Shown: piece by piece, positions 1 through 64,000 of the stretch
Numbering within the stretch: the first letter of the stretch is position 1
Layout: the number at the start of each line of letters is the position of its first letter
Origin: Candidatus Gottesmanbacteria bacterium
GTDB lineage: Bacteria; Patescibacteriota; Microgenomatia; 2-02-FULL-39-11
Direction: 5' to 3'
DNA: 64,000 nt
Assembly: GCA_016186795.1 (NCBI GenBank)
Contig: JACPKY010000002.1
Span: 716,943-780,942 of the forward strand
Notes under the pieces: model-generated
Databases searched by the model: none
What the model was told of the DNA's origin: nothing
What the model saw: only the letters and a program-made list of their open reading frames with translations
Translations under genes and position numbers: made by a program

Positions 1-777
1 AAGTGTTTAGAATCGATAACAAATCAATCGTATCCCAGTAAAAGTATTGAAATAATTGTTGTTGATAATTTTTCCACGGATAGGACAGTCTCCATTGCTA
101 AGAAATATACGTCATCTATTTATCTCAAAGGAAATGAACGTTCTACGCAGAGAAACTACGGGATTAGAGAAAAGGCGAAAGGGAAATATGCACTTTTCCT
201 AGATGCTGATATGAGATTAAGTAAACATGTCATTCGATCATGTGTTGAGAAATTAGAACAAAAAAATGAGATTACTAGTCTCTATATCCTCGAGGAAATC
301 GTCGGAAATTCTCTTTGGTCTAAAGTTCGCAATTTTGAACGTAGTTTTTTTACTGCTACTCCAATCGACGCTGTACGTTTTTTTCGCAGAAAAGATTTTA
401 TTGCAATCGGTGGTTTTGATGAAAAACTTCGAGCATTTGAAGATTGGGATTTGACAAAACGATTAAAATTACTCGGCCAATTTTCTCTGGTAAAAGAACC
501 ACTTTTCCATGATGAAACTTTATTTTCTTTCCAAACGTATATAAGGAAAAAGATCTCTTATGATAAAGACTATTCCTTATACGTAACGAAATGGGGAAGA
601 AATGATGCGGACATCAAAAAGCAGCTTGGGCTTTTCTATAGAAGTATTGGCGTTTTTATTGAAAATGGTAAGTGGAAAAAGATAGTTTCTTCTCCTTATT
701 ATTTCTTAGGCATATGTATCCTTCGAAGCATATTATTTCTCTGTATTGTAGAAAGTCGACTATGGAGAAAATTATAG
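1..777 (+). CDS. Glycosyltransferase family 2 (5'-truncated by window edge)
   Basis: Frame 1 is open from nt 1 and translates to ...SIEIIVVDNFSTDRTVSIAKKY...GKYALFLDADM..., giving the GT-A fold DXD (LDAD) and N-terminal VVDN motifs. The ORF-track start at 211 is an internal Met. Confidence 0.7.
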   Translation, partial: KCLESITNQSYPSKSIEIIVVDNFSTDRTVSIAKKYTSSIYLKGNERSTQRNYGIREKAKGKYALFLDADMRLSKHVIRSCVEKLEQKNEITSLYILEEIVGNSLWSKVRNFERSFFTATPIDAVRFFRRKDFIAIGGFDEKLRAFEDWDLTKRLKLLGQFSLVKEPLFHDETLFSFQTYIRKKISYDKDYSLYVTKWGRNDADIKKQLGLFYRSIGVFIENGKWKKIVSSPYYFLGICILRSILFLCIVESRLWRKL

Positions 778-1928
778 TCCTCCAAAATTGTATATTGTTG
801 ACCAATTCAGTTAGCGGTGGAGATATTATCTTCCCCAAAATGTCTCCGTACCTTACAAAACAATTTGAAGTGCATGTCGTAGGAAATAAACTCACCAAAT
901 CAATTTGGACTACATATGGCGCTAAGACATCGTTTCATCTCTATCACGATATATTTTTTGGATCGTCTCAACGCCTCCTATTTGGACCATTGAAATATCT
1001 TCTCCGTACGTACCAATCAACAAGGATGCTTCTTTCTCTCATTAAGAAACTCGATGGAAGGATCATCATCTACTCATCAAGTGATTATTTTCCAGATATT
1101 ATCCCAGCATTTATTGCTAAAATTTTTTACCCTCAGAGTCTTTGGGTAGGTAGAATTTACCATCTTATTCCTCTCCCTTGGAAAAGAGAAAACCCATTCC
1201 TTTATTCACTATTTAGCTTCCTTTCTCAACGAGCAAGTTTTCTTCTATTGAGATTGAAAGCAAATAAAGTGTTTGTTTTGAAAAATGCATATAAGAATGT
1301 AAAGGGAATCTTTCCAAGTCATCTTCTGAAAACAACATCAGTTGGGACAATAAGTCGTAAAAAAAAACAAGCGAGAGAAATTCTTTATGACTCAATAAGT
1401 ATAGGTACTATTTCTCAAAATCGGGGGGTTTTTGACCTAATTCCAATTTGGCGCCTTGTTGTAGATGAGCTACCGAATGCAAAACTTGTACTCGTTGGTG
1501 GAGGATCTTCCGAGTATATACAAAAACTAGAATTGAAAATACGAAAATATCATCTTCATAGAAATATTTCTTATCTTGGGTCTTTGAGTGAAAAGCGCCT
1601 TCATTCAGTCTTGAAAAAAAGTAAGCTTCACCTCTCAACCCGAAGAGAAGGTGGCGCCAGTATTCCGACGCTTGAAGCTGCAATATGGGGAGTTCCAACA
1701 GTTGCTTATGCATCATCAGCTTTCAAAAAAAGAAACATTCCAGGGTGCATACTCGTTCCTACTGGGATGCATATGCTTTTCGCAAAAAAAATTATTTCTT
1801 TAATTTCTGATAAAAAGCGATACCATGAACTTGCAAAAAAAACCAAGAGAGCATCAAAACAACCAAGCTGGAAATATATCACGGAAACGTTTACGAAGGA
1901 GATTGAAAAACTTACGCTTATACAATAA
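762..1928 (+). CDS. Glycosyltransferase family 1 (GT4-like)
   Basis: The C-terminal half has the GT-B signature ...LVLVGGG...EYIQKLE...STRREGGASIPTLEAAIWGVPTVAY (the EX7E-like region). The start was moved to the second in-frame Met at 762 to limit overlap with the upstream GT2. Confidence 0.65.
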   Translation: MEKIIVLQNCILLTNSVSGGDIIFPKMSPYLTKQFEVHVVGNKLTKSIWTTYGAKTSFHLYHDIFFGSSQRLLFGPLKYLLRTYQSTRMLLSLIKKLDGRIIIYSSSDYFPDIIPAFIAKIFYPQSLWVGRIYHLIPLPWKRENPFLYSLFSFLSQRASFLLLRLKANKVFVLKNAYKNVKGIFPSHLLKTTSVGTISRKKKQAREILYDSISIGTISQNRGVFDLIPIWRLVVDELPNAKLVLVGGGSSEYIQKLELKIRKYHLHRNISYLGSLSEKRLHSVLKKSKLHLSTRREGGASIPTLEAAIWGVPTVAYASSAFKKRNIPGCILVPTGMHMLFAKKIISLISDKKRYHELAKKTKRASKQPSWKYITETFTKEIEKLTLIQ

Positions 1929-1951
1929 TCACTAGCATCCCCTTTATCCCC

Positions 1952-1960
1952 TGCTATAAT
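1952..1960 (+). promoter_or_regulatory. Extended -10 element TGCTATAAT, 6 nt upstream of the ATG (predicted leaderless transcript)
   Basis: The sequence is cctgcTATAATgattacATG, with the -10 hexamer at 1955-1960 and the ATG at 1967. No Shine-Dalgarno is present. Confidence 0.45.
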
Positions 1961-1966
1961 GATTAC

Positions 1967-3049
1967 ATGGATGTGACTCAGAAACCTTTGGATACTGAGG
2001 AGTTAGCGAAACTTCGGAAAAAAGTTGCCGAGGCGCCCCTTCCACCAGAGCTCGCGGAAAAGGCTTCAACTCTTATCGATCGAACATTCTTAAGTCTTAA
2101 ATATGGAGGACAAATTACCGGATTTGATCTTGTTGCCAACTACATTGATTGGATTACGAGTCTACCGTGGAATGCGCGAAGCGATGACGTTTTGGATATA
2201 AACCATGCCAAAGACATCCTCGATAAACATCACCATGGGCTCACTGAAATAAAGGATAGAATTCTTGAGTATCTTTCGGTTATGAAACTAAACATCGAAC
2301 AATCGAAAACTCATCCTGATCAGCCGAATCATAACTTCATGCGGGCACCGATACTTTTTTTCGTCGGTCTCGTTGGTACGGGAAAAACTACAATTGCTCA
2401 AGCAATTGCCGAGGCGATGGGGAGAGCTTTTGTTCGTATTCCCTTTGGTGGTATGGGATCTGCACTTGATCTTCGTGGTGAATCACGCATCCATCCTGAT
2501 GCTGAAGTAGGTCTCGTCATGAAGGCATTACGAAGAGCAAAGACTAAAAATCCAGTCATCCTTCTTGATGAACTTGATCGTGTTACTGACCATGCACGTG
2601 CTGATATCATGGGTGTGCTTATTGAACTTCTCGATCCAGAACAAAACATCGCATTCACCGATCACTACATTGAGTTTCCTTTTGATCTATCCGAAGTTTT
2701 ATTCATAGCTACAGCCAATAATACTGGAAATATATCAACAGCAGTTATGGACAGACTCGAACCAATCCAGATGCCATCCTATAATGACGAGGAAAAAATT
2801 ATTATCGGAAAATCATATGTATTTCCCAAGGTGAGAGAGAGTGCTGGACTGTCATCTCAACAACTTCAAATCAATGATGATGTTTGGTCTCTTATTGTCC
2901 GCCCTTTAGGATTTGATTCAGGTATTCGGACATTAGAACGAACAATTAACGGAATTTGTCGAAAAGTTGCGCGAATGATCGTTGAAGGTAAAATTCAAAC
3001 TCTTCAAATAACTCAAGAGAATGTGAAACAATATCTTCCCACATGGTAA
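1967..3049 (+). CDS. Lon-family AAA+ ATPase lacking both N-terminal substrate domain and C-terminal peptidase domain
   Basis: YIDWITSLPWNARSDD...HHGLTEIKDRILEYLSV matches the Lon long-helix region. Walker A GLVGTGKTTIA and ...ILLDELDRV...LDPEQNIAFTDHYIEFPFDLSEVLFIATANN...MDRLEPIQMPSY match the Lon AAA+ module. The ORF ends about 360 aa in with no S16 peptidase domain. Confidence 0.7.
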   Translation: MDVTQKPLDTEELAKLRKKVAEAPLPPELAEKASTLIDRTFLSLKYGGQITGFDLVANYIDWITSLPWNARSDDVLDINHAKDILDKHHHGLTEIKDRILEYLSVMKLNIEQSKTHPDQPNHNFMRAPILFFVGLVGTGKTTIAQAIAEAMGRAFVRIPFGGMGSALDLRGESRIHPDAEVGLVMKALRRAKTKNPVILLDELDRVTDHARADIMGVLIELLDPEQNIAFTDHYIEFPFDLSEVLFIATANNTGNISTAVMDRLEPIQMPSYNDEEKIIIGKSYVFPKVRESAGLSSQQLQINDDVWSLIVRPLGFDSGIRTLERTINGICRKVARMIVEGKIQTLQITQENVKQYLPTW

Positions 3050-3630
3050 AAATAGATACCATTCTGGGTATTTTGTCTAGACAAATTGCTTCTTGCAAAC
3101 GGTGCCCTTTATACAAAACTGCAAATCATTCCGTCCCCGGAGAAGGATCCTCTCAATCATCAATCGTATTTGTAGGTGAAGCACCTGGAAGAAAAGAGGA
3201 TGAGACAGGGCGGCCGTTTGTAGGGAGAGCAGGTAAACTTCTCGAATATCTTTTACATTCAATCAATCTTCGTCGGAAGGATGTTTTTATCACAAGTATT
3301 CTGAAACATAGACCACCGAAGAATCGGACTCCGAAACCTCAAGAAATAAAAGCATGTAGCTATTGGTTTGTAAAGCAAATTGCAATTATTCAACCGAAAC
3401 TTATTATTCCACTCGGACGGTTTGGACTTGAATTTTTCCTTCCTCATGCAAAAATCACTCAGGTTCATGGTACAATAAAAGAAATACCGGGGAATCGGGG
3501 TTTACGTATTTTTCCGATGTTTCATCCAGCGGCAGGACTGAGGAGTTTAAAGCGAAAAAAAATTCTATTTGACGATTTTCAAATTCTCAAACACGTTCTT
3601 GATAATGAGCATTTTTCTCTCTCCCACTAA
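3043..3630 (+). CDS. Uracil-DNA glycosylase, family 4
   Basis: CKRCPLY...IVFVGEAPGRKEDETGRPFVGRAGKLL...FITSILKHRPPKNRTP..E are the family-4 UDG motifs (GEAPG, the Fe-S Cys ligands, HRPP). Confidence 0.8.
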   Translation: MVKIDTILGILSRQIASCKRCPLYKTANHSVPGEGSSQSSIVFVGEAPGRKEDETGRPFVGRAGKLLEYLLHSINLRRKDVFITSILKHRPPKNRTPKPQEIKACSYWFVKQIAIIQPKLIIPLGRFGLEFFLPHAKITQVHGTIKEIPGNRGLRIFPMFHPAAGLRSLKRKKILFDDFQILKHVLDNEHFSLSH

Positions 3631-5323
3631 GAAACCAGACGAAAAAAATCCATCTTCCTACCTTCGACTTATCCCACTCGGAGGTGTTGGAGACGTGACA
3701 AAAAATATGTATGTGTATGAGTACTGGAAATCTCCACGTGAATTATCAGACATCCTCATTGTTGACTGTGGAATTGGATTTCCCGATGAGTTCATGTATG
3801 GAATTGATCTTGTCATTCCTGATATTTCATATCTTCGAGATAAAAAAGAAAAGATACGTGGAATAGTATTGACTCATGGACATGAAGACCATATTGGAGC
3901 ACTCCCCTATATACTTCCTCACCTGAAAGTCCCGGTATATGGAACAAAACTCACAGCGGCTCTTGCTGAAGTGAAGCTTAAAGATTTTGGTCTCCACACA
4001 CACGTTTCGACTGTTGATACAAACAAAATTCTTCCTATTGGTCCATTTTCCATTGAATTTGTCCATGTTACTCATTCCATTCCAGATGCAACAAATCTTA
4101 TTCTCCGAAATCCCGTAGGCACCATCTACCATGGAAGTGATTTCAAATTCGATTGGACACCAATTGATGGAAAACAAACAGACGTCGGCAAAATCGCCCG
4201 AGCTTCTTCTGAAGGAATCTTATGCCTCCTTTCTGATTGTGTACGAGTTGAATCACCCGGATACACGCTTTCTGAGCAGGTTATTGAAGATACGCTTGAA
4301 AAAGAGTTGAAAGACTGCCCTGGAAAATTTATTTTTACCACACAATCATCAAATATTTCTCGAATTCAGCAGGCGATTAATGTTGCACTCCGAAACCAGA
4401 GAAAAATTGCATTTTTAGGAAGATCAATCGTCAAAAATGTTGATGTTGCCAAAAAACTCGGGTACCTCGAATTCCCAGATGTATTCATTGTTGAGGAAAA
4501 AAATATCAAGCATCTTCCTCCAAAAAATCTCATGCTAATTGTCACGGGAAGTCAAGCTCAACCAAACTCAGTATTATCGAGAATTGCTGAAGGGGTGCAT
4601 AAATTCGTATCAATTACTTCCGGAGATGTCGTTGTTTTTTCTGCAGATCCCATCCCTGGATATGAGAACTCTGTTCATAATCTCATCGATGTATTAACTG
4701 CAGCTGGTGCCAGGGTTAGTTACTCGGAAATTACTGACGAGCTGCATGTCTCTGGACATGGTGCGGCAAACGACCTTGCGCTTATGCTCGGACTTACAAA
4801 ACCGAAACACATTCTCCCAATTGGAGGAACATTCAGGCAAATGAAGCACTATGCCGAACTTGCGAAGAAAATGGGATATAAAGACCATGCCATTCTCCTG
4901 CCAAATGGAGGAAATATCATTGAATTTCGAGCGAATCAAACGGCAAAAATTTCAGGAAATATTGAGCTAAAAAATGTCATGGTCGATGGTCTCGGAGTTG
5001 GAGACATCGGAAATGTTGTCCTTCGAGATCGACAAACGATGGCCAATGAAGGAATTGTTGTCGTTGTTGTTCCTATTGAACAAAGCAGTGGAAAAGTTAC
5101 CGCAGAACCAGATATTATTTCCCGTGGTTTTGTTTATATGAAAGAATCTACAAAGTTGATCGAAACGGCAAAGAGAGTCATTATAAACTCGTTGCGGCTC
5201 AGAAAAGGGAGAATTATCGATTGGCAGTTTGTCAGAAAACAAATTGAGGGGAATTTAGAAGAATTCCTTTATAAAGAAACTCACCGAAGACCTCTCATTA
5301 TTTCCGTTGTCATAGAAGTATAA
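3605..5323 (+). CDS. rnj: Ribonuclease J (metallo-beta-lactamase/beta-CASP)
   Basis: LRLIPLGGVGDVTKNMYVYEY...ILIVDCGIGFPD...IVLTHGHEDHIGALPYIL carries the HxHxDH motif, and the C-terminal beta-CASP region is typical RNase J. Start moved to the internal Met. Confidence 0.85.
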   Translation: MSIFLSPTKKPDEKNPSSYLRLIPLGGVGDVTKNMYVYEYWKSPRELSDILIVDCGIGFPDEFMYGIDLVIPDISYLRDKKEKIRGIVLTHGHEDHIGALPYILPHLKVPVYGTKLTAALAEVKLKDFGLHTHVSTVDTNKILPIGPFSIEFVHVTHSIPDATNLILRNPVGTIYHGSDFKFDWTPIDGKQTDVGKIARASSEGILCLLSDCVRVESPGYTLSEQVIEDTLEKELKDCPGKFIFTTQSSNISRIQQAINVALRNQRKIAFLGRSIVKNVDVAKKLGYLEFPDVFIVEEKNIKHLPPKNLMLIVTGSQAQPNSVLSRIAEGVHKFVSITSGDVVVFSADPIPGYENSVHNLIDVLTAAGARVSYSEITDELHVSGHGAANDLALMLGLTKPKHILPIGGTFRQMKHYAELAKKMGYKDHAILLPNGGNIIEFRANQTAKISGNIELKNVMVDGLGVGDIGNVVLRDRQTMANEGIVVVVVPIEQSSGKVTAEPDIISRGFVYMKESTKLIETAKRVIINSLRLRKGRIIDWQFVRKQIEGNLEEFLYKETHRRPLIISVVIEV

Positions 5324-5394
5324 CGAGCTTCAACCCTTCCAAATCTGCTCGTTTTGCCTTCCTCTTGATTTTTCTGATATCGGAAAAAGAGATG

Positions 5395-5423
5395 TTGACA
5401 AAGTAGTAATATTACTATAGGAT
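5395..5423 (+). promoter_or_regulatory. Candidate sigma70-like promoter TTGACA-17-TAGGAT upstream of ftsK
   Basis: TTGACA at 5395-5400, a 17-nt spacer, then TAGGAT at 5418-5423. An alternative TGCTATAAT at 5453-5461 lies 11 nt before the ATG. Confidence 0.35.
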
Positions 5424-5452
5424 ATAACGGTGCTGTAATCATTCGTTAAACT

Positions 5453-5461
5453 TGCTATAAT
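5453..5461 (+). promoter_or_regulatory. Extended -10 TGCTATAAT, 11 nt upstream of the ftsK ATG
   Basis: The sequence is cttgcTATAATaagctactgccATG. Confidence 0.4.
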
Positions 5462-5472
5462 AAGCTACTGCC

Positions 5473-7635
5473 ATGGCGAGACGATATAGAAGAAGACGAC
5501 ATCTCCACTTCAAACTTAAAAAAGAAACGGTATTTACGATTGTCGCAGTTCTCCTAATGGGAGGTGCAGCACTTGTTGGTATTTCTTATTTTCAAAGTGG
5601 CACGGCACTTATTTTCATTAACGGTTTAGTTGGAGAAAAGTTTGGTTGGGGCGGGATACTCCTTCCTATTGTTCTTCTTTCTCTCTCGACTCTTTTTCTT
5701 GGTATCAAAACCTCATTTACCAAACCGAACGTTCCTCTTGGACTTCTCCTTACCTACATTACGCTTCTGGCATTGACCCAAAGTGGATTTATAGGCCTGA
5801 AAATTTGGAATAATTTTGCCACACTCGTTTCCGGATTTGGCGCTTTCGTCCTTCTCCTTGGAACGTTCTTCATTGGGCTTATTGTACTCTTTAACACATC
5901 AATCGATGAAATTATCACAGGATTCTCACAACTTTCGTCAGATTTTCTAGGGATGTTGAAAAATATTCCGATCTTTTCTTTTCTACAGTCGAAATCCAAA
6001 CCTCTCTTTGTTGAAAAACTATCCCTGAAAACTTCAGGCGATATGAAAAAAGATGAAAAAGTAGATGCTGGATCAAAAAACATCCCAGAGAAAAAAACCC
6101 CAGCCTCTCTTTCGGAACAGACGAAAGAACTCATTTCCGCAAACCTTATTTCAAATACTTCTGCTTCAACGGTGTGGGAATATCCTCCTTTATCACTTCT
6201 AACAGATTCTGCCGGCCAAAAAGCTGACCGCGGAGATCTGAAACAAAATGCTCATATTATTGAAAAAACACTTGAAAGTTTTGGAGTAACTGCCCGCGTT
6301 GCAGAAGTAAATTTAGGACCTGCAGTCACACAGTATGCTCTGGAGATTGCTATGGGAACAAAACTCTCCAAACTCACAGCTCTTTCAAATGACCTTGCGC
6401 TTGCCCTTGCTGCGCCAACTGGCCAAATTAGAATCGAGGCGCCAATTCCAGGAAGGAGTCTCGTTGGCATTGAAATTCCAAATCGCTCTCTGGAGTTTGT
6501 AACACTTCGACACATGCTATTTTCTGATACAATGCGAAAAAGCAAAGATAAGCTTTTAGTTGCACTGGGACTTGATGTTTCAGGATCTCCAGTTACAGCA
6601 AATATCGCAAAAATGCCTCATGTTCTTATTGCAGGGACAACTGGAAGTGGAAAGTCCGTCCTTTTAAATACATGGATCTGCTCTCTTCTTTTTCGCACAA
6701 CACCTTCAGAAGTACGACTTATTCTTGTAGATCCAAAAAGAGTCGAACTAACGGTCTATAATAGTATTCCCCATCTATTAACACCTGTTATTGTTGAACC
6801 AGACAAAATTTTGTCTGCTCTCAAATGGTCCCTCTCGGAAATGGATAGGCGGTATAAACTATTTTCTGAAGTAGGTGTAAGAAATATCGATGGGTACAAC
6901 GAACTTTCTGGCTTTCAGGCCCTCCCATACATTGTCATTTTGGTAGATGAACTTGCAGACCTCATGGCCTACGCACCGGTTGAGGTCGAAGATGCAATCT
7001 GCAGACTTGCTCAAATGGCACGAGCAACTGGTCTTCACTTAGTGGTGTCGACACAGCGACCATCTGTTGATGTCATTACTGGTCTTCTCAAAGCCAATAT
7101 TCCAGCAAGAATTGCTTTCAATGTCTCCTCAATGATTGATTCTCGCGTTATTATTGATATGCCGGGGGCTGAAAAACTCCTTGGACGTGGAGATATGCTT
7201 TTTATTCCTCCGGATCAAGCAAAACCGACTAGAATTCAGGGTGCATATATTTCAGAGGCTGAAGTTGGAAGGCTTGTTGATTTTCTAAAGTCAAAAAATA
7301 TTCCCGTACAATATACGACTGAAGTCACCTCTATGCCCCAAACATGGAAGAAGTCTGGCGGGAGTGGCATATCACAAACTATAGATTCAGGAAGAGATAA
7401 TCAGTTTGAGGAAGCTGTTCGAGTTGTTTGTCAATATGATAGAGCTTCTGCATCGCTTCTTCAACGTAGACTCTCTATTGGCTATGCCAGAGCCGCAAGA
7501 ATTCTTGACCAGTTGGAAGAAGCAGGAATAGTGGGGCCAGGAGAGGGATCAAAACCGCGTGATGTTCTTGTGAGAAATGCAGAAGAATTCTTAGCACAGC
7601 AAAACCAACCTGCCGAAACCTCCCCACAAAACTAA
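5473..7635 (+). CDS. ftsK: DNA translocase FtsK/SpoIIIE
   Basis: N-terminal TM helices, Walker A GTTGSGKSVLLNTWICSLLF, the FtsK alpha/beta domains, and a C-terminal winged-helix gamma domain (...ASASLLQRRLSIGYARAARILDQLE). Confidence 0.9.
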   Translation: MARRYRRRRHLHFKLKKETVFTIVAVLLMGGAALVGISYFQSGTALIFINGLVGEKFGWGGILLPIVLLSLSTLFLGIKTSFTKPNVPLGLLLTYITLLALTQSGFIGLKIWNNFATLVSGFGAFVLLLGTFFIGLIVLFNTSIDEIITGFSQLSSDFLGMLKNIPIFSFLQSKSKPLFVEKLSLKTSGDMKKDEKVDAGSKNIPEKKTPASLSEQTKELISANLISNTSASTVWEYPPLSLLTDSAGQKADRGDLKQNAHIIEKTLESFGVTARVAEVNLGPAVTQYALEIAMGTKLSKLTALSNDLALALAAPTGQIRIEAPIPGRSLVGIEIPNRSLEFVTLRHMLFSDTMRKSKDKLLVALGLDVSGSPVTANIAKMPHVLIAGTTGSGKSVLLNTWICSLLFRTTPSEVRLILVDPKRVELTVYNSIPHLLTPVIVEPDKILSALKWSLSEMDRRYKLFSEVGVRNIDGYNELSGFQALPYIVILVDELADLMAYAPVEVEDAICRLAQMARATGLHLVVSTQRPSVDVITGLLKANIPARIAFNVSSMIDSRVIIDMPGAEKLLGRGDMLFIPPDQAKPTRIQGAYISEAEVGRLVDFLKSKNIPVQYTTEVTSMPQTWKKSGGSGISQTIDSGRDNQFEEAVRVVCQYDRASASLLQRRLSIGYARAARILDQLEEAGIVGPGEGSKPRDVLVRNAEEFLAQQNQPAETSPQN

Positions 7636-7642
7636 TGTCTCT

Positions 7643-8284
7643 ATGAAAACTGTTGGCGAAATATTGAGGAAAGCACGCCTCGAAAAACATCTTGACCTCG
7701 AACTGGTTGAAAAAGATTTACGAATACGGAAAAAATTCTTGCAAGCCATTGAAGATAACTCATGGAATAAACTCCCGTCACTCCCCTATATTAAAGGGTT
7801 TTTAAGAAACTACAGCCGCTATCTTGATCTGAAACCAGAGGAAATGGTTGCAATCTTCCGTCGACAATTTCGTGATCAGGATAAAGAAGGTATTCTTCCA
7901 AAAGGACTTACCAGTCCTCTGAATGATCCTATTATTCGTTTGACACCTCAAATTGTCGTAGGAATAGTAACTCTTTCTTTACTACTTCTTCTTTTTGGAT
8001 ATCTCTTCTTCCAGTATAGACTCTTTACAAGCCCTCCTCCACTTACTATTTTGCAACCTGAAGAGGGGAAGATTGTCACGACAGAAAAAGTTGATGTTGA
8101 AGGACAAACTGACAGCGATGCAGTTGTTTCAATCAATAACCAAAAGGTTGTCGTATCCGCAGATGGAAAATTTCACTTACAAATTCCACTATCCCCAGGT
8201 ATTAATACCATCATCATTGAGTCTACAAGTAAGCACGGAAAAAAGAAGACGATTACACGAACTATTCAACTGCAGAACCCGTAA
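7643..8284 (+). CDS. RodZ-like HTH (XRE) membrane protein
   Basis: N-terminal HTH MKTVGEILRKARLEKHLDLELVEKDLRIRKKFLQAIE, one TM segment (IVVGIVTLSLLLLLFGYLFF), and a C-terminal extracytoplasmic beta-rich domain. Confidence 0.55.
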   Translation: MKTVGEILRKARLEKHLDLELVEKDLRIRKKFLQAIEDNSWNKLPSLPYIKGFLRNYSRYLDLKPEEMVAIFRRQFRDQDKEGILPKGLTSPLNDPIIRLTPQIVVGIVTLSLLLLLFGYLFFQYRLFTSPPPLTILQPEEGKIVTTEKVDVEGQTDSDAVVSINNQKVVVSADGKFHLQIPLSPGINTIIIESTSKHGKKKTITRTIQLQNP

Positions 8285-8301
8285 CATAACAGAATCATTT
8301 G

Positions 8302-8330
8302 TTGACTCTCTATCCTATCTTTATTAGAAT
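8302..8330 (+). promoter_or_regulatory. Candidate promoter TTGACT-17-TAGAAT
   Basis: TTGACT at 8302-8307, a 17-nt spacer, TAGAAT at 8325-8330, then 14 nt to the ATG at 8345. Confidence 0.4.
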
Positions 8331-8344
8331 GGTATGATCTGCCT

Positions 8345-8620
8345 ATGATTGAGCCGACTCAAATACTTCTTTTTACTATCATAGCAATCCTTACTATTAT
8401 TCTCCTTTTCATTGGTTGGCAGATTTATCAGATACTTGAAGAAATTAGAAAGATGCTAACTAAGTTTAATCTCATGATAGATGATGCTAGAAACTTTACA
8501 GACACGATTGGAAAATCTGTCCATAGTCTTAATGGATTTACTGAGGGAGTTCGAGCAGTCTTAAAAGTATTGACCACCTTTAAAAGGGATAAAACGAAAG
8601 ATGGAAATCGATCAAAGTAA
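8345..8620 (+). CDS. Small single-pass membrane protein (DUF948/YtxG-like?)
   Basis: N-terminal TM LLFTIIAILTIILLFIGWQIY followed by a helical region. It overlaps the next small gene. Confidence 0.35.
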   Translation: MIEPTQILLFTIIAILTIILLFIGWQIYQILEEIRKMLTKFNLMIDDARNFTDTIGKSVHSLNGFTEGVRAVLKVLTTFKRDKTKDGNRSK

Positions 8621-8966
8621 ACGCTTTTTAATAGGATTTATTTTCGGTAGTATTTTTGCGCTATTTTTTATTCTCTTTTTCGGATCAAAAAATGGACGCA
8701 GCCTTCTTGAGAAGCTTCTTGATGATGAAGAAGCGTTCGAAAAATCTTTGAGAGGAAAACTTTTGGAATTTCGTAACTTTGGTAATAGACGTATCCTTCC
8801 TTCCGATCATATCCAATCTCCTCTTAACGATCTTTCGAAGAACGACAGTGCATTTATGAAGAATCTATCTGCTGATTTTCCCCAGTCCAAGGAGGAAAAA
8901 CGGCTCTCGTTTACAAAATCAATGAAACATTTTTTTAAGAAAAACGGGAAAATCCTCACTTCCTAG
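8601..8966 (+). CDS. YtxH-like small membrane protein
   Basis: RFLIGFIFGSIFALFFILFFGSKNGRSLLEKLLDDEE resembles the YtxH-family N-terminus (GfllG...APksG). Confidence 0.4.
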   Translation: MEIDQSKRFLIGFIFGSIFALFFILFFGSKNGRSLLEKLLDDEEAFEKSLRGKLLEFRNFGNRRILPSDHIQSPLNDLSKNDSAFMKNLSADFPQSKEEKRLSFTKSMKHFFKKNGKILTS

Positions 8967-9456
8967 GAAGTCTCGTTTGGAGTTCTACAATCGATTCATC
9001 CATAACTCTCAATATCTCCTGAATGATTGATTCAGCCTCAGAGAAAGAAAGTGCTCGGAAGTTATGAGGGAAATAATGGAATACGAGATTTCTCCCCTGT
9101 TTCCAAATCGACCACATGCGATCGGCCAGAATTCTGTCGCCTGTTGCTTCAACAACCTTGTCATAAATAGATTCCCATCGAAGATGTTTTTCTAAGTGTG
9201 GGTTTAAAGCTCTCCCAATTCTGAAGTGATCACCACCATACTGTTCCTTCGTAATAAAAGAACAATCAAGAAATAACTGTTTTAGAAATCCTTCATATGC
9301 CTTGGCAAATGGAAAAACAACGTAGGAATAATCGGATATTTCTAACCGAGGATGTTCAGTTATGTCGTGAAGGAGAAATAATCCTTCCTTTATCAATCCC
9401 TTTTGATTCGGAGAAAGGTATTCCCAAATACGTGCGTTTTCATCTATCTCAACCAT
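8956..9456 (-). CDS. Hypothetical protein; possible HEPN-fold (RNxxxH) domain
   Basis: 166 aa, all-alpha in character, with a C-terminal ...WSIWKQGRNLVFHYF... giving an R-N-x3-H motif reminiscent of HEPN/Abi2-type RNases. No partner gene is recognised. Confidence 0.3.
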   Translation of the reverse strand: MVEIDENARIWEYLSPNQKGLIKEGLFLLHDITEHPRLEISDYSYVVFPFAKAYEGFLKQLFLDCSFITKEQYGGDHFRIGRALNPHLEKHLRWESIYDKVVEATGDRILADRMWSIWKQGRNLVFHYFPHNFRALSFSEAESIIQEILRVMDESIVELQTRLPRK

Positions 9457-9530
9457 ATTTGTCGTGCTTTCCTAAATCTTTCGACTGAAATATCCGAATA
9501 TCCACCAATTCCATTGTATCAAATGAACAA

Positions 9531-10793
9531 TTACGCAAGGAGTTTGGAAACAATATGGGGAAGCGTCGTTCCCTGAACATTTCGAAGAAATTTTTCCTTT
9601 GATGGAAGAATATTTTCTGGATCTTTCAATATATGCCCAGTAAGTACACCGACGACAACATCACTCTTTTTAATGATAGTTTTTTTAACGAGCTTTTTTA
9701 TTCCGGCAACACATGTTGCCGATGCTGGTTCACAACCAATACCAGATGTGTCAATTATTTTTTTTGCTTCAAGTATTTCTTGGTCGGTAACCTCTTCAAC
9801 AACTCCATTGGTTTCCAAAATTGCCTTCTTTGCCCGTAAGAAACTCACTGGATTTCCAATTTTGATTGCAGAAGCAAGAGTGTCTGCATTCATTGTATGA
9901 CGATACTTAAAATCTCCTTTGTAACTTCTGTAAAAAGGATTCGCTCCATGGGCTTGAATAACAGCAATACGTGGAAATTTATCTATGATCCCTACCTCTT
10001 TTAAATCTTTAAGCCCTCTCCCTAGGCTTGAGGCATTCCCTAAGTTTCCGCCAGGCAAAACAACCCAGTTGGGAATTTTCCAGTTAAGCTGCTGTAGAAG
10101 TTCGTAAACAATTGTTTTCTGACCTTCAAGTCTTAATGGATTAATAGAGTTAAGTAGATAGATGTGAAATTGGTTACAGATTTTCTCAACTATACTCATT
10201 GCTTCGTCAAAATCACCATCAATTTCTATATTTGTTGCACCATACGCAATCGATTGCGCAAGCTTTGAGGAAGAAACTCTTCCTTTTGGTAAAAAGACAA
10301 AGCATGGGATCTCGGCTAGTGCTGCATAGGAAGCAAGCGAAGAAGACGTATTTCCAGTTGAAGCACACGCAACAGCTTTCACTCCAAGAAGTTTTGCGTA
10401 GGATATTCCAACCGTCATTCCTCGGTCTTTAAAACTTCCTGTAGGATTTTCACCTTCATGTTTCAAGTATAAAAAATCTACATTCGTAAATTTTCCGATT
10501 TTGTTTGAAATCGATTTCCCCACATTGTAAAGATTTGTATTCCCTTCAGGACGAGTAATAATATATTTTCCATCAATTGGGAAAAGAAACTCTTTATATC
10601 TCCAAACACCACTCTGATAAGGAAATTGGCGACTCTTCCATCTTGTATCAAAAAGTTTGGTAGAAATTTTTCCTTTCAAAGATAGAAAATCACTCCGCTC
10701 AACTTCCAGAACTTCTCCGCAATCACAACGGTATCTGATTTTGCTAAAATCAAATTTTTTATCGCAAGAAACGCATCGAAGAAAAATGATCAT
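9531..10793 (-). CDS. thrC: Threonine synthase (with N-terminal Zn-ribbon)
   Basis: The PLP motif HEGENPTGSFKDRGMTV, an N-terminal CxxC...CDC ribbon, and the fold-type II PLP enzyme layout. Confidence 0.85.
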   Translation of the reverse strand: MIIFLRCVSCDKKFDFSKIRYRCDCGEVLEVERSDFLSLKGKISTKLFDTRWKSRQFPYQSGVWRYKEFLFPIDGKYIITRPEGNTNLYNVGKSISNKIGKFTNVDFLYLKHEGENPTGSFKDRGMTVGISYAKLLGVKAVACASTGNTSSSLASYAALAEIPCFVFLPKGRVSSSKLAQSIAYGATNIEIDGDFDEAMSIVEKICNQFHIYLLNSINPLRLEGQKTIVYELLQQLNWKIPNWVVLPGGNLGNASSLGRGLKDLKEVGIIDKFPRIAVIQAHGANPFYRSYKGDFKYRHTMNADTLASAIKIGNPVSFLRAKKAILETNGVVEEVTDQEILEAKKIIDTSGIGCEPASATCVAGIKKLVKKTIIKKSDVVVGVLTGHILKDPENILPSKEKFLRNVQGTTLPHIVSKLLA

Positions 10794-10794
10794 A

Positions 10795-11418
10795 TCACTC
10801 TTTTATAAGATTAACAAAATTCTCAACGTCAAAATTATTTTTTCTCAGTAGAAAGTAATCCAGTGTTATATCAGCAATTCTTTCATATTCCTTTCTTCTA
10901 TATGCCAACAGTTTGGGATAATTCCGCTTAAGAGCTGATATATCGGTCTCATCCTGCCGTTTATTAAAACTTTCACCCCACACGACGGGCTTTGGTTCTT
11001 TGAGATAGGACGTATACATTTCGTCTTGAACTTTGTATGGAGTATCCAAATATATAATTTTTGTATTATTTTTCAATTTTTTCAAAATAGTAAAACCCGT
11101 ATATATGACACTTCCTGTTGTATCTATAACAACAGCTCTATCAGCATAATCACTGTTTACTTGATCGATGAATTTCTCAAGAGATTCTTTTTCAAATTTT
11201 AAATATTTTTTACTATTGCTTTGATATCTTTCCTCATATGGTTGACCTAGCCATTTTGAAACATCTGAAATACCCCTATAGCCTAATTTTTTTAGAACAC
11301 TTCCTAATTTATATTCTATATAATCATCACAGCAGAGCTTAATATATCCATATTCCTCCAATTTCTCCGACCAAAAGGTTTTACCTGAATTAGACATGCC
11401 AATAAGAGAAAGCTTCAT
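10795..11418 (-). CDS. P-loop NTPase/kinase of unknown specificity, embedded in the thr operon (candidate non-orthologous homoserine kinase)
   Basis: Walker A GMSNSGKTF is followed by a small kinase-like fold of 207 aa. Its start overlaps the asd stop by 4 nt, and its own stop abuts the thrC start. Confidence 0.5.
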   Translation of the reverse strand: MKLSLIGMSNSGKTFWSEKLEEYGYIKLCCDDYIEYKLGSVLKKLGYRGISDVSKWLGQPYEERYQSNSKKYLKFEKESLEKFIDQVNSDYADRAVVIDTTGSVIYTGFTILKKLKNNTKIIYLDTPYKVQDEMYTSYLKEPKPVVWGESFNKRQDETDISALKRNYPKLLAYRRKEYERIADITLDYFLLRKNNFDVENFVNLIKE

Positions 11419-12491
11419 ATATATCCTTTATTTACAAGTAATTCTGCCAAAAGTATTGCACCACCTGCGGCACCTCTAATTGTGTTGTGTGACAAGGCAA
11501 TAAATTTCCAATCAAAGTGTTTATCTTCTCGTAGTCGACCCATGGAAATTCCCATACCGTTCTCCAAATTACGATCGAGTTTACTTTGAGGTCTATTTTC
11601 TTCTTCAAAGTAATTGATAAATTCCCTGGGGGCGGATGGTAAGTGTAACTTCTCTATTGGATTTTTATAATTTTTTATTGCGCTAAGTAGCTGTTTCTTT
11701 GATGGTTTTATTCCAAAAGAAACAGAGACACTTGTCATATGTCCATTTGAAGAAGGTATGCGGATACATGTTGCCGATATCTCTGGTTTTTTTGCCAGTG
11801 CAATTTTATTGCTTCTTATTTTCCCCCAAATTTTAAGCGGCTCTTTCTCTGATTTTTCCTCCTCGCCGGCAATATTGGGAATAACATTATCAACCATCTC
11901 CGGCCAACTATCAAACGTTTTCCCAGCGCCTGATATAGACTGCATGCTGACTACATGGACCTTTTGAGGTTGAAATTTATGAAGAGTGGTAAGTATGGAT
12001 ACATACGACTGGATAGAACAATTGGGTTTAACAACAATGAATCCTTTTTTCCAACCGCGATTTTTCCTTTGAACATCGATAAGTTTTATGTGTTCAGGAT
12101 TAATTTCCGGCATAATCATAGGAACATCTTCTACCCAACGATTGGTTGAATTATTGGAAACTACAGCCATATTTTTTGATGCATAATATTCCTCAATCTT
12201 TTTGATCTGATTCTTTTCCAAATCCAGAGCAGAAAATACCAAATCGACACGCCTTACAATCTCATCAATATCTTCCTCAACAGATTGGATAACTACATTC
12301 TTAAGTGTTTTTGGAATTTCTTTATCAATTTTCCATCTTCCTTTTACAGCTTTTTGGTATATTTTTCCTTTTGAGGCAGGTGATGCTGCTAAAGCAACTA
12401 CTTCAAACCAGGGATGGTTGGCCAAAAGAGTAGCAAACCTTTGACCCACCATACCTGTGGCGCCTAATATACCGACTCTGATTTTTTTCAT
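11415..12491 (-). CDS. asd: Aspartate-semialdehyde dehydrogenase
   Basis: N-terminal GATGMVGQRF Rossmann motif, the active-site Cys region VVKPNCSIQ, and a 4-nt overlap with the upstream hom gene. Confidence 0.8.
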   Translation of the reverse strand: MKKIRVGILGATGMVGQRFATLLANHPWFEVVALAASPASKGKIYQKAVKGRWKIDKEIPKTLKNVVIQSVEEDIDEIVRRVDLVFSALDLEKNQIKKIEEYYASKNMAVVSNNSTNRWVEDVPMIMPEINPEHIKLIDVQRKNRGWKKGFIVVKPNCSIQSYVSILTTLHKFQPQKVHVVSMQSISGAGKTFDSWPEMVDNVIPNIAGEEEKSEKEPLKIWGKIRSNKIALAKKPEISATCIRIPSSNGHMTSVSVSFGIKPSKKQLLSAIKNYKNPIEKLHLPSAPREFINYFEEENRPQSKLDRNLENGMGISMGRLREDKHFDWKFIALSHNTIRGAAGGAILLAELLVNKGYI

Positions 12492-13525
12492 AGCACTCCT
12501 CCAATAGTTAATATGTCGCCAAATACTCCAGATGCAGTCACGAAAGGACCAGCACCGGGGCCCTTAATCACAAGAGGTTGAGATAAATAATATTTGGTAG
12601 TAAAGATGACTATATTATCTGGTCCCGTCAGAGTCCCAATATCATTCTCTTTTTCTACCTCTCGTAGTCCTATTGTGCAATTTTTTTTAGAAATATCGGC
12701 TACAAAACGGAGTACTTTATTTTTCTTTTTAGCTTTTTTAAATTTTTCAATATAAAGACTATCAAGTCGAACTATATGTGTCATAAATTCATCTACGGTA
12801 AATTTTTCATACTCTGGTGGGTAAAGCTTTTTTATTTGTATATCTTTCATTTCTATTTTTTGTCCAATCATCCGGGCAAGGATGATTACTTTCCTAGCCA
12901 CATCATTTCCTGATAGATCCTCTCGCGGATCAAATTCGGTGTATCCAATCTTTCGGGCAATTCTGACCGACTCAGAAAAAGACTTTCCTTCCTCTATTGA
13001 TGAACAGATAAATCCAAGCGTCCCACTGAAACAGCCAGTAATACTAATTATTTCATCGCCTGTAGCAAGGAGTGTTTTTAACGTTCGAATAACAGGCAGT
13101 CCTGCCCCGACTGTAGTTTCATGAAGTATTTGATTGGGTTTAAAAGAATGTAGCAACTTATATTGTGTATATGGACCTGCAAGCGGCCGTTTGTTTGCAA
13201 GAACAACTGATGCCCCTTTTTGCAAAGCGTGATAGAGAAATGGAAAAGTAGCATCGGATGCGGTGAGATCTAAAAGAATAAATGAGGAATTGACTTTATT
13301 GATAACATTCTTTATTTCTGCATTCATTTTTGCTGGAAAATTTCGTATTTCTTGATTTGATAAACCGTTATCGGAAAATATTCCCCCTTTACTGTTAAAT
13401 AGACCATAGTAACAGATATCAATGTTGAATCGTTTTTTAATACCATTTTCCCCTCGAGTGATTTGACCAATGAGTGCTTTGCCGACATTCCCTACTCCTA
13501 ATTGAATCAGTTGAATTTTTTTCAT
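12488..13525 (-). CDS. hom: Homoserine dehydrogenase
   Basis: IQLIQLGVGNVGKALIGQI Rossmann motif. It overlaps the upstream aspartokinase gene by 4 nt. Confidence 0.8.
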   Translation of the reverse strand: MKKIQLIQLGVGNVGKALIGQITRGENGIKKRFNIDICYYGLFNSKGGIFSDNGLSNQEIRNFPAKMNAEIKNVINKVNSSFILLDLTASDATFPFLYHALQKGASVVLANKRPLAGPYTQYKLLHSFKPNQILHETTVGAGLPVIRTLKTLLATGDEIISITGCFSGTLGFICSSIEEGKSFSESVRIARKIGYTEFDPREDLSGNDVARKVIILARMIGQKIEMKDIQIKKLYPPEYEKFTVDEFMTHIVRLDSLYIEKFKKAKKKNKVLRFVADISKKNCTIGLREVEKENDIGTLTGPDNIVIFTTKYYLSQPLVIKGPGAGPFVTASGVFGDILTIGGVL

Positions 13526-14427
13526 GTCTTATTCCCTTGCCAAATTTTTGTGCCAGCAAGTTCTGGCCTGAAGGTATTTTTCACCCAAACCACTATTTTT
13601 TTGTCAATGATAGGCTCCAGGGCTTGAGGATGAAGAACTTTTGCACCATTCTTTGCCATTTCGGCTGCTTTTTTATAAGAAATTTCCGCTAAAAATCGTG
13701 CGCTTCCATTCTTTTTTGGATCAGCAGAAAAAACTCCATCTACTTCCTTCCAAAGAATAACTTCTTGAGCATCAAGAACGTGGGCAAGAATTGTTGCGCT
13801 GTAATCGGAACCACCCCGGCCAAATGTTGTGATCCGACCGTCAAGTGTAGCCCCAAAGTAACCTGTAAATACAGGAATAATTCCCTGAATAAGCATTGGA
13901 AGAAGTACACGCTCTGCCTGGTTACGCGTTTGGGGGATAAGTACCCGCGCATCACCAAATTTGTCAGTTGTGACAATGACCTTTGAGCTTTCAATAGGTT
14001 TTGCCGTAACTCCTAGGTTTTGTAATGCGCATGCAACGAACGTGCTACTTATTCTTTCACCATAAGAAACAATATGGTCGAATGCTTCTTTACCATAATC
14101 TCGGTGGAATGTTACATACGCTGTCAGTTGAGCAAAAAGTTGGGAAAGAGAATCAAAGAAAGAACACGGACCATTCTTATTTTTCTGAATTTCTCGTGCA
14201 ATATCAAAGTGAAAGTCATGTAAATCCTGAAGCTCCTTAACTCCATTCTCAATTTGATTGGCTTTATAATTCTGATATATTGAGATGAGACGATCAGTCA
14301 CTCCTAAAAATGCCGAAACAACAATAATAACTTTTTCCTCACGTGCAAAATTTTTTATAACACCTGCAACGTGATATATTTTTTGAGCGTCAGCAAGGGA
14401 CGCTCCTCCAAATTTCATAATTTTCAT
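13522..14427 (-). CDS. Aspartokinase, catalytic domain only (no ACT regulatory domains)
   Basis: MKIMKFGGASLADAQKIYHVAGVI... is the amino-acid kinase family signature. At 301 aa it is about 100 aa shorter than ACT-containing aspartokinases. An AAGGAA Shine-Dalgarno sits 8 nt upstream. Confidence 0.8.
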   Translation of the reverse strand: MKIMKFGGASLADAQKIYHVAGVIKNFAREEKVIIVVSAFLGVTDRLISIYQNYKANQIENGVKELQDLHDFHFDIAREIQKNKNGPCSFFDSLSQLFAQLTAYVTFHRDYGKEAFDHIVSYGERISSTFVACALQNLGVTAKPIESSKVIVTTDKFGDARVLIPQTRNQAERVLLPMLIQGIIPVFTGYFGATLDGRITTFGRGGSDYSATILAHVLDAQEVILWKEVDGVFSADPKKNGSARFLAEISYKKAAEMAKNGAKVLHPQALEPIIDKKIVVWVKNTFRPELAGTKIWQGNKT

Positions 14428-14508
14428 ACTTGTTTCCTTTCAATCAGCTTGCACTAAAGCTCCAGCAGATTATGCACCTCTGCATTCTCTCATCGGCAAG
14501 AGCTGCAT

Positions 14509-14535
14509 AAAAAAACCTCCCTTTCAGGAGGTCTC
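14509..14535 (-). terminator. Attenuator terminator hairpin (GAGACCUCC-UGAAAG-GGAGGU) followed by U7, on the minus strand
   Basis: The plus strand reads AAAAAAACCTCCCTTTCAGGAGGTCTC. The reverse complement gives a GC-rich stem followed by seven U residues, about 80 nt upstream of the aspartokinase ATG. Confidence 0.6.
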
Positions 14536-14566
14536 ATTTGCATCGACAATTATCTTATCGCATTAA

Positions 14567-14635
14567 CTACGAGACCTCCTTTGTGGAGGTAGTAGTGGTA
14601 GTAACAATAAGATTTCGCAAGCGACGTAAAACCAT
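14567..14635 (-). CDS. Threonine-operon leader peptide (22 aa: MVLRRLRNLIVTTTTTSTKEVS)
   Basis: Minus-strand ORF ATG GTT TTA CGT CGC TTG CGA AAT CTT ATT GTT ACT ACC ACT ACT ACC TCC ACA AAG GAG GTC TCG TAG. It carries five consecutive Thr codons, then Ser and another Thr. The codons overlap segment 1 of the attenuator, and the stop codon lies just 3' of segment 2. Confidence 0.55.
   Translation of the reverse strand: MVLRRLRNLIVTTTTTSTKEVS
14571..14590 (-). promoter_or_regulatory. Attenuator hairpin A (ACCUCC-ACAAA-GGAGGUCUC); its 3' arm is perfectly complementary (9 bp) to the 5' arm of the terminator, forming the antiterminator
   Basis: Segment 2 (GGAGGUCUC, plus coordinates 14571-14579) is the reverse complement of segment 3 (GAGACCUCC, plus coordinates 14527-14535). 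Segments 1 and 4 repeat ACCUCC and GGAGGU. Confidence 0.6.
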
Positions 14636-14645
14636 ATTTGGTACG

Positions 14646-14674
14646 ATTGTATAGAACCTATCCTTCGTTGTCAA
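14646..14674 (-). promoter_or_regulatory. Candidate promoter for the thr leader: TTGACA-17-TACAAT (minus strand), with the -10 placed 10 nt before the leader ATG
   Basis: Reverse complement of tgtcaa at 14669-14674 and of attgta at 14646-14651, separated by 17 bp. Confidence 0.45.
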
Positions 14675-14722
14675 CAATGTACTTATCATATATACTATCA
14701 TATCAATGCAAATCTATATACT

Positions 14723-16576
14723 ATGACCCATAAAGAAGTTAGAAAAAAATTTATCTCGTTTTATAAAGGAAAAAGACATGTAGAAATCCCATCGGCTTCC
14801 CTTGTTCCCGAAAATGACCCTACTACCCTCTTTACGAGTTCAGGCATGCAACCTCTTGTACCCTACCTTCTTGGGGAAAAACATCCTTCAGGTACACGTA
14901 TTGTTAATAGTCAAAAATGTTTCCGTGCACAAGACATAGATGAAGTGGGCGATAACAGGCATACAACATTTTTTGAAATGCTCGGCAATTGGTCACTTGG
15001 AGACTATTTTAAGGAAAATCAACTCCCTTGGTTTTTTGAATTTTTAACGGATGAATTACATCTTGATCCGAAGAGACTATATATAAGTGTTTTTGAGGGA
15101 AATGAATTTGTCCCAAAGGATAATGAATCCATTAAGATTTGGAAAGAACTCTTCTCCCAGGTTGGAATTGAGGCAAAAGAAGGAGAAAGAATTTTTTCGT
15201 ATGGTGTAGATAAAAACTGGTGGTCCCGCTCAGGTACACCAGACAAAATGCCTCCGGGTGAACCAGGAGGTCCTGACAGTGAGGTATTTTATGACTTTGG
15301 AATTGAGAGAAAATTCCATGAAAATTCTCCATGGAAAAATAAGCCTTGTCATCCAAACTGTGAATGTGGCCGGTTCTTAGAGATTGGAAATTCTGTATTT
15401 ATGGAATACCAAAAACAACAGAACGGAAGTTTTAAAGAATTACCGCAAAAAAATGTAGATTTTGGTGGAGGACTTGAGAGATTAGTTGCTGCAACGAATG
15501 ATAATCCTGATATGTTTCAAATAGATTTGTTTTCAACCGCAATTAAGACTTTGGAAGCTATTACCAAGACGCCTTCAAATTACAAAATACATCCGCGTCC
15601 TTACAGAATAATCTCTGATCATTTAAGAGCTGCAATTTTTTTGGTTGATAGCGGAGTAGAGCCTTCAAACAAGCTGCATGGATACGTTTTAAGACGCTTA
15701 ATAAGACGGGCAATGATCCAAGCAAGAGAATTAGGTATGATGGGTGATGAATGGCTTTCAAATGCAATCCCTGAGTTTATTTCCCAGTATTCTCAAATAT
15801 ACCCATCTGTTACGAAAAATACACCAGAAATCAATCAAGTCATTACTGCAGAAGTAGATAAATTCAGAAAAACTATAGATCGGGGCTTAAGAGAATTTGA
15901 AAAACTAAAAGATAACCAGCTTACTGGATCAACTGCATTTAATTTATACCAAAGTTATGGATTCCCTTTAGAAATTATAAAAGAGCTATATTTACAAAAA
16001 GGAGTGACTCTGAATGAACTAGAATTTAGCGAAGCGCAAAAAACTCATGCTAATCTATCAAGAAAAGTTACAAGTAGACTTTTTAAAGGAGGACTGGTTG
16101 ATCAAAGCGAAGCTGTCGTAAAACTTCATACGGCAACACATCTGCTACAACAAGCATTAAGAGAAGTATTAGGTAGTCACGTACGGCAAAAAGGCAGCAA
16201 TATTACAGCAGAACGTCTCCGTTTCGACTTCACTCATCCGGAAAAAATCTCAAATGAAACTATTGAAAAAATCGAACATCTCGTCAATAAAAAAATTGAT
16301 AAAAACCTGACAGTGTCGGTGGAAATCGTCCCGCTTAATAAGGCTATTGAAGAAGGAGCCCTAACCGTTCCGGGCACAACATACCCTGAACAGGTAAAAG
16401 TCTACTCTATTGGGAACTTCTCAAAAGAGGTCTGTGGAGGACCTCATGTTGACTTTACAGCTACCATAGGTTCGTTTAAGATAGTAAAAGAAGAGGGAAT
16501 TTCCCAAGGTGTAAGACGCATATACGCCAAAGTATCTTCTGATCATGTCAATACTAGGAAAAATCATGCCCAGTAG
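14723..16576 (+). CDS. alaS: Alanyl-tRNA synthetase (catalytic and editing domains; C-terminal C-Ala domain absent)
   Basis: N-terminal FISFYKGKRHVEIPSASLVP...FTSSGMQP...GNWSLGDYFK, and the editing-domain Zn motifs HTATHLL (HxxxH) and CGGPHV (CxxxH). At 617 aa it is well short of the ~875 aa full-length enzyme. Confidence 0.9.
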   Translation: MTHKEVRKKFISFYKGKRHVEIPSASLVPENDPTTLFTSSGMQPLVPYLLGEKHPSGTRIVNSQKCFRAQDIDEVGDNRHTTFFEMLGNWSLGDYFKENQLPWFFEFLTDELHLDPKRLYISVFEGNEFVPKDNESIKIWKELFSQVGIEAKEGERIFSYGVDKNWWSRSGTPDKMPPGEPGGPDSEVFYDFGIERKFHENSPWKNKPCHPNCECGRFLEIGNSVFMEYQKQQNGSFKELPQKNVDFGGGLERLVAATNDNPDMFQIDLFSTAIKTLEAITKTPSNYKIHPRPYRIISDHLRAAIFLVDSGVEPSNKLHGYVLRRLIRRAMIQARELGMMGDEWLSNAIPEFISQYSQIYPSVTKNTPEINQVITAEVDKFRKTIDRGLREFEKLKDNQLTGSTAFNLYQSYGFPLEIIKELYLQKGVTLNELEFSEAQKTHANLSRKVTSRLFKGGLVDQSEAVVKLHTATHLLQQALREVLGSHVRQKGSNITAERLRFDFTHPEKISNETIEKIEHLVNKKIDKNLTVSVEIVPLNKAIEEGALTVPGTTYPEQVKVYSIGNFSKEVCGGPHVDFTATIGSFKIVKEEGISQGVRRIYAKVSSDHVNTRKNHAQ

Positions 16577-18641
16577 TGAGTCGAAGGAGTACTTCCTTAT
16601 TCTTGGCATGGAAGAAAGGCGGATTACTGCAGCCGTTGCAAAGCTTTCTGGAAACGAAATTACAATTCTCGGAACAGGCGAGGGTGAATGGAATAAAGGA
16701 GATAATGCATCAGACGTTGCAGATATTGCTATTTCTGCTGCAGAAAAAAATCTAAAAGAGAGCGTCCTTCTTGAAAAAGTTATTTTTGGACTTCCCATAG
16801 ACTTTCTCGAAAATGATGCTATTAAACCGGAACATCTCGTAACGCTAAAAACAATTGCGAAGGAACTTGATTTAAAACCGAGTGGGTTTATTGAGTATCC
16901 TCAAGCATTTGCATACTACCTTGAATCAAAGGAAGGTTCTGCTCCAACACTTCTTCTCTTTTCAATAGGATCTACGGATATTACTGTCTCTCTTATCCGG
17001 GTTGGCAAATTAGAAAAAAATAGTACGCAACCTCGAAGCGAATCTTTCACTGACGATATAACCCGTATTGTCAATACTTTTAAGGATGAAATTCTTCCCT
17101 CTCGAATACTTATTTATGATCGGACACAAAAAGAGAATGTAGAAAATATTCGGGAGGAGCTATTACGATTCTCCTGGCATAAGTACTCATCATTTCTCCA
17201 TACCCCAAAAGTTGAGACACTCCCTGAAAATGTGGGAACTCTCGCTCTCGTTGAAGCAGCGGGAGGAAGTATCTTAAAATTGATGCAAGAGGAGATTGAG
17301 GAATCTCCTCCAAAAGATGAAAATTTCGGGTTTGTAAAGCATGCAGAAAAAAAGGGCACGTCGGAGAAAGAATTGGAAACTGAAATCGAGAAAAAAAGAG
17401 AGCCATTAAAATCTTTGCGAAATTTGCCTCTCCTTTCGAATCTTTTGGGAAACATCTCAAAAATTTCTCTCCCTAAACTGGCTCTCTTTGAATCTTTTTC
17501 AGGGAGAAAACTCTTTCTTATTATTCCATTCATTGTCCTTACTCTTTTTCTTGTTGCAATTGGAATGAGAATTTTTTTCTACTCCCCAAAAGCTGAAATT
17601 CATTTCATTACATACCCTATTTCGACATCAAAACGTATTGCGGTCCTGTTTACAACTGAATTGAATCGTTCTTCTGAATCAAACGTCATTATTGCAACTC
17701 CGATAAACGTTGAAACAAGTGGTGAAAAGGCTGTTGCAACAACCGGAAAATCAAAAATTGGAGAAGCCGCCAAAGGCGAAGTAACTATTTATAATAAAAC
17801 GCTTGCAGGAAAGACTTTTCCAAAAGGAATAATTCTCACAACCGACTCTCTACAGTTTAGCCTTGATCAAGATGTAAACGTCGCCTCTGCATCGGATACC
17901 GGAGAAGGACTTACATTTGGCAAAATAACATCGAAAATTACCGCGCGTGAGATTGGCCCGGAGGGAAATATACCGGCTGGTCGGAATTTTACATTCAAAG
18001 ATTTTCCTGAATCACAATATTATGCAAAAAATGTGGAAAAACTAACTGGTGGCACAAGCCGTGAAGTCTCAAGTGTGTCAAAAAATGATCAAGATGGACT
18101 CCTTACAGCTCTTTCTAACGAACTTATACAAAAGGCGAGACAGGAAATTACTGGTAAAATTCACCAAGATGAAAAGATACTTGATGCTTCAATGAAAGAA
18201 ACCGTTAAGAACAAAAATTACAACAAAGATGTTGGTGCTGAAGCAAAAGAATTAACTCTTCAGGGAACACTGGAACTTTCCGCACTTGTTTACAAAAACT
18301 CTGATATAACAATACTCTCGAGTACAAATCGATCGGAAATCCCATCAGGGTATACACTTGATACTCTACGAACTACTGTCCGAATTGGTGACGTAACGAT
18401 TGATAAAAAAGGTGATTATACAGGAGAAGCCTCGATTACTTCCTATTTCATCCCCTCGTTTGATATACCTTCACTCAAAGCGAAACTTGTTGGAAAATCT
18501 TACACGGATGTCAAGTCATTCCTTGCCTCTGTGGAAAACGTCGCTGGCTTTGAAATTGTTGCCTTTCAAACGCCACCGTTTTTTGGAAATAGACTCCCGC
18601 TCCGAAGAGATAACATCTCCATCTCTGTAGTCCCTCGATAA
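16545..18641 (+). CDS. Large bitopic membrane protein of unknown function (cytoplasmic N-terminal domain, one TM, about 350-aa extracytoplasmic domain)
   Basis: One TM (LFLIIPFIVLTLFLVAIGMRIFFY) at about residue 325 and an acidic linker. The N-terminal region weakly resembles the actin-like ATPase first motif (FLILGMEE...ITILGTGEG). The start may be the downstream Met at 16608, after the alaS stop. Confidence 0.35.
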   Translation: MSILGKIMPSSESKEYFLILGMEERRITAAVAKLSGNEITILGTGEGEWNKGDNASDVADIAISAAEKNLKESVLLEKVIFGLPIDFLENDAIKPEHLVTLKTIAKELDLKPSGFIEYPQAFAYYLESKEGSAPTLLLFSIGSTDITVSLIRVGKLEKNSTQPRSESFTDDITRIVNTFKDEILPSRILIYDRTQKENVENIREELLRFSWHKYSSFLHTPKVETLPENVGTLALVEAAGGSILKLMQEEIEESPPKDENFGFVKHAEKKGTSEKELETEIEKKREPLKSLRNLPLLSNLLGNISKISLPKLALFESFSGRKLFLIIPFIVLTLFLVAIGMRIFFYSPKAEIHFITYPISTSKRIAVLFTTELNRSSESNVIIATPINVETSGEKAVATTGKSKIGEAAKGEVTIYNKTLAGKTFPKGIILTTDSLQFSLDQDVNVASASDTGEGLTFGKITSKITAREIGPEGNIPAGRNFTFKDFPESQYYAKNVEKLTGGTSREVSSVSKNDQDGLLTALSNELIQKARQEITGKIHQDEKILDASMKETVKNKNYNKDVGAEAKELTLQGTLELSALVYKNSDITILSSTNRSEIPSGYTLDTLRTTVRIGDVTIDKKGDYTGEASITSYFIPSFDIPSLKAKLVGKSYTDVKSFLASVENVAGFEIVAFQTPPFFGNRLPLRRDNISISVVPR

Positions 18642-18642
18642 T

Positions 18643-19353
18643 ATGGCACTGTATAGTTATAGAAAACAGTCAAGAAGAAGACTTCGGAAAGTCATTCGCA
18701 CTGTCTCTTTTGTTTTTATTCTTTCAGGACTTGGTATTCTTTTGTGGGTTCTTTCTCCGATTATTTTTTTTGAACTTGTCTATGCACCAAGATTTACTGG
18801 ATTACTGCGCCCAATTCCAGAAACCATTATAGAGGATACACTCGCGTCCACTCTCCCAATTATACTTCCAAGCGAGCGAATTGACTATACGAAAGCACGG
18901 GTTTGGTTTCCAAAAGCAACGAATATTTCCCTCCCCCAAACACCAACTGTCTATACTCTTTCAATTCCAAAAGTTGATATTTTTGACGCATCTGTCACCG
19001 TTGGTGGTGATGATCTCATGAAGAGCCTGATTCATTTTGCTGGACCTCTCCCTGGACAAAATGGAAACCCAGTCATATTGGGCCATTCAACGCTCCTATG
19101 GTTCTACAATCCTCGTGATTATAAATCTATATTTTCAAAACTCCCATCACTCAAGATTGGAGATACAATACAGGCCCGCGTTGATTCAATCACATATACT
19201 TTTAAGGTGTATGAAATGAGTATTGTTTACCCTGATGATCTTTCTGTGCTTCGCCAACAGAACGACAATTCGTATATTACCCTAGTAACATGCGTACCAC
19301 CGGGTACATACTTAAAACGACTTGTCGTTCGAGGAAGGCTTGAAAAAATATGA
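18643..19353 (+). CDS. Sortase-family transpeptidase
   Basis: N-terminal TM anchor, a His region PVILGHSTL, the catalytic TLVTCVPPG (TLxTC) motif, and a downstream Arg (RLVVRGRL). Confidence 0.7.
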   Translation: MALYSYRKQSRRRLRKVIRTVSFVFILSGLGILLWVLSPIIFFELVYAPRFTGLLRPIPETIIEDTLASTLPIILPSERIDYTKARVWFPKATNISLPQTPTVYTLSIPKVDIFDASVTVGGDDLMKSLIHFAGPLPGQNGNPVILGHSTLLWFYNPRDYKSIFSKLPSLKIGDTIQARVDSITYTFKVYEMSIVYPDDLSVLRQQNDNSYITLVTCVPPGTYLKRLVVRGRLEKI

Positions 19354-20636
19354 ATTCCCGTTTGACTAAAGATAACCACTCAAAACAATCTCTGAAAGCG
19401 CTTGACGCTATTAAGAAGAAACTACTTGGAAAAAAACTGAATTATCGCGAGATCTACACTCTCATGGATGAAATATCTCATGAGCGTCTAGGACCGATAC
19501 TTACCACATATTTTGTTGCAGCTGGTTTTAAAGAAGGATTCTCTCAACAAGAGCTTTACCACCTTACTCAGGCGATGGCAGAAACAGGCGCGCGACTCCA
19601 CTTTAAAGGAATAGTTGCCGATAAACATTCTACCGGTGGACTTGCGGGAACTCGAACGACAATGATTCTTGTACCGATTGTTGCTGCGGCAGGATTTACT
19701 ATCCCAAAGAATTCATCTCGCGCTATTACGACACCATCCGGAACCGCAGATACAATGGAAATTTTAGCTCCAGTTGTTTTTACGCCGAAAGAAATTCAGC
19801 GTATTGTGCAAACAGTAGGAGGATGTATTGTTTGGGGAGGCCATTTGGGACTAGCTCCTGCCGATGATGTTATTATCCAAGTAGAGGAACCACTCTCTTT
19901 CGAATCATTTGATAAAATCATTGTCTCAATCATGGCGAAGAAAATAGCCTCAGGGGCTACTCATCTTATTTTGGATATTCCTGTAGGGAAAACGCTTAAG
20001 ATTAATCACTTTAAAGATGCTGAAATAGTTGCCGATAAATTTGGCTACCTTGCAAAGCGGTTTGGTATAAAACTTGCCGTTGATATCAATCAGGCGTTTG
20101 AACCAGCTGGACATGGTGTTGGACCACTCCTTGAGGCAAGAGATGTTCTTAAGGTTCTTGAACAAAGACCAGATCGCCCTTTTATGCTTGAGGCAAAAAC
20201 TCTTCGCCTGGCAGGAAAACTGCTAAATCTTTGTCTTTCCGATAATAAGAAAAAAGATACCGGGAAAAGTGGCGAAGAGTTAGCAACAGAGATACTAACG
20301 AGTGGAAAAGCATTGGAAAAAATGCAACAAATCATCAGGGCTCAAGGAGGAAACCCTCACATTAGTGTCGAAAATTTACGTATGTCACAGATGAAGTACG
20401 AAGTTCTTTCATCTCAAAAAGGCATCATCACAACCTTCAATAATAAAAACCTCACGATCATTGCGAAAATTCTTGGTGCACCCACAGATAAAAAGGCAGG
20501 TGTATATCTCGTCCGTCGCATTGATGAACGTATTGATAAAAATGATATACTGTGTATACTATATTCGTCCGACAAATGGCGATTGAAAGAGGCAGTTGAA
20601 ACACTCCAACATGTGCCGATCTACCAGTTAAGTTAA
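19350..20636 (+). CDS. Thymidine phosphorylase family (glycosyltransferase family 3): pyrimidine-nucleoside or AMP phosphorylase
   Basis: DKHSTGGLAGTRTTMILVPIVAAAGFTIPKNSSRAITTPSGTADTMEIL matches the KHSTGG...TGGT.DK phosphate- and nucleoside-binding motifs. Length 428 aa. Confidence 0.75.
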   Translation: MNSRLTKDNHSKQSLKALDAIKKKLLGKKLNYREIYTLMDEISHERLGPILTTYFVAAGFKEGFSQQELYHLTQAMAETGARLHFKGIVADKHSTGGLAGTRTTMILVPIVAAAGFTIPKNSSRAITTPSGTADTMEILAPVVFTPKEIQRIVQTVGGCIVWGGHLGLAPADDVIIQVEEPLSFESFDKIIVSIMAKKIASGATHLILDIPVGKTLKINHFKDAEIVADKFGYLAKRFGIKLAVDINQAFEPAGHGVGPLLEARDVLKVLEQRPDRPFMLEAKTLRLAGKLLNLCLSDNKKKDTGKSGEELATEILTSGKALEKMQQIIRAQGGNPHISVENLRMSQMKYEVLSSQKGIITTFNNKNLTIIAKILGAPTDKKAGVYLVRRIDERIDKNDILCILYSSDKWRLKEAVETLQHVPIYQLS

Positions 20637-20640
20637 ACGA

Positions 20641-21603
20641 ATGAAGAAGAAATTCTTTGTCCTTCTCATTATCCTCTCATGTTTCTCTTTGGTCGTATTT
20701 CTCTGGTGGTATCAAGCAGAAAAAGCACCAAATCCGAAAGACACGGCTATGACCATTTTTTCTATTGAAAAAGGCGAAAATATTAAAAATATTGCTGATA
20801 GATTGGAAAAACAGGGGTTTATTCGATCTCCTCTTGCATTTTTCCTCCTTGCTCGGTTTGGAGGATTTTCACAACGAATTCAAGCTGGAGACTTTCGTCT
20901 GAGTACCTCAATGGATCTTCAAACAGTAATCGAATCACTTACGCATGGAACCGTCGATACATGGATTGTCATTCCCGAAGGATGGAGGAGTGAAGAAATA
21001 GCTCTCAAACTTGCAAGAGAATTAAATATTCCAGAAAGAGAATTTCTTCACGTTGCAAAAGAAGGATATATGTTTCCAGACACGTACTTATTTCCGAAAG
21101 ATGCAACAGCAGGAGCTGTAGCAAAAACTATGATGGATAACTTCGATAAAAAGGCTGATGAGAGAATTCGTACTCTGGCAAGCAAAAAAAATCTAACACT
21201 TACTGAGCTAATCACTATTGCATCACTTGTCGAACGTGAAGCAAAATTTTCGGAAGACCGTCCGCTTATAGCGAGTGTAATTCTCAATCGCCGTGCTATC
21301 GGGATGAAACTTGATATCGATGCGACAGTCCAATACGCTTTGGGATACCAATCTCAGGAAAAGACATGGTGGAAAAAAGATTTAACAACAGAAGACCTTC
21401 GCCTTGATTCACCGTACAATACATACATTCATTCCAATCTTCCTCCAACTCCAATTACCAACCCTGGAATTGCTGCTATCGAAGCTGTTGTCACTGCACC
21501 TTCGACATCATACATTTACTACATTGCTGATAAAACGGGAAAATCTCACTTTGCACAAACACTTGAGGAACACACCGCAAATATTGCCAAATATCTCAAC
21601 TAA
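20641..21603 (+). CDS. mltG: Endolytic murein transglycosylase MltG (YceG-like)
   Basis: N-terminal TM, then the YceG-domain signature ...LVEREAKFSEDRPLIASVILNRRAIGMKLDIDATVQYALG...YNTYIHSNLPPTPITNPG. Confidence 0.8.
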   Translation: MKKKFFVLLIILSCFSLVVFLWWYQAEKAPNPKDTAMTIFSIEKGENIKNIADRLEKQGFIRSPLAFFLLARFGGFSQRIQAGDFRLSTSMDLQTVIESLTHGTVDTWIVIPEGWRSEEIALKLARELNIPEREFLHVAKEGYMFPDTYLFPKDATAGAVAKTMMDNFDKKADERIRTLASKKNLTLTELITIASLVEREAKFSEDRPLIASVILNRRAIGMKLDIDATVQYALGYQSQEKTWWKKDLTTEDLRLDSPYNTYIHSNLPPTPITNPGIAAIEAVVTAPSTSYIYYIADKTGKSHFAQTLEEHTANIAKYLN

Positions 21604-21674
21604 AGAATTTCTTCCCACCTTCTGACTCTTGAAAATCTTTTCTATCTATATCATAATAGTACTTTCCCATTCAT

Positions 21675-22085
21675 ATGAAGAAAGCTGACCTCATTGCCAA
21701 TCTTCGAAATGATGTATATTGCCGGATGAAACCATCCCCAATACATGGAGTTGGTGTTTTTGCAATCCGAACTATTCCGAAAGGAATAAATATCTTTAAG
21801 GGATCACAGGAGAGCTTTTATGATTTTACAAAAAAAGAGCTCCAAAAAATATCTAAACCGGTTCAAAAGCTCATCTATGATTTTTGCTGCATCGAGAAGG
21901 GAAAAGTGTTTATACCCAAAGCGGGATTGAATAGTATTGACATATCATTTTTTGTCAATCATTCAAACAAACCGAATGTGAGATTTGATGAGGAACAAGG
22001 CTCATTTATCACGTTAAGAAAAATCAGTTCAAACGAAGAACTTGTTGTCGATTACTCCGATTTTGAAAAAAATGTTCAAACCTAA
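21675..22085 (+). CDS. SET-domain protein (putative protein-lysine methyltransferase)
   Basis: [13 protein letters not shown]..., then [10 protein letters not shown] (a variant of the NHSCxPN SAM-binding motif), and [10 protein letters not shown] (the ELxxDY post-SET tyrosine motif). 136 aa. Confidence 0.6.
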
Positions 22086-22981
22086 AACCAAGATTTCTTC
22101 TTTTTTCCTTCTTCTTCAAATTCATTCAAGAGTTCTTTTTGATGGGATGTCAGTTTTGTCGGGATGCGTACTTTTACTCGCACATACAAGTCGCCTCTCC
22201 CCCCTCCATGAATGTGTGGGATGCCTTTTTCGCGAAGTCGAATGAGAGCATGGGGTTGCGTTCCAGGTTGAATCTTTACATTCAATGGTCCATCAATTGT
22301 TGGGACGGAAACAATATCTCCGACCGTGGCTTGAACGATACTTGTTTCCACGTCAGTTATCAAATCGTATCCTTCTCTTTTAAACCGTGAATCTGACTGT
22401 ACTTCAACAACAATATCAAAATCGTCAAAACGAATTCTTGACCCGCTATCAACTCCTGCCGGAATCTTAATTTTTTGGCGCTTTCCACCGAGGTCAACTG
22501 TTTTTTCAACTCCTTTCACAGCCTCCATAAAGTCAAGCGTTAGACGGTAAATAGGATGCTGTTTCCCTCGTCCTCTACCAAACGGTGATCCAACACCGAA
22601 AAATTGTTCGAAAATCTCAAATGGATCGGAAAATCCCCCAAAATCTCCACCGCCTTCAAATGGTGACCCCCCATATGTTGTGTATGTATAGGTGAACGGC
22701 CCGTATCTTCCGGTTTGCTGTCCTTCAAATGGCTCACGACCTGCTCCGAAACCACCCCCTGGCTGAAAGGCTGAGTCACCGTATTGGTTGTATACCTCAC
22801 GCTTTTTTGTATCAGAGAGAATTTCGTACGCTTTATTGATTTCCTTAAACTTTTCGGTCGCTTCTGTTGATTTGTTTCTATCCGGATGCCACTGGAGGGC
22901 TAACTTTCGATATGCACGCTTGATATCACTTTCTGTTGCGTTTTTCGATACTCCGAGTACCTCGTAATAATCTCTCGCCAT
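22082..22981 (-). CDS. dnaJ: DnaJ-family co-chaperone (J-domain plus G/F-rich region plus C-terminal substrate domains; no Zn-finger)
   Basis: [33 protein letters not shown] (HPD motif), a Gly/Phe-rich linker, and no CxxCxGxG repeats. Confidence 0.8.
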
Positions 22982-23068
22982 AATATTTATCTTCGGAATA
23001 TGGGGTCTTTATTTTTTCCTGGAATCATTGGAGGAGAGTAACTATCCAATCGCTCTTTCAACATACCA

Positions 23069-24970
23069 TTACTCCACTACTTCCCCCTCTTGCACATCTT
23101 CTTTCTTCGACTTTTTCTCATCTTTTTTCTCCCCGTTCCCTTTCTCCTCTTGTTTTGTCTCTTTTCCTGTTTGAGGTTGTTGTTGATACATCGACTGACC
23201 TATCTTTTGCAGAGAATCTGAAAGATCTTTTGTTTTTGCCTCAAGATCTTCTTTTGTACCAGTATCAAGTATTGATTTAAGGGCTGTAATCTTTTCCTCT
23301 ACCTCTTTTTTGATATCGGGAGATACCTTCTCACCTGCATCTTTAACTGATTTCTCTGCAACATAGATCATGTTATCAGCTTTATTGCGCACCTCTATCA
23401 TTTCTTTCTTTTTCGAATCCTCCGATGCATGGGCTTCCGCTTCTTTCGTCATCTTCTCAATCTCATCTTTTGAAAGACCGGTTGAACCGGTTATTTTAAT
23501 ACTCTGAGATTTCCCTGTCGCTTTATCTTTTGCGGAAACACTTAATATTCCATTGGCATCAATATCAAACATCACCTCAACTTGGGGAATCCCACGAGGT
23601 GCAGGTGGAATACCATCAAGAATGAATCGTCCAAGTGATTTATTATCTGCTGCCATTGGTCGTTCTCCTTGGAGCACATGGACTTCAACCGACGTCTGGT
23701 TATCCGCAGCAGTTGAAAAGATCTCTGATTTAGATGTCGGTACAGTTGTATTCCTCTGAATAAGCGGTGTCATAACTCCACCAAGCGTTTCGACACCAAG
23801 AGTTAACGGTGTAACATCAAGAAGCACAACATCTTTCACGTCTCCAGTGAGTACCCCTGCTTGGACGGCAGCACCAACTGCAACAACCTCATCTGGATTT
23901 ACCGATTTATTTGGTTCTTTCCCAAAAAAGTTCTTTACTACCTCGGTGACCTTTGGCATTCTGGTCATTCCACCAACCAAGACAACTTCGTCAATATCGC
24001 TTTTTGTAATTTTTGCATCTTTAAGAACCGCGCCAACCGGTTCCAAGGATTTATCAATTAGACCTCCGACTAAGCTTTCCAATTTGGAGCGGGTAAGTTT
24101 TTTCACCAAATGGAGCGGTCCCTCTTTCCCTTGAGTAATAAAGGGAAGATTTACCTCTGCCTCAAGTGCAGTTGAAAGCTCTATCTTTGCCTTTTCGGCT
24201 GCGTCTCGAAGCCTTTGCAGAGCCTGAGGATCTCTCCGCAGATCTACTCCGTTTTCTTTCTTAAATTCATCCGCAAGGAAATCAAGAATCACTTTATCAA
24301 AATCATCTCCTCCGAGATGTGTATCTCCATTTGTTGCTTTCACTTCATACACACACTCACCAAGTTCAAGTACTGAGATATCAAACGTACCACCACCAAG
24401 ATCGTACACCGCAACCGTATGCGCATGTTTCTTATCAAGACCGTATGCCAAAGCTGCAGCTGTTGGTTCATTCAGAATCCGTTTGACAGTGAGTCCCGCA
24501 ATTTCTCCTGCTTGTTTGGTTGCTTGTCTTTGAGAGTCATCGAAGTATGCAGGAACAGTAATAACTGCTTCAGTTACTTTCTGACCAAGATACCCTTCGG
24601 CATCTGCTTTAATTTTTTGTAAAATCATGGCTGAGATCTCTTGAGGAGTAAACGTTCTTCCCTCAACCTCAACAACCGCCATTCCATCTCGACCCTCTTT
24701 AATAACGTATGGAAGCCATTTTATATCATGCTGTACTGATTTATCGTTAAACTTTCTCCCCATGAGTCTTTTGATAGAAAATATTGTCGACTTGGGGTTT
24801 ATTACCATTTGCCGTTTCGCAACATCTCCCACTATTCGTTTGATTGGATCAACAACAGATGGAATGACGTTTCGGCCCTCAGAGGAATGGATGACTTTAG
24901 GATTTCCTCCCTCCATAACTGCTACACAGCTATTCGTTGTACCTAAATCAATACCGATTATTTTTGACAT
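23069..24970 (-). CDS. dnaK: Chaperone DnaK (Hsp70)
   Basis: [33 protein letters not shown], and a C-terminal lid region. A strong Shine-Dalgarno (AAGGAGG) lies upstream. Confidence 0.95.
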
Positions 24971-25008
24971 ATATTTTCCTCCTTACAAATGAATGAATGG
25001 TTCATAAT

Positions 25009-25524
25009 TTAATTTGATGATTTTTCAGATACTTCTGCTTCCTTTAATTCGTCTTTTTTCTTTCCAACGATTACTTTTGCCGGTCTTAAAAGTTTCCCTC
25101 TATAAAAGTACGCTTTCCCAAGTTCTCCTAAAACTTCATTATCTTTTCCATTTTCAACTTCTCTCACCTCAATACACTCCATCGTATGCGGGTCATACAT
25201 TGTTCCAACGACTATTTTATGCGTGACACCGTATCCTTGCAGTACATCATGAAATTGCAATCTTACTGACTTTAACCCTTGATCTTCTCTATACGGGTCA
25301 TGTTTTAGCATCTCATCAAATACATCAATAATTGGTAATAATTTCAAAACTAGTTGTTCTTCTAACCGATTTGTTAATTCTTTCTTTTCTTCTTGTACTC
25401 TTTTTTCTAAATTTTGATAGTCAGCGAGTGCCCGAAGATATTTTCCTTTCCAGACATTTTCTTCTTTCTCACTCTGAAGAGCTTTTGAACCGTCGTGCTT
25501 TTTACTTTGTATTTTCATCACCAA
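25009..25524 (-). CDS. grpE: Nucleotide exchange factor GrpE
   Basis: A coiled-coil N-terminus and C-terminal beta-domain typical of GrpE (...VGTMYDPHTMECIEVRE...). It has a TTG start and sits between hrcA and dnaK. Confidence 0.8.
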   Translation of the reverse strand: MVMKIQSKKHDGSKALQSEKEENVWKGKYLRALADYQNLEKRVQEEKKELTNRLEEQLVLKLLPIIDVFDEMLKHDPYREDQGLKSVRLQFHDVLQGYGVTHKIVVGTMYDPHTMECIEVREVENGKDNEVLGELGKAYFYRGKLLRPAKVIVGKKKDELKEAEVSEKSSN

Positions 25525-26249
25525 TTTGCCGCAACTTCATTAATGAGATTTCCCATATACCGAACGAGTGGAATGATTTTCGGATAATTTAATCGAGAAG
25601 GACCAATGACACCAATGACGCCTTGATGATGTGGCGAAGAAATCTTGGTAAATACTCCCCCACATTGATTGAGAAACTGCCGCCCCAGATCGTCACCGAG
25701 GAGTACTGAAAGAGGTTCTTCATTTGACGTTATAGAACTTGCGACATCCCACCAAAACTCATACTCATCAAGAGTATTGAGTAAATGTTTGGTGATATCA
25801 ATATCAAAAAATTCCGGCATATCGAGAATATTTGATATACCTGAGGAATAAAGATGGCCCTCATCAGTTGCTGCCAGTGACATCGTTTTTGTATTTTTTG
25901 CAAGAGCCCGTGTTGCCTCCCTTAAGAGTTTATCCGTTTCTTCTCGGTAATCCCAAATTTTTTGTTTTACAGTCACTTCCTCTGTCACCGAAAGTTCCTT
26001 TGTCTTCATGAGCTTCTCAACATACAATCTCATTGCTTCAGGAGTGGGCGATCGACCAGCTGAAGTATAAGGCTGTTTTAAATATCCATACTGGGTAAGC
26101 TTCACCATCTCATTACGAATTGTAGCCGGTGAAACACCAAGGTTATACTTTTTATCCAATGTTTCAGATCCCACGGGTTCGGCGGTTTCAATAAACTCTT
26201 CTATAATTACTCGCAGTATCTGAAGTTGTCTTTCACTCAGAGAATTCAT
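25518..26249 (-). CDS. hrcA: Heat-inducible transcription repressor HrcA
   Basis: MNSLSERQLQILRVIIEEFIETAEPVGSETL...ATIRNEM winged-HTH N-terminus. The gene order hrcA-grpE-dnaK-dnaJ matches the canonical operon. Confidence 0.8.
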   Translation of the reverse strand: MNSLSERQLQILRVIIEEFIETAEPVGSETLDKKYNLGVSPATIRNEMVKLTQYGYLKQPYTSAGRSPTPEAMRLYVEKLMKTKELSVTEEVTVKQKIWDYREETDKLLREATRALAKNTKTMSLAATDEGHLYSSGISNILDMPEFFDIDITKHLLNTLDEYEFWWDVASSITSNEEPLSVLLGDDLGRQFLNQCGGVFTKISSPHHQGVIGVIGPSRLNYPKIIPLVRYMGNLINEVAANW

Positions 26250-26276
26250 AGATCATCACTGGTCACAGATTGTAAT

Positions 26277-26303
26277 TAGCACTAAGATATCATGACTGCT
26301 AAT
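26277..26303. promoter_or_regulatory. CIRCE operator (HrcA binding site)
   Basis: TTAGCACTA-agatatcat-GACTGCTAA matches the consensus TTAGCACTC-N9-GAGTGCTAA at 8/9 and 8/9 positions. It lies about 28 bp upstream of the hrcA start, in the spacer shared with the divergent hydrolase gene. Coordinates are approximate, within 1 nt. Confidence 0.75.
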
Positions 26304-26355
26304 CATTGTCAAGAGAAGTACTTTTTTCTTTTCACACTTCGATTTCCATGCTACG

Positions 26356-28284
26356 ATGGAAAAGATGAAACATGCAGTCTTTCTCATCATCTGCATAGTT
26401 GCTCTGCTCGGACTCCTTTCAACACAGGAAAAAGTTCGACAATTTCTTTCAATAGCAGCACCCACTCCAGCAAATATTACAATTGATGTACAAAATAGTA
26501 AACAGCCTCTCTTTCTCCCGTGGCTAAATTTTGCACAGGGAGGTGAAGAACCTACTCAGATGCTTTCTCCAGCCATTTCAGCTATGCAGCAACTGCGTCC
26601 CCAATACGTACGAATTGACCATATCTATGATTATTATGTTCAAATGGCGAAAGGAAATGATGGCTATTCATATGATTTCACCCAACTTGATAAAACAGTT
26701 GATGATATACTGACGATGGGCGCGCTCCCTTTTTTCAGCCTTTCATACATGCCAAAGATTTTCACTGAAAACGAATCAGTCATTGATCAACCTTCTAATT
26801 GGCAAGATTGGTCGAATCTTGTACAAAAAACCATCGAACACTATAGTGGAAAGAAGTTCAAAAACCTTACTCATGTATACTATGAGTTGTGGAATGAACC
26901 GGAACTTCCACAATTTGGATCATGGAAACTCTCCTCTCCAAAAGATTACCGCATGCTCTATTACTACACTTCCATTGGTGCACAGAATGCGCAAAACGTC
27001 AATGAATTTTCACTCGGCGGCCCGTCAGTTGGATCCTACTACCCTTCCTGGGTTTCTGATTTTGTGGCGTTTGTGGAACAAAATAACCTTCGACTCGACT
27101 TTTACTCTTGGCATAGATACGGTACAAATCCAGAAATATTTGTGAACGACGCCAAAAATATTCGGTCTAAACTAGCACGGTTTCCCACGTATAAAGATAT
27201 CCCACTCATTCTTTCTGAATGGGGATTAGACTCTGACAATACTGATCGGAATAATTCCGATGCTGCGGGAGCATTTACAATAGCAGCTGCGAGGAATTTC
27301 ATAAATCGAATTGAGAAAGCATTTGCGTTTGAAATTAAAGACGGTCCTCCCCCTAATGGTGGAAAATGGGGACTTCTTACCCATGAGAGAACAACAACAC
27401 CTCTTTCACGAAAACCGCGATACAAGGCATTTCAAACCTTAACGAAACTTTCGGGAGAACTCCTTCCACTTTCTGGGGAAGGAACATTCGTATCGGCAAT
27501 AGGAACAGTCGAAAACAACGCATATAAAGTTATTATCAGTAATTATGACCTTGCAGGAAAAAATGCTGAAAATGTACCAGTCACGTTTTCGCGTCTTGCC
27601 CCGGGACAATACACCCTCACCTACACGTATCCTCTTTCTGAAATTACTGGTCAGTATGACGATACAACAACAACTGGTGTACTATCTCACTTGTTTCCAC
27701 TTCAACCGAACTCCCTCTTATTTCTTCAATTGACTCCGGTATCACAATTTGCAGACCGCTCTCAAGGCGCAAGTGGTACATCAGATGATTTTTCGCTCCC
27801 TCTCACTCATCTTGAAACTTCGCTTATCTTCACAACACCAACCTTTTATCTCACTTCCCAAGGAAGTGTTGAATTTGACCTTCAGGTTTTATGGGATGAT
27901 AACAATGGAGCATTTTATATATTTGAAATCCCCTACACAGATTCAGGAGGATCTATTAGAAAACTATCACTTGTTAAACAAACAACGGGAAAAAATCACT
28001 TCCTTACTCTTTTAACTGAAGAGGGAACCAGTCAAAAAATTACACATCGAATTGATTCGTGGGAGAAAAATTCCTGGCATCATATAACTGTTAAATGGGA
28101 TAGCAAAGATATATCCCTTGAAGTTGATGGGAAAAACGCTCTAGAATTTCCCCTTCGTCTTACAATCAATGAAGGCAAAACACTTACTTTTCCAGCCTCT
28201 CCAATAGCTATTGATAACCTTATTATCCGAATGAATGGGAAAATTCTTATAGAACGACACTTCAACAGAGATATAGACTCATAG
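26356..28284 (+). CDS. Secreted clan GH-A glycoside hydrolase (GH39/GH5-like) with C-terminal LamG/ConA-like domain
   Basis: Signal peptide MEKMKHAVFLIICIVALLGLLS. Acid/base motif YYELWNEPE and nucleophile region LILSEWG. The C-terminal 200 aa are beta-rich (HITVKWDSKDISLEVDGKN...), consistent with a lectin-like domain. Confidence 0.5.
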   Translation: MEKMKHAVFLIICIVALLGLLSTQEKVRQFLSIAAPTPANITIDVQNSKQPLFLPWLNFAQGGEEPTQMLSPAISAMQQLRPQYVRIDHIYDYYVQMAKGNDGYSYDFTQLDKTVDDILTMGALPFFSLSYMPKIFTENESVIDQPSNWQDWSNLVQKTIEHYSGKKFKNLTHVYYELWNEPELPQFGSWKLSSPKDYRMLYYYTSIGAQNAQNVNEFSLGGPSVGSYYPSWVSDFVAFVEQNNLRLDFYSWHRYGTNPEIFVNDAKNIRSKLARFPTYKDIPLILSEWGLDSDNTDRNNSDAAGAFTIAAARNFINRIEKAFAFEIKDGPPPNGGKWGLLTHERTTTPLSRKPRYKAFQTLTKLSGELLPLSGEGTFVSAIGTVENNAYKVIISNYDLAGKNAENVPVTFSRLAPGQYTLTYTYPLSEITGQYDDTTTTGVLSHLFPLQPNSLLFLQLTPVSQFADRSQGASGTSDDFSLPLTHLETSLIFTTPTFYLTSQGSVEFDLQVLWDDNNGAFYIFEIPYTDSGGSIRKLSLVKQTTGKNHFLTLLTEEGTSQKITHRIDSWEKNSWHHITVKWDSKDISLEVDGKNALEFPLRLTINEGKTLTFPASPIAIDNLIIRMNGKILIERHFNRDIDS

Positions 28285-28288
28285 AATG

Positions 28289-29941
28289 CTATAAATCATT
28301 AACTATCTCCTCTGATGTATCAATAAGCACATCTTGTCTTTTATGACGGATGTTTGCGGCAATTCGTGTCAAAATTGTTACCTGTGGTACTTCCAGAAAC
28401 CAAGCAAGGAAAAAATATACCGAGAGTCCCATCACCGTAGAAATACCAGTAAGGAGAAAGAGGTTGATAGTCCGAGTTGTGTCAAAGACTAGCTGGTCAA
28501 AAAGTTTTATCGGGATATAAAGTGCCACACCAGTCACAATGCCGGAGAGAAAAATTTTAAGAGTGGGCATAAGAAGTTCATATCGATTAAATGCACCTAT
28601 TTTTCTATCCAGAAGAAATAAAAGAAAGACCATGTTTACAATACTTGCGATCGATGCGGACAATCCCAAAGCCCATACTTCCCATCTATATACTTTAATA
28701 AAAATGATAGAAAGAGCTGTATTCATTAAAACGCTCACCGCTCCGACAAGTAAAGGAGTTTTACTATCATGGAGGGCATAAAAGCTTCTCGCAAGGAGAT
28801 GAATGATCGCTTGTGCAAAGAGAGAAATACTAAAATATGCAAGTGTTCTACTCGTCTCAAAAGTCGTTGTTATATCAAAAAGAGAACGTATACCATAGAC
28901 CAACCGTACGACTGGAAATCTCAGTACTATTAAAATAGCCGATAGCGGCACTACAAGAAACAAAATCTGATGGAATGATGATAAAAATATTTTTTTGAAT
29001 GTTTCAATATCTTTCTTGGCATGAAGGGAGGAAAGAGAAGGAAAAGTCGCTTGTGCGATACTCGCCCCAAAAAGTCCTATTGGTAACTGCTGGAGATGTT
29101 GAGCAAAATTAAAAGCAGTTACCGACGCGGCTCCAAGAAGTGTGGAAAGAACCAAATCAATCGTTGTATCGATCTGAGAGACGGCAAGTCCCACAGTTCT
29201 CGGAAACATAAGTTTTCCGACTTCGCGTGTACCAGGGTCCTTCGTGTCGAATACAAACCGATATCGATACCCATGAGCAAAAACAATAGGTATTTGAATC
29301 ACTGCAAAAAGAAAGGCTCCTAGCACAACTCCCAAAACAGGTCCATACAATCCCACATAAGGAGAAAGAAATACTATTCCAAGAATAATACCAACGTTGT
29401 ACACAATTGGAGCAATAGAAGGGAGGAGAAAATTGCGAAATGACTGCAAAATACCTGTAAAAAAATTTCCGATGATAAGGGGGAAAACCTGAGCAACAAT
29501 CATTATTTGTGTAAACGATGCCATTTGCACAATTTCTCCTTCTGTAAAACCCGGTGCAAGAATATGAGATATCTCTTTGGCAAAAATCACCATGGGCAAA
29601 GAAAAGATAAAAAAGAGTAACGTACCAATTGTAATGATGGAAGATGCCATACGGAAGGCAGCTTCTTTCCCTTTTGTATCAAGATGTGCAGTAAAAACTG
29701 GAATAAACGCAGAAGAAAGCGCACCCATAACCAGTAATTCAAAAATCATATTCGGAATCCGGAATGCTGCAATGTAAACACCAAGTTGGGAGGGAGTAAA
29801 GTGTGTTGCAAGCAACCAATCTCTCACAAGCCCCAAAACACGCGACAGTAAAACGGCAACCATAATTACTGTTGCTGCCGATATGATGCTTGTTTGACTT
29901 TTGGAAAAGAAACGGAATGTATGCTTAAACAGCTTGACCAT
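28289..29941 (-). CDS. murJ: Lipid II flippase MurJ (MviN)
   Basis: MVKLFKHTFRFFSKS...AATVIMVAVLLSRVLGLVRD is a typical MurJ N-terminus, and the protein is polytopic (about 14 TM). Start moved to the internal Met. Confidence 0.8.
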   Translation of the reverse strand: MVKLFKHTFRFFSKSQTSIISAATVIMVAVLLSRVLGLVRDWLLATHFTPSQLGVYIAAFRIPNMIFELLVMGALSSAFIPVFTAHLDTKGKEAAFRMASSIITIGTLLFFIFSLPMVIFAKEISHILAPGFTEGEIVQMASFTQIMIVAQVFPLIIGNFFTGILQSFRNFLLPSIAPIVYNVGIILGIVFLSPYVGLYGPVLGVVLGAFLFAVIQIPIVFAHGYRYRFVFDTKDPGTREVGKLMFPRTVGLAVSQIDTTIDLVLSTLLGAASVTAFNFAQHLQQLPIGLFGASIAQATFPSLSSLHAKKDIETFKKIFLSSFHQILFLVVPLSAILIVLRFPVVRLVYGIRSLFDITTTFETSRTLAYFSISLFAQAIIHLLARSFYALHDSKTPLLVGAVSVLMNTALSIIFIKVYRWEVWALGLSASIASIVNMVFLLFLLDRKIGAFNRYELLMPTLKIFLSGIVTGVALYIPIKLFDQLVFDTTRTINLFLLTGISTVMGLSVYFFLAWFLEVPQVTILTRIAANIRHKRQDVLIDTSEEIVNDL

Positions 29942-29956
29942 TGGCCCTGTTCCTAG

Positions 29957-29962
29957 TATACT
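29957..29962 (+). promoter_or_regulatory. -10-like TATACT, 7 nt upstream of the rpsT ATG (leaderless arrangement)
   Basis: The sequence is cctagTATACTacaacacATG. Confidence 0.35.
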
Positions 29963-29969
29963 ACAACAC

Positions 29970-30263
29970 ATGCCAATTACAGAAGGCGCCAAGAAAAAGC
30001 TACGACAGGACAAGAAAAGAACCGAGAGGAATTTACGGAGTAAAAATACATTAAAACAAGCGATAAAAAAACTGAAAAAAACTCCTTCGCAAAAAAATCT
30101 CTCTCTTGTATTTCGCCTCCTTGATATTTCAGGAAAAAAGAATATGTTTCACAAGAATAAAATCAAGAGGTTGAAATCAAAATTCTCCCAAATTTCGAAA
30201 ATGAAAAGCAGTAAAAAACAAGAATCAGTGACAAAAAAGGGGCAAAACAGAGCAAAAAAATAG
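29970..30263 (+). CDS. rpsT: 30S ribosomal protein bS20 with Lys-rich C-terminal extension
   Basis: MPITEGAKKKLRQDKKRTERNLRSKNTLKQAIKKL is the bS20 N-terminal helix pattern. The ORF-track start at 29901 is a TTG and represents an upstream extension. Confidence 0.75.
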   Translation: MPITEGAKKKLRQDKKRTERNLRSKNTLKQAIKKLKKTPSQKNLSLVFRLLDISGKKNMFHKNKIKRLKSKFSQISKMKSSKKQESVTKKGQNRAKK

Positions 30264-30332
30264 AGAGCAATTTCTTCATTCTTCTCCTTTTTTCCACTCG
30301 AAGTCCTTCATCACTCGTAGTATGATAGAACT

Positions 30333-30890
30333 ATGCCTGCCCGCCATAAGCCTGTCAATATCAACCTTATCATAAAAGATGAACTTGGAGAGTCTTTTTC
30401 TGGACAACTTCTTAAATGGGCACTCACCTATGGAAGATATACTATTATCATTACGCAGATCATTGTCCTCTCTGTTTTTTTCCTCCGGTTTAAATTAGAT
30501 AGAGATCACACAGATCTAAAAGAATCGGTTGCCCAAAAACAGGCGATTGTTGAATCTGTCACAGACCTCGAGGTAGAAATTCGAAGGGTTCAAGACCGTC
30601 TCGCAAATATCAAGAAGTTGTCTCAAAATCAGGAAGTCCCATTGAATGTCATCCTTTTTTTCCAGGATCAATCACCGTCAGATACTCTCTTTGATTCTTT
30701 CAATCTCAATGGGAATAAACTGGCATTTTCTGCATCAGTTGCAAACCTTCGCAGTTTTTCATTTTTTATGAATGTACTGCAAGAAAATAAAAGCTTTTCT
30801 GAGGTAACGCTCAGCGAAATAAGTAGACGTCCAAATGGAAGAGTCGAATTTAAAATCGATACAAAAATTAATCCCATTCAATTCCAATGA
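30333..30890 (+). CDS. PilN-like type IV pilus inner-membrane component
   Basis: N-terminal KPVNINLIIKDE (similar to the INLLP PilM-binding motif), one TM, and a coiled-coil plus alpha/beta periplasmic domain. It overlaps the next gene by 4 nt. Confidence 0.45.
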   Translation: MPARHKPVNINLIIKDELGESFSGQLLKWALTYGRYTIIITQIIVLSVFFLRFKLDRDHTDLKESVAQKQAIVESVTDLEVEIRRVQDRLANIKKLSQNQEVPLNVILFFQDQSPSDTLFDSFNLNGNKLAFSASVANLRSFSFFMNVLQENKSFSEVTLSEISRRPNGRVEFKIDTKINPIQFQ

Positions 30891-31498
30891 AACAGTTAAA
30901 CTTCCATCAACCGCTCTTACGAAATACATACAAACGATTTTCTCCTCTTATAACCAATAGAAAAACCGCCTCTTATCTTACTCTGACACTTACTCTCCTA
31001 TCGCTTTCTTTCTTCGGAATATTTGCCGTTCGCCCAACACTTATAACAGCAGTATCCCTGTTTCGCAGCGTTTCAGATTTAAAACAGTTAAATACTGAAT
31101 ACGAACAAAAAATCGGAGATATCATTCGAGCCCAAGCTGAGTATGAAAAAATTCTGAATGATATACCTGTGATAAATGGATCTCTTCCACAAAATCCTGC
31201 ATTCAGTCAAGTTGCTGGAAATATTGAAAAATTTGCTTCTCGTGAAGGATTTACTATCACCCAACTCCAAATCGACAATGTTCCCATATCGACACCTTCA
31301 AGTACGAATCGTATCTCTGAATTTGGGTTCCGAGTAATTGGTACGGGTGACTATCAAACGGTAATGGCTTTTTTTTCTCACCTCTTAAACTGGAGGCGAA
31401 TTGTTTCCATAAACTCATTTGATATGACTCCTGAAGGAAGTACAAATAGTGGGACCTTAAGACTCTCACTACGAGCGCTCACATACTATGAACCATAA
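30887..31498 (+). CDS. PilO-like type IV pilus inner-membrane component
   Basis: N-terminal TM (LTLTLTLLSLSFFGIFAV), a coiled coil, and a ferredoxin-like domain. The gene order is that of pilN then pilO. Confidence 0.4.
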   Translation: MKQLNFHQPLLRNTYKRFSPLITNRKTASYLTLTLTLLSLSFFGIFAVRPTLITAVSLFRSVSDLKQLNTEYEQKIGDIIRAQAEYEKILNDIPVINGSLPQNPAFSQVAGNIEKFASREGFTITQLQIDNVPISTPSSTNRISEFGFRVIGTGDYQTVMAFFSHLLNWRRIVSINSFDMTPEGSTNSGTLRLSLRALTYYEP

Positions 31499-31676
31499 AG
31501 AATTTGCAATTCTTGCCATTATTCTTTTTCTCTCCGTTTTTGCGTGGATTTTCTTTGGAATTTATCACGCACGAACCACCTCGACTGTTTCTCAAAAAGA
31601 ACTCCACCAGGTAGTTCCGTTGACACCTAAATTCGACAATGACATAATCAATGTACTCAGAGGCAGGGAGGAGTAG
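31488..31676 (+). CDS. Small single-pass membrane protein (62 aa) in the pilN/pilO-like cluster
   Basis: TM FAILAIILFLSVFAWIFFGIY. It is translationally coupled on both sides. Confidence 0.25.
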   Translation: MNHKEFAILAIILFLSVFAWIFFGIYHARTTSTVSQKELHQVVPLTPKFDNDIINVLRGREE

Positions 31677-33035
31677 ATGTATCGAAAGGAAAGAAAATTA
31701 CCAACGCTTATTGCCCTCTTTTTACTCTGTCTTGGATTTGGTGGGATTATCTATCTTGACAAACAGATTCCCCAAACGATCACCTCTGCAAAATCGGCTA
31801 TCCTTCCTCAAGAAATTCACTTTACGAATATCTCGGATTCATCACTGACGGTATCGTGGGTAACTGAGAAAGCGGAAAAGGGAAGTGCACAAATAAAAGT
31901 CGGAGAGAAAACGTTTACTTATTTTGACGTTAGTGATGTCGATAACATATCACGTGCGCGTACAACCCACTATATTACGTTCAAAAGTCTTAATGAGAGT
32001 ACTCCCTATACGGTAAAAATTATAAGTGGCGACCCACGGTGTGATCCAAAAGAGGTATGTCCTTCATTTGAAAAAAGTACAGCGAAAAAAATTACTCCTT
32101 CTACCAATCTTTCTCCTGTCCGCGGCACGATCGTTACTCCAGATAATCAACCAGTGGATGGATCTATTGTCTATCTCGTCATTGGGCAAAGCCTCCCTCT
32201 TTCTGGAAGAACAGATACTTCCGGACTCTGGGTAATATCTTTACAAAATCTACTCATGACAAATACTGAAACGCGATTAGAACCAAAAGACACCGACCCT
32301 GTTGAAATAACGGCAATTCTGACACCAGAGAAAAAAACTACACTCACAACTACCTTTAAAGCGATCCGGGAAAACGGCATCATTCCAGTCATGATGATTG
32401 GAAGATCGTATAATTTCCCCAATTCTCTTGGCTTAGAAGAGGGAAATTCTTCCACCAATACAACACTTGGAGCATCTGATGAGAAACTACCACAACCATC
32501 CGGAAATGGGAATATTCAACTCTACTTCCCCGTAAAAGAGAGTGAAACAACAACCGATACAAACCCTCGTTTCCGAGGAACTGGACTGAAAGGTACCCAA
32601 CTTCTTATCACCGTCAACTCTACCCCACAGACGGCTAAAATTACTGTTGGAAACGACGGTACATGGTCATGGAGACCTCCAAAATCACTCCCACCTGGAG
32701 AACATTATATTAGTGTCGAAGGGTACGATGAACGTGGAAAACTCATTTCTGTAAAACGGAAGTTTATTGTATTAAAAAGTGGCGAAAGCGTCTTAGGAGA
32801 AGCAACCTCTTCGGCAACTCTTACCCCCTCACCTATCCCTACTGATAGTCCTACTCCAACACCAACAATCTTTACTACCCCATCCCCATCTCTTTCCCTC
32901 ACCCCAACTCAAACACTTACTCCAACAGCACTTCCGAAAGTAGAACCCCCTCCCACAGGAAGTTGGCAGTATTTAGGAATTTTATTAGTACTTGGGACGA
33001 CACTTACAGCTTTTGGGGTTCTCTTACTACTCTAA
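31677..33035 (+). CDS. Cell-surface protein with Fn3-like and Ig-like (Big) domains, a Pro/Thr-rich stalk and a C-terminal hydrophobic anchor
   Basis: Signal/TM LPTLIALFLLCLGFGGIIYL. Fn3-like SDSSLTVSWVTEKAEKG...TPYTVKI. Ig-like ...GTQLLITVNSTPQTAKITVGNDGTWSWRPPKSLPPGEHYISVEGYD. A PT-rich linker TPSPIPTDSPTPTPTIFTTPSPSLSLTPTQTLTPT. The C-terminus is ...PPTGSWQYLGILLVLGTTLTAFGVLLLL. Confidence 0.5.
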   Translation: MYRKERKLPTLIALFLLCLGFGGIIYLDKQIPQTITSAKSAILPQEIHFTNISDSSLTVSWVTEKAEKGSAQIKVGEKTFTYFDVSDVDNISRARTTHYITFKSLNESTPYTVKIISGDPRCDPKEVCPSFEKSTAKKITPSTNLSPVRGTIVTPDNQPVDGSIVYLVIGQSLPLSGRTDTSGLWVISLQNLLMTNTETRLEPKDTDPVEITAILTPEKKTTLTTTFKAIRENGIIPVMMIGRSYNFPNSLGLEEGNSSTNTTLGASDEKLPQPSGNGNIQLYFPVKESETTTDTNPRFRGTGLKGTQLLITVNSTPQTAKITVGNDGTWSWRPPKSLPPGEHYISVEGYDERGKLISVKRKFIVLKSGESVLGEATSSATLTPSPIPTDSPTPTPTIFTTPSPSLSLTPTQTLTPTALPKVEPPPTGSWQYLGILLVLGTTLTAFGVLLLL

Positions 33036-33060
33036 AATAATAGAGTATCCCGAAATATTT

Positions 33061-33750
33061 TTATGTCCGCAGTGAAATCTGCACAATCTCCAAAAAGATG
33101 TATGGATCAAGACTTGCTTTTCCTAATAGAATTCCATCGATTGCATCCATTTTTAAAAACTCCTCCACGTTTTTGACTGTTACACTCCCTCCATAGAGAA
33201 CATATTGTAGCGGATGAGCCTTTTTCACCACCGATGCAACTTTGTTTGCATTTTCGGGTGAATCCGAAGTTCCTGAACCAATTGCCCAAACAGGCTCGTA
33301 AGCCACATATCTGACTCCGATAGGAATAGGTGTTTCCTCGTTTTGGATGCAGTAAAGCGTTTCAAGGTGTGCATTTTTCGCAAGATGCACCTTTTCGGTA
33401 AGCGTACGTTCCTCTTCCCCAAGAAGCTTTCTCCGTTCAGAATGCCCAATAAGGACGTACTTGGCATATTGCGCAACCATTTGAGCTGTTACTTCCCCCG
33501 TGTACGCTCCGGAAGGATATGAAGAAACCGTCTGGGCACCAATTGAAAGAGGAAGCCGGAAATGATCTATCAGATGTTTTGCAAGCGACAGGTAGATAAA
33601 CGGAACAAAAAGAATACACTCTACACTGTGACTTTTTTCAAAGCTATCCTTTTTCTGTTTTTCGGCAAACTGTTTAAACCAGTCGTGTACATCTCCCTCT
33701 GATTTATAAGACTTCCAATTCCCTGCGATAATTTTTGTCTTTCGTTCCAT
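33061..33750 (-). CDS. tpiA: Triosephosphate isomerase
   Basis: KIIAGNWKSY, ...GHSERR, YEPVWAIGSG. Confidence 0.85.
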   Translation of the reverse strand: MERKTKIIAGNWKSYKSEGDVHDWFKQFAEKQKKDSFEKSHSVECILFVPFIYLSLAKHLIDHFRLPLSIGAQTVSSYPSGAYTGEVTAQMVAQYAKYVLIGHSERRKLLGEEERTLTEKVHLAKNAHLETLYCIQNEETPIPIGVRYVAYEPVWAIGSGTSDSPENANKVASVVKKAHPLQYVLYGGSVTVKNVEEFLKMDAIDGILLGKASLDPYIFLEIVQISLRT

Positions 33751-33788
33751 ATCCTACTTACTATGGTAATATAAAGTATTATTTTATC

Positions 33789-35624
33789 ATGAACTTTCCC
33801 CTTCTGAAAGATTTAAATAGTGAACAGTTTCGCGCCGTTGAGGAAAACGAAGGGCCAATTCTTATCCTAGCAGGTGCAGGTTCTGGCAAAACCCGTGTCC
33901 TTACATTCAAAACTGCATACCTGATTCAGGAGAAAAACGTTGATCCCGGAAATATTTTTATGGTGACGTTCACCAACAAAGCAGCAACCGAAATGAAAAA
34001 GCGTATAGAGATGTTACTTACAAGAAGTCAAAAAGAATCCTTTCGTACCCCATTTGCAGGGACGTTCCATGCATTCTGTGCTCGAATACTTCGAAGAAGC
34101 GGAGGATCAATTGGGATTCCTCCAAACTTCAGTATCTATGATACGCAAGATAGTAAAGAAGCTATAAAAGAGGTTATGAGAAAATTAGATCTGGACCAAA
34201 AGAAATACAATCCAGCTTCAGCAGCTGTCATGATCTCACAGGCGAAAAACGAACTTATCTCAGAGATAGATTACTTCCACTATGTACGAGGTCATTTTCA
34301 AGAAGTAATTGCTGGCGTATATGTTGAATACCAAAAATTACTCCGAAAAAATGGAGCGTTAGACTTTGATGATCTCATCATGGTAACTGTCACACTTCTT
34401 CGAACTGATACGTCATGCGCCACCTACTATCAAAGTCTCATTCACTACCTTTTAGTTGATGAATATCAAGATACAAACCACGGCCAGTATGAATTGACAA
34501 AACTCTTATCATGGGGAAGGAAAAATATTTGCGTCGTGGGAGACGCTTCACAAAGTATTTATGCATGGCGTGGTGCAGATTTCCGAAATATCATAAAGTT
34601 TCGAGAGGATTATCCAGAGGCCAAAATATTTCATTTAGAACAGAACTATCGATCGACAAAAAAAATCCTTGAGGCGGCAAATAGTGTCATATCGAAAAAT
34701 ACATCTCATCCGATCCTTACTCTCTGGACAAAAAAACCAAGCGGATACCCTATTATGGTTTACCAAGCGAGTAATGAACACCATGAAGTCGACCTCATTG
34801 TTATGGAGATTAAAAAAGAACAATCATTCCACAACAGACCTTACTCTGATATTGCAATTCTTTACCGAACCAATGCACAAAGTCGGATCTTTGAAGAAGC
34901 ATTTCTCCGAGCAGGAATTCCGTATATCCTCGTTGGCGGAATACGTTTCTATGAACGGAAAGAAGTAAAAGATGTCCTTTCGTACCTACGACTTTTGGAC
35001 AACCCGAACGACTCGGTATCGCTAACACGCGTACAGAAAATAGGTAAAAAGAGATCCACTCAGTTTTTGGAATTTCTCTCGGAGTTTCAATCATCAACAC
35101 GTCTTCAAAAGATGAGCACAACTGATCTCCTCACGAAAGTTTTGGAAATAACAAACTACCGTGCGTTATATAATCCAGAGATTGAAGAAGAACTTTCTAA
35201 ACTTGAAAATATCCGTGAGTTAAACTCTGTTGCTACTGAATTTCCACGTCTTCCTGATTTTCTTGAAAATGTTGCACTGGTCGAACAAGAATATTTCCCA
35301 AACTTGCCGAGTAATCGTACAAAACAAACCGACGCAATCACTCTTATGACTTTGCATGCCGCAAAGGGACTTGAATTTCCTCTCGTTTTTATGGTCGGCA
35401 TGGAAGAAGGATTATTTCCTCACGCAAAAACACTTTTTGAACCACTGGAGCTTGAAGAAGAGAGAAGACTCTGCTATGTGGGAATGACTCGGGCTATGGA
35501 AAAACTTTATCTAACCTATGCAAATCGTAGACTTTTCTTTGGCCAGAAAAATAGCAATCAAATTTCTCGTTTTCTTTTTGATATCCCTGAGCATTTACTT
35601 CAAATGGCTCTCGGCACATTCTAA
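33789..35624 (+). CDS. UvrD/PcrA/Rep-type superfamily 1 DNA helicase
   Basis: LNSEQFRAVEENEGPILILAGAGSGKTRVLT (motif I), DEYQDTN (motif II), QNYRST, and VGMTRA. Start moved to the internal Met at 33789 to avoid a divergent overlap with tpiA. Confidence 0.8.
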   Translation: MNFPLLKDLNSEQFRAVEENEGPILILAGAGSGKTRVLTFKTAYLIQEKNVDPGNIFMVTFTNKAATEMKKRIEMLLTRSQKESFRTPFAGTFHAFCARILRRSGGSIGIPPNFSIYDTQDSKEAIKEVMRKLDLDQKKYNPASAAVMISQAKNELISEIDYFHYVRGHFQEVIAGVYVEYQKLLRKNGALDFDDLIMVTVTLLRTDTSCATYYQSLIHYLLVDEYQDTNHGQYELTKLLSWGRKNICVVGDASQSIYAWRGADFRNIIKFREDYPEAKIFHLEQNYRSTKKILEAANSVISKNTSHPILTLWTKKPSGYPIMVYQASNEHHEVDLIVMEIKKEQSFHNRPYSDIAILYRTNAQSRIFEEAFLRAGIPYILVGGIRFYERKEVKDVLSYLRLLDNPNDSVSLTRVQKIGKKRSTQFLEFLSEFQSSTRLQKMSTTDLLTKVLEITNYRALYNPEIEEELSKLENIRELNSVATEFPRLPDFLENVALVEQEYFPNLPSNRTKQTDAITLMTLHAAKGLEFPLVFMVGMEEGLFPHAKTLFEPLELEEERRLCYVGMTRAMEKLYLTYANRRLFFGQKNSNQISRFLFDIPEHLLQMALGTF

Positions 35625-35634
35625 CAACACATCG

Positions 35635-35640
35635 TATAAT
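35635..35640 (+). promoter_or_regulatory. TATAAT -10 box 11 nt upstream of the femAB-like ATG
   Basis: The sequence is atcgTATAATatactcacagtATG, with no Shine-Dalgarno. Confidence 0.35.
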
Positions 35641-35651
35641 ATACTCACAGT

Positions 35652-36674
35652 ATGCAAATCTTAGAAGTTTCTGCATCATACCAGAAATCATTTAATAAAC
35701 TCGCTACTCATCCTCTTCAATCCTGGGAGTGGGGCGAGTTCCGGCAAAAAACTGGAGTACGCGTTGTTCGGCTTGGTAAGTTCAATAATGGTGCGCTTTC
35801 TGAGGTTCTCCAGATGACAATCCATCAATTACCTGGAGGATTTACTATCGGGTACGTTCCAAAATCACACATCCCCAGTCAAGCATTGTTTCAGGAGCTT
35901 TATAAAGTTGCAAAATCCAATTCATGTATATTCATTAAATTTGAACCGAATGTGATCGAAAATCCAAAACAAATACATCTCTTAGGAGAGCTTAAACTTA
36001 TTCAATCACCTCATCCGCTATTTACCAAATACACATTTCAATTAGATTTAGAACAGTCGGAAGAAACACTTCTTAAAAACATGCATCCGAAAACACGATA
36101 TAACATCAAAGTGGCACAAAAAAATGGTGTTGTAGTAAAGGAGGAAACATCAACTCGTGCCTTCCAAGCATATTTGGATCTAACATTCGCCACTTCAAAG
36201 CGGCAGGGGTTTTTTGCCCACAACCGAGATTATCATGGCAAAATGTGGGATACTCTCCGACCTTCAGGAATTGCACACTTATTGTGTGCAGAATATGAAG
36301 CTTTGGGACAGTCAAAAATTCTTACCGCCTGGATTCTTTTCCTCTTCCACAATATATTGTACTACCCGTACGGCGCATCAAGTTCTGAATATCGAAATGT
36401 TATGGCATCAAATCTTATGATGTGGGAAGCAATCCACTTTGGGAAAAAACAGGGAGCAAAGCTTTTCGATCTCTGGGGATCACTCGGTCCAAATCCAGAC
36501 TCCAGTGATCCTTGGTATGGATTCCATCGTTTTAAACTTGGCTATAGCCCAAAGCTTATCACATTCGTTGGCAGCTTTGATGCAATAGTTAATCCATACG
36601 CGTATAGAGTGTATACCTCTATTTATTTTCTTCGAGAAAAACTCCTTACGTTGAAACGAGTTCTTACTCCATAA
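35652..36674 (+). CDS. FemAB-family peptidoglycan interpeptide-bridge aminoacyltransferase
   Basis: LQSWEWGEFRQKTG... at the N-terminus and a GNAT-like duplicated fold, typical of FemX/FemAB. Confidence 0.65.
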   Translation: MQILEVSASYQKSFNKLATHPLQSWEWGEFRQKTGVRVVRLGKFNNGALSEVLQMTIHQLPGGFTIGYVPKSHIPSQALFQELYKVAKSNSCIFIKFEPNVIENPKQIHLLGELKLIQSPHPLFTKYTFQLDLEQSEETLLKNMHPKTRYNIKVAQKNGVVVKEETSTRAFQAYLDLTFATSKRQGFFAHNRDYHGKMWDTLRPSGIAHLLCAEYEALGQSKILTAWILFLFHNILYYPYGASSSEYRNVMASNLMMWEAIHFGKKQGAKLFDLWGSLGPNPDSSDPWYGFHRFKLGYSPKLITFVGSFDAIVNPYAYRVYTSIYFLREKLLTLKRVLTP

Positions 36675-36679
36675 TCTCC

Positions 36680-37519
36680 ATGAATGACATTCGTCAAACA
36701 TCACCGTTTGCCCAGTTTATGTCCGATCTCGGCTGGGATGTCGACTTTATTGAAAATCAGCATATATTTAGACGCCACTTTCCCTTCGTTGGGAATTTTG
36801 CCAAAATGCCACGGCCGAATTTTCCCCTGTCTATTTCAAAATTGAAAAAATATATGAAGAGTCAAAATGTTTTCCGTTTGAAGCTTTCACCTTTTCTACA
36901 GACTCGATCAAGAAAATACGTACAGGCAAAAAAATCATTATCCTCAAACGGATTTTCCATTGATGCAAACCCATTCAACCCAACAACTACCATTCAGATT
37001 AACTTAGAACGAGAAACTGAAAAAATCTTCCAGTCTTTTTCAGAAGCAAAACGGCGCGGTGTGCGCCGGGCTTTAAAACATGGAGTACAGATTTATGAAA
37101 CATCAGATATTTTCTCTTTCATTGCAATTCGGAAACATCAGTATAGACCGCTTGGATTTCTTATAACACGAGAAATGCAATGTCTGTGGGAGAATTTTTT
37201 CCCAGAAAAAGCAACGCTTCTCTTGGCATACACAAAAGAAAAACGAGCGATTGCTGGGATTCTGCTTCTTATATCAAACAAAACAGCATACTATTGGTAT
37301 GCATCTGCTCTCACTGAAGGGAAAAAGTTATTTGCACCAACTCTCCTTGTGTGGGAAGCATTGAAAGTCTCAAAGAGAAAACGCTGTTCTATTTTTGATT
37401 TTGAAGGTATTTACGATGAACGGTTTCCGAAAGCATCAAAATCCTTTAGGGGATTTACAAAATTCAAAGAGGGGTTTGGCGGGGAAAAGGTAATTTTTTC
37501 GGAAAACTTTACTATATAA
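36680..37519 (+). CDS. FemAB-like/GNAT-fold aminoacyltransferase paralog (shorter)
   Basis: Follows directly after the previous gene. The C-terminal ...FDFEGIYDE...FTKFKEGFGG resembles the FemAB C-lobe. The assignment is tentative. Confidence 0.4.
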   Translation: MNDIRQTSPFAQFMSDLGWDVDFIENQHIFRRHFPFVGNFAKMPRPNFPLSISKLKKYMKSQNVFRLKLSPFLQTRSRKYVQAKKSLSSNGFSIDANPFNPTTTIQINLERETEKIFQSFSEAKRRGVRRALKHGVQIYETSDIFSFIAIRKHQYRPLGFLITREMQCLWENFFPEKATLLLAYTKEKRAIAGILLLISNKTAYYWYASALTEGKKLFAPTLLVWEALKVSKRKRCSIFDFEGIYDERFPKASKSFRGFTKFKEGFGGEKVIFSENFTI

Positions 37520-37521
37520 CT

Positions 37522-38301
37522 TCACACATCATTGGGAACATCCAGCCATACAACCTCCATACCAGAAAATTCACGACCTACTTTTTCCATTAATGACTTT
37601 ATTCCTAGCGTTTCTGTTGCATAATGACCTCCAGCAATCATAGAAATGCCGGCTTCCCGGAACAATTCCCTATTCCATTCATGAACTTCACCAGTAATGT
37701 AAAGATCAATCTCCTGATCTAGAAGTTCTTGCATTGAGCCTGCGTATGGCGCACCTTTCCCAGAAAGAGCAACAACCCGAGTAATATTTTTAGATTTAAA
37801 TGGGTAGATAACTGTTCTTCTACTCATATATGCCTTCATAGATGTGACAATTGAACGCAATGTTTTCCTTTTTTCAAAAAACCCAATCCATCCCCAGGGA
37901 TCACCCCGATACCTATATGGGTACGATGGTTTTGCACCAATGATATTTAGAATTTGGACATTATTTCCGAATTCTTTGTGAGCATCAAGGAGGAAGTGAT
38001 ACCCAAATAAAGAAAGATTATTCTTAATAAGAAACCCAATTCTTTTTTGGAAAAGAGAATCATAGGTACTTGCTGAGGGAAAATTCAATGAGTGATGGAC
38101 CACTAAGACATCACAGGAAGTCTCTTTTGCTCTTTCAAACAACCGAAGTGAAGCAGAAACACCAAATCCAATTTTTTTCACTTCGTTTGTCCCTTCTATG
38201 ACTAAACCATTTGCCATAGAAGGATCAACTCGAGCCGTATCGATTTCCTTCATAGCGAGAAGTGATGTCAAATACTTTGCCAATTCTTTAACAGAGATCA
38301 T
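37522..38301 (-). CDS. Nif3-family dinuclear metal centre protein (GTP cyclohydrolase 1 type 2 homolog)
   Basis: NGLVIEGTNEVKKIGFGVSASLRLFERAKETSCDVLVVHH, then a C-terminal ITGEVHEW...AGGHYATE. Confidence 0.7.
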   Translation of the reverse strand: MISVKELAKYLTSLLAMKEIDTARVDPSMANGLVIEGTNEVKKIGFGVSASLRLFERAKETSCDVLVVHHSLNFPSASTYDSLFQKRIGFLIKNNLSLFGYHFLLDAHKEFGNNVQILNIIGAKPSYPYRYRGDPWGWIGFFEKRKTLRSIVTSMKAYMSRRTVIYPFKSKNITRVVALSGKGAPYAGSMQELLDQEIDLYITGEVHEWNRELFREAGISMIAGGHYATETLGIKSLMEKVGREFSGMEVVWLDVPNDV

Positions 38302-38312
38302 TCGATTTCCCT

Positions 38313-41243
38313 TTATTCCATATTATATATACCACAAAACATCTTGTACTCACATGAGACGCAGAGCATGTTGCCGCTACAGCGAAAATCAGATGTTTCA
38401 ATCGCATGTATCCATTTCCATAAATTCCTCTTCTCAAGATTTAATTGCTCTGTACTTCTTGTCGTTGATATTTTTTCTTGACTGTCGAAATAGTATAGTG
38501 TCAATACAATATCCTCAACCTTCCGTTGAAAAGGTGGTTCACGTATCTCGGTCGCAGCAAGAGCATACATAGAGAGTTGTAAATTCGTGTCTACCTCACG
38601 CTGAGTCGGAATCCTTCCTGTTTTATAATCTATTATCTCAATCTTCCCCTCTCCTAGATCGTCGATTCTATCAATCCTTCCACCGATTTTTACGACTCTC
38701 GAATCAAGAGTAATAGTGGTAGTAAATGGCTGTTCTACAACCAGTATATCTACGTTCGGATCGAATTCTTTGGTAAAGTAATTTTCTAAGTAATTCTTCC
38801 CTCGTCGAATCATTTCCACTTCGTACTTTTTACTGGTATATCCTTCCCGTATCCAATTTTTCGTAAGTAATTGTAACAGTATTTTTTTTGAGACTTTTTC
38901 TCCTTGCTTCACCATCTGGTAAAAGTCTTTGAGAGTCGTATGGATGCTTGAGCCAAATGACAACGCAGGCGATACTGGAGGACGAATATTGAGTATGTAG
39001 TGCAACTTATAGTGAAGAGGGCAAACTCTGAAGGAGTCGATCTGTGAGTATGAGATATACGATATTGGTTGAATGTTGGTTTTACTTTTTTTCTCTTCTT
39101 TTTCATGCTTCTGCCAGGCAAGGAGAGATAGCTGATCTGACGTTTTTACCTCTTTCTTAGATGCAACAACGTCATCACCTAATGCTTCATATACAAACGG
39201 TGACACTTTTGCCTCTCTTTTTCCTTCACCGTAGTAATTTGAAGATGTAAAGTATAGTTTATCGCAAGACCGAGTCATTCCTACATAAAAAAGCCTCCGC
39301 TCTTCTTGCTCATGATAGTCACCTTGTGGCAGTTCTTCTTTAATAAGTTTTAAAGGTATGGGAAGTTGTTCTTTTTTTTCAATCGAAGGGAATCTGGATG
39401 AAGTAAGGTTTACCATAAACACAACCTTAAATTCCAACCCCTTTGCGCTATGAACTGTAAGAATATTTACTGCGTCATTGAAAAACCAATCTGTATCGGT
39501 AGCTTGTGGTGATTCACCCAATTCTAGAGAAAGAGTAATCCAATTGAGTATTGCGTTGACTGAAGTATCTTGATGATCAACCTCGTATGATTTCAATTTC
39601 GAAAAAAATTTGGAAATATTATTTGACTGTTTTTCGTCAAGTGGAAATCTGTATTCGAGAATATTTTTTAACATACCGGTATCTTCAAGAAAATAATAAA
39701 GAATCTGTCCAGCCGATTCGTGCGGAATGAGTTTTAAATGACGTATAACCATGTCGATTATCTTTTCTAATTTTTGATAAGAATCCTCAGAGATTGTAGG
39801 AAATCTTATATTTGGGACATTTCTTTTTCTTAAGACGATTTCGCAGGATTCGAAAAGACTGAAATTATATTTCCTGCCAACATTTGCGATAGCTGCTAAA
39901 TCCCGTGCAGAAATATCAAAATACTGCATAGATAATACTCTATACAGTGCAATGTTATCTTCGAAGTTATCCAGAACATGAAGATACGATATGAAGTCTT
40001 TTACTTCCGGTTGACGGAAAAGTTGACCGGGACCAAGGAACTGGAAGGGAACACCATGGCGCAGGAATGCTCGTATAAAAGGCTCGGCATAATTATTTGC
40101 CCGTAGCAGTATTGCGAAATCGCGGTACGCATAGAGATTTTCTCCTTTTTCATTTTTTCCATTCCCAACAAGATTCTCGATCTCTTTTACGACACTTTCT
40201 GCCTCATTCTCAACCCGATCATGATAAAGGAACCGAATGGGGTCACCCTTTTCCTTCCGTATTGAAAGAAGTTTTTTCGTTATTCCCTCCTTTACCTCTA
40301 ATCTATCTGGATTATTATGCAATATAAGTCTATATGCCTTATCAAGAATCTCTTGAGTAGAGCGATAATTACCCGTTAAGACAATGAGTTTTGCTTTCGG
40401 GAAGTTTTTTCGAAAAGAAAGTACATTGGAAACCGCAGCTCCTCGGAACTTATAAATTGACTGATCATCATCGGCAACCGCTGTCAGATTGGCATGTTTA
40501 CCAGCAAGTAAAAGCAGTAGCTCGTTTTGGGAAACATTTGTATCTTGGAATTCATCAACGAGGACAAATTTGAATTTCTCTTGATACAATTTGAGTATAT
40601 TTTTTCTTTCCCGGAATAGATACAATGTATCCGTTATTAAGTCTCCATAATCCATCAATCCCTCTTTTACTTTTAGTTCTTGGTACTGTTTATATGCATG
40701 TGCTAACTCTCGAGTTTTTTCTACTTCTAATTTATCTTCTCCATGTTTCATTTTATGAACGTATTCAAGATACTGAGGTGGAGTTACATCTTCATCTTGT
40801 AGTCTGGCGAAATGATGTATCATTCCTTGAATGAATTTTGTTGGATTTCCGAGTGGACGAAAGTACTTCAAACGAAACTGAAAAAGATTTCTTCTTATAA
40901 GAAGTGTTGCATCTGTATCAGATAGAAGTCGGTATGTCGGGGAAAACCCGATATGAATTGCTTCCTGTCGAAGTACGCGATCACAGAATGCGTGAAAGGT
41001 GGAAACCCACATCTGTGTATACCCATAAGGCATAAGGACATCTACCCGTTCTTCCATCTCACGGGCTGCTTTTTGAGTAAAGGTGAGTGCGAGAAGTTCT
41101 GACGGTTTCGCCAGATTATTTGTAATGAGCCATTTGATTCTTTCGGTTATTACCGTTGTTTTGCCTGTTCCTGCCCCTGCAATGATAAGAAGTGGCCCCG
41201 CTTCATGTTGAATTGCTTCTCGTTGCTCGGTGTTTAGTTTCAT
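38313..41243 (-). CDS. UvrD-type helicase fused to a C-terminal PD-(D/E)xK, Cas4/AddB-like Fe-S nuclease
   Basis: N-terminal LIIAGAGTGKTTVITERI, DEFQDTN, GNYRST, and VGMTRS. The C-terminal GGRIDRID...IEIIDYKTG carries nuclease motifs II and III, together with a Cys cluster CPLHY...CSGNMLCVSCEYKMFC of the C...Cx2Cx5C type. Confidence 0.8.
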   Translation of the reverse strand: MKLNTEQREAIQHEAGPLLIIAGAGTGKTTVITERIKWLITNNLAKPSELLALTFTQKAAREMEERVDVLMPYGYTQMWVSTFHAFCDRVLRQEAIHIGFSPTYRLLSDTDATLLIRRNLFQFRLKYFRPLGNPTKFIQGMIHHFARLQDEDVTPPQYLEYVHKMKHGEDKLEVEKTRELAHAYKQYQELKVKEGLMDYGDLITDTLYLFRERKNILKLYQEKFKFVLVDEFQDTNVSQNELLLLLAGKHANLTAVADDDQSIYKFRGAAVSNVLSFRKNFPKAKLIVLTGNYRSTQEILDKAYRLILHNNPDRLEVKEGITKKLLSIRKEKGDPIRFLYHDRVENEAESVVKEIENLVGNGKNEKGENLYAYRDFAILLRANNYAEPFIRAFLRHGVPFQFLGPGQLFRQPEVKDFISYLHVLDNFEDNIALYRVLSMQYFDISARDLAAIANVGRKYNFSLFESCEIVLRKRNVPNIRFPTISEDSYQKLEKIIDMVIRHLKLIPHESAGQILYYFLEDTGMLKNILEYRFPLDEKQSNNISKFFSKLKSYEVDHQDTSVNAILNWITLSLELGESPQATDTDWFFNDAVNILTVHSAKGLEFKVVFMVNLTSSRFPSIEKKEQLPIPLKLIKEELPQGDYHEQEERRLFYVGMTRSCDKLYFTSSNYYGEGKREAKVSPFVYEALGDDVVASKKEVKTSDQLSLLAWQKHEKEEKKSKTNIQPISYISYSQIDSFRVCPLHYKLHYILNIRPPVSPALSFGSSIHTTLKDFYQMVKQGEKVSKKILLQLLTKNWIREGYTSKKYEVEMIRRGKNYLENYFTKEFDPNVDILVVEQPFTTTITLDSRVVKIGGRIDRIDDLGEGKIEIIDYKTGRIPTQREVDTNLQLSMYALAATEIREPPFQRKVEDIVLTLYYFDSQEKISTTRSTEQLNLEKRNLWKWIHAIETSDFRCSGNMLCVSCEYKMFCGIYNME

Positions 41244-41286
41244 ACCCTGGTTGTCCGGTGAAGAATGTTAGTTTTTGCGGATTAAA

Positions 41287-42282
41287 TTATTCTTCCAATT
41301 CTTTCTTACTATTCGTTTCGAATGAAGTTGTATTTGTAAGTTTCTGACCCAATAAAGTAAAGCTTGTAAAAACATTGTTCATTTGGTTATACGCGTTGTT
41401 GATATGTTTTTGAAGAATACCCATATTCTCATCTACTTTTAGATAATCTTTTTGAACTGCTCGAATTATTCGTAGTATCTGTTTTGCTTGCTCCTCAATT
41501 TTTTGCCCTTCAAACGACATAAGAATGGCACGAAGATATGCGTAAAATGTCATCGGAGAAACAGGGAGTACTCTTTTTGACGAGGCAAAATCAAAAACAT
41601 CTGGATTGTTCACAATTTCGTAGTATACCGCCTCACTAGGAATGTACATAAGAGCATAATCAACGGTTCCCTCCTCGGTGACTATATATTTCCTCGAAAT
41701 ATCATTAATATGTCTTTTCACATCATCAATGAAATCTTTTGTAACTATTTTTCTTTCTCTGTCATCTTTCACAGACATTAATTTGCGGAAATTTTCCATC
41801 GGGAATTTTGAATCAACTGAGATAATTCCATTCCCTGTCTTAATGGCAGCATCCACCGTAACACCCGATTTGAATGTGTGTTGCAGATAAAATGATTGTT
41901 TCGGAAGCATCTGACCCAGAAGTTCTTTCAAGATTTGCTCTCCAATGTTTCCTCGGAGTTTTGGACTCTGAAGAAACTCTTGTAGTTCCTTCATCCCTCT
42001 TCCTATTTCACTCATTTCCCCGATGTTTTTCTGCACAGCTGCTATAAATTTCGCAGCATTATCTAAGCGATCGTTCATTGCTTTTGTTGATGTTTGTAAC
42101 GTTTCGACAATGTTTTTATTTTGTGCATCAATTCGTGCGTTCGTACTTTTGAGCCACGCGAGAATTTCATCTGTTGGATGACTACGTTTCTCAATAGAGT
42201 GAATCCATGTACGGAGAAAGAAAAAGAGAGATACGAAACCAACAAAAATAAATAATGAGATAAGAAGAAATGATATATCCAT
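41287..42282 (-). CDS. rmuC: DNA recombination protein RmuC
   Basis: N-terminal TM, a coiled coil, then the RmuC domain ...VDYALMYIPSEAVYYEIVN...VLPVSPMTFYAYLRAI. Confidence 0.8.
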   Translation of the reverse strand: MDISFLLISLFIFVGFVSLFFFLRTWIHSIEKRSHPTDEILAWLKSTNARIDAQNKNIVETLQTSTKAMNDRLDNAAKFIAAVQKNIGEMSEIGRGMKELQEFLQSPKLRGNIGEQILKELLGQMLPKQSFYLQHTFKSGVTVDAAIKTGNGIISVDSKFPMENFRKLMSVKDDRERKIVTKDFIDDVKRHINDISRKYIVTEEGTVDYALMYIPSEAVYYEIVNNPDVFDFASSKRVLPVSPMTFYAYLRAILMSFEGQKIEEQAKQILRIIRAVQKDYLKVDENMGILQKHINNAYNQMNNVFTSFTLLGQKLTNTTSFETNSKKELEE

Positions 42283-42330
42283 AGCGCAAAAAAAGCGTTT
42301 TTATTCTACCATGAAACATCTTACAATAGT

Positions 42331-42645
42331 ATGATGATCCACCAAAAAAAATTTGAGTTCACTCATCTTTTCGTACCGCTTACTCTCTGGGTGATCTTCT
42401 GTCTCTATACACTTCTCATCCCTCCTGACTCAATTGTGTCTTTTTTGGGTTTCTATCTTGTGCTTTTTCTTGCACTATTTCGATCACTCCGGTTATTTTT
42501 TCATCTCTCTCTTGCTCTACCAGTGAGTTTTTTTCCACTGTTTGTATTAGGTCTTTTTCAATTTCAGCTAAACAATAGTATAAATTTAAGCCTCCTCGGG
42601 GGTCTTTTGATAACGATTTTTTTCTATTTTAGGAAAGGAAAATAG
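42331..42645 (+). CDS. Small polytopic membrane protein (hypothetical)
   Basis: Three predicted hydrophobic helices over 104 aa. Confidence 0.3.
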   Translation: MMIHQKKFEFTHLFVPLTLWVIFCLYTLLIPPDSIVSFLGFYLVLFLALFRSLRLFFHLSLALPVSFFPLFVLGLFQFQLNNSINLSLLGGLLITIFFYFRKGK

Positions 42646-42700
42646 ACAACGACGAAACTGGGAATATATTCATAAGTCCTGGCCAAAGAGAGTTCGTTCT

Positions 42701-42709
42701 TGCTATAAT
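42701..42709 (+). promoter_or_regulatory. Extended -10 TGCTATAAT 7 nt upstream of the metG ATG (predicted leaderless)
   Basis: The sequence is ttcttgcTATAATacgcttcATG. The same cttgctataat 11-mer occurs upstream of ftsK. Confidence 0.45.
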
Positions 42710-42716
42710 ACGCTTC

Positions 42717-44165
42717 ATGGAAAAATATTACATAACCAGCGCTATTCCGTATGTAAATGCTTCACCACACATTGGGCATGCGCAAGAATTTATCTATGCG
42801 GATTGTATACGACGGTACCAATTGTTAAAGAAGCAAAAGGTTTTCTACCTCTGTGGTGCAGATGAAAATGCATTAAAAATTGTCCAAGCAGCAGAAAAAA
42901 AGGGAGAAACACCGCAGGTATTTTGTGATAAAAATCAGCAGGAATTCAGAAATCTTGCACAAAAACTCAACGTTTTTTTTGACGCGTGGCAAAGGGGAAC
43001 AGATAGAAACCATTTTGTTTCTTCGCAACATCTGTGGAGTCTCTGTAAGAGAAATGATGATATATATAAGAAATCCTATTCTGGTCTTTATTGCGTGGGG
43101 TGCGAAACGTTTTATACACCGGAGGAACTCGACGAGAAAGGCGAATGTTTTGAACATCCTGGAAAACAACTTGATAAAGTTGAGGAGGAGAACTATTTTT
43201 TCAAACTCTCGAAATATCAAAGTTTTCTTGAAAATTTAATTGAAAAAGACAAGCTCAGAATTATACCGAAGAATCGTAAAAATGAGGCATTATCATTCAT
43301 TCGAAGAGGTCTTGAAGATTTCTCAATTTCGAGAAGTCGGAAACGAGCAAAAAACTGGGGAGTACCAGTTCCAAATGACCCCGCCCAAATTATGTATGTC
43401 TGGTTTGATGCTCTCAATATTTACCAAAGCGGGATAGGGTTTGGATGGAATACTCCTCTTTATAAAAAATGGTGGCCACAGGATGTAATGGTTATCGGAA
43501 AAGGAATTCTTCGTTTTCATGCGATCTATTGGCCAGCAATTCTCCAATCGGCAAATCTTTCGCTTCCGCGCTCACTCTTTGTCCATGGATATCTAACGGT
43601 CAATGGTCAAAAAATGTCTAAAACGTTAGGAAATGTCATTGATCCGAACGTATTTCTAGATGCCTACGGAACCGATGCTGTACGATACTATCTTTTACGA
43701 GAGATCCCAGCATACAGTGATGGAGATTTTTCCGACCGACGGTTCAAAGAGGTTTATAATTCTGACCTTGCAAATGGATTAGGAAATATCGTAGCTAGAG
43801 TTGCAAAACTATGTCAAACCGATAATATTCCCGGAATCATCAACTATTCAAAAGACCTCGATAATCTCCAATCCGCTATCCGGACTGGAGGATATTATGA
43901 TTCTCTTGAACGATTTGAGTTCAATCTCGCATTGGAAGAATTATGGAAAGAAATAAAAAGCTTGGATATTAAACTTGATGAAGAGAAGCCTTGGGCGAAA
44001 ACGAGAGAAGAGAGACACGAATTTCTCACTTTTTACGCTAAACGATTATTAAGCTTGGCACACGAGTTGCAGATATTTTTACCCATAACAGCAAAGAAAA
44101 TTGCTGATCAATTTGTGAATCAGGAAATTAAATCCCAACCACCACTATTTCCAAGGATTGTATAG
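42717..44165 (+). CDS. metG: Methionyl-tRNA synthetase (minimal form)
   Basis: YITSAIPYVNASPHIGHA (the HIGH motif), the CVGCETFY Zn knuckle, and KMSKTLGN (the KMSKS motif). Confidence 0.9.
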   Translation: MEKYYITSAIPYVNASPHIGHAQEFIYADCIRRYQLLKKQKVFYLCGADENALKIVQAAEKKGETPQVFCDKNQQEFRNLAQKLNVFFDAWQRGTDRNHFVSSQHLWSLCKRNDDIYKKSYSGLYCVGCETFYTPEELDEKGECFEHPGKQLDKVEEENYFFKLSKYQSFLENLIEKDKLRIIPKNRKNEALSFIRRGLEDFSISRSRKRAKNWGVPVPNDPAQIMYVWFDALNIYQSGIGFGWNTPLYKKWWPQDVMVIGKGILRFHAIYWPAILQSANLSLPRSLFVHGYLTVNGQKMSKTLGNVIDPNVFLDAYGTDAVRYYLLREIPAYSDGDFSDRRFKEVYNSDLANGLGNIVARVAKLCQTDNIPGIINYSKDLDNLQSAIRTGGYYDSLERFEFNLALEELWKEIKSLDIKLDEEKPWAKTREERHEFLTFYAKRLLSLAHELQIFLPITAKKIADQFVNQEIKSQPPLFPRIV

Positions 44166-44194
44166 ACACTTTGTTTCTCATAGAGAAGTGAAAA

Positions 44195-45010
44195 ATGTTT
44201 GTCGATACCCACTGTCATCTTAACTTTCATGCATTTACAAAAGATGTCGCAGATGTCGTTGAACGAGCCCGAGAAAGAGGTGTTCGAAAGATCATTATTC
44301 CAGGAGCAAAAATTGATTCAAGTAGAAAAGCAATTGAGATTTCCCATAAATTCCCAGAGTGCTTTGCTGCGGTTGGAATTCATCCGCATCACTTCATTGA
44401 TTTACAAAAAATTTCAAAACAAGTAATCTATCAGGAGCTTACAAAGCTTGCTAAAGAGAATAAAGTTGTCGCAATTGGTGAGGTTGGATTCGATAATCAC
44501 CGTTATCGAAACTACCCTCCTCTTACAAAAGACGATAAAAATTTACAGCGCGATCTTTTTGAATTACAACTTGCTATTGCCAAGGAACAAAATCTCCCCC
44601 TTGTTATTCATAATAGAGAAGCTGAAATGGATTTTCTCGCTCTTTTCAAAAGTAAGATGCTTTCTTTCAATGTAAGAGGAGTATTTCACTGTTTTGAAGG
44701 TACTCCTTCGTTCCTCCATACAGTACTTCACCAGGGCTTCTCTGTTGGATTTGATGGAAATACTACCTATCGGGAGAACAATTTTCTACGGGAATTGGTA
44801 AAAGTAGTTCCGCTAGACCAGCTACTTCTAGAAACCGACTCTCCCTTTTTAACTCCAGAGCCAAAAAGAGGAAGCCGTAACGAGCCTTCATACCTTCCAT
44901 ATCTAGCAGAAATTGTCGCACGTATCCATAGTATTCCTCTTGAAAAACTTGCTGATCAAACAACGAGGAACGCTTCTTCTTTATTTAGGCTTTCCGAACG
45001 AGTGTGGTAA
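44195..45010 (+). CDS. tatD: TatD-family metal-dependent hydrolase/DNase
   Basis: MFVDTHCHLNF...GEVGFD...HNREA...HCFEG. The SD-like GAGAAGTGAAAA lies upstream. Confidence 0.85.
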   Translation: MFVDTHCHLNFHAFTKDVADVVERARERGVRKIIIPGAKIDSSRKAIEISHKFPECFAAVGIHPHHFIDLQKISKQVIYQELTKLAKENKVVAIGEVGFDNHRYRNYPPLTKDDKNLQRDLFELQLAIAKEQNLPLVIHNREAEMDFLALFKSKMLSFNVRGVFHCFEGTPSFLHTVLHQGFSVGFDGNTTYRENNFLRELVKVVPLDQLLLETDSPFLTPEPKRGSRNEPSYLPYLAEIVARIHSIPLEKLADQTTRNASSLFRLSERVW

Positions 45011-46512
45011 AATACCCAAGTAGATGTATGATGCGGATCTTTACACGCAACCCTCACGAAATGAAACGGTTGCTCGAAATCATCTTTCCTCTTCTTACGT
45101 GGTCAATTATTACACTCCCTGTGTGGCTATCTCCTTTCCACCCAGCAGTAGTTGCCTACTTTATTCTCACTTTTAATATCTATTTTTTTTACAAATCCTT
45201 TTCAGTTGCATTTTTTTCAACACTTTCATTCTTTCGCCTCTCAAGACTCTCGAAACATAATTGGCTTGAACAGGCAAAACTACTTCCTGAATATCGCAAA
45301 ATGTATCACGCGATCATCATCCCAAATTATAGGGAAGGTATAGAAAAGGTCAGAAGAACTCTTCAACAACTTACCATGCAGGACTTCCCTCTTAATCGAA
45401 TACTTATCATTTTAGCAATGGAAGAAAGAGAGGGGGAAACTGCAAAAATACGTGGAAATGAGTTGGTTGAAGAATTCGGAAAAACATTTGGATATTTCTC
45501 AGTAACATATCATCAAGATCTTCCAGGGGAAGTAAAAGGGAAAGCAAGTAATTCTGCCTGGGCTGGTAAAATGCTCGAAATCATCCTAAAGAAAAAAAAG
45601 ATCAATGAATCGTATGTTACAGTAACTTCATGCGATGCTGACTCTCTTCTCCCTCCAAAATACTTCTCGTACTTAACATATACGTTTTTAACGGACGATA
45701 ACCGTACCTATCATTTTTACTGGGCACCGGTACTTCTTTATAGTAATTTCTGGGAGATCTCATTGCCAATTCGCTTGCAGGCAACAATTTCCAGTATCGT
45801 TCGACTAGCCTGTCTCTCACGTCCTGATTCACTCATACAGATTTCTACGTATAGTTTGTCGTTTGCTATGCTCAAAAAAATTGGGTATTGGGACACGGAC
45901 ATCATTCCTGAAGACTGGCATATTTTCTTGCAAGCATTCTTCCAACTTGGGGAAAAAGTCCGTACGGTACCGTTGTATCTTGTTATCACAAGAGATGCTG
46001 TCAACGGAACAAATCTTCTAAAAACACTCCATTCACGGTATGAACAAGAAAAGCGATGGGCATGGGGAATTACTGATATTCCTTATGCGGTACATAAATT
46101 CTTCACAACTCCTCATATACCAATTCTTCCTAAATTTTTTCGTGTATTCTATGTCATAGAAAATCATATTCTCTGGCCTGCCTCTTTTTTCCTCCTAACG
46201 TTTGCCGCATCAATCCCTGCTCTTATAAATCCTCAATTCTCTCGCACGGCACTTGGTTACAATCTTCCAAAGATGTCAGGAATTATTCTTACCGTCACGC
46301 TTCTATTTATTGTTGTATTAATCGTACTTGATAGTAAATCTAGACCGAAAAGACCATCAACATATTCAGTTGCAAAAACACCTCTTTTAATTTTCCAATG
46401 GATTCTTCTACCTGTGGTATCTTTCTTCTTTTCCTCCCTTCCAGCCCTTGAAGCTCATACGAGACTCCTCCTTGGCAAACGATTGGAATATAAGGTTACT
46501 GAAAAATTCTAA
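45004..46512 (+). CDS. Membrane-embedded processive family-2 glycosyltransferase (cellulose/chitin-synthase-like, with QxxRW)
   Basis: N-terminal TMs, a GT-A domain AIIIPNYREG...VTSCDADSLL (DXD), the Q-E-K-R-W motif in YEQEKRWAWG, and C-terminal TMs. Confidence 0.7.
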   Translation: MVKYPSRCMMRIFTRNPHEMKRLLEIIFPLLTWSIITLPVWLSPFHPAVVAYFILTFNIYFFYKSFSVAFFSTLSFFRLSRLSKHNWLEQAKLLPEYRKMYHAIIIPNYREGIEKVRRTLQQLTMQDFPLNRILIILAMEEREGETAKIRGNELVEEFGKTFGYFSVTYHQDLPGEVKGKASNSAWAGKMLEIILKKKKINESYVTVTSCDADSLLPPKYFSYLTYTFLTDDNRTYHFYWAPVLLYSNFWEISLPIRLQATISSIVRLACLSRPDSLIQISTYSLSFAMLKKIGYWDTDIIPEDWHIFLQAFFQLGEKVRTVPLYLVITRDAVNGTNLLKTLHSRYEQEKRWAWGITDIPYAVHKFFTTPHIPILPKFFRVFYVIENHILWPASFFLLTFAASIPALINPQFSRTALGYNLPKMSGIILTVTLLFIVVLIVLDSKSRPKRPSTYSVAKTPLLIFQWILLPVVSFFFSSLPALEAHTRLLLGKRLEYKVTEKF

Positions 46513-47792
46513 TGCTCCAGTATATCCTGTATCATACACCGCTTTTTTACTTCATCCAGTCAATCTGGAGAGACGAAGCTTTCTCCTATTTCATGTCATT
46601 ACCCTCAGCTTTCTCTATCATCCAAAACACAGCCCAAGATTTCAATCCACCTTTTTACTATCTTACTCTTCATTTTTGGATTGCAATATTTGGAAAATCT
46701 GACATTGGACTTCGTCTTCTATCATTTCTGCCACATGTCGGAAGTACATACATAGCATATCTACTCTCCCGCAGATTTTTTTCTAATCGTTTTTCTGTCT
46801 TTGTTGCACTCTTCACATTTTTTAACCCAATGCTCCTTTACTATGCATTCGAAATACGCATGTATTCATTCTATGCACTTTTTACATTCGCAAGTATTTA
46901 TTTCCTAATCCAAAAGCAATGGAAATGGTATGTTTTCTCTGCTGTACTTGGACTTTATACACATTCATTTTTCCCTCTTGTTATAGTTTCGTTCGCGATA
47001 TATTTTCTCTTCGTGAACCATTCTGGAAAAAAGATTTTCCTGCGCATACTACAACCACTTATATTCTATCTTCCTTGGATGCCAATACTTCTTAACCAAT
47101 TTATCAGATCAAAAGATTCCTGGATATTTCCCGTTGATTTCCAACTTGTAAAATCTGTCCTTGGAAATATATTTACTTCCTATGAAGGAACTCCAGGTGA
47201 TATATGGCATTATACTGGACTACTTTCACTTTTTATCTTTGCATTCTTCGTTTTTGGCATCATGAAGAAACCAAAAACGGCACTATTATTTTTCATACCA
47301 ATTGTTATTCCTCTCCTTCTCGTTTTGACTTATTCATTTATACGCCGACCTATCTTTGTTAACCGATATCTCATCTTTGTCGCTGTTTTTGAAATCTTGG
47401 GGGTTAGCTTCGGAATTTGGGTAATAAAAAATCGGATTATTAGAAATATTGCTGTCGCAGCTTGGTTCTCTTTGATCCTTCTCATCAACCTATTTCTTCC
47501 ACCTTTTCATAAGAAAACTGATTTCAAAATGACATTTGCAGAAATAAATAGTTTTTCAACGAAAAATGATTATGTCTATGCAAAAACTCCAATTAGCTTT
47601 CTTGAATCTGCATATTATTATATCTATCCAGAAAATGTATTTATTTATAATCCGAATGACATTACCATCCCAAGCTACATTGGTACCACTGTTGTCTTCC
47701 CATTAGCCTCTCAAAAAACTTTTCCTCCGGCTCCGTCTCGCACTTTTCTGATTGCTGATGATGGTACTTATGACATCGTTATAAGTCGATAA
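46512..47792 (+). CDS. GT-C fold glycosyltransferase (PMT/ArnT/YkcB-like, GT39/GT83)
   Basis: A first-loop SIWRDEAFSY (DE motif) and PPFYYLTLHFW, and the protein is polytopic with about 11 TM. Confidence 0.55.
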   Translation: MLQYILYHTPLFYFIQSIWRDEAFSYFMSLPSAFSIIQNTAQDFNPPFYYLTLHFWIAIFGKSDIGLRLLSFLPHVGSTYIAYLLSRRFFSNRFSVFVALFTFFNPMLLYYAFEIRMYSFYALFTFASIYFLIQKQWKWYVFSAVLGLYTHSFFPLVIVSFAIYFLFVNHSGKKIFLRILQPLIFYLPWMPILLNQFIRSKDSWIFPVDFQLVKSVLGNIFTSYEGTPGDIWHYTGLLSLFIFAFFVFGIMKKPKTALLFFIPIVIPLLLVLTYSFIRRPIFVNRYLIFVAVFEILGVSFGIWVIKNRIIRNIAVAAWFSLILLINLFLPPFHKKTDFKMTFAEINSFSTKNDYVYAKTPISFLESAYYYIYPENVFIYNPNDITIPSYIGTTVVFPLASQKTFPPAPSRTFLIADDGTYDIVISR

Positions 47793-47801
47793 CACCATGC
47801 C

Positions 47802-48161
47802 ATGCTTGAACAGACAAATACTCCCTCTCTTTTGAACGATCCAATCATACGAAAGTCATTTTCTGCAACGCTTTTTTTCTTCCTTCTTTTTTTTCTTCTC
47901 TTTATCTGGAAATGGTCATCCTTTCCATCTGAACTTCCTCTCTACTATACTCGACCTCGAGGACCAGAGCAGCTTGGCTCTATGTGGGAGCTTTTACTCC
48001 TTCCAATACTTTCTCTAAGCATCTTTCTCATTCACTTTTTTATTGCCTCGCGCTTATTTAAGAGAGAAAAACTCCTTTCTCAACTTCTTATGATTTCCCA
48101 AACGGTTATTATTGCACTTCTGTTCATTACCTGTGCACAAATAATTTTTTTAATAACCTAA
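47802..48161 (+). CDS. Small membrane protein (hypothetical) within glycan cluster
   Basis: Three hydrophobic helices. It sits between the GT-C and WecA-like genes. Confidence 0.3.
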   Translation: MLEQTNTPSLLNDPIIRKSFSATLFFFLLFFLLFIWKWSSFPSELPLYYTRPRGPEQLGSMWELLLLPILSLSIFLIHFFIASRLFKREKLLSQLLMISQTVIIALLFITCAQIIFLIT

Positions 48162-49250
48162 ATGCTCATTCTACTTTTGCTTTTAGCACTCATTCTTTCG
48201 GCGTCTATTACATATCTCACGACTCCTTTTGTTATACGCCTGGCAAGAAAATTACAACTTGTTGACGATCCGTCGCTTCGACCACATCCTGCTCATACAC
48301 ATAAGGGGAAACTTCCTCGGGCTGGTGGTCTTGCCATATTTAGTGGTATTTTTATTTCTCTTTTTCTTGTTTCAGCACCTCACACAATTATCTTTGGGAT
48401 TTTCATAAGTGCAGCAATTTTGGTTTTAGTCGGTATTTGGGATGATCGAAAGGACCGTTCACCATATATCCGCTTTGCAACAAACTCTCTGGCAACACTT
48501 CTTGTTATTATTGCGGGAATAAGCATTCCTTATATCACGAATCCTTTTGGAGGTATTATTCAGCTTGACGCATTTCAAGTTTCTTTCACATTGGTAGGAC
48601 TTCCTCTGACGATTACGGCAGCTCATGTGGTTGCCTTCTTGTGGATTGTATGGATGACCAATATTATTGGCTGGTCTGGTGGAGTTGACGGTCAACTTCC
48701 AGGATTTGTATCTATAAGTGCATTTGTCATCGGTCTTCTTTCTCTACGATATGCAACGGTTGATGAAAATCAAGTTCATGTCACACTCTTATCGTTTGCA
48801 ACCGCTGGAGCATTTTTGGGGTTTCTGCCATGGAATTTTTATCCTCAAAAAATTATGCCTGGATATGGAGGAAAAACGCTTGCAGGTTTTCTCCTTGCAG
48901 TACTTTCTATTCTTTCTTTTAGTAAATTAGGAACTGCGCTTCTTGTTCTCGTAATTCCTTTTACAGATGCAATATTTATTCTTTTTCAACGACTCCTCTC
49001 AAAACGGTCTCCGATGCATGCATCATCGAACCATCTCCACCACCATTTACTTGCACTCGGCTGGGGAAGACGAAAAATTGCCGTCTTTTATTGGATTATC
49101 TCAGCATTAACTGGTACCGCCAGTCTTATTCTGAATAGTAAACAAAAAGTATTTGTGGTGCTTCTGGTACTTGTTTTGACAGCAGGATTTATACTGTGGA
49201 TCAATTTCCTGATAAAACTACCACATAAGTGGCGGGAAGAAGAGTACTAA
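48162..49250 (+). CDS. Polyprenyl-phosphate N-acetylhexosamine-1-phosphate transferase (WecA/TagO/MraY family, GT4 superfamily)
   Basis: ...LPRAGGLAIFSG..., VLVGIWDDRKD (DDxxD), and about 10 TM. It has the WecA-like topology. Confidence 0.7.
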   Translation: MLILLLLLALILSASITYLTTPFVIRLARKLQLVDDPSLRPHPAHTHKGKLPRAGGLAIFSGIFISLFLVSAPHTIIFGIFISAAILVLVGIWDDRKDRSPYIRFATNSLATLLVIIAGISIPYITNPFGGIIQLDAFQVSFTLVGLPLTITAAHVVAFLWIVWMTNIIGWSGGVDGQLPGFVSISAFVIGLLSLRYATVDENQVHVTLLSFATAGAFLGFLPWNFYPQKIMPGYGGKTLAGFLLAVLSILSFSKLGTALLVLVIPFTDAIFILFQRLLSKRSPMHASSNHLHHHLLALGWGRRKIAVFYWIISALTGTASLILNSKQKVFVVLLVLVLTAGFILWINFLIKLPHKWREEEY

Positions 49251-50087
49251 TTAATTCGCTTTTTCAGCGTATCGAGAAGAAACCCACCCCTCCTTATTTG
49301 TCTGGAAGGAAATCTTGTACCAACCTTGACTTTCATCAAGTAAAGGAAATTTTTCTCCTGGTTTCACTTGCCCAATTTCTGTAGCGGAAGTTGATGCGCT
49401 TGATCGTACACGAAGAAAACCTGTAGGAGTGTCTTTTATAAGAATTGATGGACCGGTCGATGCCTTACTATCAATAATCCCTGAACTAGAGGCGATGGTT
49501 GGACTGGGTGTAATTGCTCCGCCTGATAATGCTAACTGAAATTGCACCACAACTTTATATCCCGCTGTCGCTTGAATCCTTGTAGTTCTACTCACAAATC
49601 CAGCAGATGTTACAGTAACATCATGGTCTCCGATAGTTACAGAAAAAGTCGTTGGTGTTATCGCTTTTTCTTGACCATCAAGCAAAATTGTTGCAGCATC
49701 AGGCTGAGAAGAAACAGAAACCTGTGATTCACTTCCGGATATTTTTTCGAGAGTGAGCACTTCACCACTTGATGTTAATTCGCTTACACCTAACTGCCGG
49801 TTTACATACGTCAAAACAGATGGATAAATAGAGATGTTCCCTTGCCAAGAAGACGATTGTGTCGCGGCATCCTGCGGTATGAGTTTCAAGATATACTTGC
49901 CTGCTCGTTGCTTATCTTCAATCGGAGTTTCCCCAACAAGTTTATCGTTAAGAAATACAGATGTTCTGGGTGTTGATTCTACACGCAATCCCCCAATTGC
50001 TGAAGTATTAAGGGAAAGAAATTTAAATCCCCCAATTGCAGCAACAAGAACTACAATACATACAATGATAAGCGCTTTCTTATTCAT
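49251..50087 (-). CDS. Secreted protein with PEGA domains and C-terminal SH3b domain
   Basis: Signal anchor, PEGA-like VFLNDKLVGETP and ILLDGQEKAITPTTFSV, and a C-terminal GQVKPGEKFPLLDESQGWYKISF (SH3b-like). Confidence 0.5.
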   Translation of the reverse strand: MNKKALIIVCIVVLVAAIGGFKFLSLNTSAIGGLRVESTPRTSVFLNDKLVGETPIEDKQRAGKYILKLIPQDAATQSSSWQGNISIYPSVLTYVNRQLGVSELTSSGEVLTLEKISGSESQVSVSSQPDAATILLDGQEKAITPTTFSVTIGDHDVTVTSAGFVSRTTRIQATAGYKVVVQFQLALSGGAITPSPTIASSSGIIDSKASTGPSILIKDTPTGFLRVRSSASTSATEIGQVKPGEKFPLLDESQGWYKISFQTNKEGWVSSRYAEKAN

Positions 50088-50156
50088 ATGCCCACTATAT
50101 CATCCTAAACCCGCTTTTTCAAGGAAAAATGAGAGAAACCATTGAGCTTTCTTCAA

Positions 50157-50189
50157 CAAAAAATCCCGAGGAGTCCTCGGGATTTTTTG
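50157..50189. terminator. Bidirectional rho-independent terminator downstream of groEL
   Basis: AAAAAATCCCGAGG-agt-CCTCGGGATTTTTT forms a 9-10-bp GC-rich stem flanked by an A-run and a T-run, between the groEL stop and the PEGA gene start. Confidence 0.7.
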
Positions 50190-50202
50190 TTCATTTTCAT
50201 TG

Positions 50203-51858
<1,656 letters not shown>

Positions 51859-51872
51859 TTAAAATATATAAA

Positions 51873-52175
51873 TTATTCAACAATTGCGAGAATATCTTTT
51901 TGTTCAACGAGTAACCACTCTTCATTTCCGACTTTGATTTCATTCCCACCCCATTTTTTATACATCACTGTTTGACCAACCTTCACCATCATAGGAACCT
52001 TGTCACCTTTTTCATTTGTTGTCCCAGCACCAACTGCCATAATTTTTCCCATTTGGGGCTTTTCTTTTGCTGTTTCAGGAAGAACAATTCCTGATGCTGT
52101 CTTTGTTTCTCCTTCCAGTGGTTTAATGAGAACATTGTCAAATAGTGGCTTGATTGATTTTGAACTAATTGTCAT
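51873..52175 (-). CDS. groES: Co-chaperonin GroES
   Basis: IKPLFDNVLIKPLEGETKTASGIVLPETAKEKPQMGKIMAVG. The start was set at the Met preceded by AAGGAGG plus 7 nt. The ORF-track N-terminal extension is rejected. Confidence 0.9.
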   Translation of the reverse strand: MTISSKSIKPLFDNVLIKPLEGETKTASGIVLPETAKEKPQMGKIMAVGAGTTNEKGDKVPMMVKVGQTVMYKKWGGNEIKVGNEEWLLVEQKDILAIVE

Positions 52176-52196
52176 ATCAACCTCCTTCTTTAGATT

Positions 52197-52223
52197 TTGG
52201 CACTTGAATAATGTGATTGCTAT
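52197..52223. promoter_or_regulatory. Degenerate CIRCE-like inverted repeat upstream of groES
   Basis: TTGGCACTT-gaataatgt-GATTGCTAT matches the CIRCE consensus at 7/9 and 7/9 positions, about 20 bp upstream of the groES SD. Confidence 0.4.
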
Positions 52224-52246
52224 TTTAAAAGGAGAGAAAAAACTTG

Positions 52247-53170
52247 TCAAGGGGGGTTTTCATATTCGATATTGAAAGCCCTAAAAGGTAATTTGAGATT
52301 ATACCTTCTACATTTTTCTTTGAATAATCTCAATATTCTTTTCCCTGCATCGTCTGGATGAAACTGAATTACACCATCGCGTATTACCTCTGACGTTCGT
52401 TTTTTTTTCATGTATCGAAGCTGCAAGTGCTTGAAAAAATATTCTATTGGAGAAATAAAACTATATCGGTTGTTAGTAAAATCCCGATTGAAAAGGAGAG
52501 AAGATTGCCTCAAAGTCCAAGCGTTCGGTAAAAATTTCCTCACCCAACTATTTTCCTTAAGAATTTTGCGGAATGTATCATTCCTTTCCCAGAGTATTTT
52601 CATTTGCATCAGTTCATACGCAGTGTAAAGATTCTGTTCTTTTGTGAGAATCTCTAAGTGCTGAGTATCAAGATACATATTCAGACAAAGCTTGCCGCTA
52701 TAGGATTTTTCGTTTGGATGACGACGGATACCCAATATCTCATAAAGAACGGTCATAAAAAATCGTGTTGTCCAGATATACCCTGGTTTGGTTACAATGA
52801 GTAAATCAATATCATCATTCTTAGTCCCAAATTCAACTGCAAGGGCACCTGTAAGCGCAACCAATTCAACAGTGGGAACGATACGAAGTATGCGAGTATA
52901 TTTTTGAGCAAGTCGAATCTTTTCCAAGGAGTATTTCTGTCGTATTTTTCGCTCCACAATTCCGCTAATACTTCCTTTTACAAAGTAATACTCGTTTTTC
53001 TTTTGAACACCCGATATTTGTCGTAAATTCTTTTTGAGCTCATCTTGCCAGTTGTTATCTGATAGTTTCGTCAGAATCAGCCTTGTTCGTATTTCACCAA
53101 TCGTGAGAGGATAACGGAAAACGTCACTATAGAGAAGCGTTGCGAGAATGCTTTGCTTTAAAAATTGCAT
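52247..53170 (-). CDS. Nucleotidyltransferase-fold (Pol-beta-like minimal NTase motif) protein of unknown function
   Basis: ALTGALAVEFGTKNDDIDLLIV fits the G[GS]x9-13Dx[DE] pattern of the NTase fold, with an N-terminal helical (wH-like) region. 307 aa, immediately upstream of groES. Confidence 0.4.
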   Translation of the reverse strand: MQFLKQSILATLLYSDVFRYPLTIGEIRTRLILTKLSDNNWQDELKKNLRQISGVQKKNEYYFVKGSISGIVERKIRQKYSLEKIRLAQKYTRILRIVPTVELVALTGALAVEFGTKNDDIDLLIVTKPGYIWTTRFFMTVLYEILGIRRHPNEKSYSGKLCLNMYLDTQHLEILTKEQNLYTAYELMQMKILWERNDTFRKILKENSWVRKFLPNAWTLRQSSLLFNRDFTNNRYSFISPIEYFFKHLQLRYMKKKRTSEVIRDGVIQFHPDDAGKRILRLFKEKCRRYNLKLPFRAFNIEYENPP

Positions 53171-53184
53171 GGTTACTACACGAA

Positions 53185-54786
53185 TTACTGAATGGCTGAA
53201 GAAATGTTAAAGCGGGAAAAAACTTGTTGAAAACCATTATCAGCAGTTTGCAGTGCAGTCTCAGGGCTAACACCTTGTGATAGAGAGTTTACCGCGTCTT
53301 TCATGTATTTTATAAGAGAGGTATTGAGTCCAGTCTCTCCATCTTCTGTTCTCGATGCTAACGGAAATGATTTCATCGTTGGTGCCATTTCTAATAATGG
53401 AGCAAGAAGCATATTATCCTTCAATGTGTTTGCTAAATCTACACGAGAGTACGGCTCTCCTAGTACTTGTCTTACTTGAATTTGCAAACCGTAGTATTTT
53501 GTCATAACTTCCGGACTTGATAGATATTTTAAAAACTGCCATGCTTCATCTTTATTCCGACTCTTACTTGAAACTCCCTCAACCCAATATGATGCCCAAT
53601 TCACTTGTGGGCAATTCTGACTACTACAGGGAAGTTGTGGAACTTTTGCGGTTTTAAAATTCAGGTTCGGATTTATAGCTCGAATTGCATCGATTTGCCA
53701 ACTCGGAGCAAATATTATCGCAGCATTACCTCGGGCAAATGCCACAATTGAATTCTCCAGTATCCCATCCCAGGTATTATTGGGGGCTTCAATAAAACGG
53801 TGATAAAAAGTCAATGCCTCAGTTGCACACGATTTAACCTGAGAATCAGCGCATGAAAAAAGTGACGTATGAAGATTGACTCCGTTTTGTAACATCATAA
53901 GAGCTAATATGTCGCTGAAGTGTCCAATATTTTCTGCGCCTCCTAATGCAATACCAGCAGTGACAATTCTTTCATTCTCTTTTACAGTCAAACGAGGAGC
54001 AACATTTTGCACGTCTACCCATGTAGTCGGAACAGAAACATTCGCATTTTTAAGTATATCCTCGTTATAGAAAAGCATTAATCCATCTATCTCAAGAGGT
54101 ATTCCGTAGAAATTTCCGTTCACTTTAAGATCCGAGGCGGCAATCGGGAAAAAAATTGAGGTGAACTCTCCATCGGAGTATATTGTTTTTGGAACAGGAT
54201 CAAGCTCTTCAACAAACATTGGGACCCAGGTATTGTGAAAACGAAATATATCAGGTCCTTCGTTACGGGCAATTGCTGCTTCAACTCTCTCCCTATACTG
54301 TTTCGGATCTTCGTTTACGTAGTTTATCGTAACATTGGGATGGGCTTTTTTATAATCGTCAAGAATAGGTTGTATAACTTCTTTTCCCTCCCATAGTCCC
54401 CAGTATGTCAGTGTTACCTCCTTTGGTGCGGGTTTTGATTGGAATAGTAACCGCACAATAAAAAAAAGTGCCACTACGAGTACAATTCCTGCAATAAGAA
54501 ACAGAAGTACTTTTCTTTTTTTGTTCTCCTCAAATGGAGGAGGTGGGGGAATAGTATCGGAGGGAGATTCTCCACTTGGTTCCGGTTGGAGCTGAGATGA
54601 TTCTTCTTCTTGTTCTGGTGGCTGCTCAGATCGAAGGTCTTCCTGACTTCTGGATGCATCTTCAACTGGCGCAGAAACAGCTTCCTGATAACTCGATTCT
54701 AAAGGGTTTGAAAATATTTCACCCGAGGAAGCTGTCGTATCTGCCGTTTTATCAGAACTCTCATCTTCTTTTTTTAAATTATCCAT
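53185..54786 (-). CDS. Family-1 extracellular solute-binding protein (MalE-like) anchored by an N-terminal TM with an acidic/Pro-rich cytoplasmic tail
   Basis: TLTYWGLWEGKEV...PDIFRFHNTWVP... is the SBP_bac_1 pattern. It is preceded by the TM VLLFLIAGIVLVVALFFIV and a cytoplasmic low-complexity segment of about 100 aa (EQPPEQEEESSQLQPEPSGESPSDTIPPPPP). Start set at the internal Met at 54786. Confidence 0.6.
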   Translation of the reverse strand: MDNLKKEDESSDKTADTTASSGEIFSNPLESSYQEAVSAPVEDASRSQEDLRSEQPPEQEEESSQLQPEPSGESPSDTIPPPPPFEENKKRKVLLFLIAGIVLVVALFFIVRLLFQSKPAPKEVTLTYWGLWEGKEVIQPILDDYKKAHPNVTINYVNEDPKQYRERVEAAIARNEGPDIFRFHNTWVPMFVEELDPVPKTIYSDGEFTSIFFPIAASDLKVNGNFYGIPLEIDGLMLFYNEDILKNANVSVPTTWVDVQNVAPRLTVKENERIVTAGIALGGAENIGHFSDILALMMLQNGVNLHTSLFSCADSQVKSCATEALTFYHRFIEAPNNTWDGILENSIVAFARGNAAIIFAPSWQIDAIRAINPNLNFKTAKVPQLPCSSQNCPQVNWASYWVEGVSSKSRNKDEAWQFLKYLSSPEVMTKYYGLQIQVRQVLGEPYSRVDLANTLKDNMLLAPLLEMAPTMKSFPLASRTEDGETGLNTSLIKYMKDAVNSLSQGVSPETALQTADNGFQQVFSRFNISSAIQ

Positions 54787-54795
54787 GCTTATGTT

Positions 54796-56247
54796 ATGAT
54801 AATCGACGCTACATCCATGGTCAAGAAAAAAACACCCCAACAAAATAATCCTCCCCCTTCTATTTCACGACTAGTTTTTCTCTCTGTCGTTATAGGAGGA
54901 ATTTTAATAACAATTCTTTCCACATCGCTACTGGCTCGATTCGAGAAAACATATAGCAACGTGAGCTATCCAGGAGTACGACTCGATGGAGTTTCTGTTT
55001 CTGGAAAAACAAAAAACGAGATTGAAACGTATTATGCCCAAAAAAGCGAACCTCTTTCCAGTCTTACTCTCACAATAACATATGAAGATAAAATTGCATC
55101 AATCTCAGGAGAAGACCTTGCTCTTTCCTTTGATGGGAAACTAGCTGCAGAGCAAGCATTCCGTATTGGAAGAAGTGGAAATATACTTTCCGACACGTAT
55201 CAGAAATGGAGAGCGTTTTCCAGTGGAATCAATCTTACAAGTATTCTCACGATGAAGACTGACGTTATTGATGATACACTTGCTAATCTTTCCATCGCAA
55301 TAAATATTGAGCCGCAAGATGCGCTATTTCAATTTAAAGAAGGAAAGGTGCTTTCTTTCCGTCCTTCGAAAGATGGAAGAAAACTTGATAATGAAGAGGC
55401 AAAGAAACATATCCAGAAGTCAATACTTTCGTTTACTCGCCAAGAAAATTTACAATCACCTCAAATCACTCTTGACCTGCCAGTTCGTATTGTTGAACCA
55501 AACATTACAACTGAAAATTCAAATAATTACGGTATTAAGGAACTCCTTGGAACAGGAAGCTCAAAATTTCGAGGTTCAATTCCTGGAAGAAAACACAATA
55601 TTGATCTTGCATCAAAGAAATTAAGCGGCCATTTAATTCCTCCAGGAGGCGAATTTTCATTCAACACCACACTTGGAGACGTATCCGCTTCAACTGGATT
55701 TCAACCTGCTTACATTATCAAAGAAGGGAGAACTGTCCTGGGTGATGGAGGGGGAGTTTGCCAAGTCTCTACGACACTTTTTCGAGCAGCTATTCAGGCA
55801 GGACTCCCGATTACTGAACGACATGCTCATTCATACCGCGTCGGTTACTATGAACAAGATTCTCCGCCCGGTATTGATGCTACAGTGTTTGCACCTTCCT
55901 ATGATCTGAAATTCAAAAATGACACATCTCACTATATACTCATTCAGTCTCGTGTTGATCTAGTGAACGAAACGCTCGAATTTGATTTATTTGGAACAAA
56001 AGATGGAAGGGAGATCGAAATAACAAAACCAGTTATTTATTCTCAGACTCCTCCTCCACCCGATCTCTATCAGGATGATCCAACCATTCCAAAAGACGTT
56101 ATTAAACAAGTAGACTGGAAAGCATGGGGCGCAAAGGTAAGTTTTGACTATAAAGTGAAAAAAAATGGCAGTCTCATTTTTGAGAAGTCATTCTTTTCTA
56201 ATTTCCAACCTTGGCAATCAGTATTTTTACGCGGCACAAAAGAGTAA
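54796..56247 (+). CDS. VanW-family protein
   Basis: N-terminal TM, then the VanW domain ...PPGGEFSFNTTLGDVSASTGFQPAYII...GDGGGVCQVSTTLFRAAIQAGL. Confidence 0.75.
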   Translation: MIIDATSMVKKKTPQQNNPPPSISRLVFLSVVIGGILITILSTSLLARFEKTYSNVSYPGVRLDGVSVSGKTKNEIETYYAQKSEPLSSLTLTITYEDKIASISGEDLALSFDGKLAAEQAFRIGRSGNILSDTYQKWRAFSSGINLTSILTMKTDVIDDTLANLSIAINIEPQDALFQFKEGKVLSFRPSKDGRKLDNEEAKKHIQKSILSFTRQENLQSPQITLDLPVRIVEPNITTENSNNYGIKELLGTGSSKFRGSIPGRKHNIDLASKKLSGHLIPPGGEFSFNTTLGDVSASTGFQPAYIIKEGRTVLGDGGGVCQVSTTLFRAAIQAGLPITERHAHSYRVGYYEQDSPPGIDATVFAPSYDLKFKNDTSHYILIQSRVDLVNETLEFDLFGTKDGREIEITKPVIYSQTPPPPDLYQDDPTIPKDVIKQVDWKAWGAKVSFDYKVKKNGSLIFEKSFFSNFQPWQSVFLRGTKE

Positions 56248-56252
56248 CAATC

Positions 56253-56732
56253 ATGACAAAAATTCTTTCTATTGCGCAAGCAGCAACATCTGTACAGAGA
56301 ATAAAAAACCAAGGAAAAACTGTTATTCTTGTTGGTGGATGTTTTGATATTCTCCACGTTGGACACGTAAAATTCCTCAAAGCTGCAAAACAAAAAGGAG
56401 GACACCTTTTTGTCCTTCTTGAAAGTGACGAAACCGTCCAGAAAATTAAGGGGAAAAATCGACCATTTTTCACACAAAGAGAAAGAGCTGAAATGCTTTC
56501 TGAGCTTCAAAGTATCGACTTTGTAATACTCCTTCCACCGCTTGGAACAGATGAGGAATATCATACGCTTATTTCATCACTCAGACCAGATATTATAGCT
56601 GTTACTCCCAACGATCCCCACTTAGAAAAAAAGAGACTTCACGCCCATCGTGTCGGTGCAAAAATCGTTTTTATCCCTCATATAAATCCATTTTCTACCA
56701 CTCGTGTCATCAATCACCTGGGAATTGAATAA
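56253..56732 (+). CDS. Cytidylyltransferase-like nucleotidyltransferase (RfaE domain II/TagD-like; HxGH)
   Basis: TVILVGGCFDILHVGHVKFLKAAKQKGGHLFVLLESDETV. Confidence 0.7.
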   Translation: MTKILSIAQAATSVQRIKNQGKTVILVGGCFDILHVGHVKFLKAAKQKGGHLFVLLESDETVQKIKGKNRPFFTQRERAEMLSELQSIDFVILLPPLGTDEEYHTLISSLRPDIIAVTPNDPHLEKKRLHAHRVGAKIVFIPHINPFSTTRVINHLGIE

Positions 56733-56737
56733 TTCGT

Positions 56738-57823
56738 ATGAAAATTTTAGCAATCGAATCGAGTTGCGATGAAACTGCGGCTGCAGTTATTGAAGACGGA
56801 GTAAAGATTCTTTCAACGGTTGTATCCTCATCTGAAGATCTTCATAGAGAAATCGGAGGAATAATCCCAGAAACAGCTGCGCGGCAACAGTTACATTCTA
56901 TTTTGCCAGTTATTGAAAAAGTTATTGCACCATTTTCCATCTCTTCCCCTACCGCAAAGAAGAATCCCTCTAAACTAATAGAAGAGATTCAAAGAAATAT
57001 TGATGGAATTGCGGTAACAATTGGCCCTGGACTTATTGGCTCTCTTCTTGTAGGAGTTGAAACCGCAAAAACACTTGCGTACTCAACAGGAAAATCTCTC
57101 ATTCCGGTCAACCATATATCTGCCCATCTTTATGCAAATTGGCTAGATCGGAAAAAAATTCCTGAATTTCCTGCAATTGGACTTGTTGTTTCTGGCGGAC
57201 ATACTGAACTTTTCTTTCTAAAAAATCATAGAGAATGGAAATGGCTCGGTGGTACGCGTGATGATGCAGCGGGAGAAACGTTTGACAAAACTGCACGACT
57301 TTTAGAGCTTGGGTACCCGGGTGGACCAGCTATTGCCGCTGAAGCTGAAAAATTAACAACTCTTGATTCTCAACTTTCAATTAAACTGCCAAGACCAATG
57401 TTTGACTCAAAAGATTTTCAGTTCTCTTTCTCAGGTCTCAAGACTGCAGTTATCCGAAAAGTCCAAGAACTACAGAGTACCAATCAATGGGACGAACAAA
57501 TAGTTATACAACTGGCGCATGAAATTCAAGAATCTATTACCGATGTTCTTGTAAAAAAGACGCTTGATGCTGTGAAAAAATATGCTGTCAAATCAATACT
57601 CTTAGGCGGAGGGGTTGCAGCAAATAGAAGACTTTCAGAAAAGTTTAATCTTCAAATTTCATCCCGATTTAATCGGGAAAAATCGAAAATTAATCTTCAT
57701 GTCCCTCCTCCCTCACTTTGTACGGACAATGCAGCATACATTGGAAGTTTTGCCTATTTCTGTGGAAAACCTGCTTCTTTATCTGAGGTTAATGCAGAGC
57801 CAAATCTTGAACTTGAAGTATAA
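56738..57823 (+). CDS. tsaD: tRNA N6-adenosine threonylcarbamoyltransferase TsaD (Kae1/Gcp)
   Basis: MKILAIESSCDETAAAVIEDG, ...GVAANRRL..., and the His/His/Asp metal site. Confidence 0.9.
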   Translation: MKILAIESSCDETAAAVIEDGVKILSTVVSSSEDLHREIGGIIPETAARQQLHSILPVIEKVIAPFSISSPTAKKNPSKLIEEIQRNIDGIAVTIGPGLIGSLLVGVETAKTLAYSTGKSLIPVNHISAHLYANWLDRKKIPEFPAIGLVVSGGHTELFFLKNHREWKWLGGTRDDAAGETFDKTARLLELGYPGGPAIAAEAEKLTTLDSQLSIKLPRPMFDSKDFQFSFSGLKTAVIRKVQELQSTNQWDEQIVIQLAHEIQESITDVLVKKTLDAVKKYAVKSILLGGGVAANRRLSEKFNLQISSRFNREKSKINLHVPPPSLCTDNAAYIGSFAYFCGKPASLSEVNAEPNLELEV

Positions 57824-57831
57824 AAATGTGA

Positions 57832-60075
57832 GTGTATAATCCGAATATGATTGACAAAATCTATACGCATCAAGATATTGAACAAAAATGGTACAAAGAG
57901 TGGGAAGAAAACGGATATTTTAAGCCCTTCCTCAATTCTTCAAGAACTCCTTTCTGCATAATTTTACCTCCCCCGAATGCAAATGCAGATCTCCATATGG
58001 GACACGCAATGTATGTTGTCGAAGACATCTTAGTTCGATATCACCGGATGAAGGGGGACGCGACACTGTGGCTTCCAGGAGCTGATCATGCAGGCTTTGA
58101 AACCCAGTTTGTGTTTGAAAAACAGCTTGCAAAGAAAGGGGAAAGTCGGTTCGATTTCCCTCGTGAGACATTGTATACAATGATCTGGGATTTTGTTCAT
58201 ACAAATCGTGGCAAAATGGAAAACCAGTTACGTCGATTAGGGTTTTCACTGGATTGGTCTCGTCAAGTTTTCACACTTGATCCGAAAGTAGTTTCAATTG
58301 TCTATAAAACATTTAAAAAACTTTACGATGAGAAACTTGTCTATCGTAGCGAGAGACTCGTAAATTACTGCACACGATGTGGAACAGGTTTCTCTGATCT
58401 GGAAGTAAACTATGTCGAACGAAATGATCCACTTTACTTTATGAAGTATGGATCATTCGTTATTGCAACAGTAAGGCCAGAAACGAAGTTTCGTGATACT
58501 GCACTTGCAGTAAATCCAAAAGACAAACGGTATAAACAATATATAGGCAAGACATTTGATATACAGGGACTTTTAGGAGTGGTGAAAATGACGATCATTC
58601 CTGATAAAGAAGTCGATCCGAAATTTGGAACTGGTATTATGAAAGTGACTCCTGCACATGATCCTCATGATTTTGAACTTGGAAAAAAATTCACCTTGCC
58701 GGTTACCCCTATTATAGATTTTAAAGGAAGAATGGATTTTTCTTGGTTTATAGACAAAAAGGGGACAGATCAGAAATATGTGGAAAGAGCCAAAAAATAT
58801 CATGGCCAGAAGGTCCTTCAAGCGCGGAAAATGATGGTTGAAGACCTTAAGACAGATGGATTGCTTCTTAAAACTGACGAGAACTATACTCATCGCATCG
58901 GCATCTGCTATCGATGCGGCACAGTCATTGAGCCTCTCCCGATGAAACAGTGGTTTATAAAAATTCAACCGTTGACTCAGAAAGCAGTACGTTCCATAAA
59001 AGAAAAGAGGGTGACTTTCACTCCAAAACGATTTGAAAAAATAGCAATTAAGTGGCTGACAAATTTCCATGACTGGAACATAAGTAGACAAATTGTGTGG
59101 GGTATCCGTATACCAGCTTGGAAATGTGTTCGCTGCGCTCAAACTCAAAAATCAAAAATCAAAAATCAAAATGAAAAAGAATGGATCGTAACAAATGGAA
59201 AAAAACCAGAGAAGTGTCCTACATGTGGGAACACTCAATTAGAGCAGGATACGGATACGTTTGACACGTGGTTTTCCTCTGGTCAGTGGCCTGTTGCTAC
59301 TTTAAAGGTGAATAACGAGAAAGATTTTGAGACATTCTATCCTACCTCAGTTATGGAAACAGGGTATGATATCCTTCCTTGGTGGGTTTGTAGAATGATA
59401 ATGCTCGGTTTGTATATGACAGGGAAAGAACCGTTTAAAATAGTATACCTTCATGGACTGATAAGAGATGCTAAGGGGCAAAAGATGAGTAAATCCAAGG
59501 GAAATGTAGTAAACCCTTTACAAATGGTAGATACATACGGAGCAGATGCGCTCCGTATGGCACTCATTTATGGAACAGCAGCAGGGAATGATCTTTCTCT
59601 TTCTGAAGATAAGATTCGAGCTATGAGAAACTTTTCTAACAAACTCTGGAATATTATGAGATTCATATCTTCTTTTTCTGAAAATTCTCCATCGACCATT
59701 CTTGGTGAACGGAAGGAATTACCAAAATGGATAAATACTCTTGAAAAAGAAATACTTACTTTGATCAAGAGAACCACAACACTTATTGCATCGTATAAAT
59801 TTGGTCAAGCGGCTGAGCTTCTATACGAGTATATTTGGCATACGTTTGCTGATAAGCATATTGAGGAGTCAAAAAGGTGGAAAAGTCCAAAAACAATGGA
59901 ACAGGTTCAGAAAGCTCTTTCATCAACCTATCTTACGTGTATTACTCTTCTCCATCCTTTCATGCCTTTCATTACAGAAGAAATAACAAACCATCTAGGA
60001 AGGGAAAGATCTCAACCACTTATCGTGTCTCCGTGGCCGAAGGGGGATGACTTATCTACTTCTCAACAATTTTGA
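57832..60075 (+). CDS. valS: Valyl-tRNA synthetase (lacking C-terminal coiled-coil)
   Basis: A GTG start gives MYNP... (the conserved YNP), then PPPNANADLHMGHAMYV (the HIGH region), WLPGADHAGFETQ, and KMSKSKGNVV. Confidence 0.9.
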   Translation: MYNPNMIDKIYTHQDIEQKWYKEWEENGYFKPFLNSSRTPFCIILPPPNANADLHMGHAMYVVEDILVRYHRMKGDATLWLPGADHAGFETQFVFEKQLAKKGESRFDFPRETLYTMIWDFVHTNRGKMENQLRRLGFSLDWSRQVFTLDPKVVSIVYKTFKKLYDEKLVYRSERLVNYCTRCGTGFSDLEVNYVERNDPLYFMKYGSFVIATVRPETKFRDTALAVNPKDKRYKQYIGKTFDIQGLLGVVKMTIIPDKEVDPKFGTGIMKVTPAHDPHDFELGKKFTLPVTPIIDFKGRMDFSWFIDKKGTDQKYVERAKKYHGQKVLQARKMMVEDLKTDGLLLKTDENYTHRIGICYRCGTVIEPLPMKQWFIKIQPLTQKAVRSIKEKRVTFTPKRFEKIAIKWLTNFHDWNISRQIVWGIRIPAWKCVRCAQTQKSKIKNQNEKEWIVTNGKKPEKCPTCGNTQLEQDTDTFDTWFSSGQWPVATLKVNNEKDFETFYPTSVMETGYDILPWWVCRMIMLGLYMTGKEPFKIVYLHGLIRDAKGQKMSKSKGNVVNPLQMVDTYGADALRMALIYGTAAGNDLSLSEDKIRAMRNFSNKLWNIMRFISSFSENSPSTILGERKELPKWINTLEKEILTLIKRTTTLIASYKFGQAAELLYEYIWHTFADKHIEESKRWKSPKTMEQVQKALSSTYLTCITLLHPFMPFITEEITNHLGRERSQPLIVSPWPKGDDLSTSQQF

Positions 60076-60724
60076 CGTTTTCAATAAGAATTGGGCTTTG
60101 GGGTTTTGATAACTCCCTTTGGGCATTCTCTTCAACAGGTGTATCGGAAATTTCATCAATGACATCCATACCATTTGTTACTTTCCCAAAAATAACGTAC
60201 TGCTTCGGTAGGTTATAATCTTGATGCATGATAAAAAATTGGCTACCATTCGTATTTGGTCCATGATTTGCCATTGCGACTATTCCACGTGTATAGTCTC
60301 TATTTATCTTCTCGTCGGGAAAAGTGTATCCTGGTCCACCAGTACCGTTGCCCTCTGGATCACCACCTTGAATCATAAATCCTTTCATGATTCGATGAAA
60401 AATGGTGTTCGTATAAAATCCGTCTCTTGAAAGGAATACAAAGTTGTTTACTGTTTGTGGTACTTCATCTGTAAAAAGCTGAATTTCAAAAGAACCTTTT
60501 GATGTTGTTACTTCTGCGGTATATTTTTTCTTTGTGTCAATTGAAAGTGGCGGTGGTGAAGAGTATGTTTTTGCTTGATTTTGGGATTGAGAGGTAGACT
60601 TAGATGTCTCCTTTATATTCTTACTATCTCGGGAAAATAGAAATAGGCTCACGAGAATCAAAACAATGATTACAGCTATATAAAGGAAAAAGTCCTTCAG
60701 ATGTTTTGGCTCACCAGAAGACAT
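60056..60724 (-). CDS. Cyclophilin-type peptidyl-prolyl cis-trans isomerase with N-terminal membrane anchor
   Basis: FEIQLFTDEVPQTVNNFVFLSRDGFYTNTIFHRIMKGFMIQGGDP...GTGGPGY. Confidence 0.85.
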   Translation of the reverse strand: MSSGEPKHLKDFFLYIAVIIVLILVSLFLFSRDSKNIKETSKSTSQSQNQAKTYSSPPPLSIDTKKKYTAEVTTSKGSFEIQLFTDEVPQTVNNFVFLSRDGFYTNTIFHRIMKGFMIQGGDPEGNGTGGPGYTFPDEKINRDYTRGIVAMANHGPNTNGSQFFIMHQDYNLPKQYVIFGKVTNGMDVIDEISDTPVEENAQRELSKPQSPILIENVKIVEK

Positions 60725-60730
60725 AACGAC

Positions 60731-61408
60731 TTAGATGTATTTCTTGACGTTTGCGCCTTTACGAATTTCATCAAACCATTTATCAAATAATTCTGAAACT
60801 TTCTGCTGTTTCAAAATACTTTTTACCTCTTCACGAAGAGCAGCTGGATCGGTTGCATTCTTATACGCCTGTGCATTTTGAGCAATGTAGTCTTCAACCT
60901 CACTCGAAGAAATGGAGGCTTCGCTATCAAACATTCTATCAATCGAGAGTTGAATTTCTATCTGCCTTCGAAACTCCTCTTTTGTCATTCCCTGTGCGAG
61001 TAGCGCTTCATCAAGTGTTGCTCTTCCCTCGAGACGCTTTTCTATATCGGCAACTTTCGTATCAATATCTTGGGCTGTCACAATGATTCCTTTCTGACGT
61101 GCCGCTGCTAAAATAAGTCGTTCATTGATAAGATTTTCTAGCATTTGATCACCAAATTTCCTGACAAGTTGATCATTCAGTTGCCACCTGGATATTGGCT
61201 GACCATTCACCATCGCGGCAATAAACGATCCTTTGAACTTCCAGAGAAGAAGGGCAAGAAGAAGAATAGAGATGAGGATAATGTTTTTGAGTGTAAATAT
61301 TTGAGGGGAAGAGCGTTCTTTCAATGTAAGCGGTGTTTGCACTTCAGCGGGTGAAACTAAATGCGTTTTCCGACTTGTGTTTCTGTTTGTACTTCTTTTT
61401 TTCGGCAT
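60731..61408 (-). CDS. SurA/PrsA N-terminal-domain-like foldase (no PPIase domain)
   Basis: TM anchor, then MVNGQPISRWQLNDQL...ENLINERLILAAARQKGI, resembling the SurA_N chaperone domain. Confidence 0.4.
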   Translation of the reverse strand: MPKKRSTNRNTSRKTHLVSPAEVQTPLTLKERSSPQIFTLKNIILISILLLALLLWKFKGSFIAAMVNGQPISRWQLNDQLVRKFGDQMLENLINERLILAAARQKGIIVTAQDIDTKVADIEKRLEGRATLDEALLAQGMTKEEFRRQIEIQLSIDRMFDSEASISSSEVEDYIAQNAQAYKNATDPAALREEVKSILKQQKVSELFDKWFDEIRKGANVKKYI

Positions 61409-61455
61409 AAGATGACTTACTATACACTACCGAATTCTTATTGGCAAGCAGTATG

Positions 61456-61899
61456 TTATGTAGATTTCTGTATTCTCTCACTAACTAATTTCGCAACAAG
61501 CGATCCATTGGCATTCCCTCTTACTCTCGCCATTACCCGACCTATAATTTTCCCTACGTATTGCAAGTCTTTCCCCTGCATCACTTCTTCTTCAATAATT
61601 TTTCGTATTTCTCCCTCAGTCATTTGCGCGGGTAAATATTTTTGAATCATCTGAAGTTGTTTTTCCTCATCATCTACCAAATCCTGCCGATTTCCTTTTC
61701 TAAAAAGCTCTATCGCTTCTTTCCGTTTTTTTAGTTCCTTCTGAAGCACAATTTTACATTCCTCATCGGAAAGATTTCGGCCTTTTGCAATTTCTTCATA
61801 TTGTATTTGAGAGAGAAGAAATCGAAAGACTTTAACCTCTGTCCCCTTTCCTTCCTTCAATGAAGCTACCACGGCTTTTTGAATTTCGTCTTTTAGCAT
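61456..61899 (-). CDS. GatB/YqeY domain protein
   Basis: MLKDEIQKAVVASLKEGKGTEVKVFRFLLSQIQYEEIAKGR...LSDEECKIVLQKELKKRKEAIELF. Confidence 0.8.
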   Translation of the reverse strand: MLKDEIQKAVVASLKEGKGTEVKVFRFLLSQIQYEEIAKGRNLSDEECKIVLQKELKKRKEAIELFRKGNRQDLVDDEEKQLQMIQKYLPAQMTEGEIRKIIEEEVMQGKDLQYVGKIIGRVMARVRGNANGSLVAKLVSERIQKST

Positions 61900-62048
61900 A
61901 ATTTATCTACTCTACCAGTCTAAACGGTAGGTGTAAAGATTATTTGGGATAATAGATAAAGAAGAAGTATAGAAAGAGACAGAGCAAGAATAAGAATTAA
62001 TTTATACGAAGAATAAAAATTTGCCATACTCTTACTACCTCATCTATC

Positions 62049-63323
62049 TTACACTGTTTTGATAAATCTTACTATTTCCCGAAAAACAAATTGACCTTTA
62101 CTGCCATAGAGGAGAGAATTTCTTCCTGTTTGTTCTCCGCCGACCAACCGTAATTCGGAATCCTCAAGAAGAGAATCTACTACAAATCCACAGCGTCTTA
62201 TCTCTGAGAGTATTGGAAGAAAGTGCCTTTTTCCTTCAAGGAAAAAGGCAGGAAAAATGATGATAACTTTTCCATTTTTTTTCACTATTTTTGAAAATTC
62301 GACAAAAGCTGAGGTGTAGAGGAGAGAAATTTCATGCTGTATTTTTTGAATCATCGAGGTATCCGGCTTCCCCACCATCGGAGGACCTAAATATGGCTCT
62401 GTGACGATTGCGTCGACGGTTTGGTGAGACAACCGCGCACTCAGCCGTACCACATCAGTCAGAAAAATTTCCAATCGTATCTCTTTTTTTAGAAGTTGAG
62501 GATAACGCTCCTGTAACCAAGAAATGTTTCTTTTGGTATCTTCAATAGCCTTTTGGCTCTTGTCCGAACCGAGAATATTAGTATGTCCTAAAAGAAGGGC
62601 TTCTTGGAGAATTGTCCCACTTCCACAGAAAGGATCAAGTAGAATTTCTTCACTTCCCATATCTGCAAGATTTACTAACATCCGAGCAAGTTTTGTGGGA
62701 AGTATACCGGATTTCTTATCAAGGTAGGGTCTACCAATATCACGTTGACTATATTTCTCAAAATCTTGAACTGTATATGTTTTTCCTGCAAGAAGTGAAT
62801 CTTTTGCTAGAAAGAGAGCGATCTCGACACCTTGTCGCAATAACCCATTTTTAACAACTGACACAGAAGTAAGGTATCGTTCTTTAACTCGCAAAAATCC
62901 TACCCGAATACCTTTTTTTTTGAGATTGTCCTTGACCATAAAATTTATCGCTTGGAGGTTGTTCTGTAGTTTTTTCAAAAGCTGGTAATTACCACATACA
63001 TCATAAAGACTTATTCCCAAATGAGTCTTCTTGGGGATATTGGGCAGATACTTGGCAGTAATGTTTTCATAAGAGAATATACTTTCAAATCCACTGTTTC
63101 TTGCATCAAGATGGACCTCATCATATATCTCACCTGCTTTCACTATACCTCCTAATCGTTCGATAAGAGTAGGGATAGGAAGAAGTTTCTCTGTTCTACA
63201 AATAACAGCTTCAGACGATATATGCTCAAAGACATGAGCTTGAGAAATTGTTTTTATGACAACTTTTAGTTCAGCAAGTGAAACAGATGGATATCTTCCG
63301 AGGATAAAAAAATAGCGGTGCAT
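62049..63323 (-). CDS. Putative RNA methyltransferase (UPF0020/Trm11/RlmL-like class I SAM MTase with N-terminal THUMP-like region)
   Basis: Motif I LLDPFCGSGTILQEALLLG. Motif IV is degenerate (VTEPYLGPP instead of (D/N)PPY). The N-terminal domain is about 150 aa. Confidence 0.5.
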   Translation of the reverse strand: MHRYFFILGRYPSVSLAELKVVIKTISQAHVFEHISSEAVICRTEKLLPIPTLIERLGGIVKAGEIYDEVHLDARNSGFESIFSYENITAKYLPNIPKKTHLGISLYDVCGNYQLLKKLQNNLQAINFMVKDNLKKKGIRVGFLRVKERYLTSVSVVKNGLLRQGVEIALFLAKDSLLAGKTYTVQDFEKYSQRDIGRPYLDKKSGILPTKLARMLVNLADMGSEEILLDPFCGSGTILQEALLLGHTNILGSDKSQKAIEDTKRNISWLQERYPQLLKKEIRLEIFLTDVVRLSARLSHQTVDAIVTEPYLGPPMVGKPDTSMIQKIQHEISLLYTSAFVEFSKIVKKNGKVIIIFPAFFLEGKRHFLPILSEIRRCGFVVDSLLEDSELRLVGGEQTGRNSLLYGSKGQFVFREIVRFIKTV

Positions 63324-63332
63324 GGAGTTACA

Positions 63333-63950
63333 TCATTCAATTACTTCTTCATCAAATCCAAGATCTTCTTCATCGGATGTATTTGAATATGTAGAGGTAT
63401 CGGGTGCTAAAGTTGGTTCAATAAATTGAAATGATGTAGTTACCATCTCAAAAATTTTCCCCCAATATTCTCTATCTTGCAGATTGCTATCAATTTGATA
63501 AAGATATCCATCCCGATACATTGCGATGGTAATCTTTGACTGGTCCCCTGAGACAAATCCTTTCTTTGCATCCTCCCCACCAATCGTTGTATCAATAAGA
63601 TTTTGAACCTTCGCTTTCGTAAGATATCCCTCAAGATTCCCAGATGGAAGATCTTTCACCCATATAATGATTCCCCCAGGATGATCGGAATTTTTTAATT
63701 CAACCTGAGCATAATTTTCTTGGTCTTCATCATGTTTATCAATTTCTATATTTTTCGGATAGTCAAATTGAAATTCAGCCTGATCAACCCATGTCGTTAC
63801 CTCTAGATATGGAGATGGTGGAATTACCATCGTCTCGGATGACTCTGATTGATTTTTCTGTGAAGAAATCATGAAATAGTAGACAGAAATACCGCTCACT
63901 AAAAGTACTGTCGTAGCAAGAATGATAAAAACTATTTTGGGTATTTTCAT
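63333..63950 (-). CDS. Membrane-anchored or secreted hypothetical protein with acidic C-terminus
   Basis: N-terminal anchor IVFIILATTVLLVSGISVYYF. There are no recognisable motifs. Confidence 0.3.
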   Translation of the reverse strand: MKIPKIVFIILATTVLLVSGISVYYFMISSQKNQSESSETMVIPPSPYLEVTTWVDQAEFQFDYPKNIEIDKHDEDQENYAQVELKNSDHPGGIIIWVKDLPSGNLEGYLTKAKVQNLIDTTIGGEDAKKGFVSGDQSKITIAMYRDGYLYQIDSNLQDREYWGKIFEMVTTSFQFIEPTLAPDTSTYSNTSDEEDLGFDEEVIE

Positions 63951-64000
63951 GCGTGTAGTATAGCAATAAATATTGCCAATTACCACCTATTTTTGTACAA

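Follow-up and report, generated by a model that had tools for sequence, protein, structure and literature searches.

A predicted threonine leader-peptide attenuator upstream of the aspartokinase-led operon in a CPR bacterium and its relatives

The stretch of DNA analysed here, referred to below as the window (64 kb), carries on its minus strand a five-gene operon whose order, aspartokinase (AK)-hom-asd-(homoserine-kinase-like)-thrC, is syntenic in related genomes (Table 1). Genomic assemblies with this locus derive from runs SRR12113383, SRR12113422, SRR12113424 and SRR12113430. The original prediction had placed a threonine operon 3' of a regulatory leader and had described its aspartokinase as free of ACT domains, and both statements are borne out. 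The gene on the other side of the leader is divergent, and therefore the terminator located between the leader ORF and the aspartokinase gene cannot belong to it.

Table 1. Features of the threonine operon and of its predicted attenuator in the window, in the order of transcription
Feature	Position	Strand	Remark
-35 box TTGACA of the leader promoter	14669..14674	-	From sequence
-10 box TACAAT	14646..14651	-	17-nt spacer from -35; 10 nt 5' of leader ATG
Leader ORF, 22 codons and UAG stop, MVLRRLRNLIVTTTTTSTKEVS	14567..14635	-	Equivalent ORF in 16/16 CPR-type loci
Lower stem of composite 1:2 hairpin, 5' arm AUCUUAUUGU	14604..14613	-	Pairs with 14561-14552
Putative regulatory Thr run, codons 12-16 (ACT ACC ACT ACT ACC)	14588..14602	-	From sequence and footprint model
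Outer 1:2 helix, 5' arm ACUAC (Thr codons 14-15)	14592..14596	-	Pairs with GUAGU
Segment 1, ACCUCC (last Thr codon of the run and Ser codon)	14585..14590	-	Pairs with GGAGGU of segment 2
Segment 2, GGAGGTCTC (RNA GGAGGUCUC), codons 19-22	14571..14579	-	Pairs with segment 1 or segment 3
Outer 1:2 helix, 3' arm G-UAG-U	14566..14570	-	Includes stop codon 14569-14567
Lower stem of 1:2 hairpin, 3' arm GCGAUAAGAU	14552..14561	-	From folding
Segment 3, GAGACCTCC (RNA GAGACCUCC)	14527..14535	-	Terminator 5' arm; partner of segment 2 in the antiterminator
Remainder of terminator	14509..14526	-	U·G closing pair, GAAA loop 14525-14522, segment 4, U7
Segment 4, GGAGG	14516-14520	-	Within terminator 3' arm GGGAGG, 14521-14516
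T7/U7 tract	14509..14515	-	
Spacer from terminator to aspartokinase start, 81 nt	14428..14508	-	Ends in weak SD AAAGGAAA for the AK gene
Operon, whole (regulation predicted)	9531..14427	-	
Aspartokinase without ACT domains	13522-14427	-	
Homoserine dehydrogenase	12488-13525	-	
Aspartate-semialdehyde dehydrogenase	11415-12491	-	
207-aa protein, distant relative of Desulfovibrio-type homoserine kinase	10795-11418	-	
Threonine synthase	9531-10793	-	

Both boxes of the TTGACA-17-TACAAT promoter were found in the sequence as originally described, and the pair is the top promoter match within 9000-17000, agreeing at 11 of 12 positions. Its -35 box lies back-to-back with an overlapping candidate -35 box, TTGTCA, of the divergent alaS promoter (plus strand, 14668-14673). 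Given the spacing of -10 box and ATG, the 5' untranslated region would be about 0-4 nt long, so that from promoter geometry the leader ORF is predicted to be leaderless or near-leaderless. A TTGACA box with a spacer of 17-18 nt is also present in 10 relatives, and in 10 of 16 elements the -10 box is 7-15 nt from the ATG, with the position of the transcription start predicted from this spacing alone.

The 22-codon ORF with five consecutive threonine codons is likewise present. It contains six threonine codons in total, the sixth (Thr18, ACA) at 14584-14582, and Ile-Val codons stand directly 5' of the run. Two other ORFs were considered and set aside. A 44-codon in-frame ORF from the ATG at 14701 includes the promoter and is present only in the closest relative. 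A mini-ORF, AUG-CGA-UAA (14562-14554), started by the SD-like segment 2, is possible in principle, and locus L081 does not have that AUG.

The four RNA segments and the terminator tract proposed for the leader are present, except that the tract had been given as GGAGGT followed by T7, while it reads GGAGG followed by T7 or GGAGGT followed by T6. The terminator, GAGACCUCCU-GAAA-GGGAGG then U7 (14535-14509), has a predicted hairpin energy of -13.5 kcal/mol. Segments 2 and 3 are confirmed as perfect 9-nt reverse complements, and the helix that they can form (2:3) extends to 12 bp. The hairpin between segments 1 and 2 (1:2) exists as well but had been described as too small, because an outer helix (ACUAC:GUAGU) and a lower stem have to be added to it, resulting in a long composite hairpin that holds both threonine codons and the UAG stop codon. 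RNAalifold, given a plain MAFFT alignment, recovers the outer helix, which 13 of 14 sequences retain, and lower stems analogous to that of the window occur in several relatives. The leader of the window folds at z = -5.15, with none of 200 shuffles as good, and its 2:3 duplex of -22.1 kcal/mol compares with a shuffle mean of -9.1, a value again reached by 0 of 200 shuffles. In the whole 64-kb window, this is the sole terminator-like site that follows a short ORF with five identical residues in a row. A second structured element was sought in the 81-nt spacer 3' of the terminator, and none was found there (z = -0.13).

A search of relatives for a threonine codon run 5' of aspartokinase, as suggested in the original prediction, identified an equivalent leader ORF in all CPR-type loci with upstream DNA. 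The combination of a threonine-rich ORF, 2:3 complementarity and a terminator is found 5' of AK in 16 of 16 such loci (the window/L083, L081, L001-L005 and L167-L175), with AKs that are 42-72% identical; the element of L005 was recognised by eye. Locus L082 (AK 67% identical) was left out and is uninformative because its contig ends 78 nt upstream of AK. The upstream neighbours differ among the 16 loci and include alaS, thrS, tRNA genes, toxin-antitoxin genes, SHMT and others. Every leader ORF starts with ATG, 15 of the 16 stop at UAG, and no SD-like motif was found at -22 to -4 of the leader ORF in any of the 16 elements. Threonine accounts for 73 of 330 codons (22.1%) across the 16 leaders versus a background of 5.8% (binomial p = 3e-23, with kinship ignored). 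Since related sequences are not phylogenetically independent, this and the other p-value given below are optimistic.

A generic attenuator detector was positive at 19 of 167 AK loci, among the matches listed, versus 2 of 959 control windows. Metagenome AK loci obtained from a profile scan served as the negative or control set for this detector, with L136 and L139 positive. The scan itself, run with a CPR AK profile, gave among the matches listed AKs of at most 43% identity from other phyla and no added CPR loci. These comparisons bear on the explanation that the arrangement is due to chance or is merely structural, being a constitutive terminator or insulator between divergent promoters next to an accidental small ORF. 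Such an origin would be compatible with the abundance of short ORFs in AT-rich DNA and with promoter-like matches in the region that are not above shuffle expectation (22 versus 23.2). Yet a constitutive terminator before a five-gene biosynthetic operon would silence that operon, the combination is kept at all 16 loci despite their different upstream neighbours, and both the low control rate of the detector and the threonine enrichment speak against accident. We give this explanation next to no probability, and in our view the comparative data have in effect refuted it already.

Predicted energies in the 14 elements that were analysed for pairing range from -10.5 to -19.3 kcal/mol for 1:2, from -10.9 to -25.1 for 2:3, and from -13 to -16 for the helix between segments 3 and 4 (3:4). 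The 2:3 pairing is present in all 14, and in 10 of them the duplex is better than at least 198 of 200 dinucleotide shuffles. In plain MAFFT alignments (A2, A3), helix arms are one column out of register between subgroups; therefore, the sequences were aligned by a covariance model seeded with the terminator-state structure. In this alignment, which is thus fitted to that structure, the terminator-state helices are 87.7% paired versus 52-64% in slid registers, and 12 pairs are changed on both sides, with 0 of 500 shuffles attaining these values. The terminator helix by itself is 94.7% paired with six pairs changed on both sides. The 2:3 register, to which the alignment was not fitted, is 81% paired versus 45-62% when slid, and in formal covariation it does not surpass its control (115-235 of 500 shuffles). 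The co-varying stems to be looked for in relatives were thus seen for the terminator-state helices, on an alignment fitted to them, and not for 2:3. Because most of the GGAGG/CCUCC core does not vary, the case for 2:3 is based on energy and on complementarity that is conserved. The two elements with divergent stems, CGGGCGG/CCGCCC in L004 and GGGGCAGG/CCUGCCCC in L005, have changed coordinately in segments 2, 3 and 4. The covariance model (R1) gives one match in the 64-kb window and one per CPR locus, recognising L174 and L175, neither of which was used to build it, and missing L005, the most divergent element, even with filters off.

The GGAGG and CCUCC sequences raise the question of whether the element acts on translation or mRNA stability instead, with the SD-like GGAGG and anti-SD-like CCUCC governing access to the AK start or access of RNase, and with a hairpin and U-tract that terminate poorly. 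Segments 2 and 4 are perfect SD-like sequences and segment 3 is similar to the 3' end of 16S, only about 12 nt separate segment 4 from the AK start in L001 and L172, and intrinsic terminators are rare in the 64-kb window. In the window, however, AK starts 81 nt past the U-tract with a weak SD of its own, and among relatives anything from 5 to 231 nt can lie between terminator and AK start. The stems of L004 and L005 are not SD sequences, and 16 of 16 elements conserve a G+C-rich stem directly before 6-9 U, which is what marks an intrinsic terminator and not an SD-sequestering hairpin. Control of translation or stability is therefore decidedly improbable in our judgement.

The leader peptides are 15-26 residues long and have only the threonine/isoleucine run in common, apart from a C-terminal ending ...KEVS, ...REVS or ...GGVS that is shared by several of them. 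This ending could point to a micro-protein with a function of its own, for instance in trans as with rhizobial peTrpL, in which the threonine-rich sequence would serve the peptide and not ribosome stalling; trans-acting leader peptides are known (PMC7298713). The recurrent C-terminus is explained by RNA pairing, since it coincides exactly with segment 2 (GGAGGUNUCG-UAG), and beyond the threonine/isoleucine run these peptides of varying length share nothing. In addition, the frame of L001 is closed by a UAA four codons ahead of the ancestral UAG, and L001 still retains the RNA segments. A micro-protein function is thus extremely improbable.

Placement of a ribosome on the leader was modelled in silico for 14 elements by masking positions -18 to +12 relative to the A-site and folding the remainder to equilibrium; the outcome depends on the assumed +12 nt leading edge. 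In free RNA, the modelled probability of the terminator is 0.96-1.0 in 13 of 14 elements, with L001, in which 2:3 is favoured at equilibrium, as the one at 0.02. With the ribosome at the stop codon, it is 0.98-1.0 in 14 of 14, and with the A-site on the threonine/isoleucine run it is close to 0. Of the threonine codons, 43 of 62 fall in the modelled antitermination window, versus 65 of 230 other codons (Fisher p = 6e-9, with kinship ignored). L004 and L172 are marginal, with this window located on isoleucine rather than threonine codons. For the leader of the 64-kb window, the original prediction had proposed a comparison of constrained folds, and its outcome agrees with the expected behaviour. 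The free RNA favours the terminator state at -43.2 kcal/mol versus -39.4 with 2:3 enforced, while 2:3 wins with the A-site at Thr12 (-35.3 versus -28.9 for the terminator) and at Thr13 (-27.9 versus -23.0). Only threonine codons 12-15 favour antitermination here, codons 14-15 by just 0.9 kcal/mol, and the model thus suggests that only the first two to four threonine codons would fall in the effective antitermination window.

Searches with Rfam models gave no family at gathering score in the window, as had been anticipated for riboswitches, nor in 13 related loci. The Thr_leader model (RF00506) has no match within 14300-14800 even at E <= 10. Weak matches to Phe_leader (19.9 bits versus a gathering score of 55, on the terminator hairpin), His_leader and sroH were dismissed, as only the generic terminator hairpin was matched. 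The T-box model (RF00230) has no match in the window. Sub-threshold T-boxes (47-52 bits) with a threonine specifier occur in two relatives, L171 and L175, while L174 has a similar sequence, and in all three the candidate threonine T-box is immediately 5' of the leader ORF. The leader ORF of these relatives is accordingly not at the 5' end, because it lies 3' of the T-box terminator.

These T-box matches are one reason to consider a switch that is independent of translation, in which a ligand, uncharged tRNA-Thr in a T-box-like manner, or an RNA-binding protein would select between 2:3 and 3:4 and the ORF would be a by-product of ACUAC/GUAGU and GGAGG/CCUCC pairing. The lack of an SD in front of the leader ORF agrees with it, and some ACN codons could be due to RNA structure, as the threonine codons ACUAC take part in a conserved helix with GUAGU. 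This does not account for the intact, ATG-started ORF in the threonine frame at 16 of 16 loci, where the other frames would give leucine or tyrosine. All four ACN codons occur among the leader threonine codons, including codons that do not fit ACUAC: ACC ACC AUU ACC in L004, ACA ACA ACU ACA ACA in L171 and L173, and ACG in L081. Threonine identity is kept while N-terminal residues drift, as between the window and L081, where three of the five codons of the run differ synonymously and the N-terminal codons differ non-synonymously. The position of the run matches the modelled antitermination window, the riboswitch and T-box models have no match in the window, and no conserved structure of aptamer size is present between the segments. 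A switch of this kind is very improbable for these reasons.

We consider it very probable that the element attenuates transcription by a ribosome-mediated, leader-peptide mechanism, through which expression of the threonine operon follows the supply of charged tRNA-Thr. This is the reading of the original prediction. The context of the operon, the logic of the four segments and the energetics fit it, and its strongest support is conservation in relatives. While the anatomy of the sequence, its conservation, its energetics and the modelled footprint behaviour have been shown, we infer that the leader ORF is translated, where transcription starts, that it terminates at the U-tract and that it responds to threonine. 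Transcription would start at the AUG of the 22-codon SD-less leader ORF or a few nucleotides before it, and a ribosome would load on the leaderless or near-leaderless 5' end and trail the RNA polymerase; because the ORF has no SD, initiation is assumed to be leaderless or SD-independent. When Thr-tRNA is plentiful, the ribosome would pass the threonine run, reach the UAG and cover segment 2, leaving segment 3 to pair with segment 4, and the hairpin and U7 terminator would release a transcript of about 125-130 nt ahead of the aspartokinase gene. If no ribosome is engaged, the long 1:2 hairpin would sequester segment 2 and the terminator would also form. Scarcity of Thr-tRNA, and possibly of Ile-tRNA, would make the ribosome stall on the first threonine codons, where it would melt or occlude segment 1 and leave segment 2 free. 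Free segment 2 would then pair with segment 3 once the latter is transcribed, giving a 9-12 bp helix stronger than the terminator, and with the terminator blocked, the polymerase would read into AK-hom-asd-(hsk)-thrC. Since the aspartokinase has no ACT regulatory domains, end-product feedback on the pathway may come mainly from the attenuator.

CPR bacteria, which are uncultured and reduced in genome size, are believed to obtain building blocks largely from hosts, and to our knowledge almost nothing is known of their gene regulation. The complete operon from aspartate to threonine and its predicted control suggest that threonine is both made and regulated in its synthesis by this clade at least. 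We judge it slightly better than an even chance that CPR bacteria in the Gottesmanbacteria/Microgenomates neighbourhood share a lineage-wide, previously undescribed family of SD-less, probably leaderless threonine attenuators, with pairing of UAG to threonine codons, that replaces lost ACT feedback and in some members stands behind a threonine T-box as serial sensors of tRNA-Thr. If true, such a family would imply tight transcription-translation coupling in CPR bacteria, because an attenuation mechanism cannot work otherwise, and a sensor ORF that uses an SD-independent or leaderless route of initiation. The T-box and leader-peptide tandem of the relatives would be a natural example of two tRNA-charging sensors in series. 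The compact family of about 125 nt is absent from Rfam and could be added to annotation pipelines. In the literature searched, mostly outside subscription journals, we found no relevant report of a leader peptide or attenuator in CPR/Patescibacteria, or of a tandem of T-box and leader peptide. The mechanism is familiar from textbooks, and this lineage-wide family in CPR appears not to have been described; its value would be in taxonomic and evolutionary breadth and not in a new principle.

The closest known counterpart is the thr attenuator of E. coli and other enterobacteria (thrL, RF00506). The E. coli thrL leader ORF has about 20 codons and is rich in threonine with adjacent isoleucine codons. 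The window resembles it in the location 5' of an aspartokinase-led threonine operon, in a threonine-rich leader ORF with adjacent isoleucine codons, and in four segments in which 1:2 and 3:4 exclude 2:3, ending in an intrinsic terminator with a U-tract. Homology between the two is not detectable. The leader ORF of the window has no SD and follows the -10 box by 10 nt, in contrast to the conventional 5' untranslated region and SD of E. coli thrL, and its UAG stop codon and threonine codons pair together. The aspartokinase of the window is monofunctional and without ACT domains, whereas E. coli ThrA is a threonine-inhibited fusion of AK and homoserine dehydrogenase, and the host of the window is a CPR/Patescibacteria bacterium close to Gottesmanbacteria.

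The original prediction held that leader-peptide attenuation is mostly described in Proteobacteria, which needs refinement because it is not essentially proteobacterial: examples, some documented and some predicted, come from Actinobacteria, Firmicutes and Deinococcus (PMC2965389, PMC1262725, PMC4007540), making the present find less surprising than was implied. Classical attenuation outside Proteobacteria includes ilvBNC, trp and leu of Corynebacterium, ilv of S. aureus and hisS of Bacillus, pointing to repeated origin without homology (PMC1262725, PMC2965389, PMC5794164, PMC10272879). These actinobacterial and firmicute attenuators serve other amino acids and operons than that of the window, and none of them is from CPR or is a threonine/aspartokinase leader. 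The leaderless leader-peptide ORFs predicted in Deinococcus deserti and the leaderless mycobacterial polycysteine uORF attenuators are, like the ORF of the window, short and SD-less; they are located at or next to the 5' end, as is predicted for the ORF of the window, and they precede amino-acid biosynthesis or aminoacyl-tRNA synthetase genes (PMC4007540; bioRxiv 10.1101/834739). They involve another amino acid and other lineages, and their transcription starts were mapped experimentally, while the leaderless status of the window ORF is predicted from promoter spacing only. The mycobacterial cysteine uORFs are also largely without a canonical intrinsic terminator, unlike the window. Threonine T-boxes of the Firmicutes thrS/thrZ/hom type (RF00230) share with the window the signal, which is the charging of tRNA-Thr, and the terminator/antiterminator output. 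A T-box binds tRNA directly, whereas the leader of the window is proposed to sense charging through the translating ribosome, and in the CPR relatives the candidate T-box is additional to the leader peptide and not a substitute for it.

The alaS–aspartokinase (AK) intergenic region carries, in order along the minus strand, a promoter, a short open reading frame (ORF) and four RNA segments (seg1–seg4), whose pairings 1:2 plus 3:4 (terminator) and 2:3 (antiterminator) are mutually exclusive (Table). The original prediction had described these elements, and all are present except that the terminal tract reads GGAGG followed by T7, not GGAGGT followed by T7. The promoter TTGACA-17-TACAAT agrees at 11 of 12 positions and is the top sigma-70-like match within 9000-17000, with no Shine-Dalgarno motif in the 10 nt between the -10 box and the ATG (CGTACCAAAT). 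The 1:2 hairpin also exists, yet is larger than first seen: Thr codons ACUAC (14596-14592) pair with G-UAG-U (14570-14566) in an outer helix, so that the stop codon lies within a helix shared with the regulatory codons, and the whole 1:2 element is enclosed by a 10-bp lower stem (14613-14604 with 14561-14552). The 143-nt leader folds at -46.4 kcal/mol (z = -5.15; 0 of 200 shuffles as stable), and no significant structure occurs in the 81 nt that separate the U-tract from the start of AK (z = -0.13).

Features of the threonine leader, its operon and its relatives, with folding energies
Feature	Position	Strand	Remarks
-35 box TTGACA	14674-14669	-	17-nt spacer to -10
-10 box TACAAT	14651-14646	-	
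Leader ORF, 22 codons	ATG at 14635, TAG 14569-14567	-	peptide MVLRRLRNLIVTTTTTSTKEVS
seg1 ACCTCC	14590-14585	-	
seg2 GGAGGTCTC	14579-14571	-	
seg3 GAGACCTCC	14535-14527	-	
seg4 GGAGG	14520-14516	-	
T7 tract	14515-14509	-	
AK, 301 aa, catalytic amino-acid-kinase domain only	13522-14427	-	positions 5-286 of 442-position AK model
207-aa gene between asd and thrC	10795-11418	-	weak NF040667 match
Reduced T-box	L171:2209-2397; L175:2148-2338		local Rfam-model searches
Reduced T-box	L174 ~2130-2310		similar sequence, read by eye, unscored
1:2 pairing			-10.5 to -19.3 kcal/mol; per-sequence folding, 14 elements
2:3 pairing			-10.9 to -25.1 kcal/mol; per-sequence folding, 14 elements
3:4 pairing			-13 to -16 kcal/mol; per-sequence folding, 14 elements
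Window leader, free RNA			2:3 enforced -39.4 vs terminator -43.2 kcal/mol
Window leader, A-site Thr12			2:3 -35.3 vs terminator -28.9 kcal/mol
Window leader, A-site Thr13			2:3 -27.9 vs terminator -23.0 kcal/mol
Window leader, A-site Thr14 or Thr15			2:3 -26.2 vs terminator -25.3 kcal/mol
Window leader, A-site Thr16 or later			no 2:3, mask reaches seg2; terminator -24.6 kcal/mol (Thr16) = minimum-energy fold

Since the upstream alaS gene is divergent, the terminator is not its own. The palindromic TTGTCAACA (14668-14674) holds the overlapping, back-to-back -35 hexamers of two divergent candidate promoters, with TTGTCA-17-TATACT directed towards alaS on the plus strand and TTGACA-17-TACAAT towards the leader on the minus strand; the alaS start (14723) also has no obvious Shine-Dalgarno motif. 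The encoded AlaRS is short (617 aa), and the 3′ end of its gene overlaps by 32 nt a 698-aa ORF with a weak Baseplate_J-like domain (16545-18641, plus strand), an odd neighbour for a housekeeping aminoacyl-tRNA synthetase gene that is syntenic in the related loci L081 and L083. Elsewhere in the window, a strong bidirectional terminator-like palindrome, AAATCCCGAGGAGTCCTCGGGATTTTTT (50161-50185; -16.2 kcal/mol), lies between convergent genes; very few other strong intrinsic terminators occur in the 64 kb.

Because of the downstream gene content, the leader plausibly precedes a complete aspartate-to-threonine operon. AK is followed by homoserine dehydrogenase and aspartate-semialdehyde dehydrogenase, and threonine synthase is identified by TIGR00260 (279 bits). 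As originally claimed, AK has no ACT regulatory domains, given the extent of its match to the AK model (Table), and this short form (281-330 aa) is common to the whole clade of candidate phyla radiation (CPR) type. The 207-aa protein matches NF040667, a Desulfovibrio-type non-canonical homoserine kinase, at E = 2.4e-7 (30.8 bits, cutoff 197), with a borderline match to DUF7790. Three relatives (L167, L169 and L170) have a canonical GHMP homoserine kinase in the same operon slot, so the window gene probably encodes a non-orthologous homoserine kinase. Directly downstream of thrC is an HEPN/RNase LS-like (RnlA toxin-like) gene (8956-9456, minus strand), which is kept in one relative (L082:2885-3415). 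The nearest named relatives of AK are from Candidatus Gottesmanbacteria and other Patescibacteria, and the G+C content is about 39%.

Every reachable CPR-type AK with upstream DNA was compared, giving 16 distinct loci: the window (identical copies L083-L086), L081 (AK 72% identical), and L001-L005 plus L167-L175 (42-53%). All 16 contain a short Thr-rich ORF, usually with Ile adjoining the Thr run; downstream of each ORF come complementary seg2 and seg3 sequences and a G+C-rich hairpin that runs into 6-9 U. Leader peptides among them include MSLTHVQSLIVTTTTTSNGGVS, MKLRNKQINIMVTTTGSP, MLKGKSFIIVTTTIGPSLKEVS, MVAPKLSIIITTITPFNGR, MDSTNRNLITTTTTSPSWREVS, MKNMNNFEYTTTTTTQLIWERL, MKSANIVLTTTTTPF and MKNIVIKELTTTTTPTMG. 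Upstream neighbours vary by locus (alaS, thrS, tRNA genes, toxin-antitoxin genes, SHMT and others), thus the element travels with the AK gene. A generic detector, requiring a short ORF with at least three Thr in six codons and a hairpin-T5 within 75 nt, was positive at 19 of 167 AK loci versus 2 of 959 control windows. Among the positives are all CPR-type loci then fetched except L005, which was recognised by eye, as well as two metagenome contigs and one gammaproteobacterial leader of thrL type, from Marinicella (L059). These last cases outside the CPR clade (L136 and L139, with AK 37-39% identical, and L059 from Marinicella litoralis) have a Thr-rich leader ORF and terminator upstream of a short AK, for example MYRSFVTTTTTMTTTPRGEEAS and MQNQTTTSTTLITTLQILVMC.

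The codon-level signature, read from sequence, is that of a translated sensor. Thr codons make up 73 of 330 leader codons (22.1%) compared with 5.8% across the long genes of the window (p = 3e-23), and all four ACN codons occur. Compared with L081, the window leader has synonymous changes at three of the five Thr-run codons and non-synonymous ones at all seven N-terminal codons. Ile enrichment is marginal overall (10.6% vs 8.0%, p = 0.05), with Ile clustering beside the Thr run. Every leader ORF starts with ATG, and 15 of 16 end in UAG, which the ACUAC:GUAGU helix can account for. In the Gottesmanbacteria leader L001 (5876-5947), an in-frame UAA precedes the ancestral ...GEVS-UAG terminus by four codons; its RNA segments are intact, and a ribosome halting at UAA would still cover seg2.

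No Shine-Dalgarno-like motif occurs at -22..-4 in the 16 elements. A TTGAC(A/G)-17/18-TAnnnT promoter is present in the window, L081, L001-L005, L168, L169 and L173, with its end 7-15 nt from the ATG; in L167 and L170 the gap is 22-23 nt. Given that transcripts commonly begin some 7 nt downstream of a -10 hexamer, this spacing would put the leader ORF at the transcript 5′ end, or only a few nucleotides from it, in most members.

Per-sequence folding of 14 elements indicates that the antiterminator is generally the strongest helix (Table), and in 10 of them no more than 2 of 200 dinucleotide shuffles equal its 2:3 duplex. Two elements have differing stems with coordinated change in segments 2, 3 and 4, namely L004 (CGGGCGG / CCGCCCCG / GGGCGG) and L005 (GGGGCAGG / CCUGCCCC / GGGCAGG). 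RNAalifold recovered the Thr-codon/stop-codon helix on an unrefined MAFFT alignment, and it is kept in 13 of 14 sequences. A covariance model, built on five sequences for which only the terminator-state structure was annotated, gave one match per CPR locus (13/14) and exactly one in the 64-kb window, and recognised L174 and L175 from outside its building set. In the alignment to this model, pairing in helices 1:2 and 3:4 is 87.7% versus 52-64% in slid registers, with 12 pairs changing on both sides (0 of 500 shuffles reach the observed value, in an alignment fitted to the terminator-state structure). The 2:3 register, without which the alignment was built, is 81.3% paired versus 45-62% when slid; its covariation is not above shuffles (115-235 of 500), so its support is conserved complementarity and energy, not formal covariation.

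Ribosome occupancy was modeled by masking a footprint at each codon (A-site -18 to +12 nt) and computing the equilibrium probability of the terminator stem; this is an equilibrium treatment, and its results depend on the assumed footprint and are marginal for L004 and L172. As free RNA, 13 of 14 elements have a probability of 0.96-1.0 (0.02 in L001), and all 14 reach 0.98-1.0 with the A-site on the stop codon. With the A-site on the Thr/Ile run the value falls to about 0. The antitermination window holds 43 of 62 Thr codons versus 65 of 230 other codons (p = 6e-9), and 21 of 29 Ile codons. In the window leader, 2:3 can compete energetically with the terminator (Table), contrary to the outcome that the original prediction had named as refuting it, and in this model the leader behaves as a classical attenuator. 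Operon context, architecture conserved in relatives and this footprint behaviour support the proposed reading, and the element is very probably a functional Thr-responsive leader-peptide transcription attenuator, as predicted from sequence.

In three relatives (L171, L174 and L175), a reduced T-box precedes the Thr leader ORF. The two scored examples, L171 and L175, reach 47-52 bits (E ~1e-9 to 1e-10), below the gathering score of 93. The specifier position is ACU or ACC (Thr), and the T-box has its own terminator, with the leader ATG directly after its U-tract. By sequence these are two different tRNA-Thr sensors in series, an arrangement for one amino acid that we did not find in the searchable literature; the tandem is absent from the window. 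The Gottesmanbacteria locus L001 has a T-box-like motif, AAGGTGGTACCGTG, and structured sequence (~5590-5800, reverse strand) ahead of its divergent alaS; Rfam gives no match there at gathering score, and the window alaS leaves no room for such an element. In L167 (2050-2246) and L169 (2416-2500), a conserved sequence, AGAGTT..TGAA..ACTCT..CAAATGGTGAGGA..CGAATCCAT, lies after the attenuator terminator and ahead of AK; it has no Rfam match, is absent from the window, and may be a second regulatory element.

Rfam models gave nothing at gathering score in the window, for which the original prediction had expected no riboswitch family, or in 13 relatives. The element can be classed in a CPR-wide family of Thr leaders of a known mechanism type, whose variant features are initiation without a Shine-Dalgarno motif, probably leaderless, and a stop codon paired with Thr codons. 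The searchable literature, which covers few subscription journals and is thus a weak guide, yielded nothing linking CPR/Patescibacteria to leader peptides or attenuators; within it, this would be the first well-supported cis-regulatory attenuator family documentable for CPR bacteria, with a textbook mechanism. Such a family would imply transcription-translation coupling and regulated threonine autotrophy in this clade, and it accompanies an AK that lost its allosteric domains. Leader-peptide attenuation is not confined to Proteobacteria: there are also documented cases from Actinobacteria and Firmicutes, with predicted ones from Deinococcus (PMC2965389, PMC1262725, PMC5794164, PMC4007540), so the principle is not new outside Proteobacteria. 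The leader ORF resembles the leaderless leader peptides of Deinococcus deserti, predicted from mapped transcription start sites (PMC4007540), as well as the mycobacterial polycysteine uORFs, which are likewise leaderless (bioRxiv 10.1101/834739), with the leaderless start here deduced from promoter spacing. The CPR leader is not a member of the Rfam Thr_leader family, having no detectable sequence similarity to its model (no match in 14300-14800 even at E <= 10), but it has in common with the E. coli thr attenuator the operon type, the Thr(+Ile) codon logic and the four-segment switch.

Follow-up and report, generated by a model that had tools for sequence, protein, structure and literature searches.

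Results

The DNA analysed here, a 64-kb stretch referred to below as the window, comes from Candidatus Gottesmanbacteria (Microgenomates, CPR) and carries a four-gene cluster at positions 30333-33035. All four open reading frames lie on the forward strand, exactly where an earlier note on this DNA, which called them translationally coupled, had placed them, and the starts of p2-p4 overlap or abut the stop codon of the preceding gene. The first two genes, p1 (30333..30890, 185 aa) and p2 (30887..31498, 203 aa), encode proteins assigned to the PilN and PilO families, respectively, each with one predicted membrane-spanning segment, and the ATG of p2 overlaps the p1 stop as ATGA. p3 (31488..31676), for a protein of 62 aa that contains a single hydrophobic segment, shares its first 11 nt with the end of p2, and the ATG of p4 (31677..33035, 452 aa), which encodes a stalk protein, immediately follows the p3 stop. 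Upstream of p1, in the slot that pilM occupies in a canonical pilMNO cluster, lies rpsT for ribosomal protein S20 (29967..30263, forward strand; Pfam Ribosomal_S20p, 1.8e-8), as the earlier note had also read it, with no copy of pilM upstream. Beyond rpsT, murJ is encoded on the strand opposite to p1-p4. Two FemAB-family genes (35652..37519, forward strand, at 35652-36674 and 36680-37519; Pfam FemAB, 7e-35 and 4.4e-17) start 2.6 kb downstream of p1-p4; they may build the peptidoglycan cross-bridge, i.e. the sortase acceptor.

We compared p1 with known families. Its score against Pfam PilN (PF05137) was 22.7 bits (E = 1e-4), 0.1 bit short of the cutoff of 22.8; among 16 p1 orthologues, 14 matched PilN at E <= 1e-3, the best at 3.6e-11. 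The sole significant match of the p1 family profile in the PDB was Myxococcus PilN (3jc8_Na, 6.8e-5), with the alignment running over the coiled coil and the C-terminal core. Hydropathy reveals a single hydrophobic segment at residues ~37-55. The N-terminus, within the predicted cytoplasmic portion, reads VNINLI, and of its I10-N11-L12 motif I10 is invariant and N11 and L12 are at least 90% conserved in the 16 orthologues, with INLLP found in distant ones. In canonical systems, the INL(L/I) N-terminus of PilN is the peptide that binds actin-like PilM. By its sequence, p1 is thus a member of the PilN family, and the earlier description of it as PilN-like with an INLI motif agrees with Pfam, the orthologues, the PDB profile search and the conserved I-N-L alike.

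The second protein was likewise correctly called PilO-like. p2 matched Pfam PilO (PF04350) at E = 5.9e-10 with 39.9 bits (cutoff 22), and the significant PDB matches of its family profile were PilO structures only (3jc8_Oa, 3.5e-7; 2rjz, 2.4e-6; 5uvr, 4.8e-6). NCBI lists an identical protein under the name 'type 4a pilus biogenesis protein PilO'. Judged by these matches, p2 is a PilO homologue. p3, in contrast, had no significant family match in Pfam or NCBIfam. Its hydrophobic segment lies at residues 7-25, its C-terminus carries a conserved PLTPxFDxDII...RE(E) motif, and its length in distant lineages is ~100-114 aa. A search for PilP, which the earlier note had suggested, came out negative: neither p3 nor p4 matched Pfam PilP (PF04351) at E <= 1, and the 62-residue p3 sequence has no lipobox.

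We analysed the architecture of p4 by domain searches and structure prediction. Pfam recognised Big_13 (2.9e-9, residues 290-355), fn3 (2.6e-5) and CarboxypepD_reg (5.6e-4). In the AF2 model (mean pLDDT 83), a hydrophobic helix at residues 10-29 is followed by beta domains at ~45-134 (Fn3-like), 148-246 (a second beta-sandwich) and 290-365 (Ig-like, Big_13), while confidence is low for a linker at 250-276 and for a Pro/Thr stalk of ~50 residues from 374 to ~425; a C-terminal helix spans residues 430-451. Pfam and AF2 thus agree with the layout of Fn3-like and Big-like domains, Pro/Thr stalk and PPTG tail proposed before. The basic n-region together with the helix at 10-29 is predicted to serve as an export signal (signal peptide or anchor), and A38 downstream of it is at least 90% conserved. 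Foldseek searches with the model returned only generic tandem Fn3/Ig stalks, adhesin stalks among them, and neither Pfam nor Foldseek identified a recognisable binding domain beyond generic beta-sandwiches. We found 120 homologues of p4, and every one that bears a source name comes from Microgenomates. The protein is present once per locus, with a constant length of ~430-500 aa and a constant domain order.

The C-terminus of p4 reads ...VEPPPTGSWQYLGILLVLGTTLTAFGVLLLL and contains no K or R. It comprises a putative sortase recognition motif, P425-P426-T427-G428 (32949..32960, forward strand), and a hydrophobic tail of 24 residues, SWQYLGILLVLGTTLTAFGVLLLL (32961..33032, forward strand), likewise free of K and R. 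Across the alignment of p4 homologues G428 is invariant, and the conservation of P425 reaches 90% or more. Of the 120 homologues, 110 have P-x-[S/T/A]-G at a distance of 23-33 residues from the C-terminus, and 114 have P-x-x-G; the residue preceding the G is S at least as often as T, and sometimes A, giving the family consensus [P/V/I/L]-P-x-[S/T/A]-G. A further T is conserved ~5 residues past the motif G. The earlier note had seen here a resemblance to a tripartite sorting signal, with a PPTG motif and no basic tail. The motif and the hydrophobic segment hold, but the family is not restricted to xPPTG; the basic tail is indeed missing from the p4 of the window, yet 103 of the 120 homologues have at least one K or R (mostly exactly one) in their last 10 residues, and 17 have none. 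In terms of sequence, a tail free of basic residues is a feature confined to close relatives of this p4.

We also looked for this signal outside the p4 family, as the earlier note had proposed for the genome itself. When ~1 Mb of related DNA was searched with an HMM of the tail, the signal turned up in no fewer than four further protein families. Moreover, the motif stands just before the transmembrane segment in all ten unrelated (non-p4) proteins of related loci that combine a Pro/Thr stalk with a C-terminal transmembrane segment, whereas the chance expectation in such proteins is ~0.009 per protein. The stalk proteins that share the motif all have an N-terminal signal. Within the window itself, p4 is the sole open reading frame with xPx[TSA]G and a hydrophobic C-terminal tail. 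p4 did not match any NCBIfam LPXTG-anchor model at E <= 1, nor the VPDSG-CTERM or PEP-CTERM models, and no exosortase-type family was found among the window open reading frames scanned. Since the P and G are near-invariant and the same positional motif recurs in unrelated proteins, the data support a reading of the p4 tail as a sorting signal that is conserved and shared among proteins, and speak against a simple anchor.

A candidate enzyme for processing this signal is a membrane-anchored sortase of 236 aa encoded at 18643..19353 on the forward strand (Pfam Sortase, PF04203, 4.1e-23). The catalytic motifs conserved in sortases, LGHS (H148), TLVTC (C217) and then an Arg (R230 or R232), can be read from its sequence. 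Against NCBIfam, it passed the generic sortase_fam model (58.6, cutoff 39.35) and fell under the cutoff of every class A-F model, in keeping with the previous description of the enzyme as a sortase of unknown class. The gene lies 12 kb from p4, is coupled to another conserved gene, and was not linked to p1-p4 in any examined locus. [quoted passage not shown]

All Microgenomates loci examined that were long enough showed the order murJ / rpsT-p1-p2-p3-p4. Within this conserved block we counted p1 in 83 sequences, p2 in 73, p3 (between p2 and p4) in 68 and p4 in 57; rpsT lies directly 5' of p1 in 75 of the searched sequences, and a FemAB homologue lies downstream of p1-p4 in 29. The module is kept down to 23-25% identity in PilO and 24% in p4. 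It sits between murJ and tpiA with femAB close by, and in other lineages near LCP (LytR_cpsA_psr), PMT-type glycosyltransferases and DUF2298. The search for pilus genes proposed in the earlier note gave none: no pilM, pilB, pilC, pilT, pilD or pilin gene was found within 10 kb of the module in seven annotated loci, and Pfam detected no pilM, pilB, pilC, pilT, pilD or pilin gene among 48 of the larger open reading frames of the window.

Discussion

The above results describe a Microgenomates-wide four-gene envelope operon, which we propose couples an orphan PilN/PilO scaffold to a sortase-anchored stalk protein, an explanation to which we give about an even chance of being correct. By homology to PilN and PilO, p1 and p2 would pair as a heterodimer within the cytoplasmic membrane. 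p4 would be exported through its N-terminal hydrophobic helix, and its tail, in which a second hydrophobic helix comes after P-x-(S/T)-G, would act as a variant cell-wall sorting signal. The membrane sortase (18643-19353) would then cut p4 after T427 and join it to the peptidoglycan cross-bridge. The translational coupling and strict co-conservation of the four genes suggest that their products act together as a membrane-to-wall assembly. Such an assembly would most likely be the single-membrane counterpart of the PilN-PilO-PilP(-PilQ) portion of a type IV pilus machine, whose genes for ATPase, platform and PilM would lie at other sites in the genome. Several results speak against this explanation, namely the lack of pilus genes in the window and in the 10 kb around the module in seven annotated loci, the absence of PilP similarity from p3 and p4, the missing charged tail and LPXTG-anchor model match of the window p4, and the distance of 12 kb to a sortase that is coupled to a different conserved gene.

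The neighbours of the module (murJ, tpiA, femAB, LCP, PMT-type glycosyltransferases) are housekeeping and cell-wall genes, and a role in wall biogenesis therefore fits them equally well. It is possible, though we find it somewhat doubtful, that the PilN/PilO-like pair has been repurposed for a non-pilus function in wall or envelope biogenesis or as a division scaffold, where it would, for example, position or tether wall-synthesis or glycosylation machinery, with p4 as a structural tether from membrane to wall. In favour of a repurposed pair, the module has a fixed place between murJ and tpiA, near femAB, and in other lineages DUF2298 is among the genes nearby; it is present in a single copy per locus with a class-wide conservation that resembles that of a core gene, and the seven annotated loci hold no pilus genes within 10 kb. 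However, housekeeping synteny is weak functional evidence in small CPR genomes, the sequences assign p1 and p2 specifically to the PilN and PilO families, and the invariance of the PilM-binding INL(L/I) argues for a retained PilM-type partner.

The tail of p4 could instead be a mere C-terminal membrane anchor, an option that the earlier note had also offered, or a signal for an exosortase, archaeosortase or rhombosortase, with P-x-S/T-G as a hinge or modification site that sortase does not cut. The uncharged tail of the window p4 and its failure to match LPXTG-anchor models would fit such a reading, as would the sortase being unlinked to the module in all examined loci and the PDSG or PDAG of distant p4 homologues, which is reminiscent of VPDSG-CTERM signals; C-terminal transmembrane helices have also been proposed to hold the CPR proteins PamC, PamD and PamR (bioRxiv 10.64898/2026.03.03.709456). 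We nevertheless consider it unlikely. The conserved P, S/T and G are as in sortase motifs, and their spacing from the C-terminus is the canonical one. The motif, conserved in 110 of 120 homologues, recurs in 10 of 10 unrelated proteins, which, like p4, combine an N-terminal signal with a Pro/Thr stalk. In addition, (S/P)PXTG is a proven sortase motif (PMC4155245), sortase is near-ubiquitous in Microgenomates (PMC6744442), and neither an exosortase-type protein among the scanned window open reading frames nor a VPDSG-CTERM or PEP-CTERM match on p4 was found.

Adhesins are usually variable, multi-copy and patchily distributed. p4, in contrast, is found in one copy per locus, keeps the same length and order of domains, and is locked in the same housekeeping context across the class, and thus it is very unlikely to be a pilus-associated adhesin, as the earlier note had suggested, or a free-standing one used for attachment to host cells or surfaces. 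Tandem Fn3/Ig domains on a stalk are indeed typical of adhesins, and adhesin stalks were among the Foldseek matches, but no binding domain beyond generic beta-sandwiches was recognisable in p4. The attachment to host cells described for cultivated CPR bacteria (PMC11623550) would also fit an adhesin.

Among the known systems closest to the proposed assembly is the type IVa pilus alignment subcomplex PilM-PilN-PilO-PilP of Pseudomonas, Myxococcus and Thermus, with which it shares homologues of PilN and PilO encoded in the same order, the single hydrophobic segment near the N-terminus of both proteins, and the INL(L/I) motif of PilN. p3 and p4 take the positions of pilP and pilQ in the type IVa cluster, yet they are not homologues of PilP and PilQ, rpsT takes the place of pilM, and no pilus genes were found within 10 kb in the annotated loci. 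Furthermore, PilP and PilQ are a lipoprotein and a secretin, whereas p4 is predicted to be anchored to the wall; the organism is thought to lack an outer membrane (PMC6744442). PilN and PilO without an outer membrane are also known from single-membrane bacteria and from Saccharibacteria (TM7x loci 1 and 2), another CPR lineage. There, the genes lie inside pilus loci with pilB, pilC and pilM (PMC11623550), whereas here the PilN/PilO pair is orphaned and in an operon with a stalk protein.

As to p4, substrates of C. difficile SrtB such as CD2831 (PPKTG) resemble it in having a P-P-x-T-G type motif, a C-terminal hydrophobic segment and an N-terminal export signal in a sortase-encoding genome. The p4 family differs from them in that S is as common as T, with A also allowed, the -4 position is P, V, I or L, the charged tail is cut to one K/R or none, and a T is conserved ~5 residues after the G; the Gottesmanbacteria sortase, for its part, fits no class A-F model. 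Surface beta-sandwich proteins with C-terminal hydrophobic helices are also found in the Pam pilus, a CPR-specific system of Saccharimonadia and Microgenomatia, in which PamR has two FnIII domains and a C-terminal transmembrane helix (bioRxiv 10.64898/2026.03.03.709456). By its description, however, the Pam operon is set apart: it encodes the chaperone-like (PapD-like) PamC and PamD and the donor-strand pilins PamA and PamB, lies beside ATP synthase genes and has no PilN/PilO, and such a gene context is absent near p1-p4. The pairing of PilN and PilO with a surface protein whose tail resembles a variant anchoring signal points to a membrane-to-wall assembly of a kind not previously described.

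CPR bacteria account for much of bacterial diversity; the cultivated ones live attached to other cells, and most are uncultivated, which is why their envelope machinery is known almost wholly from sequence. To our knowledge, there is no settled view of how a type IV pilus machine connects to the wall and crosses it in bacteria that have no outer membrane and secretin. PilN and PilO encoded always in one operon with a predicted wall-anchored stalk offer a concrete and testable candidate for the connection between pilus and wall. At its fullest, and in a form that we think rather improbable as a whole, the proposal would be a previously unrecognised, class-wide trans-envelope device of single-membrane CPR, in which a PilN/PilO scaffold is covalently tied to the wall via a sortase-anchored Ig/Fn3 stalk; an unclassified sortase would read the lineage-specific code [P/V/I/L]-P-x-[S/T/A]-G that comes with it. 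Such a device would be the functional counterpart of PilP/PilQ for pilus passage through the wall, or a pilus-independent tether; should the N-terminal helix of p4 stay uncleaved, one end of the protein would be fixed in the membrane and the opposite end in the wall. Should the link to pili prove wrong, we would have in this module an example of PilN/PilO-type scaffolds recruited to another envelope function. The comparative data also provide a candidate recognition motif for the near-ubiquitous Microgenomates sortase, and the surface proteomes of the whole class would therefore become predictable.

The four-gene cluster and its PilN/PilO-like pair

The cluster consists of four ORFs on the plus strand, p1 (30333-30890, 185 aa), p2 (30887-31498, 203 aa), p3 (31488-31676) and p4 (31677-33035, 452 aa), exactly at the coordinates read earlier from the sequence alone. 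p2 shares an ATGA overlap with p1, p3 overlaps p2 by 11 nt, and the first base of p4 directly follows the p3 stop codon. Upstream of p1 lies rpsT, preceded by murJ on the opposite strand; downstream of p4 lie tpiA, a gene for a UvrD-type helicase and two FemAB-family genes, the latter 2.6 kb from the module. A promoter and terminator scan gave counts no different from those in shuffled sequence. None of pilM, pilB, pilC, pilT and pilD turned up when 48 of the larger ORFs in the window were searched against Pfam.

The earlier note had described p1 and p2 as a PilN/PilO-like pair, a prediction borne out by Pfam and by comparison of the family profiles with the PDB. p2 scored 39.9 bits against Pfam PilO (curated cutoff 22), its family profile matched three PilO structures (3.5e-7 to 4.8e-6), and NCBI names it 'type 4a pilus biogenesis protein PilO'; as judged from these comparisons, p2 is a PilO homologue. 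p1 scored 22.7 bits against Pfam PilN, 0.1 bit below the cutoff of 22.8. The PilN model was matched by 14 of 16 p1 orthologues (best 3.6e-11), and the only significant PDB match to the p1-family profile was Myxococcus PilN (6.8e-5). At the p1 N-terminus I10 is invariant and N11-L12 are at least 90% conserved, and distant orthologues carry the canonical INLLP, the peptide that binds PilM in Thermus and Pseudomonas. At the family level, the assignment of p1 as a PilN homologue is firm on profile evidence. Compared with each other, the p1 and p2 profiles matched in register, but only weakly (probability 29%).

The 62 residues of p3 include a single hydrophobic segment and a C-terminal PLTPxFDxDII motif that is conserved; the protein matched no known family among Pfam and NCBIfam models. 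PilP was considered for p3 or p4 and rejected, as Pfam gave no PilP match in either. The AF2 model of p4 is confident (mean pLDDT 83; 118 sequences), and runs from a hydrophobic helix (residues 10-29) through an Fn3-like domain, a second beta-sandwich, a low-confidence linker, an Ig-like Big_13 domain and a low-confidence Pro/Thr stalk to a terminal helix (430-451). The Foldseek matches to this model were all generic tandem Fn3/Ig stalks (contactins, fibronectin, giant adhesins, SlaB) and offered no lead to a function. Within the Fn3-like domain, residues ~84-98 form an acidic cluster followed by a His (family consensus DDxDxDN..RPR.TH); D84 does not vary in a 19-sequence alignment, conservation of D87 is at least 90%, and all of 118 sequences share H98. 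This conserved stretch may form a loop that binds a metal or a ligand.

Several other genes of the window were noted. In Gottesmanbacteria loci, but not in Woesebacteria-like ones, a gene for a GH39-family glycoside hydrolase (26356-28284 in the window, plus strand; with a weak, sub-threshold laminin-G-like match) is located between hrcA and murJ. A small SET-domain protein (2e-9) lies at 21675-22085 on the plus strand. The 166-aa ORF at 8956-9456 on the minus strand matches RnaseLS-like HEPN (1.2e-6) and the RnlA-toxin DBD (1.1e-4), a similar gene occupies the equivalent place in a related locus (L092), and it may be the toxin of a toxin-antitoxin pair.

Conservation of the module

Exact-protein look-ups, species-representative genomes and metagenomes together supplied 95 related loci, and gene order was counted in the window and the first 91 of them. 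All sequences of sufficient length keep the order p1-p2-p3-p4; p1 was found in 83 sequences, p2 in 73, p3 in 68 and p4 in 57. Of these sequences, 75 have rpsT ahead of the module and 54 have a murJ homologue; tpiA and femAB were common 3′ neighbours. The sources are named Gottesman-, Woese-, Levy-, Roizman- and Shapirobacteria, and the arrangement still holds in the remotest members of the collection, where identity is down to 23-25% for PilO and 24% for p4. The module is a fixed feature of the class. Four loci (L014, L016, L019 and L025) are titled 'uncultured Gammaproteobacteria bacterium' yet carry a Gottesmanbacteria-type module with the same synteny and 39-44% p4 identity (best segment); these titles are probably taxonomic mislabels.

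In the seven annotated loci, no genes for a pilus ATPase, platform protein, PilM or prepilin peptidase lie within 10 kb of the module. This differs from Saccharibacteria, where pilM, pilN and pilO are found inside pilus loci (PMC11623550). Neighbours of the module in other lineages include LCP, PMT-type glycosyltransferases and DUF2298.

The C-terminus of p4 as a sorting signal

The PPTG of p4 (residues 425-428) belongs to a family motif, [P/V/I/L]-P-x-[S/T/A]-G, derived from 120 homologues. P-x-x-G stands 23-33 residues from the end in 114 of them; its G follows S in 58, T in 46 and A in 6 (110 of the 114), and a Thr five residues past G is favoured (79/114). P425 and G428 rank with the best-conserved columns over the full length of p4. 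At least one K/R is present in the last ten residues of 103 homologues; the other 17, including p4 of the window and its closest relatives, have none. Models for LPXTG anchors, PEP-CTERM and VPDSG-CTERM gave no match on p4. A weak VPDSG-CTERM match on p2 falls in its membrane segment and is spurious.

Searched with an HMM of the p4 tail, the collected loci yielded further ORFs with this signal, from at least four additional families. These are a family of ~350 aa with IPVSG/IPTSG (L063:656-1813, L065:1786-2847, L073:5442-6500 and L085:5518-6561); one of 178-220 aa with PK[V/I]PVAG (L063:9457-10011 and relatives); one of 217-248 aa with PVAG, encoded just after p4 in some Gottesmanbacteria (L013:11427-12080, L043:4743-5489 and L012:11481-12143); a Cys-rich 355-aa protein with LPKAG (L007:12085-13152); and a 90-aa protein with PPISG (L005:20121-20393). 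Except for the Ig domain of the ~350-aa family, they have no domain in common with p4. In all of them an N-terminal hydrophobic segment is present, and a Pro/Thr-rich linker leads into [L/I/P]-P-x-[S/T/A]-G and a hydrophobic tail, with a Thr four or five residues past G in most families. On these sequence features, they may belong with p4 to one sorted surface proteome.

The earlier note had proposed looking for an enrichment of motif-ending proteins, and such an enrichment is seen, across related genomes rather than within this one. Outside the p4 family, ten unique ORFs of the collected loci combine a Pro/Thr-rich stalk with a hydrophobic C-terminal segment, and all ten have P-x-[T/S/A]-G directly in front of this segment. 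In the upstream stalks the motif turned up just twice in 3282 positions, for an expectation of ~0.009 per protein. We infer that the p4 C-terminus is a sorting signal common to several families. A PPxTG motif has precedent, as C. difficile SrtB cleaves PPKTG (PMC4155245).

The sortase and its partner gene

Pfam confirmed the sortase previously noticed at 18643-19353 (plus strand). Its sequence shows conserved sortase motifs around H148, C217 and R230/R232, and it passes the generic sortase model only, none of classes A-F fitting. No sortase homologue lies within 10 kb of the module in the window or the 91 loci. The FemAB-family genes downstream of p4 belong to a family that, in Gram-positive bacteria, makes the cross-bridge attacked by sortases. 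[quoted passage not shown]

The sortase is translationally coupled to a gene for a 698-aa protein (16545-18641, plus strand), whose stop is at 18641 and the sortase start at 18643. Microgenomates keep the order alaS-698aa-sortase even where identity has fallen to 28%. Sequence searches with the N-terminal region of the 698-aa protein gave no match. AF2 (mean pLDDT 88.6) predicted a cytoplasmic actin-like (ASKHA) domain at ~15-252, a low-confidence linker, a membrane helix (320-346) and a large external beta domain matching Baseplate_J. Foldseek ranked PPX/GppA, FtsA, PilM and EutJ about equally (~1e-7), and the domain is therefore ASKHA-fold, not specifically PilM. The protein was considered as the missing PilM, and nothing in the sequence searches, the model or Foldseek singles out PilM. 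It may still be the actin-like partner implied by the p1 INL motif, or a partner of the sortase. The longest ORF overlaps the alaS end by 32 nt (16545-16576); the database copy has 691 aa, which makes the Met at residue 8 the probable start.

Discussion

PilO, Fn3-domain protein and sortase annotations already existed. In the searchable literature we found no description of an orphan pilN-pilO-p3-p4 module, nor of a Microgenomates or Patescibacteria sorting signal.

The strongest rival to a role in pilus biogenesis is that the PilN/PilO scaffold was taken over for a task in the envelope or wall that does not involve pili, an explanation with which the neighbouring genes agree. It is less likely that the p4 tail is a plain anchor, or is acted on by a different sorting enzyme. 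The pilus-associated adhesin of the earlier note is unlikely, because p4 shows housekeeping-like conservation, even though giant adhesins were among its fold matches. The Pam pilus system was rejected as the identity of the locus, as its components and gene context differ and it lacks PilN/PilO.

Given the family membership, architecture, module conservation and common signal observed here, the best-supported reading is a class-wide operon that encodes a PilN/PilO membrane scaffold, a small membrane protein and an exported stalk protein. The products of p1-p4 would form a complex, possibly acting in pilus biogenesis, and the sortase would cleave p4, so that the stalk protein is probably joined by it to peptidoglycan.
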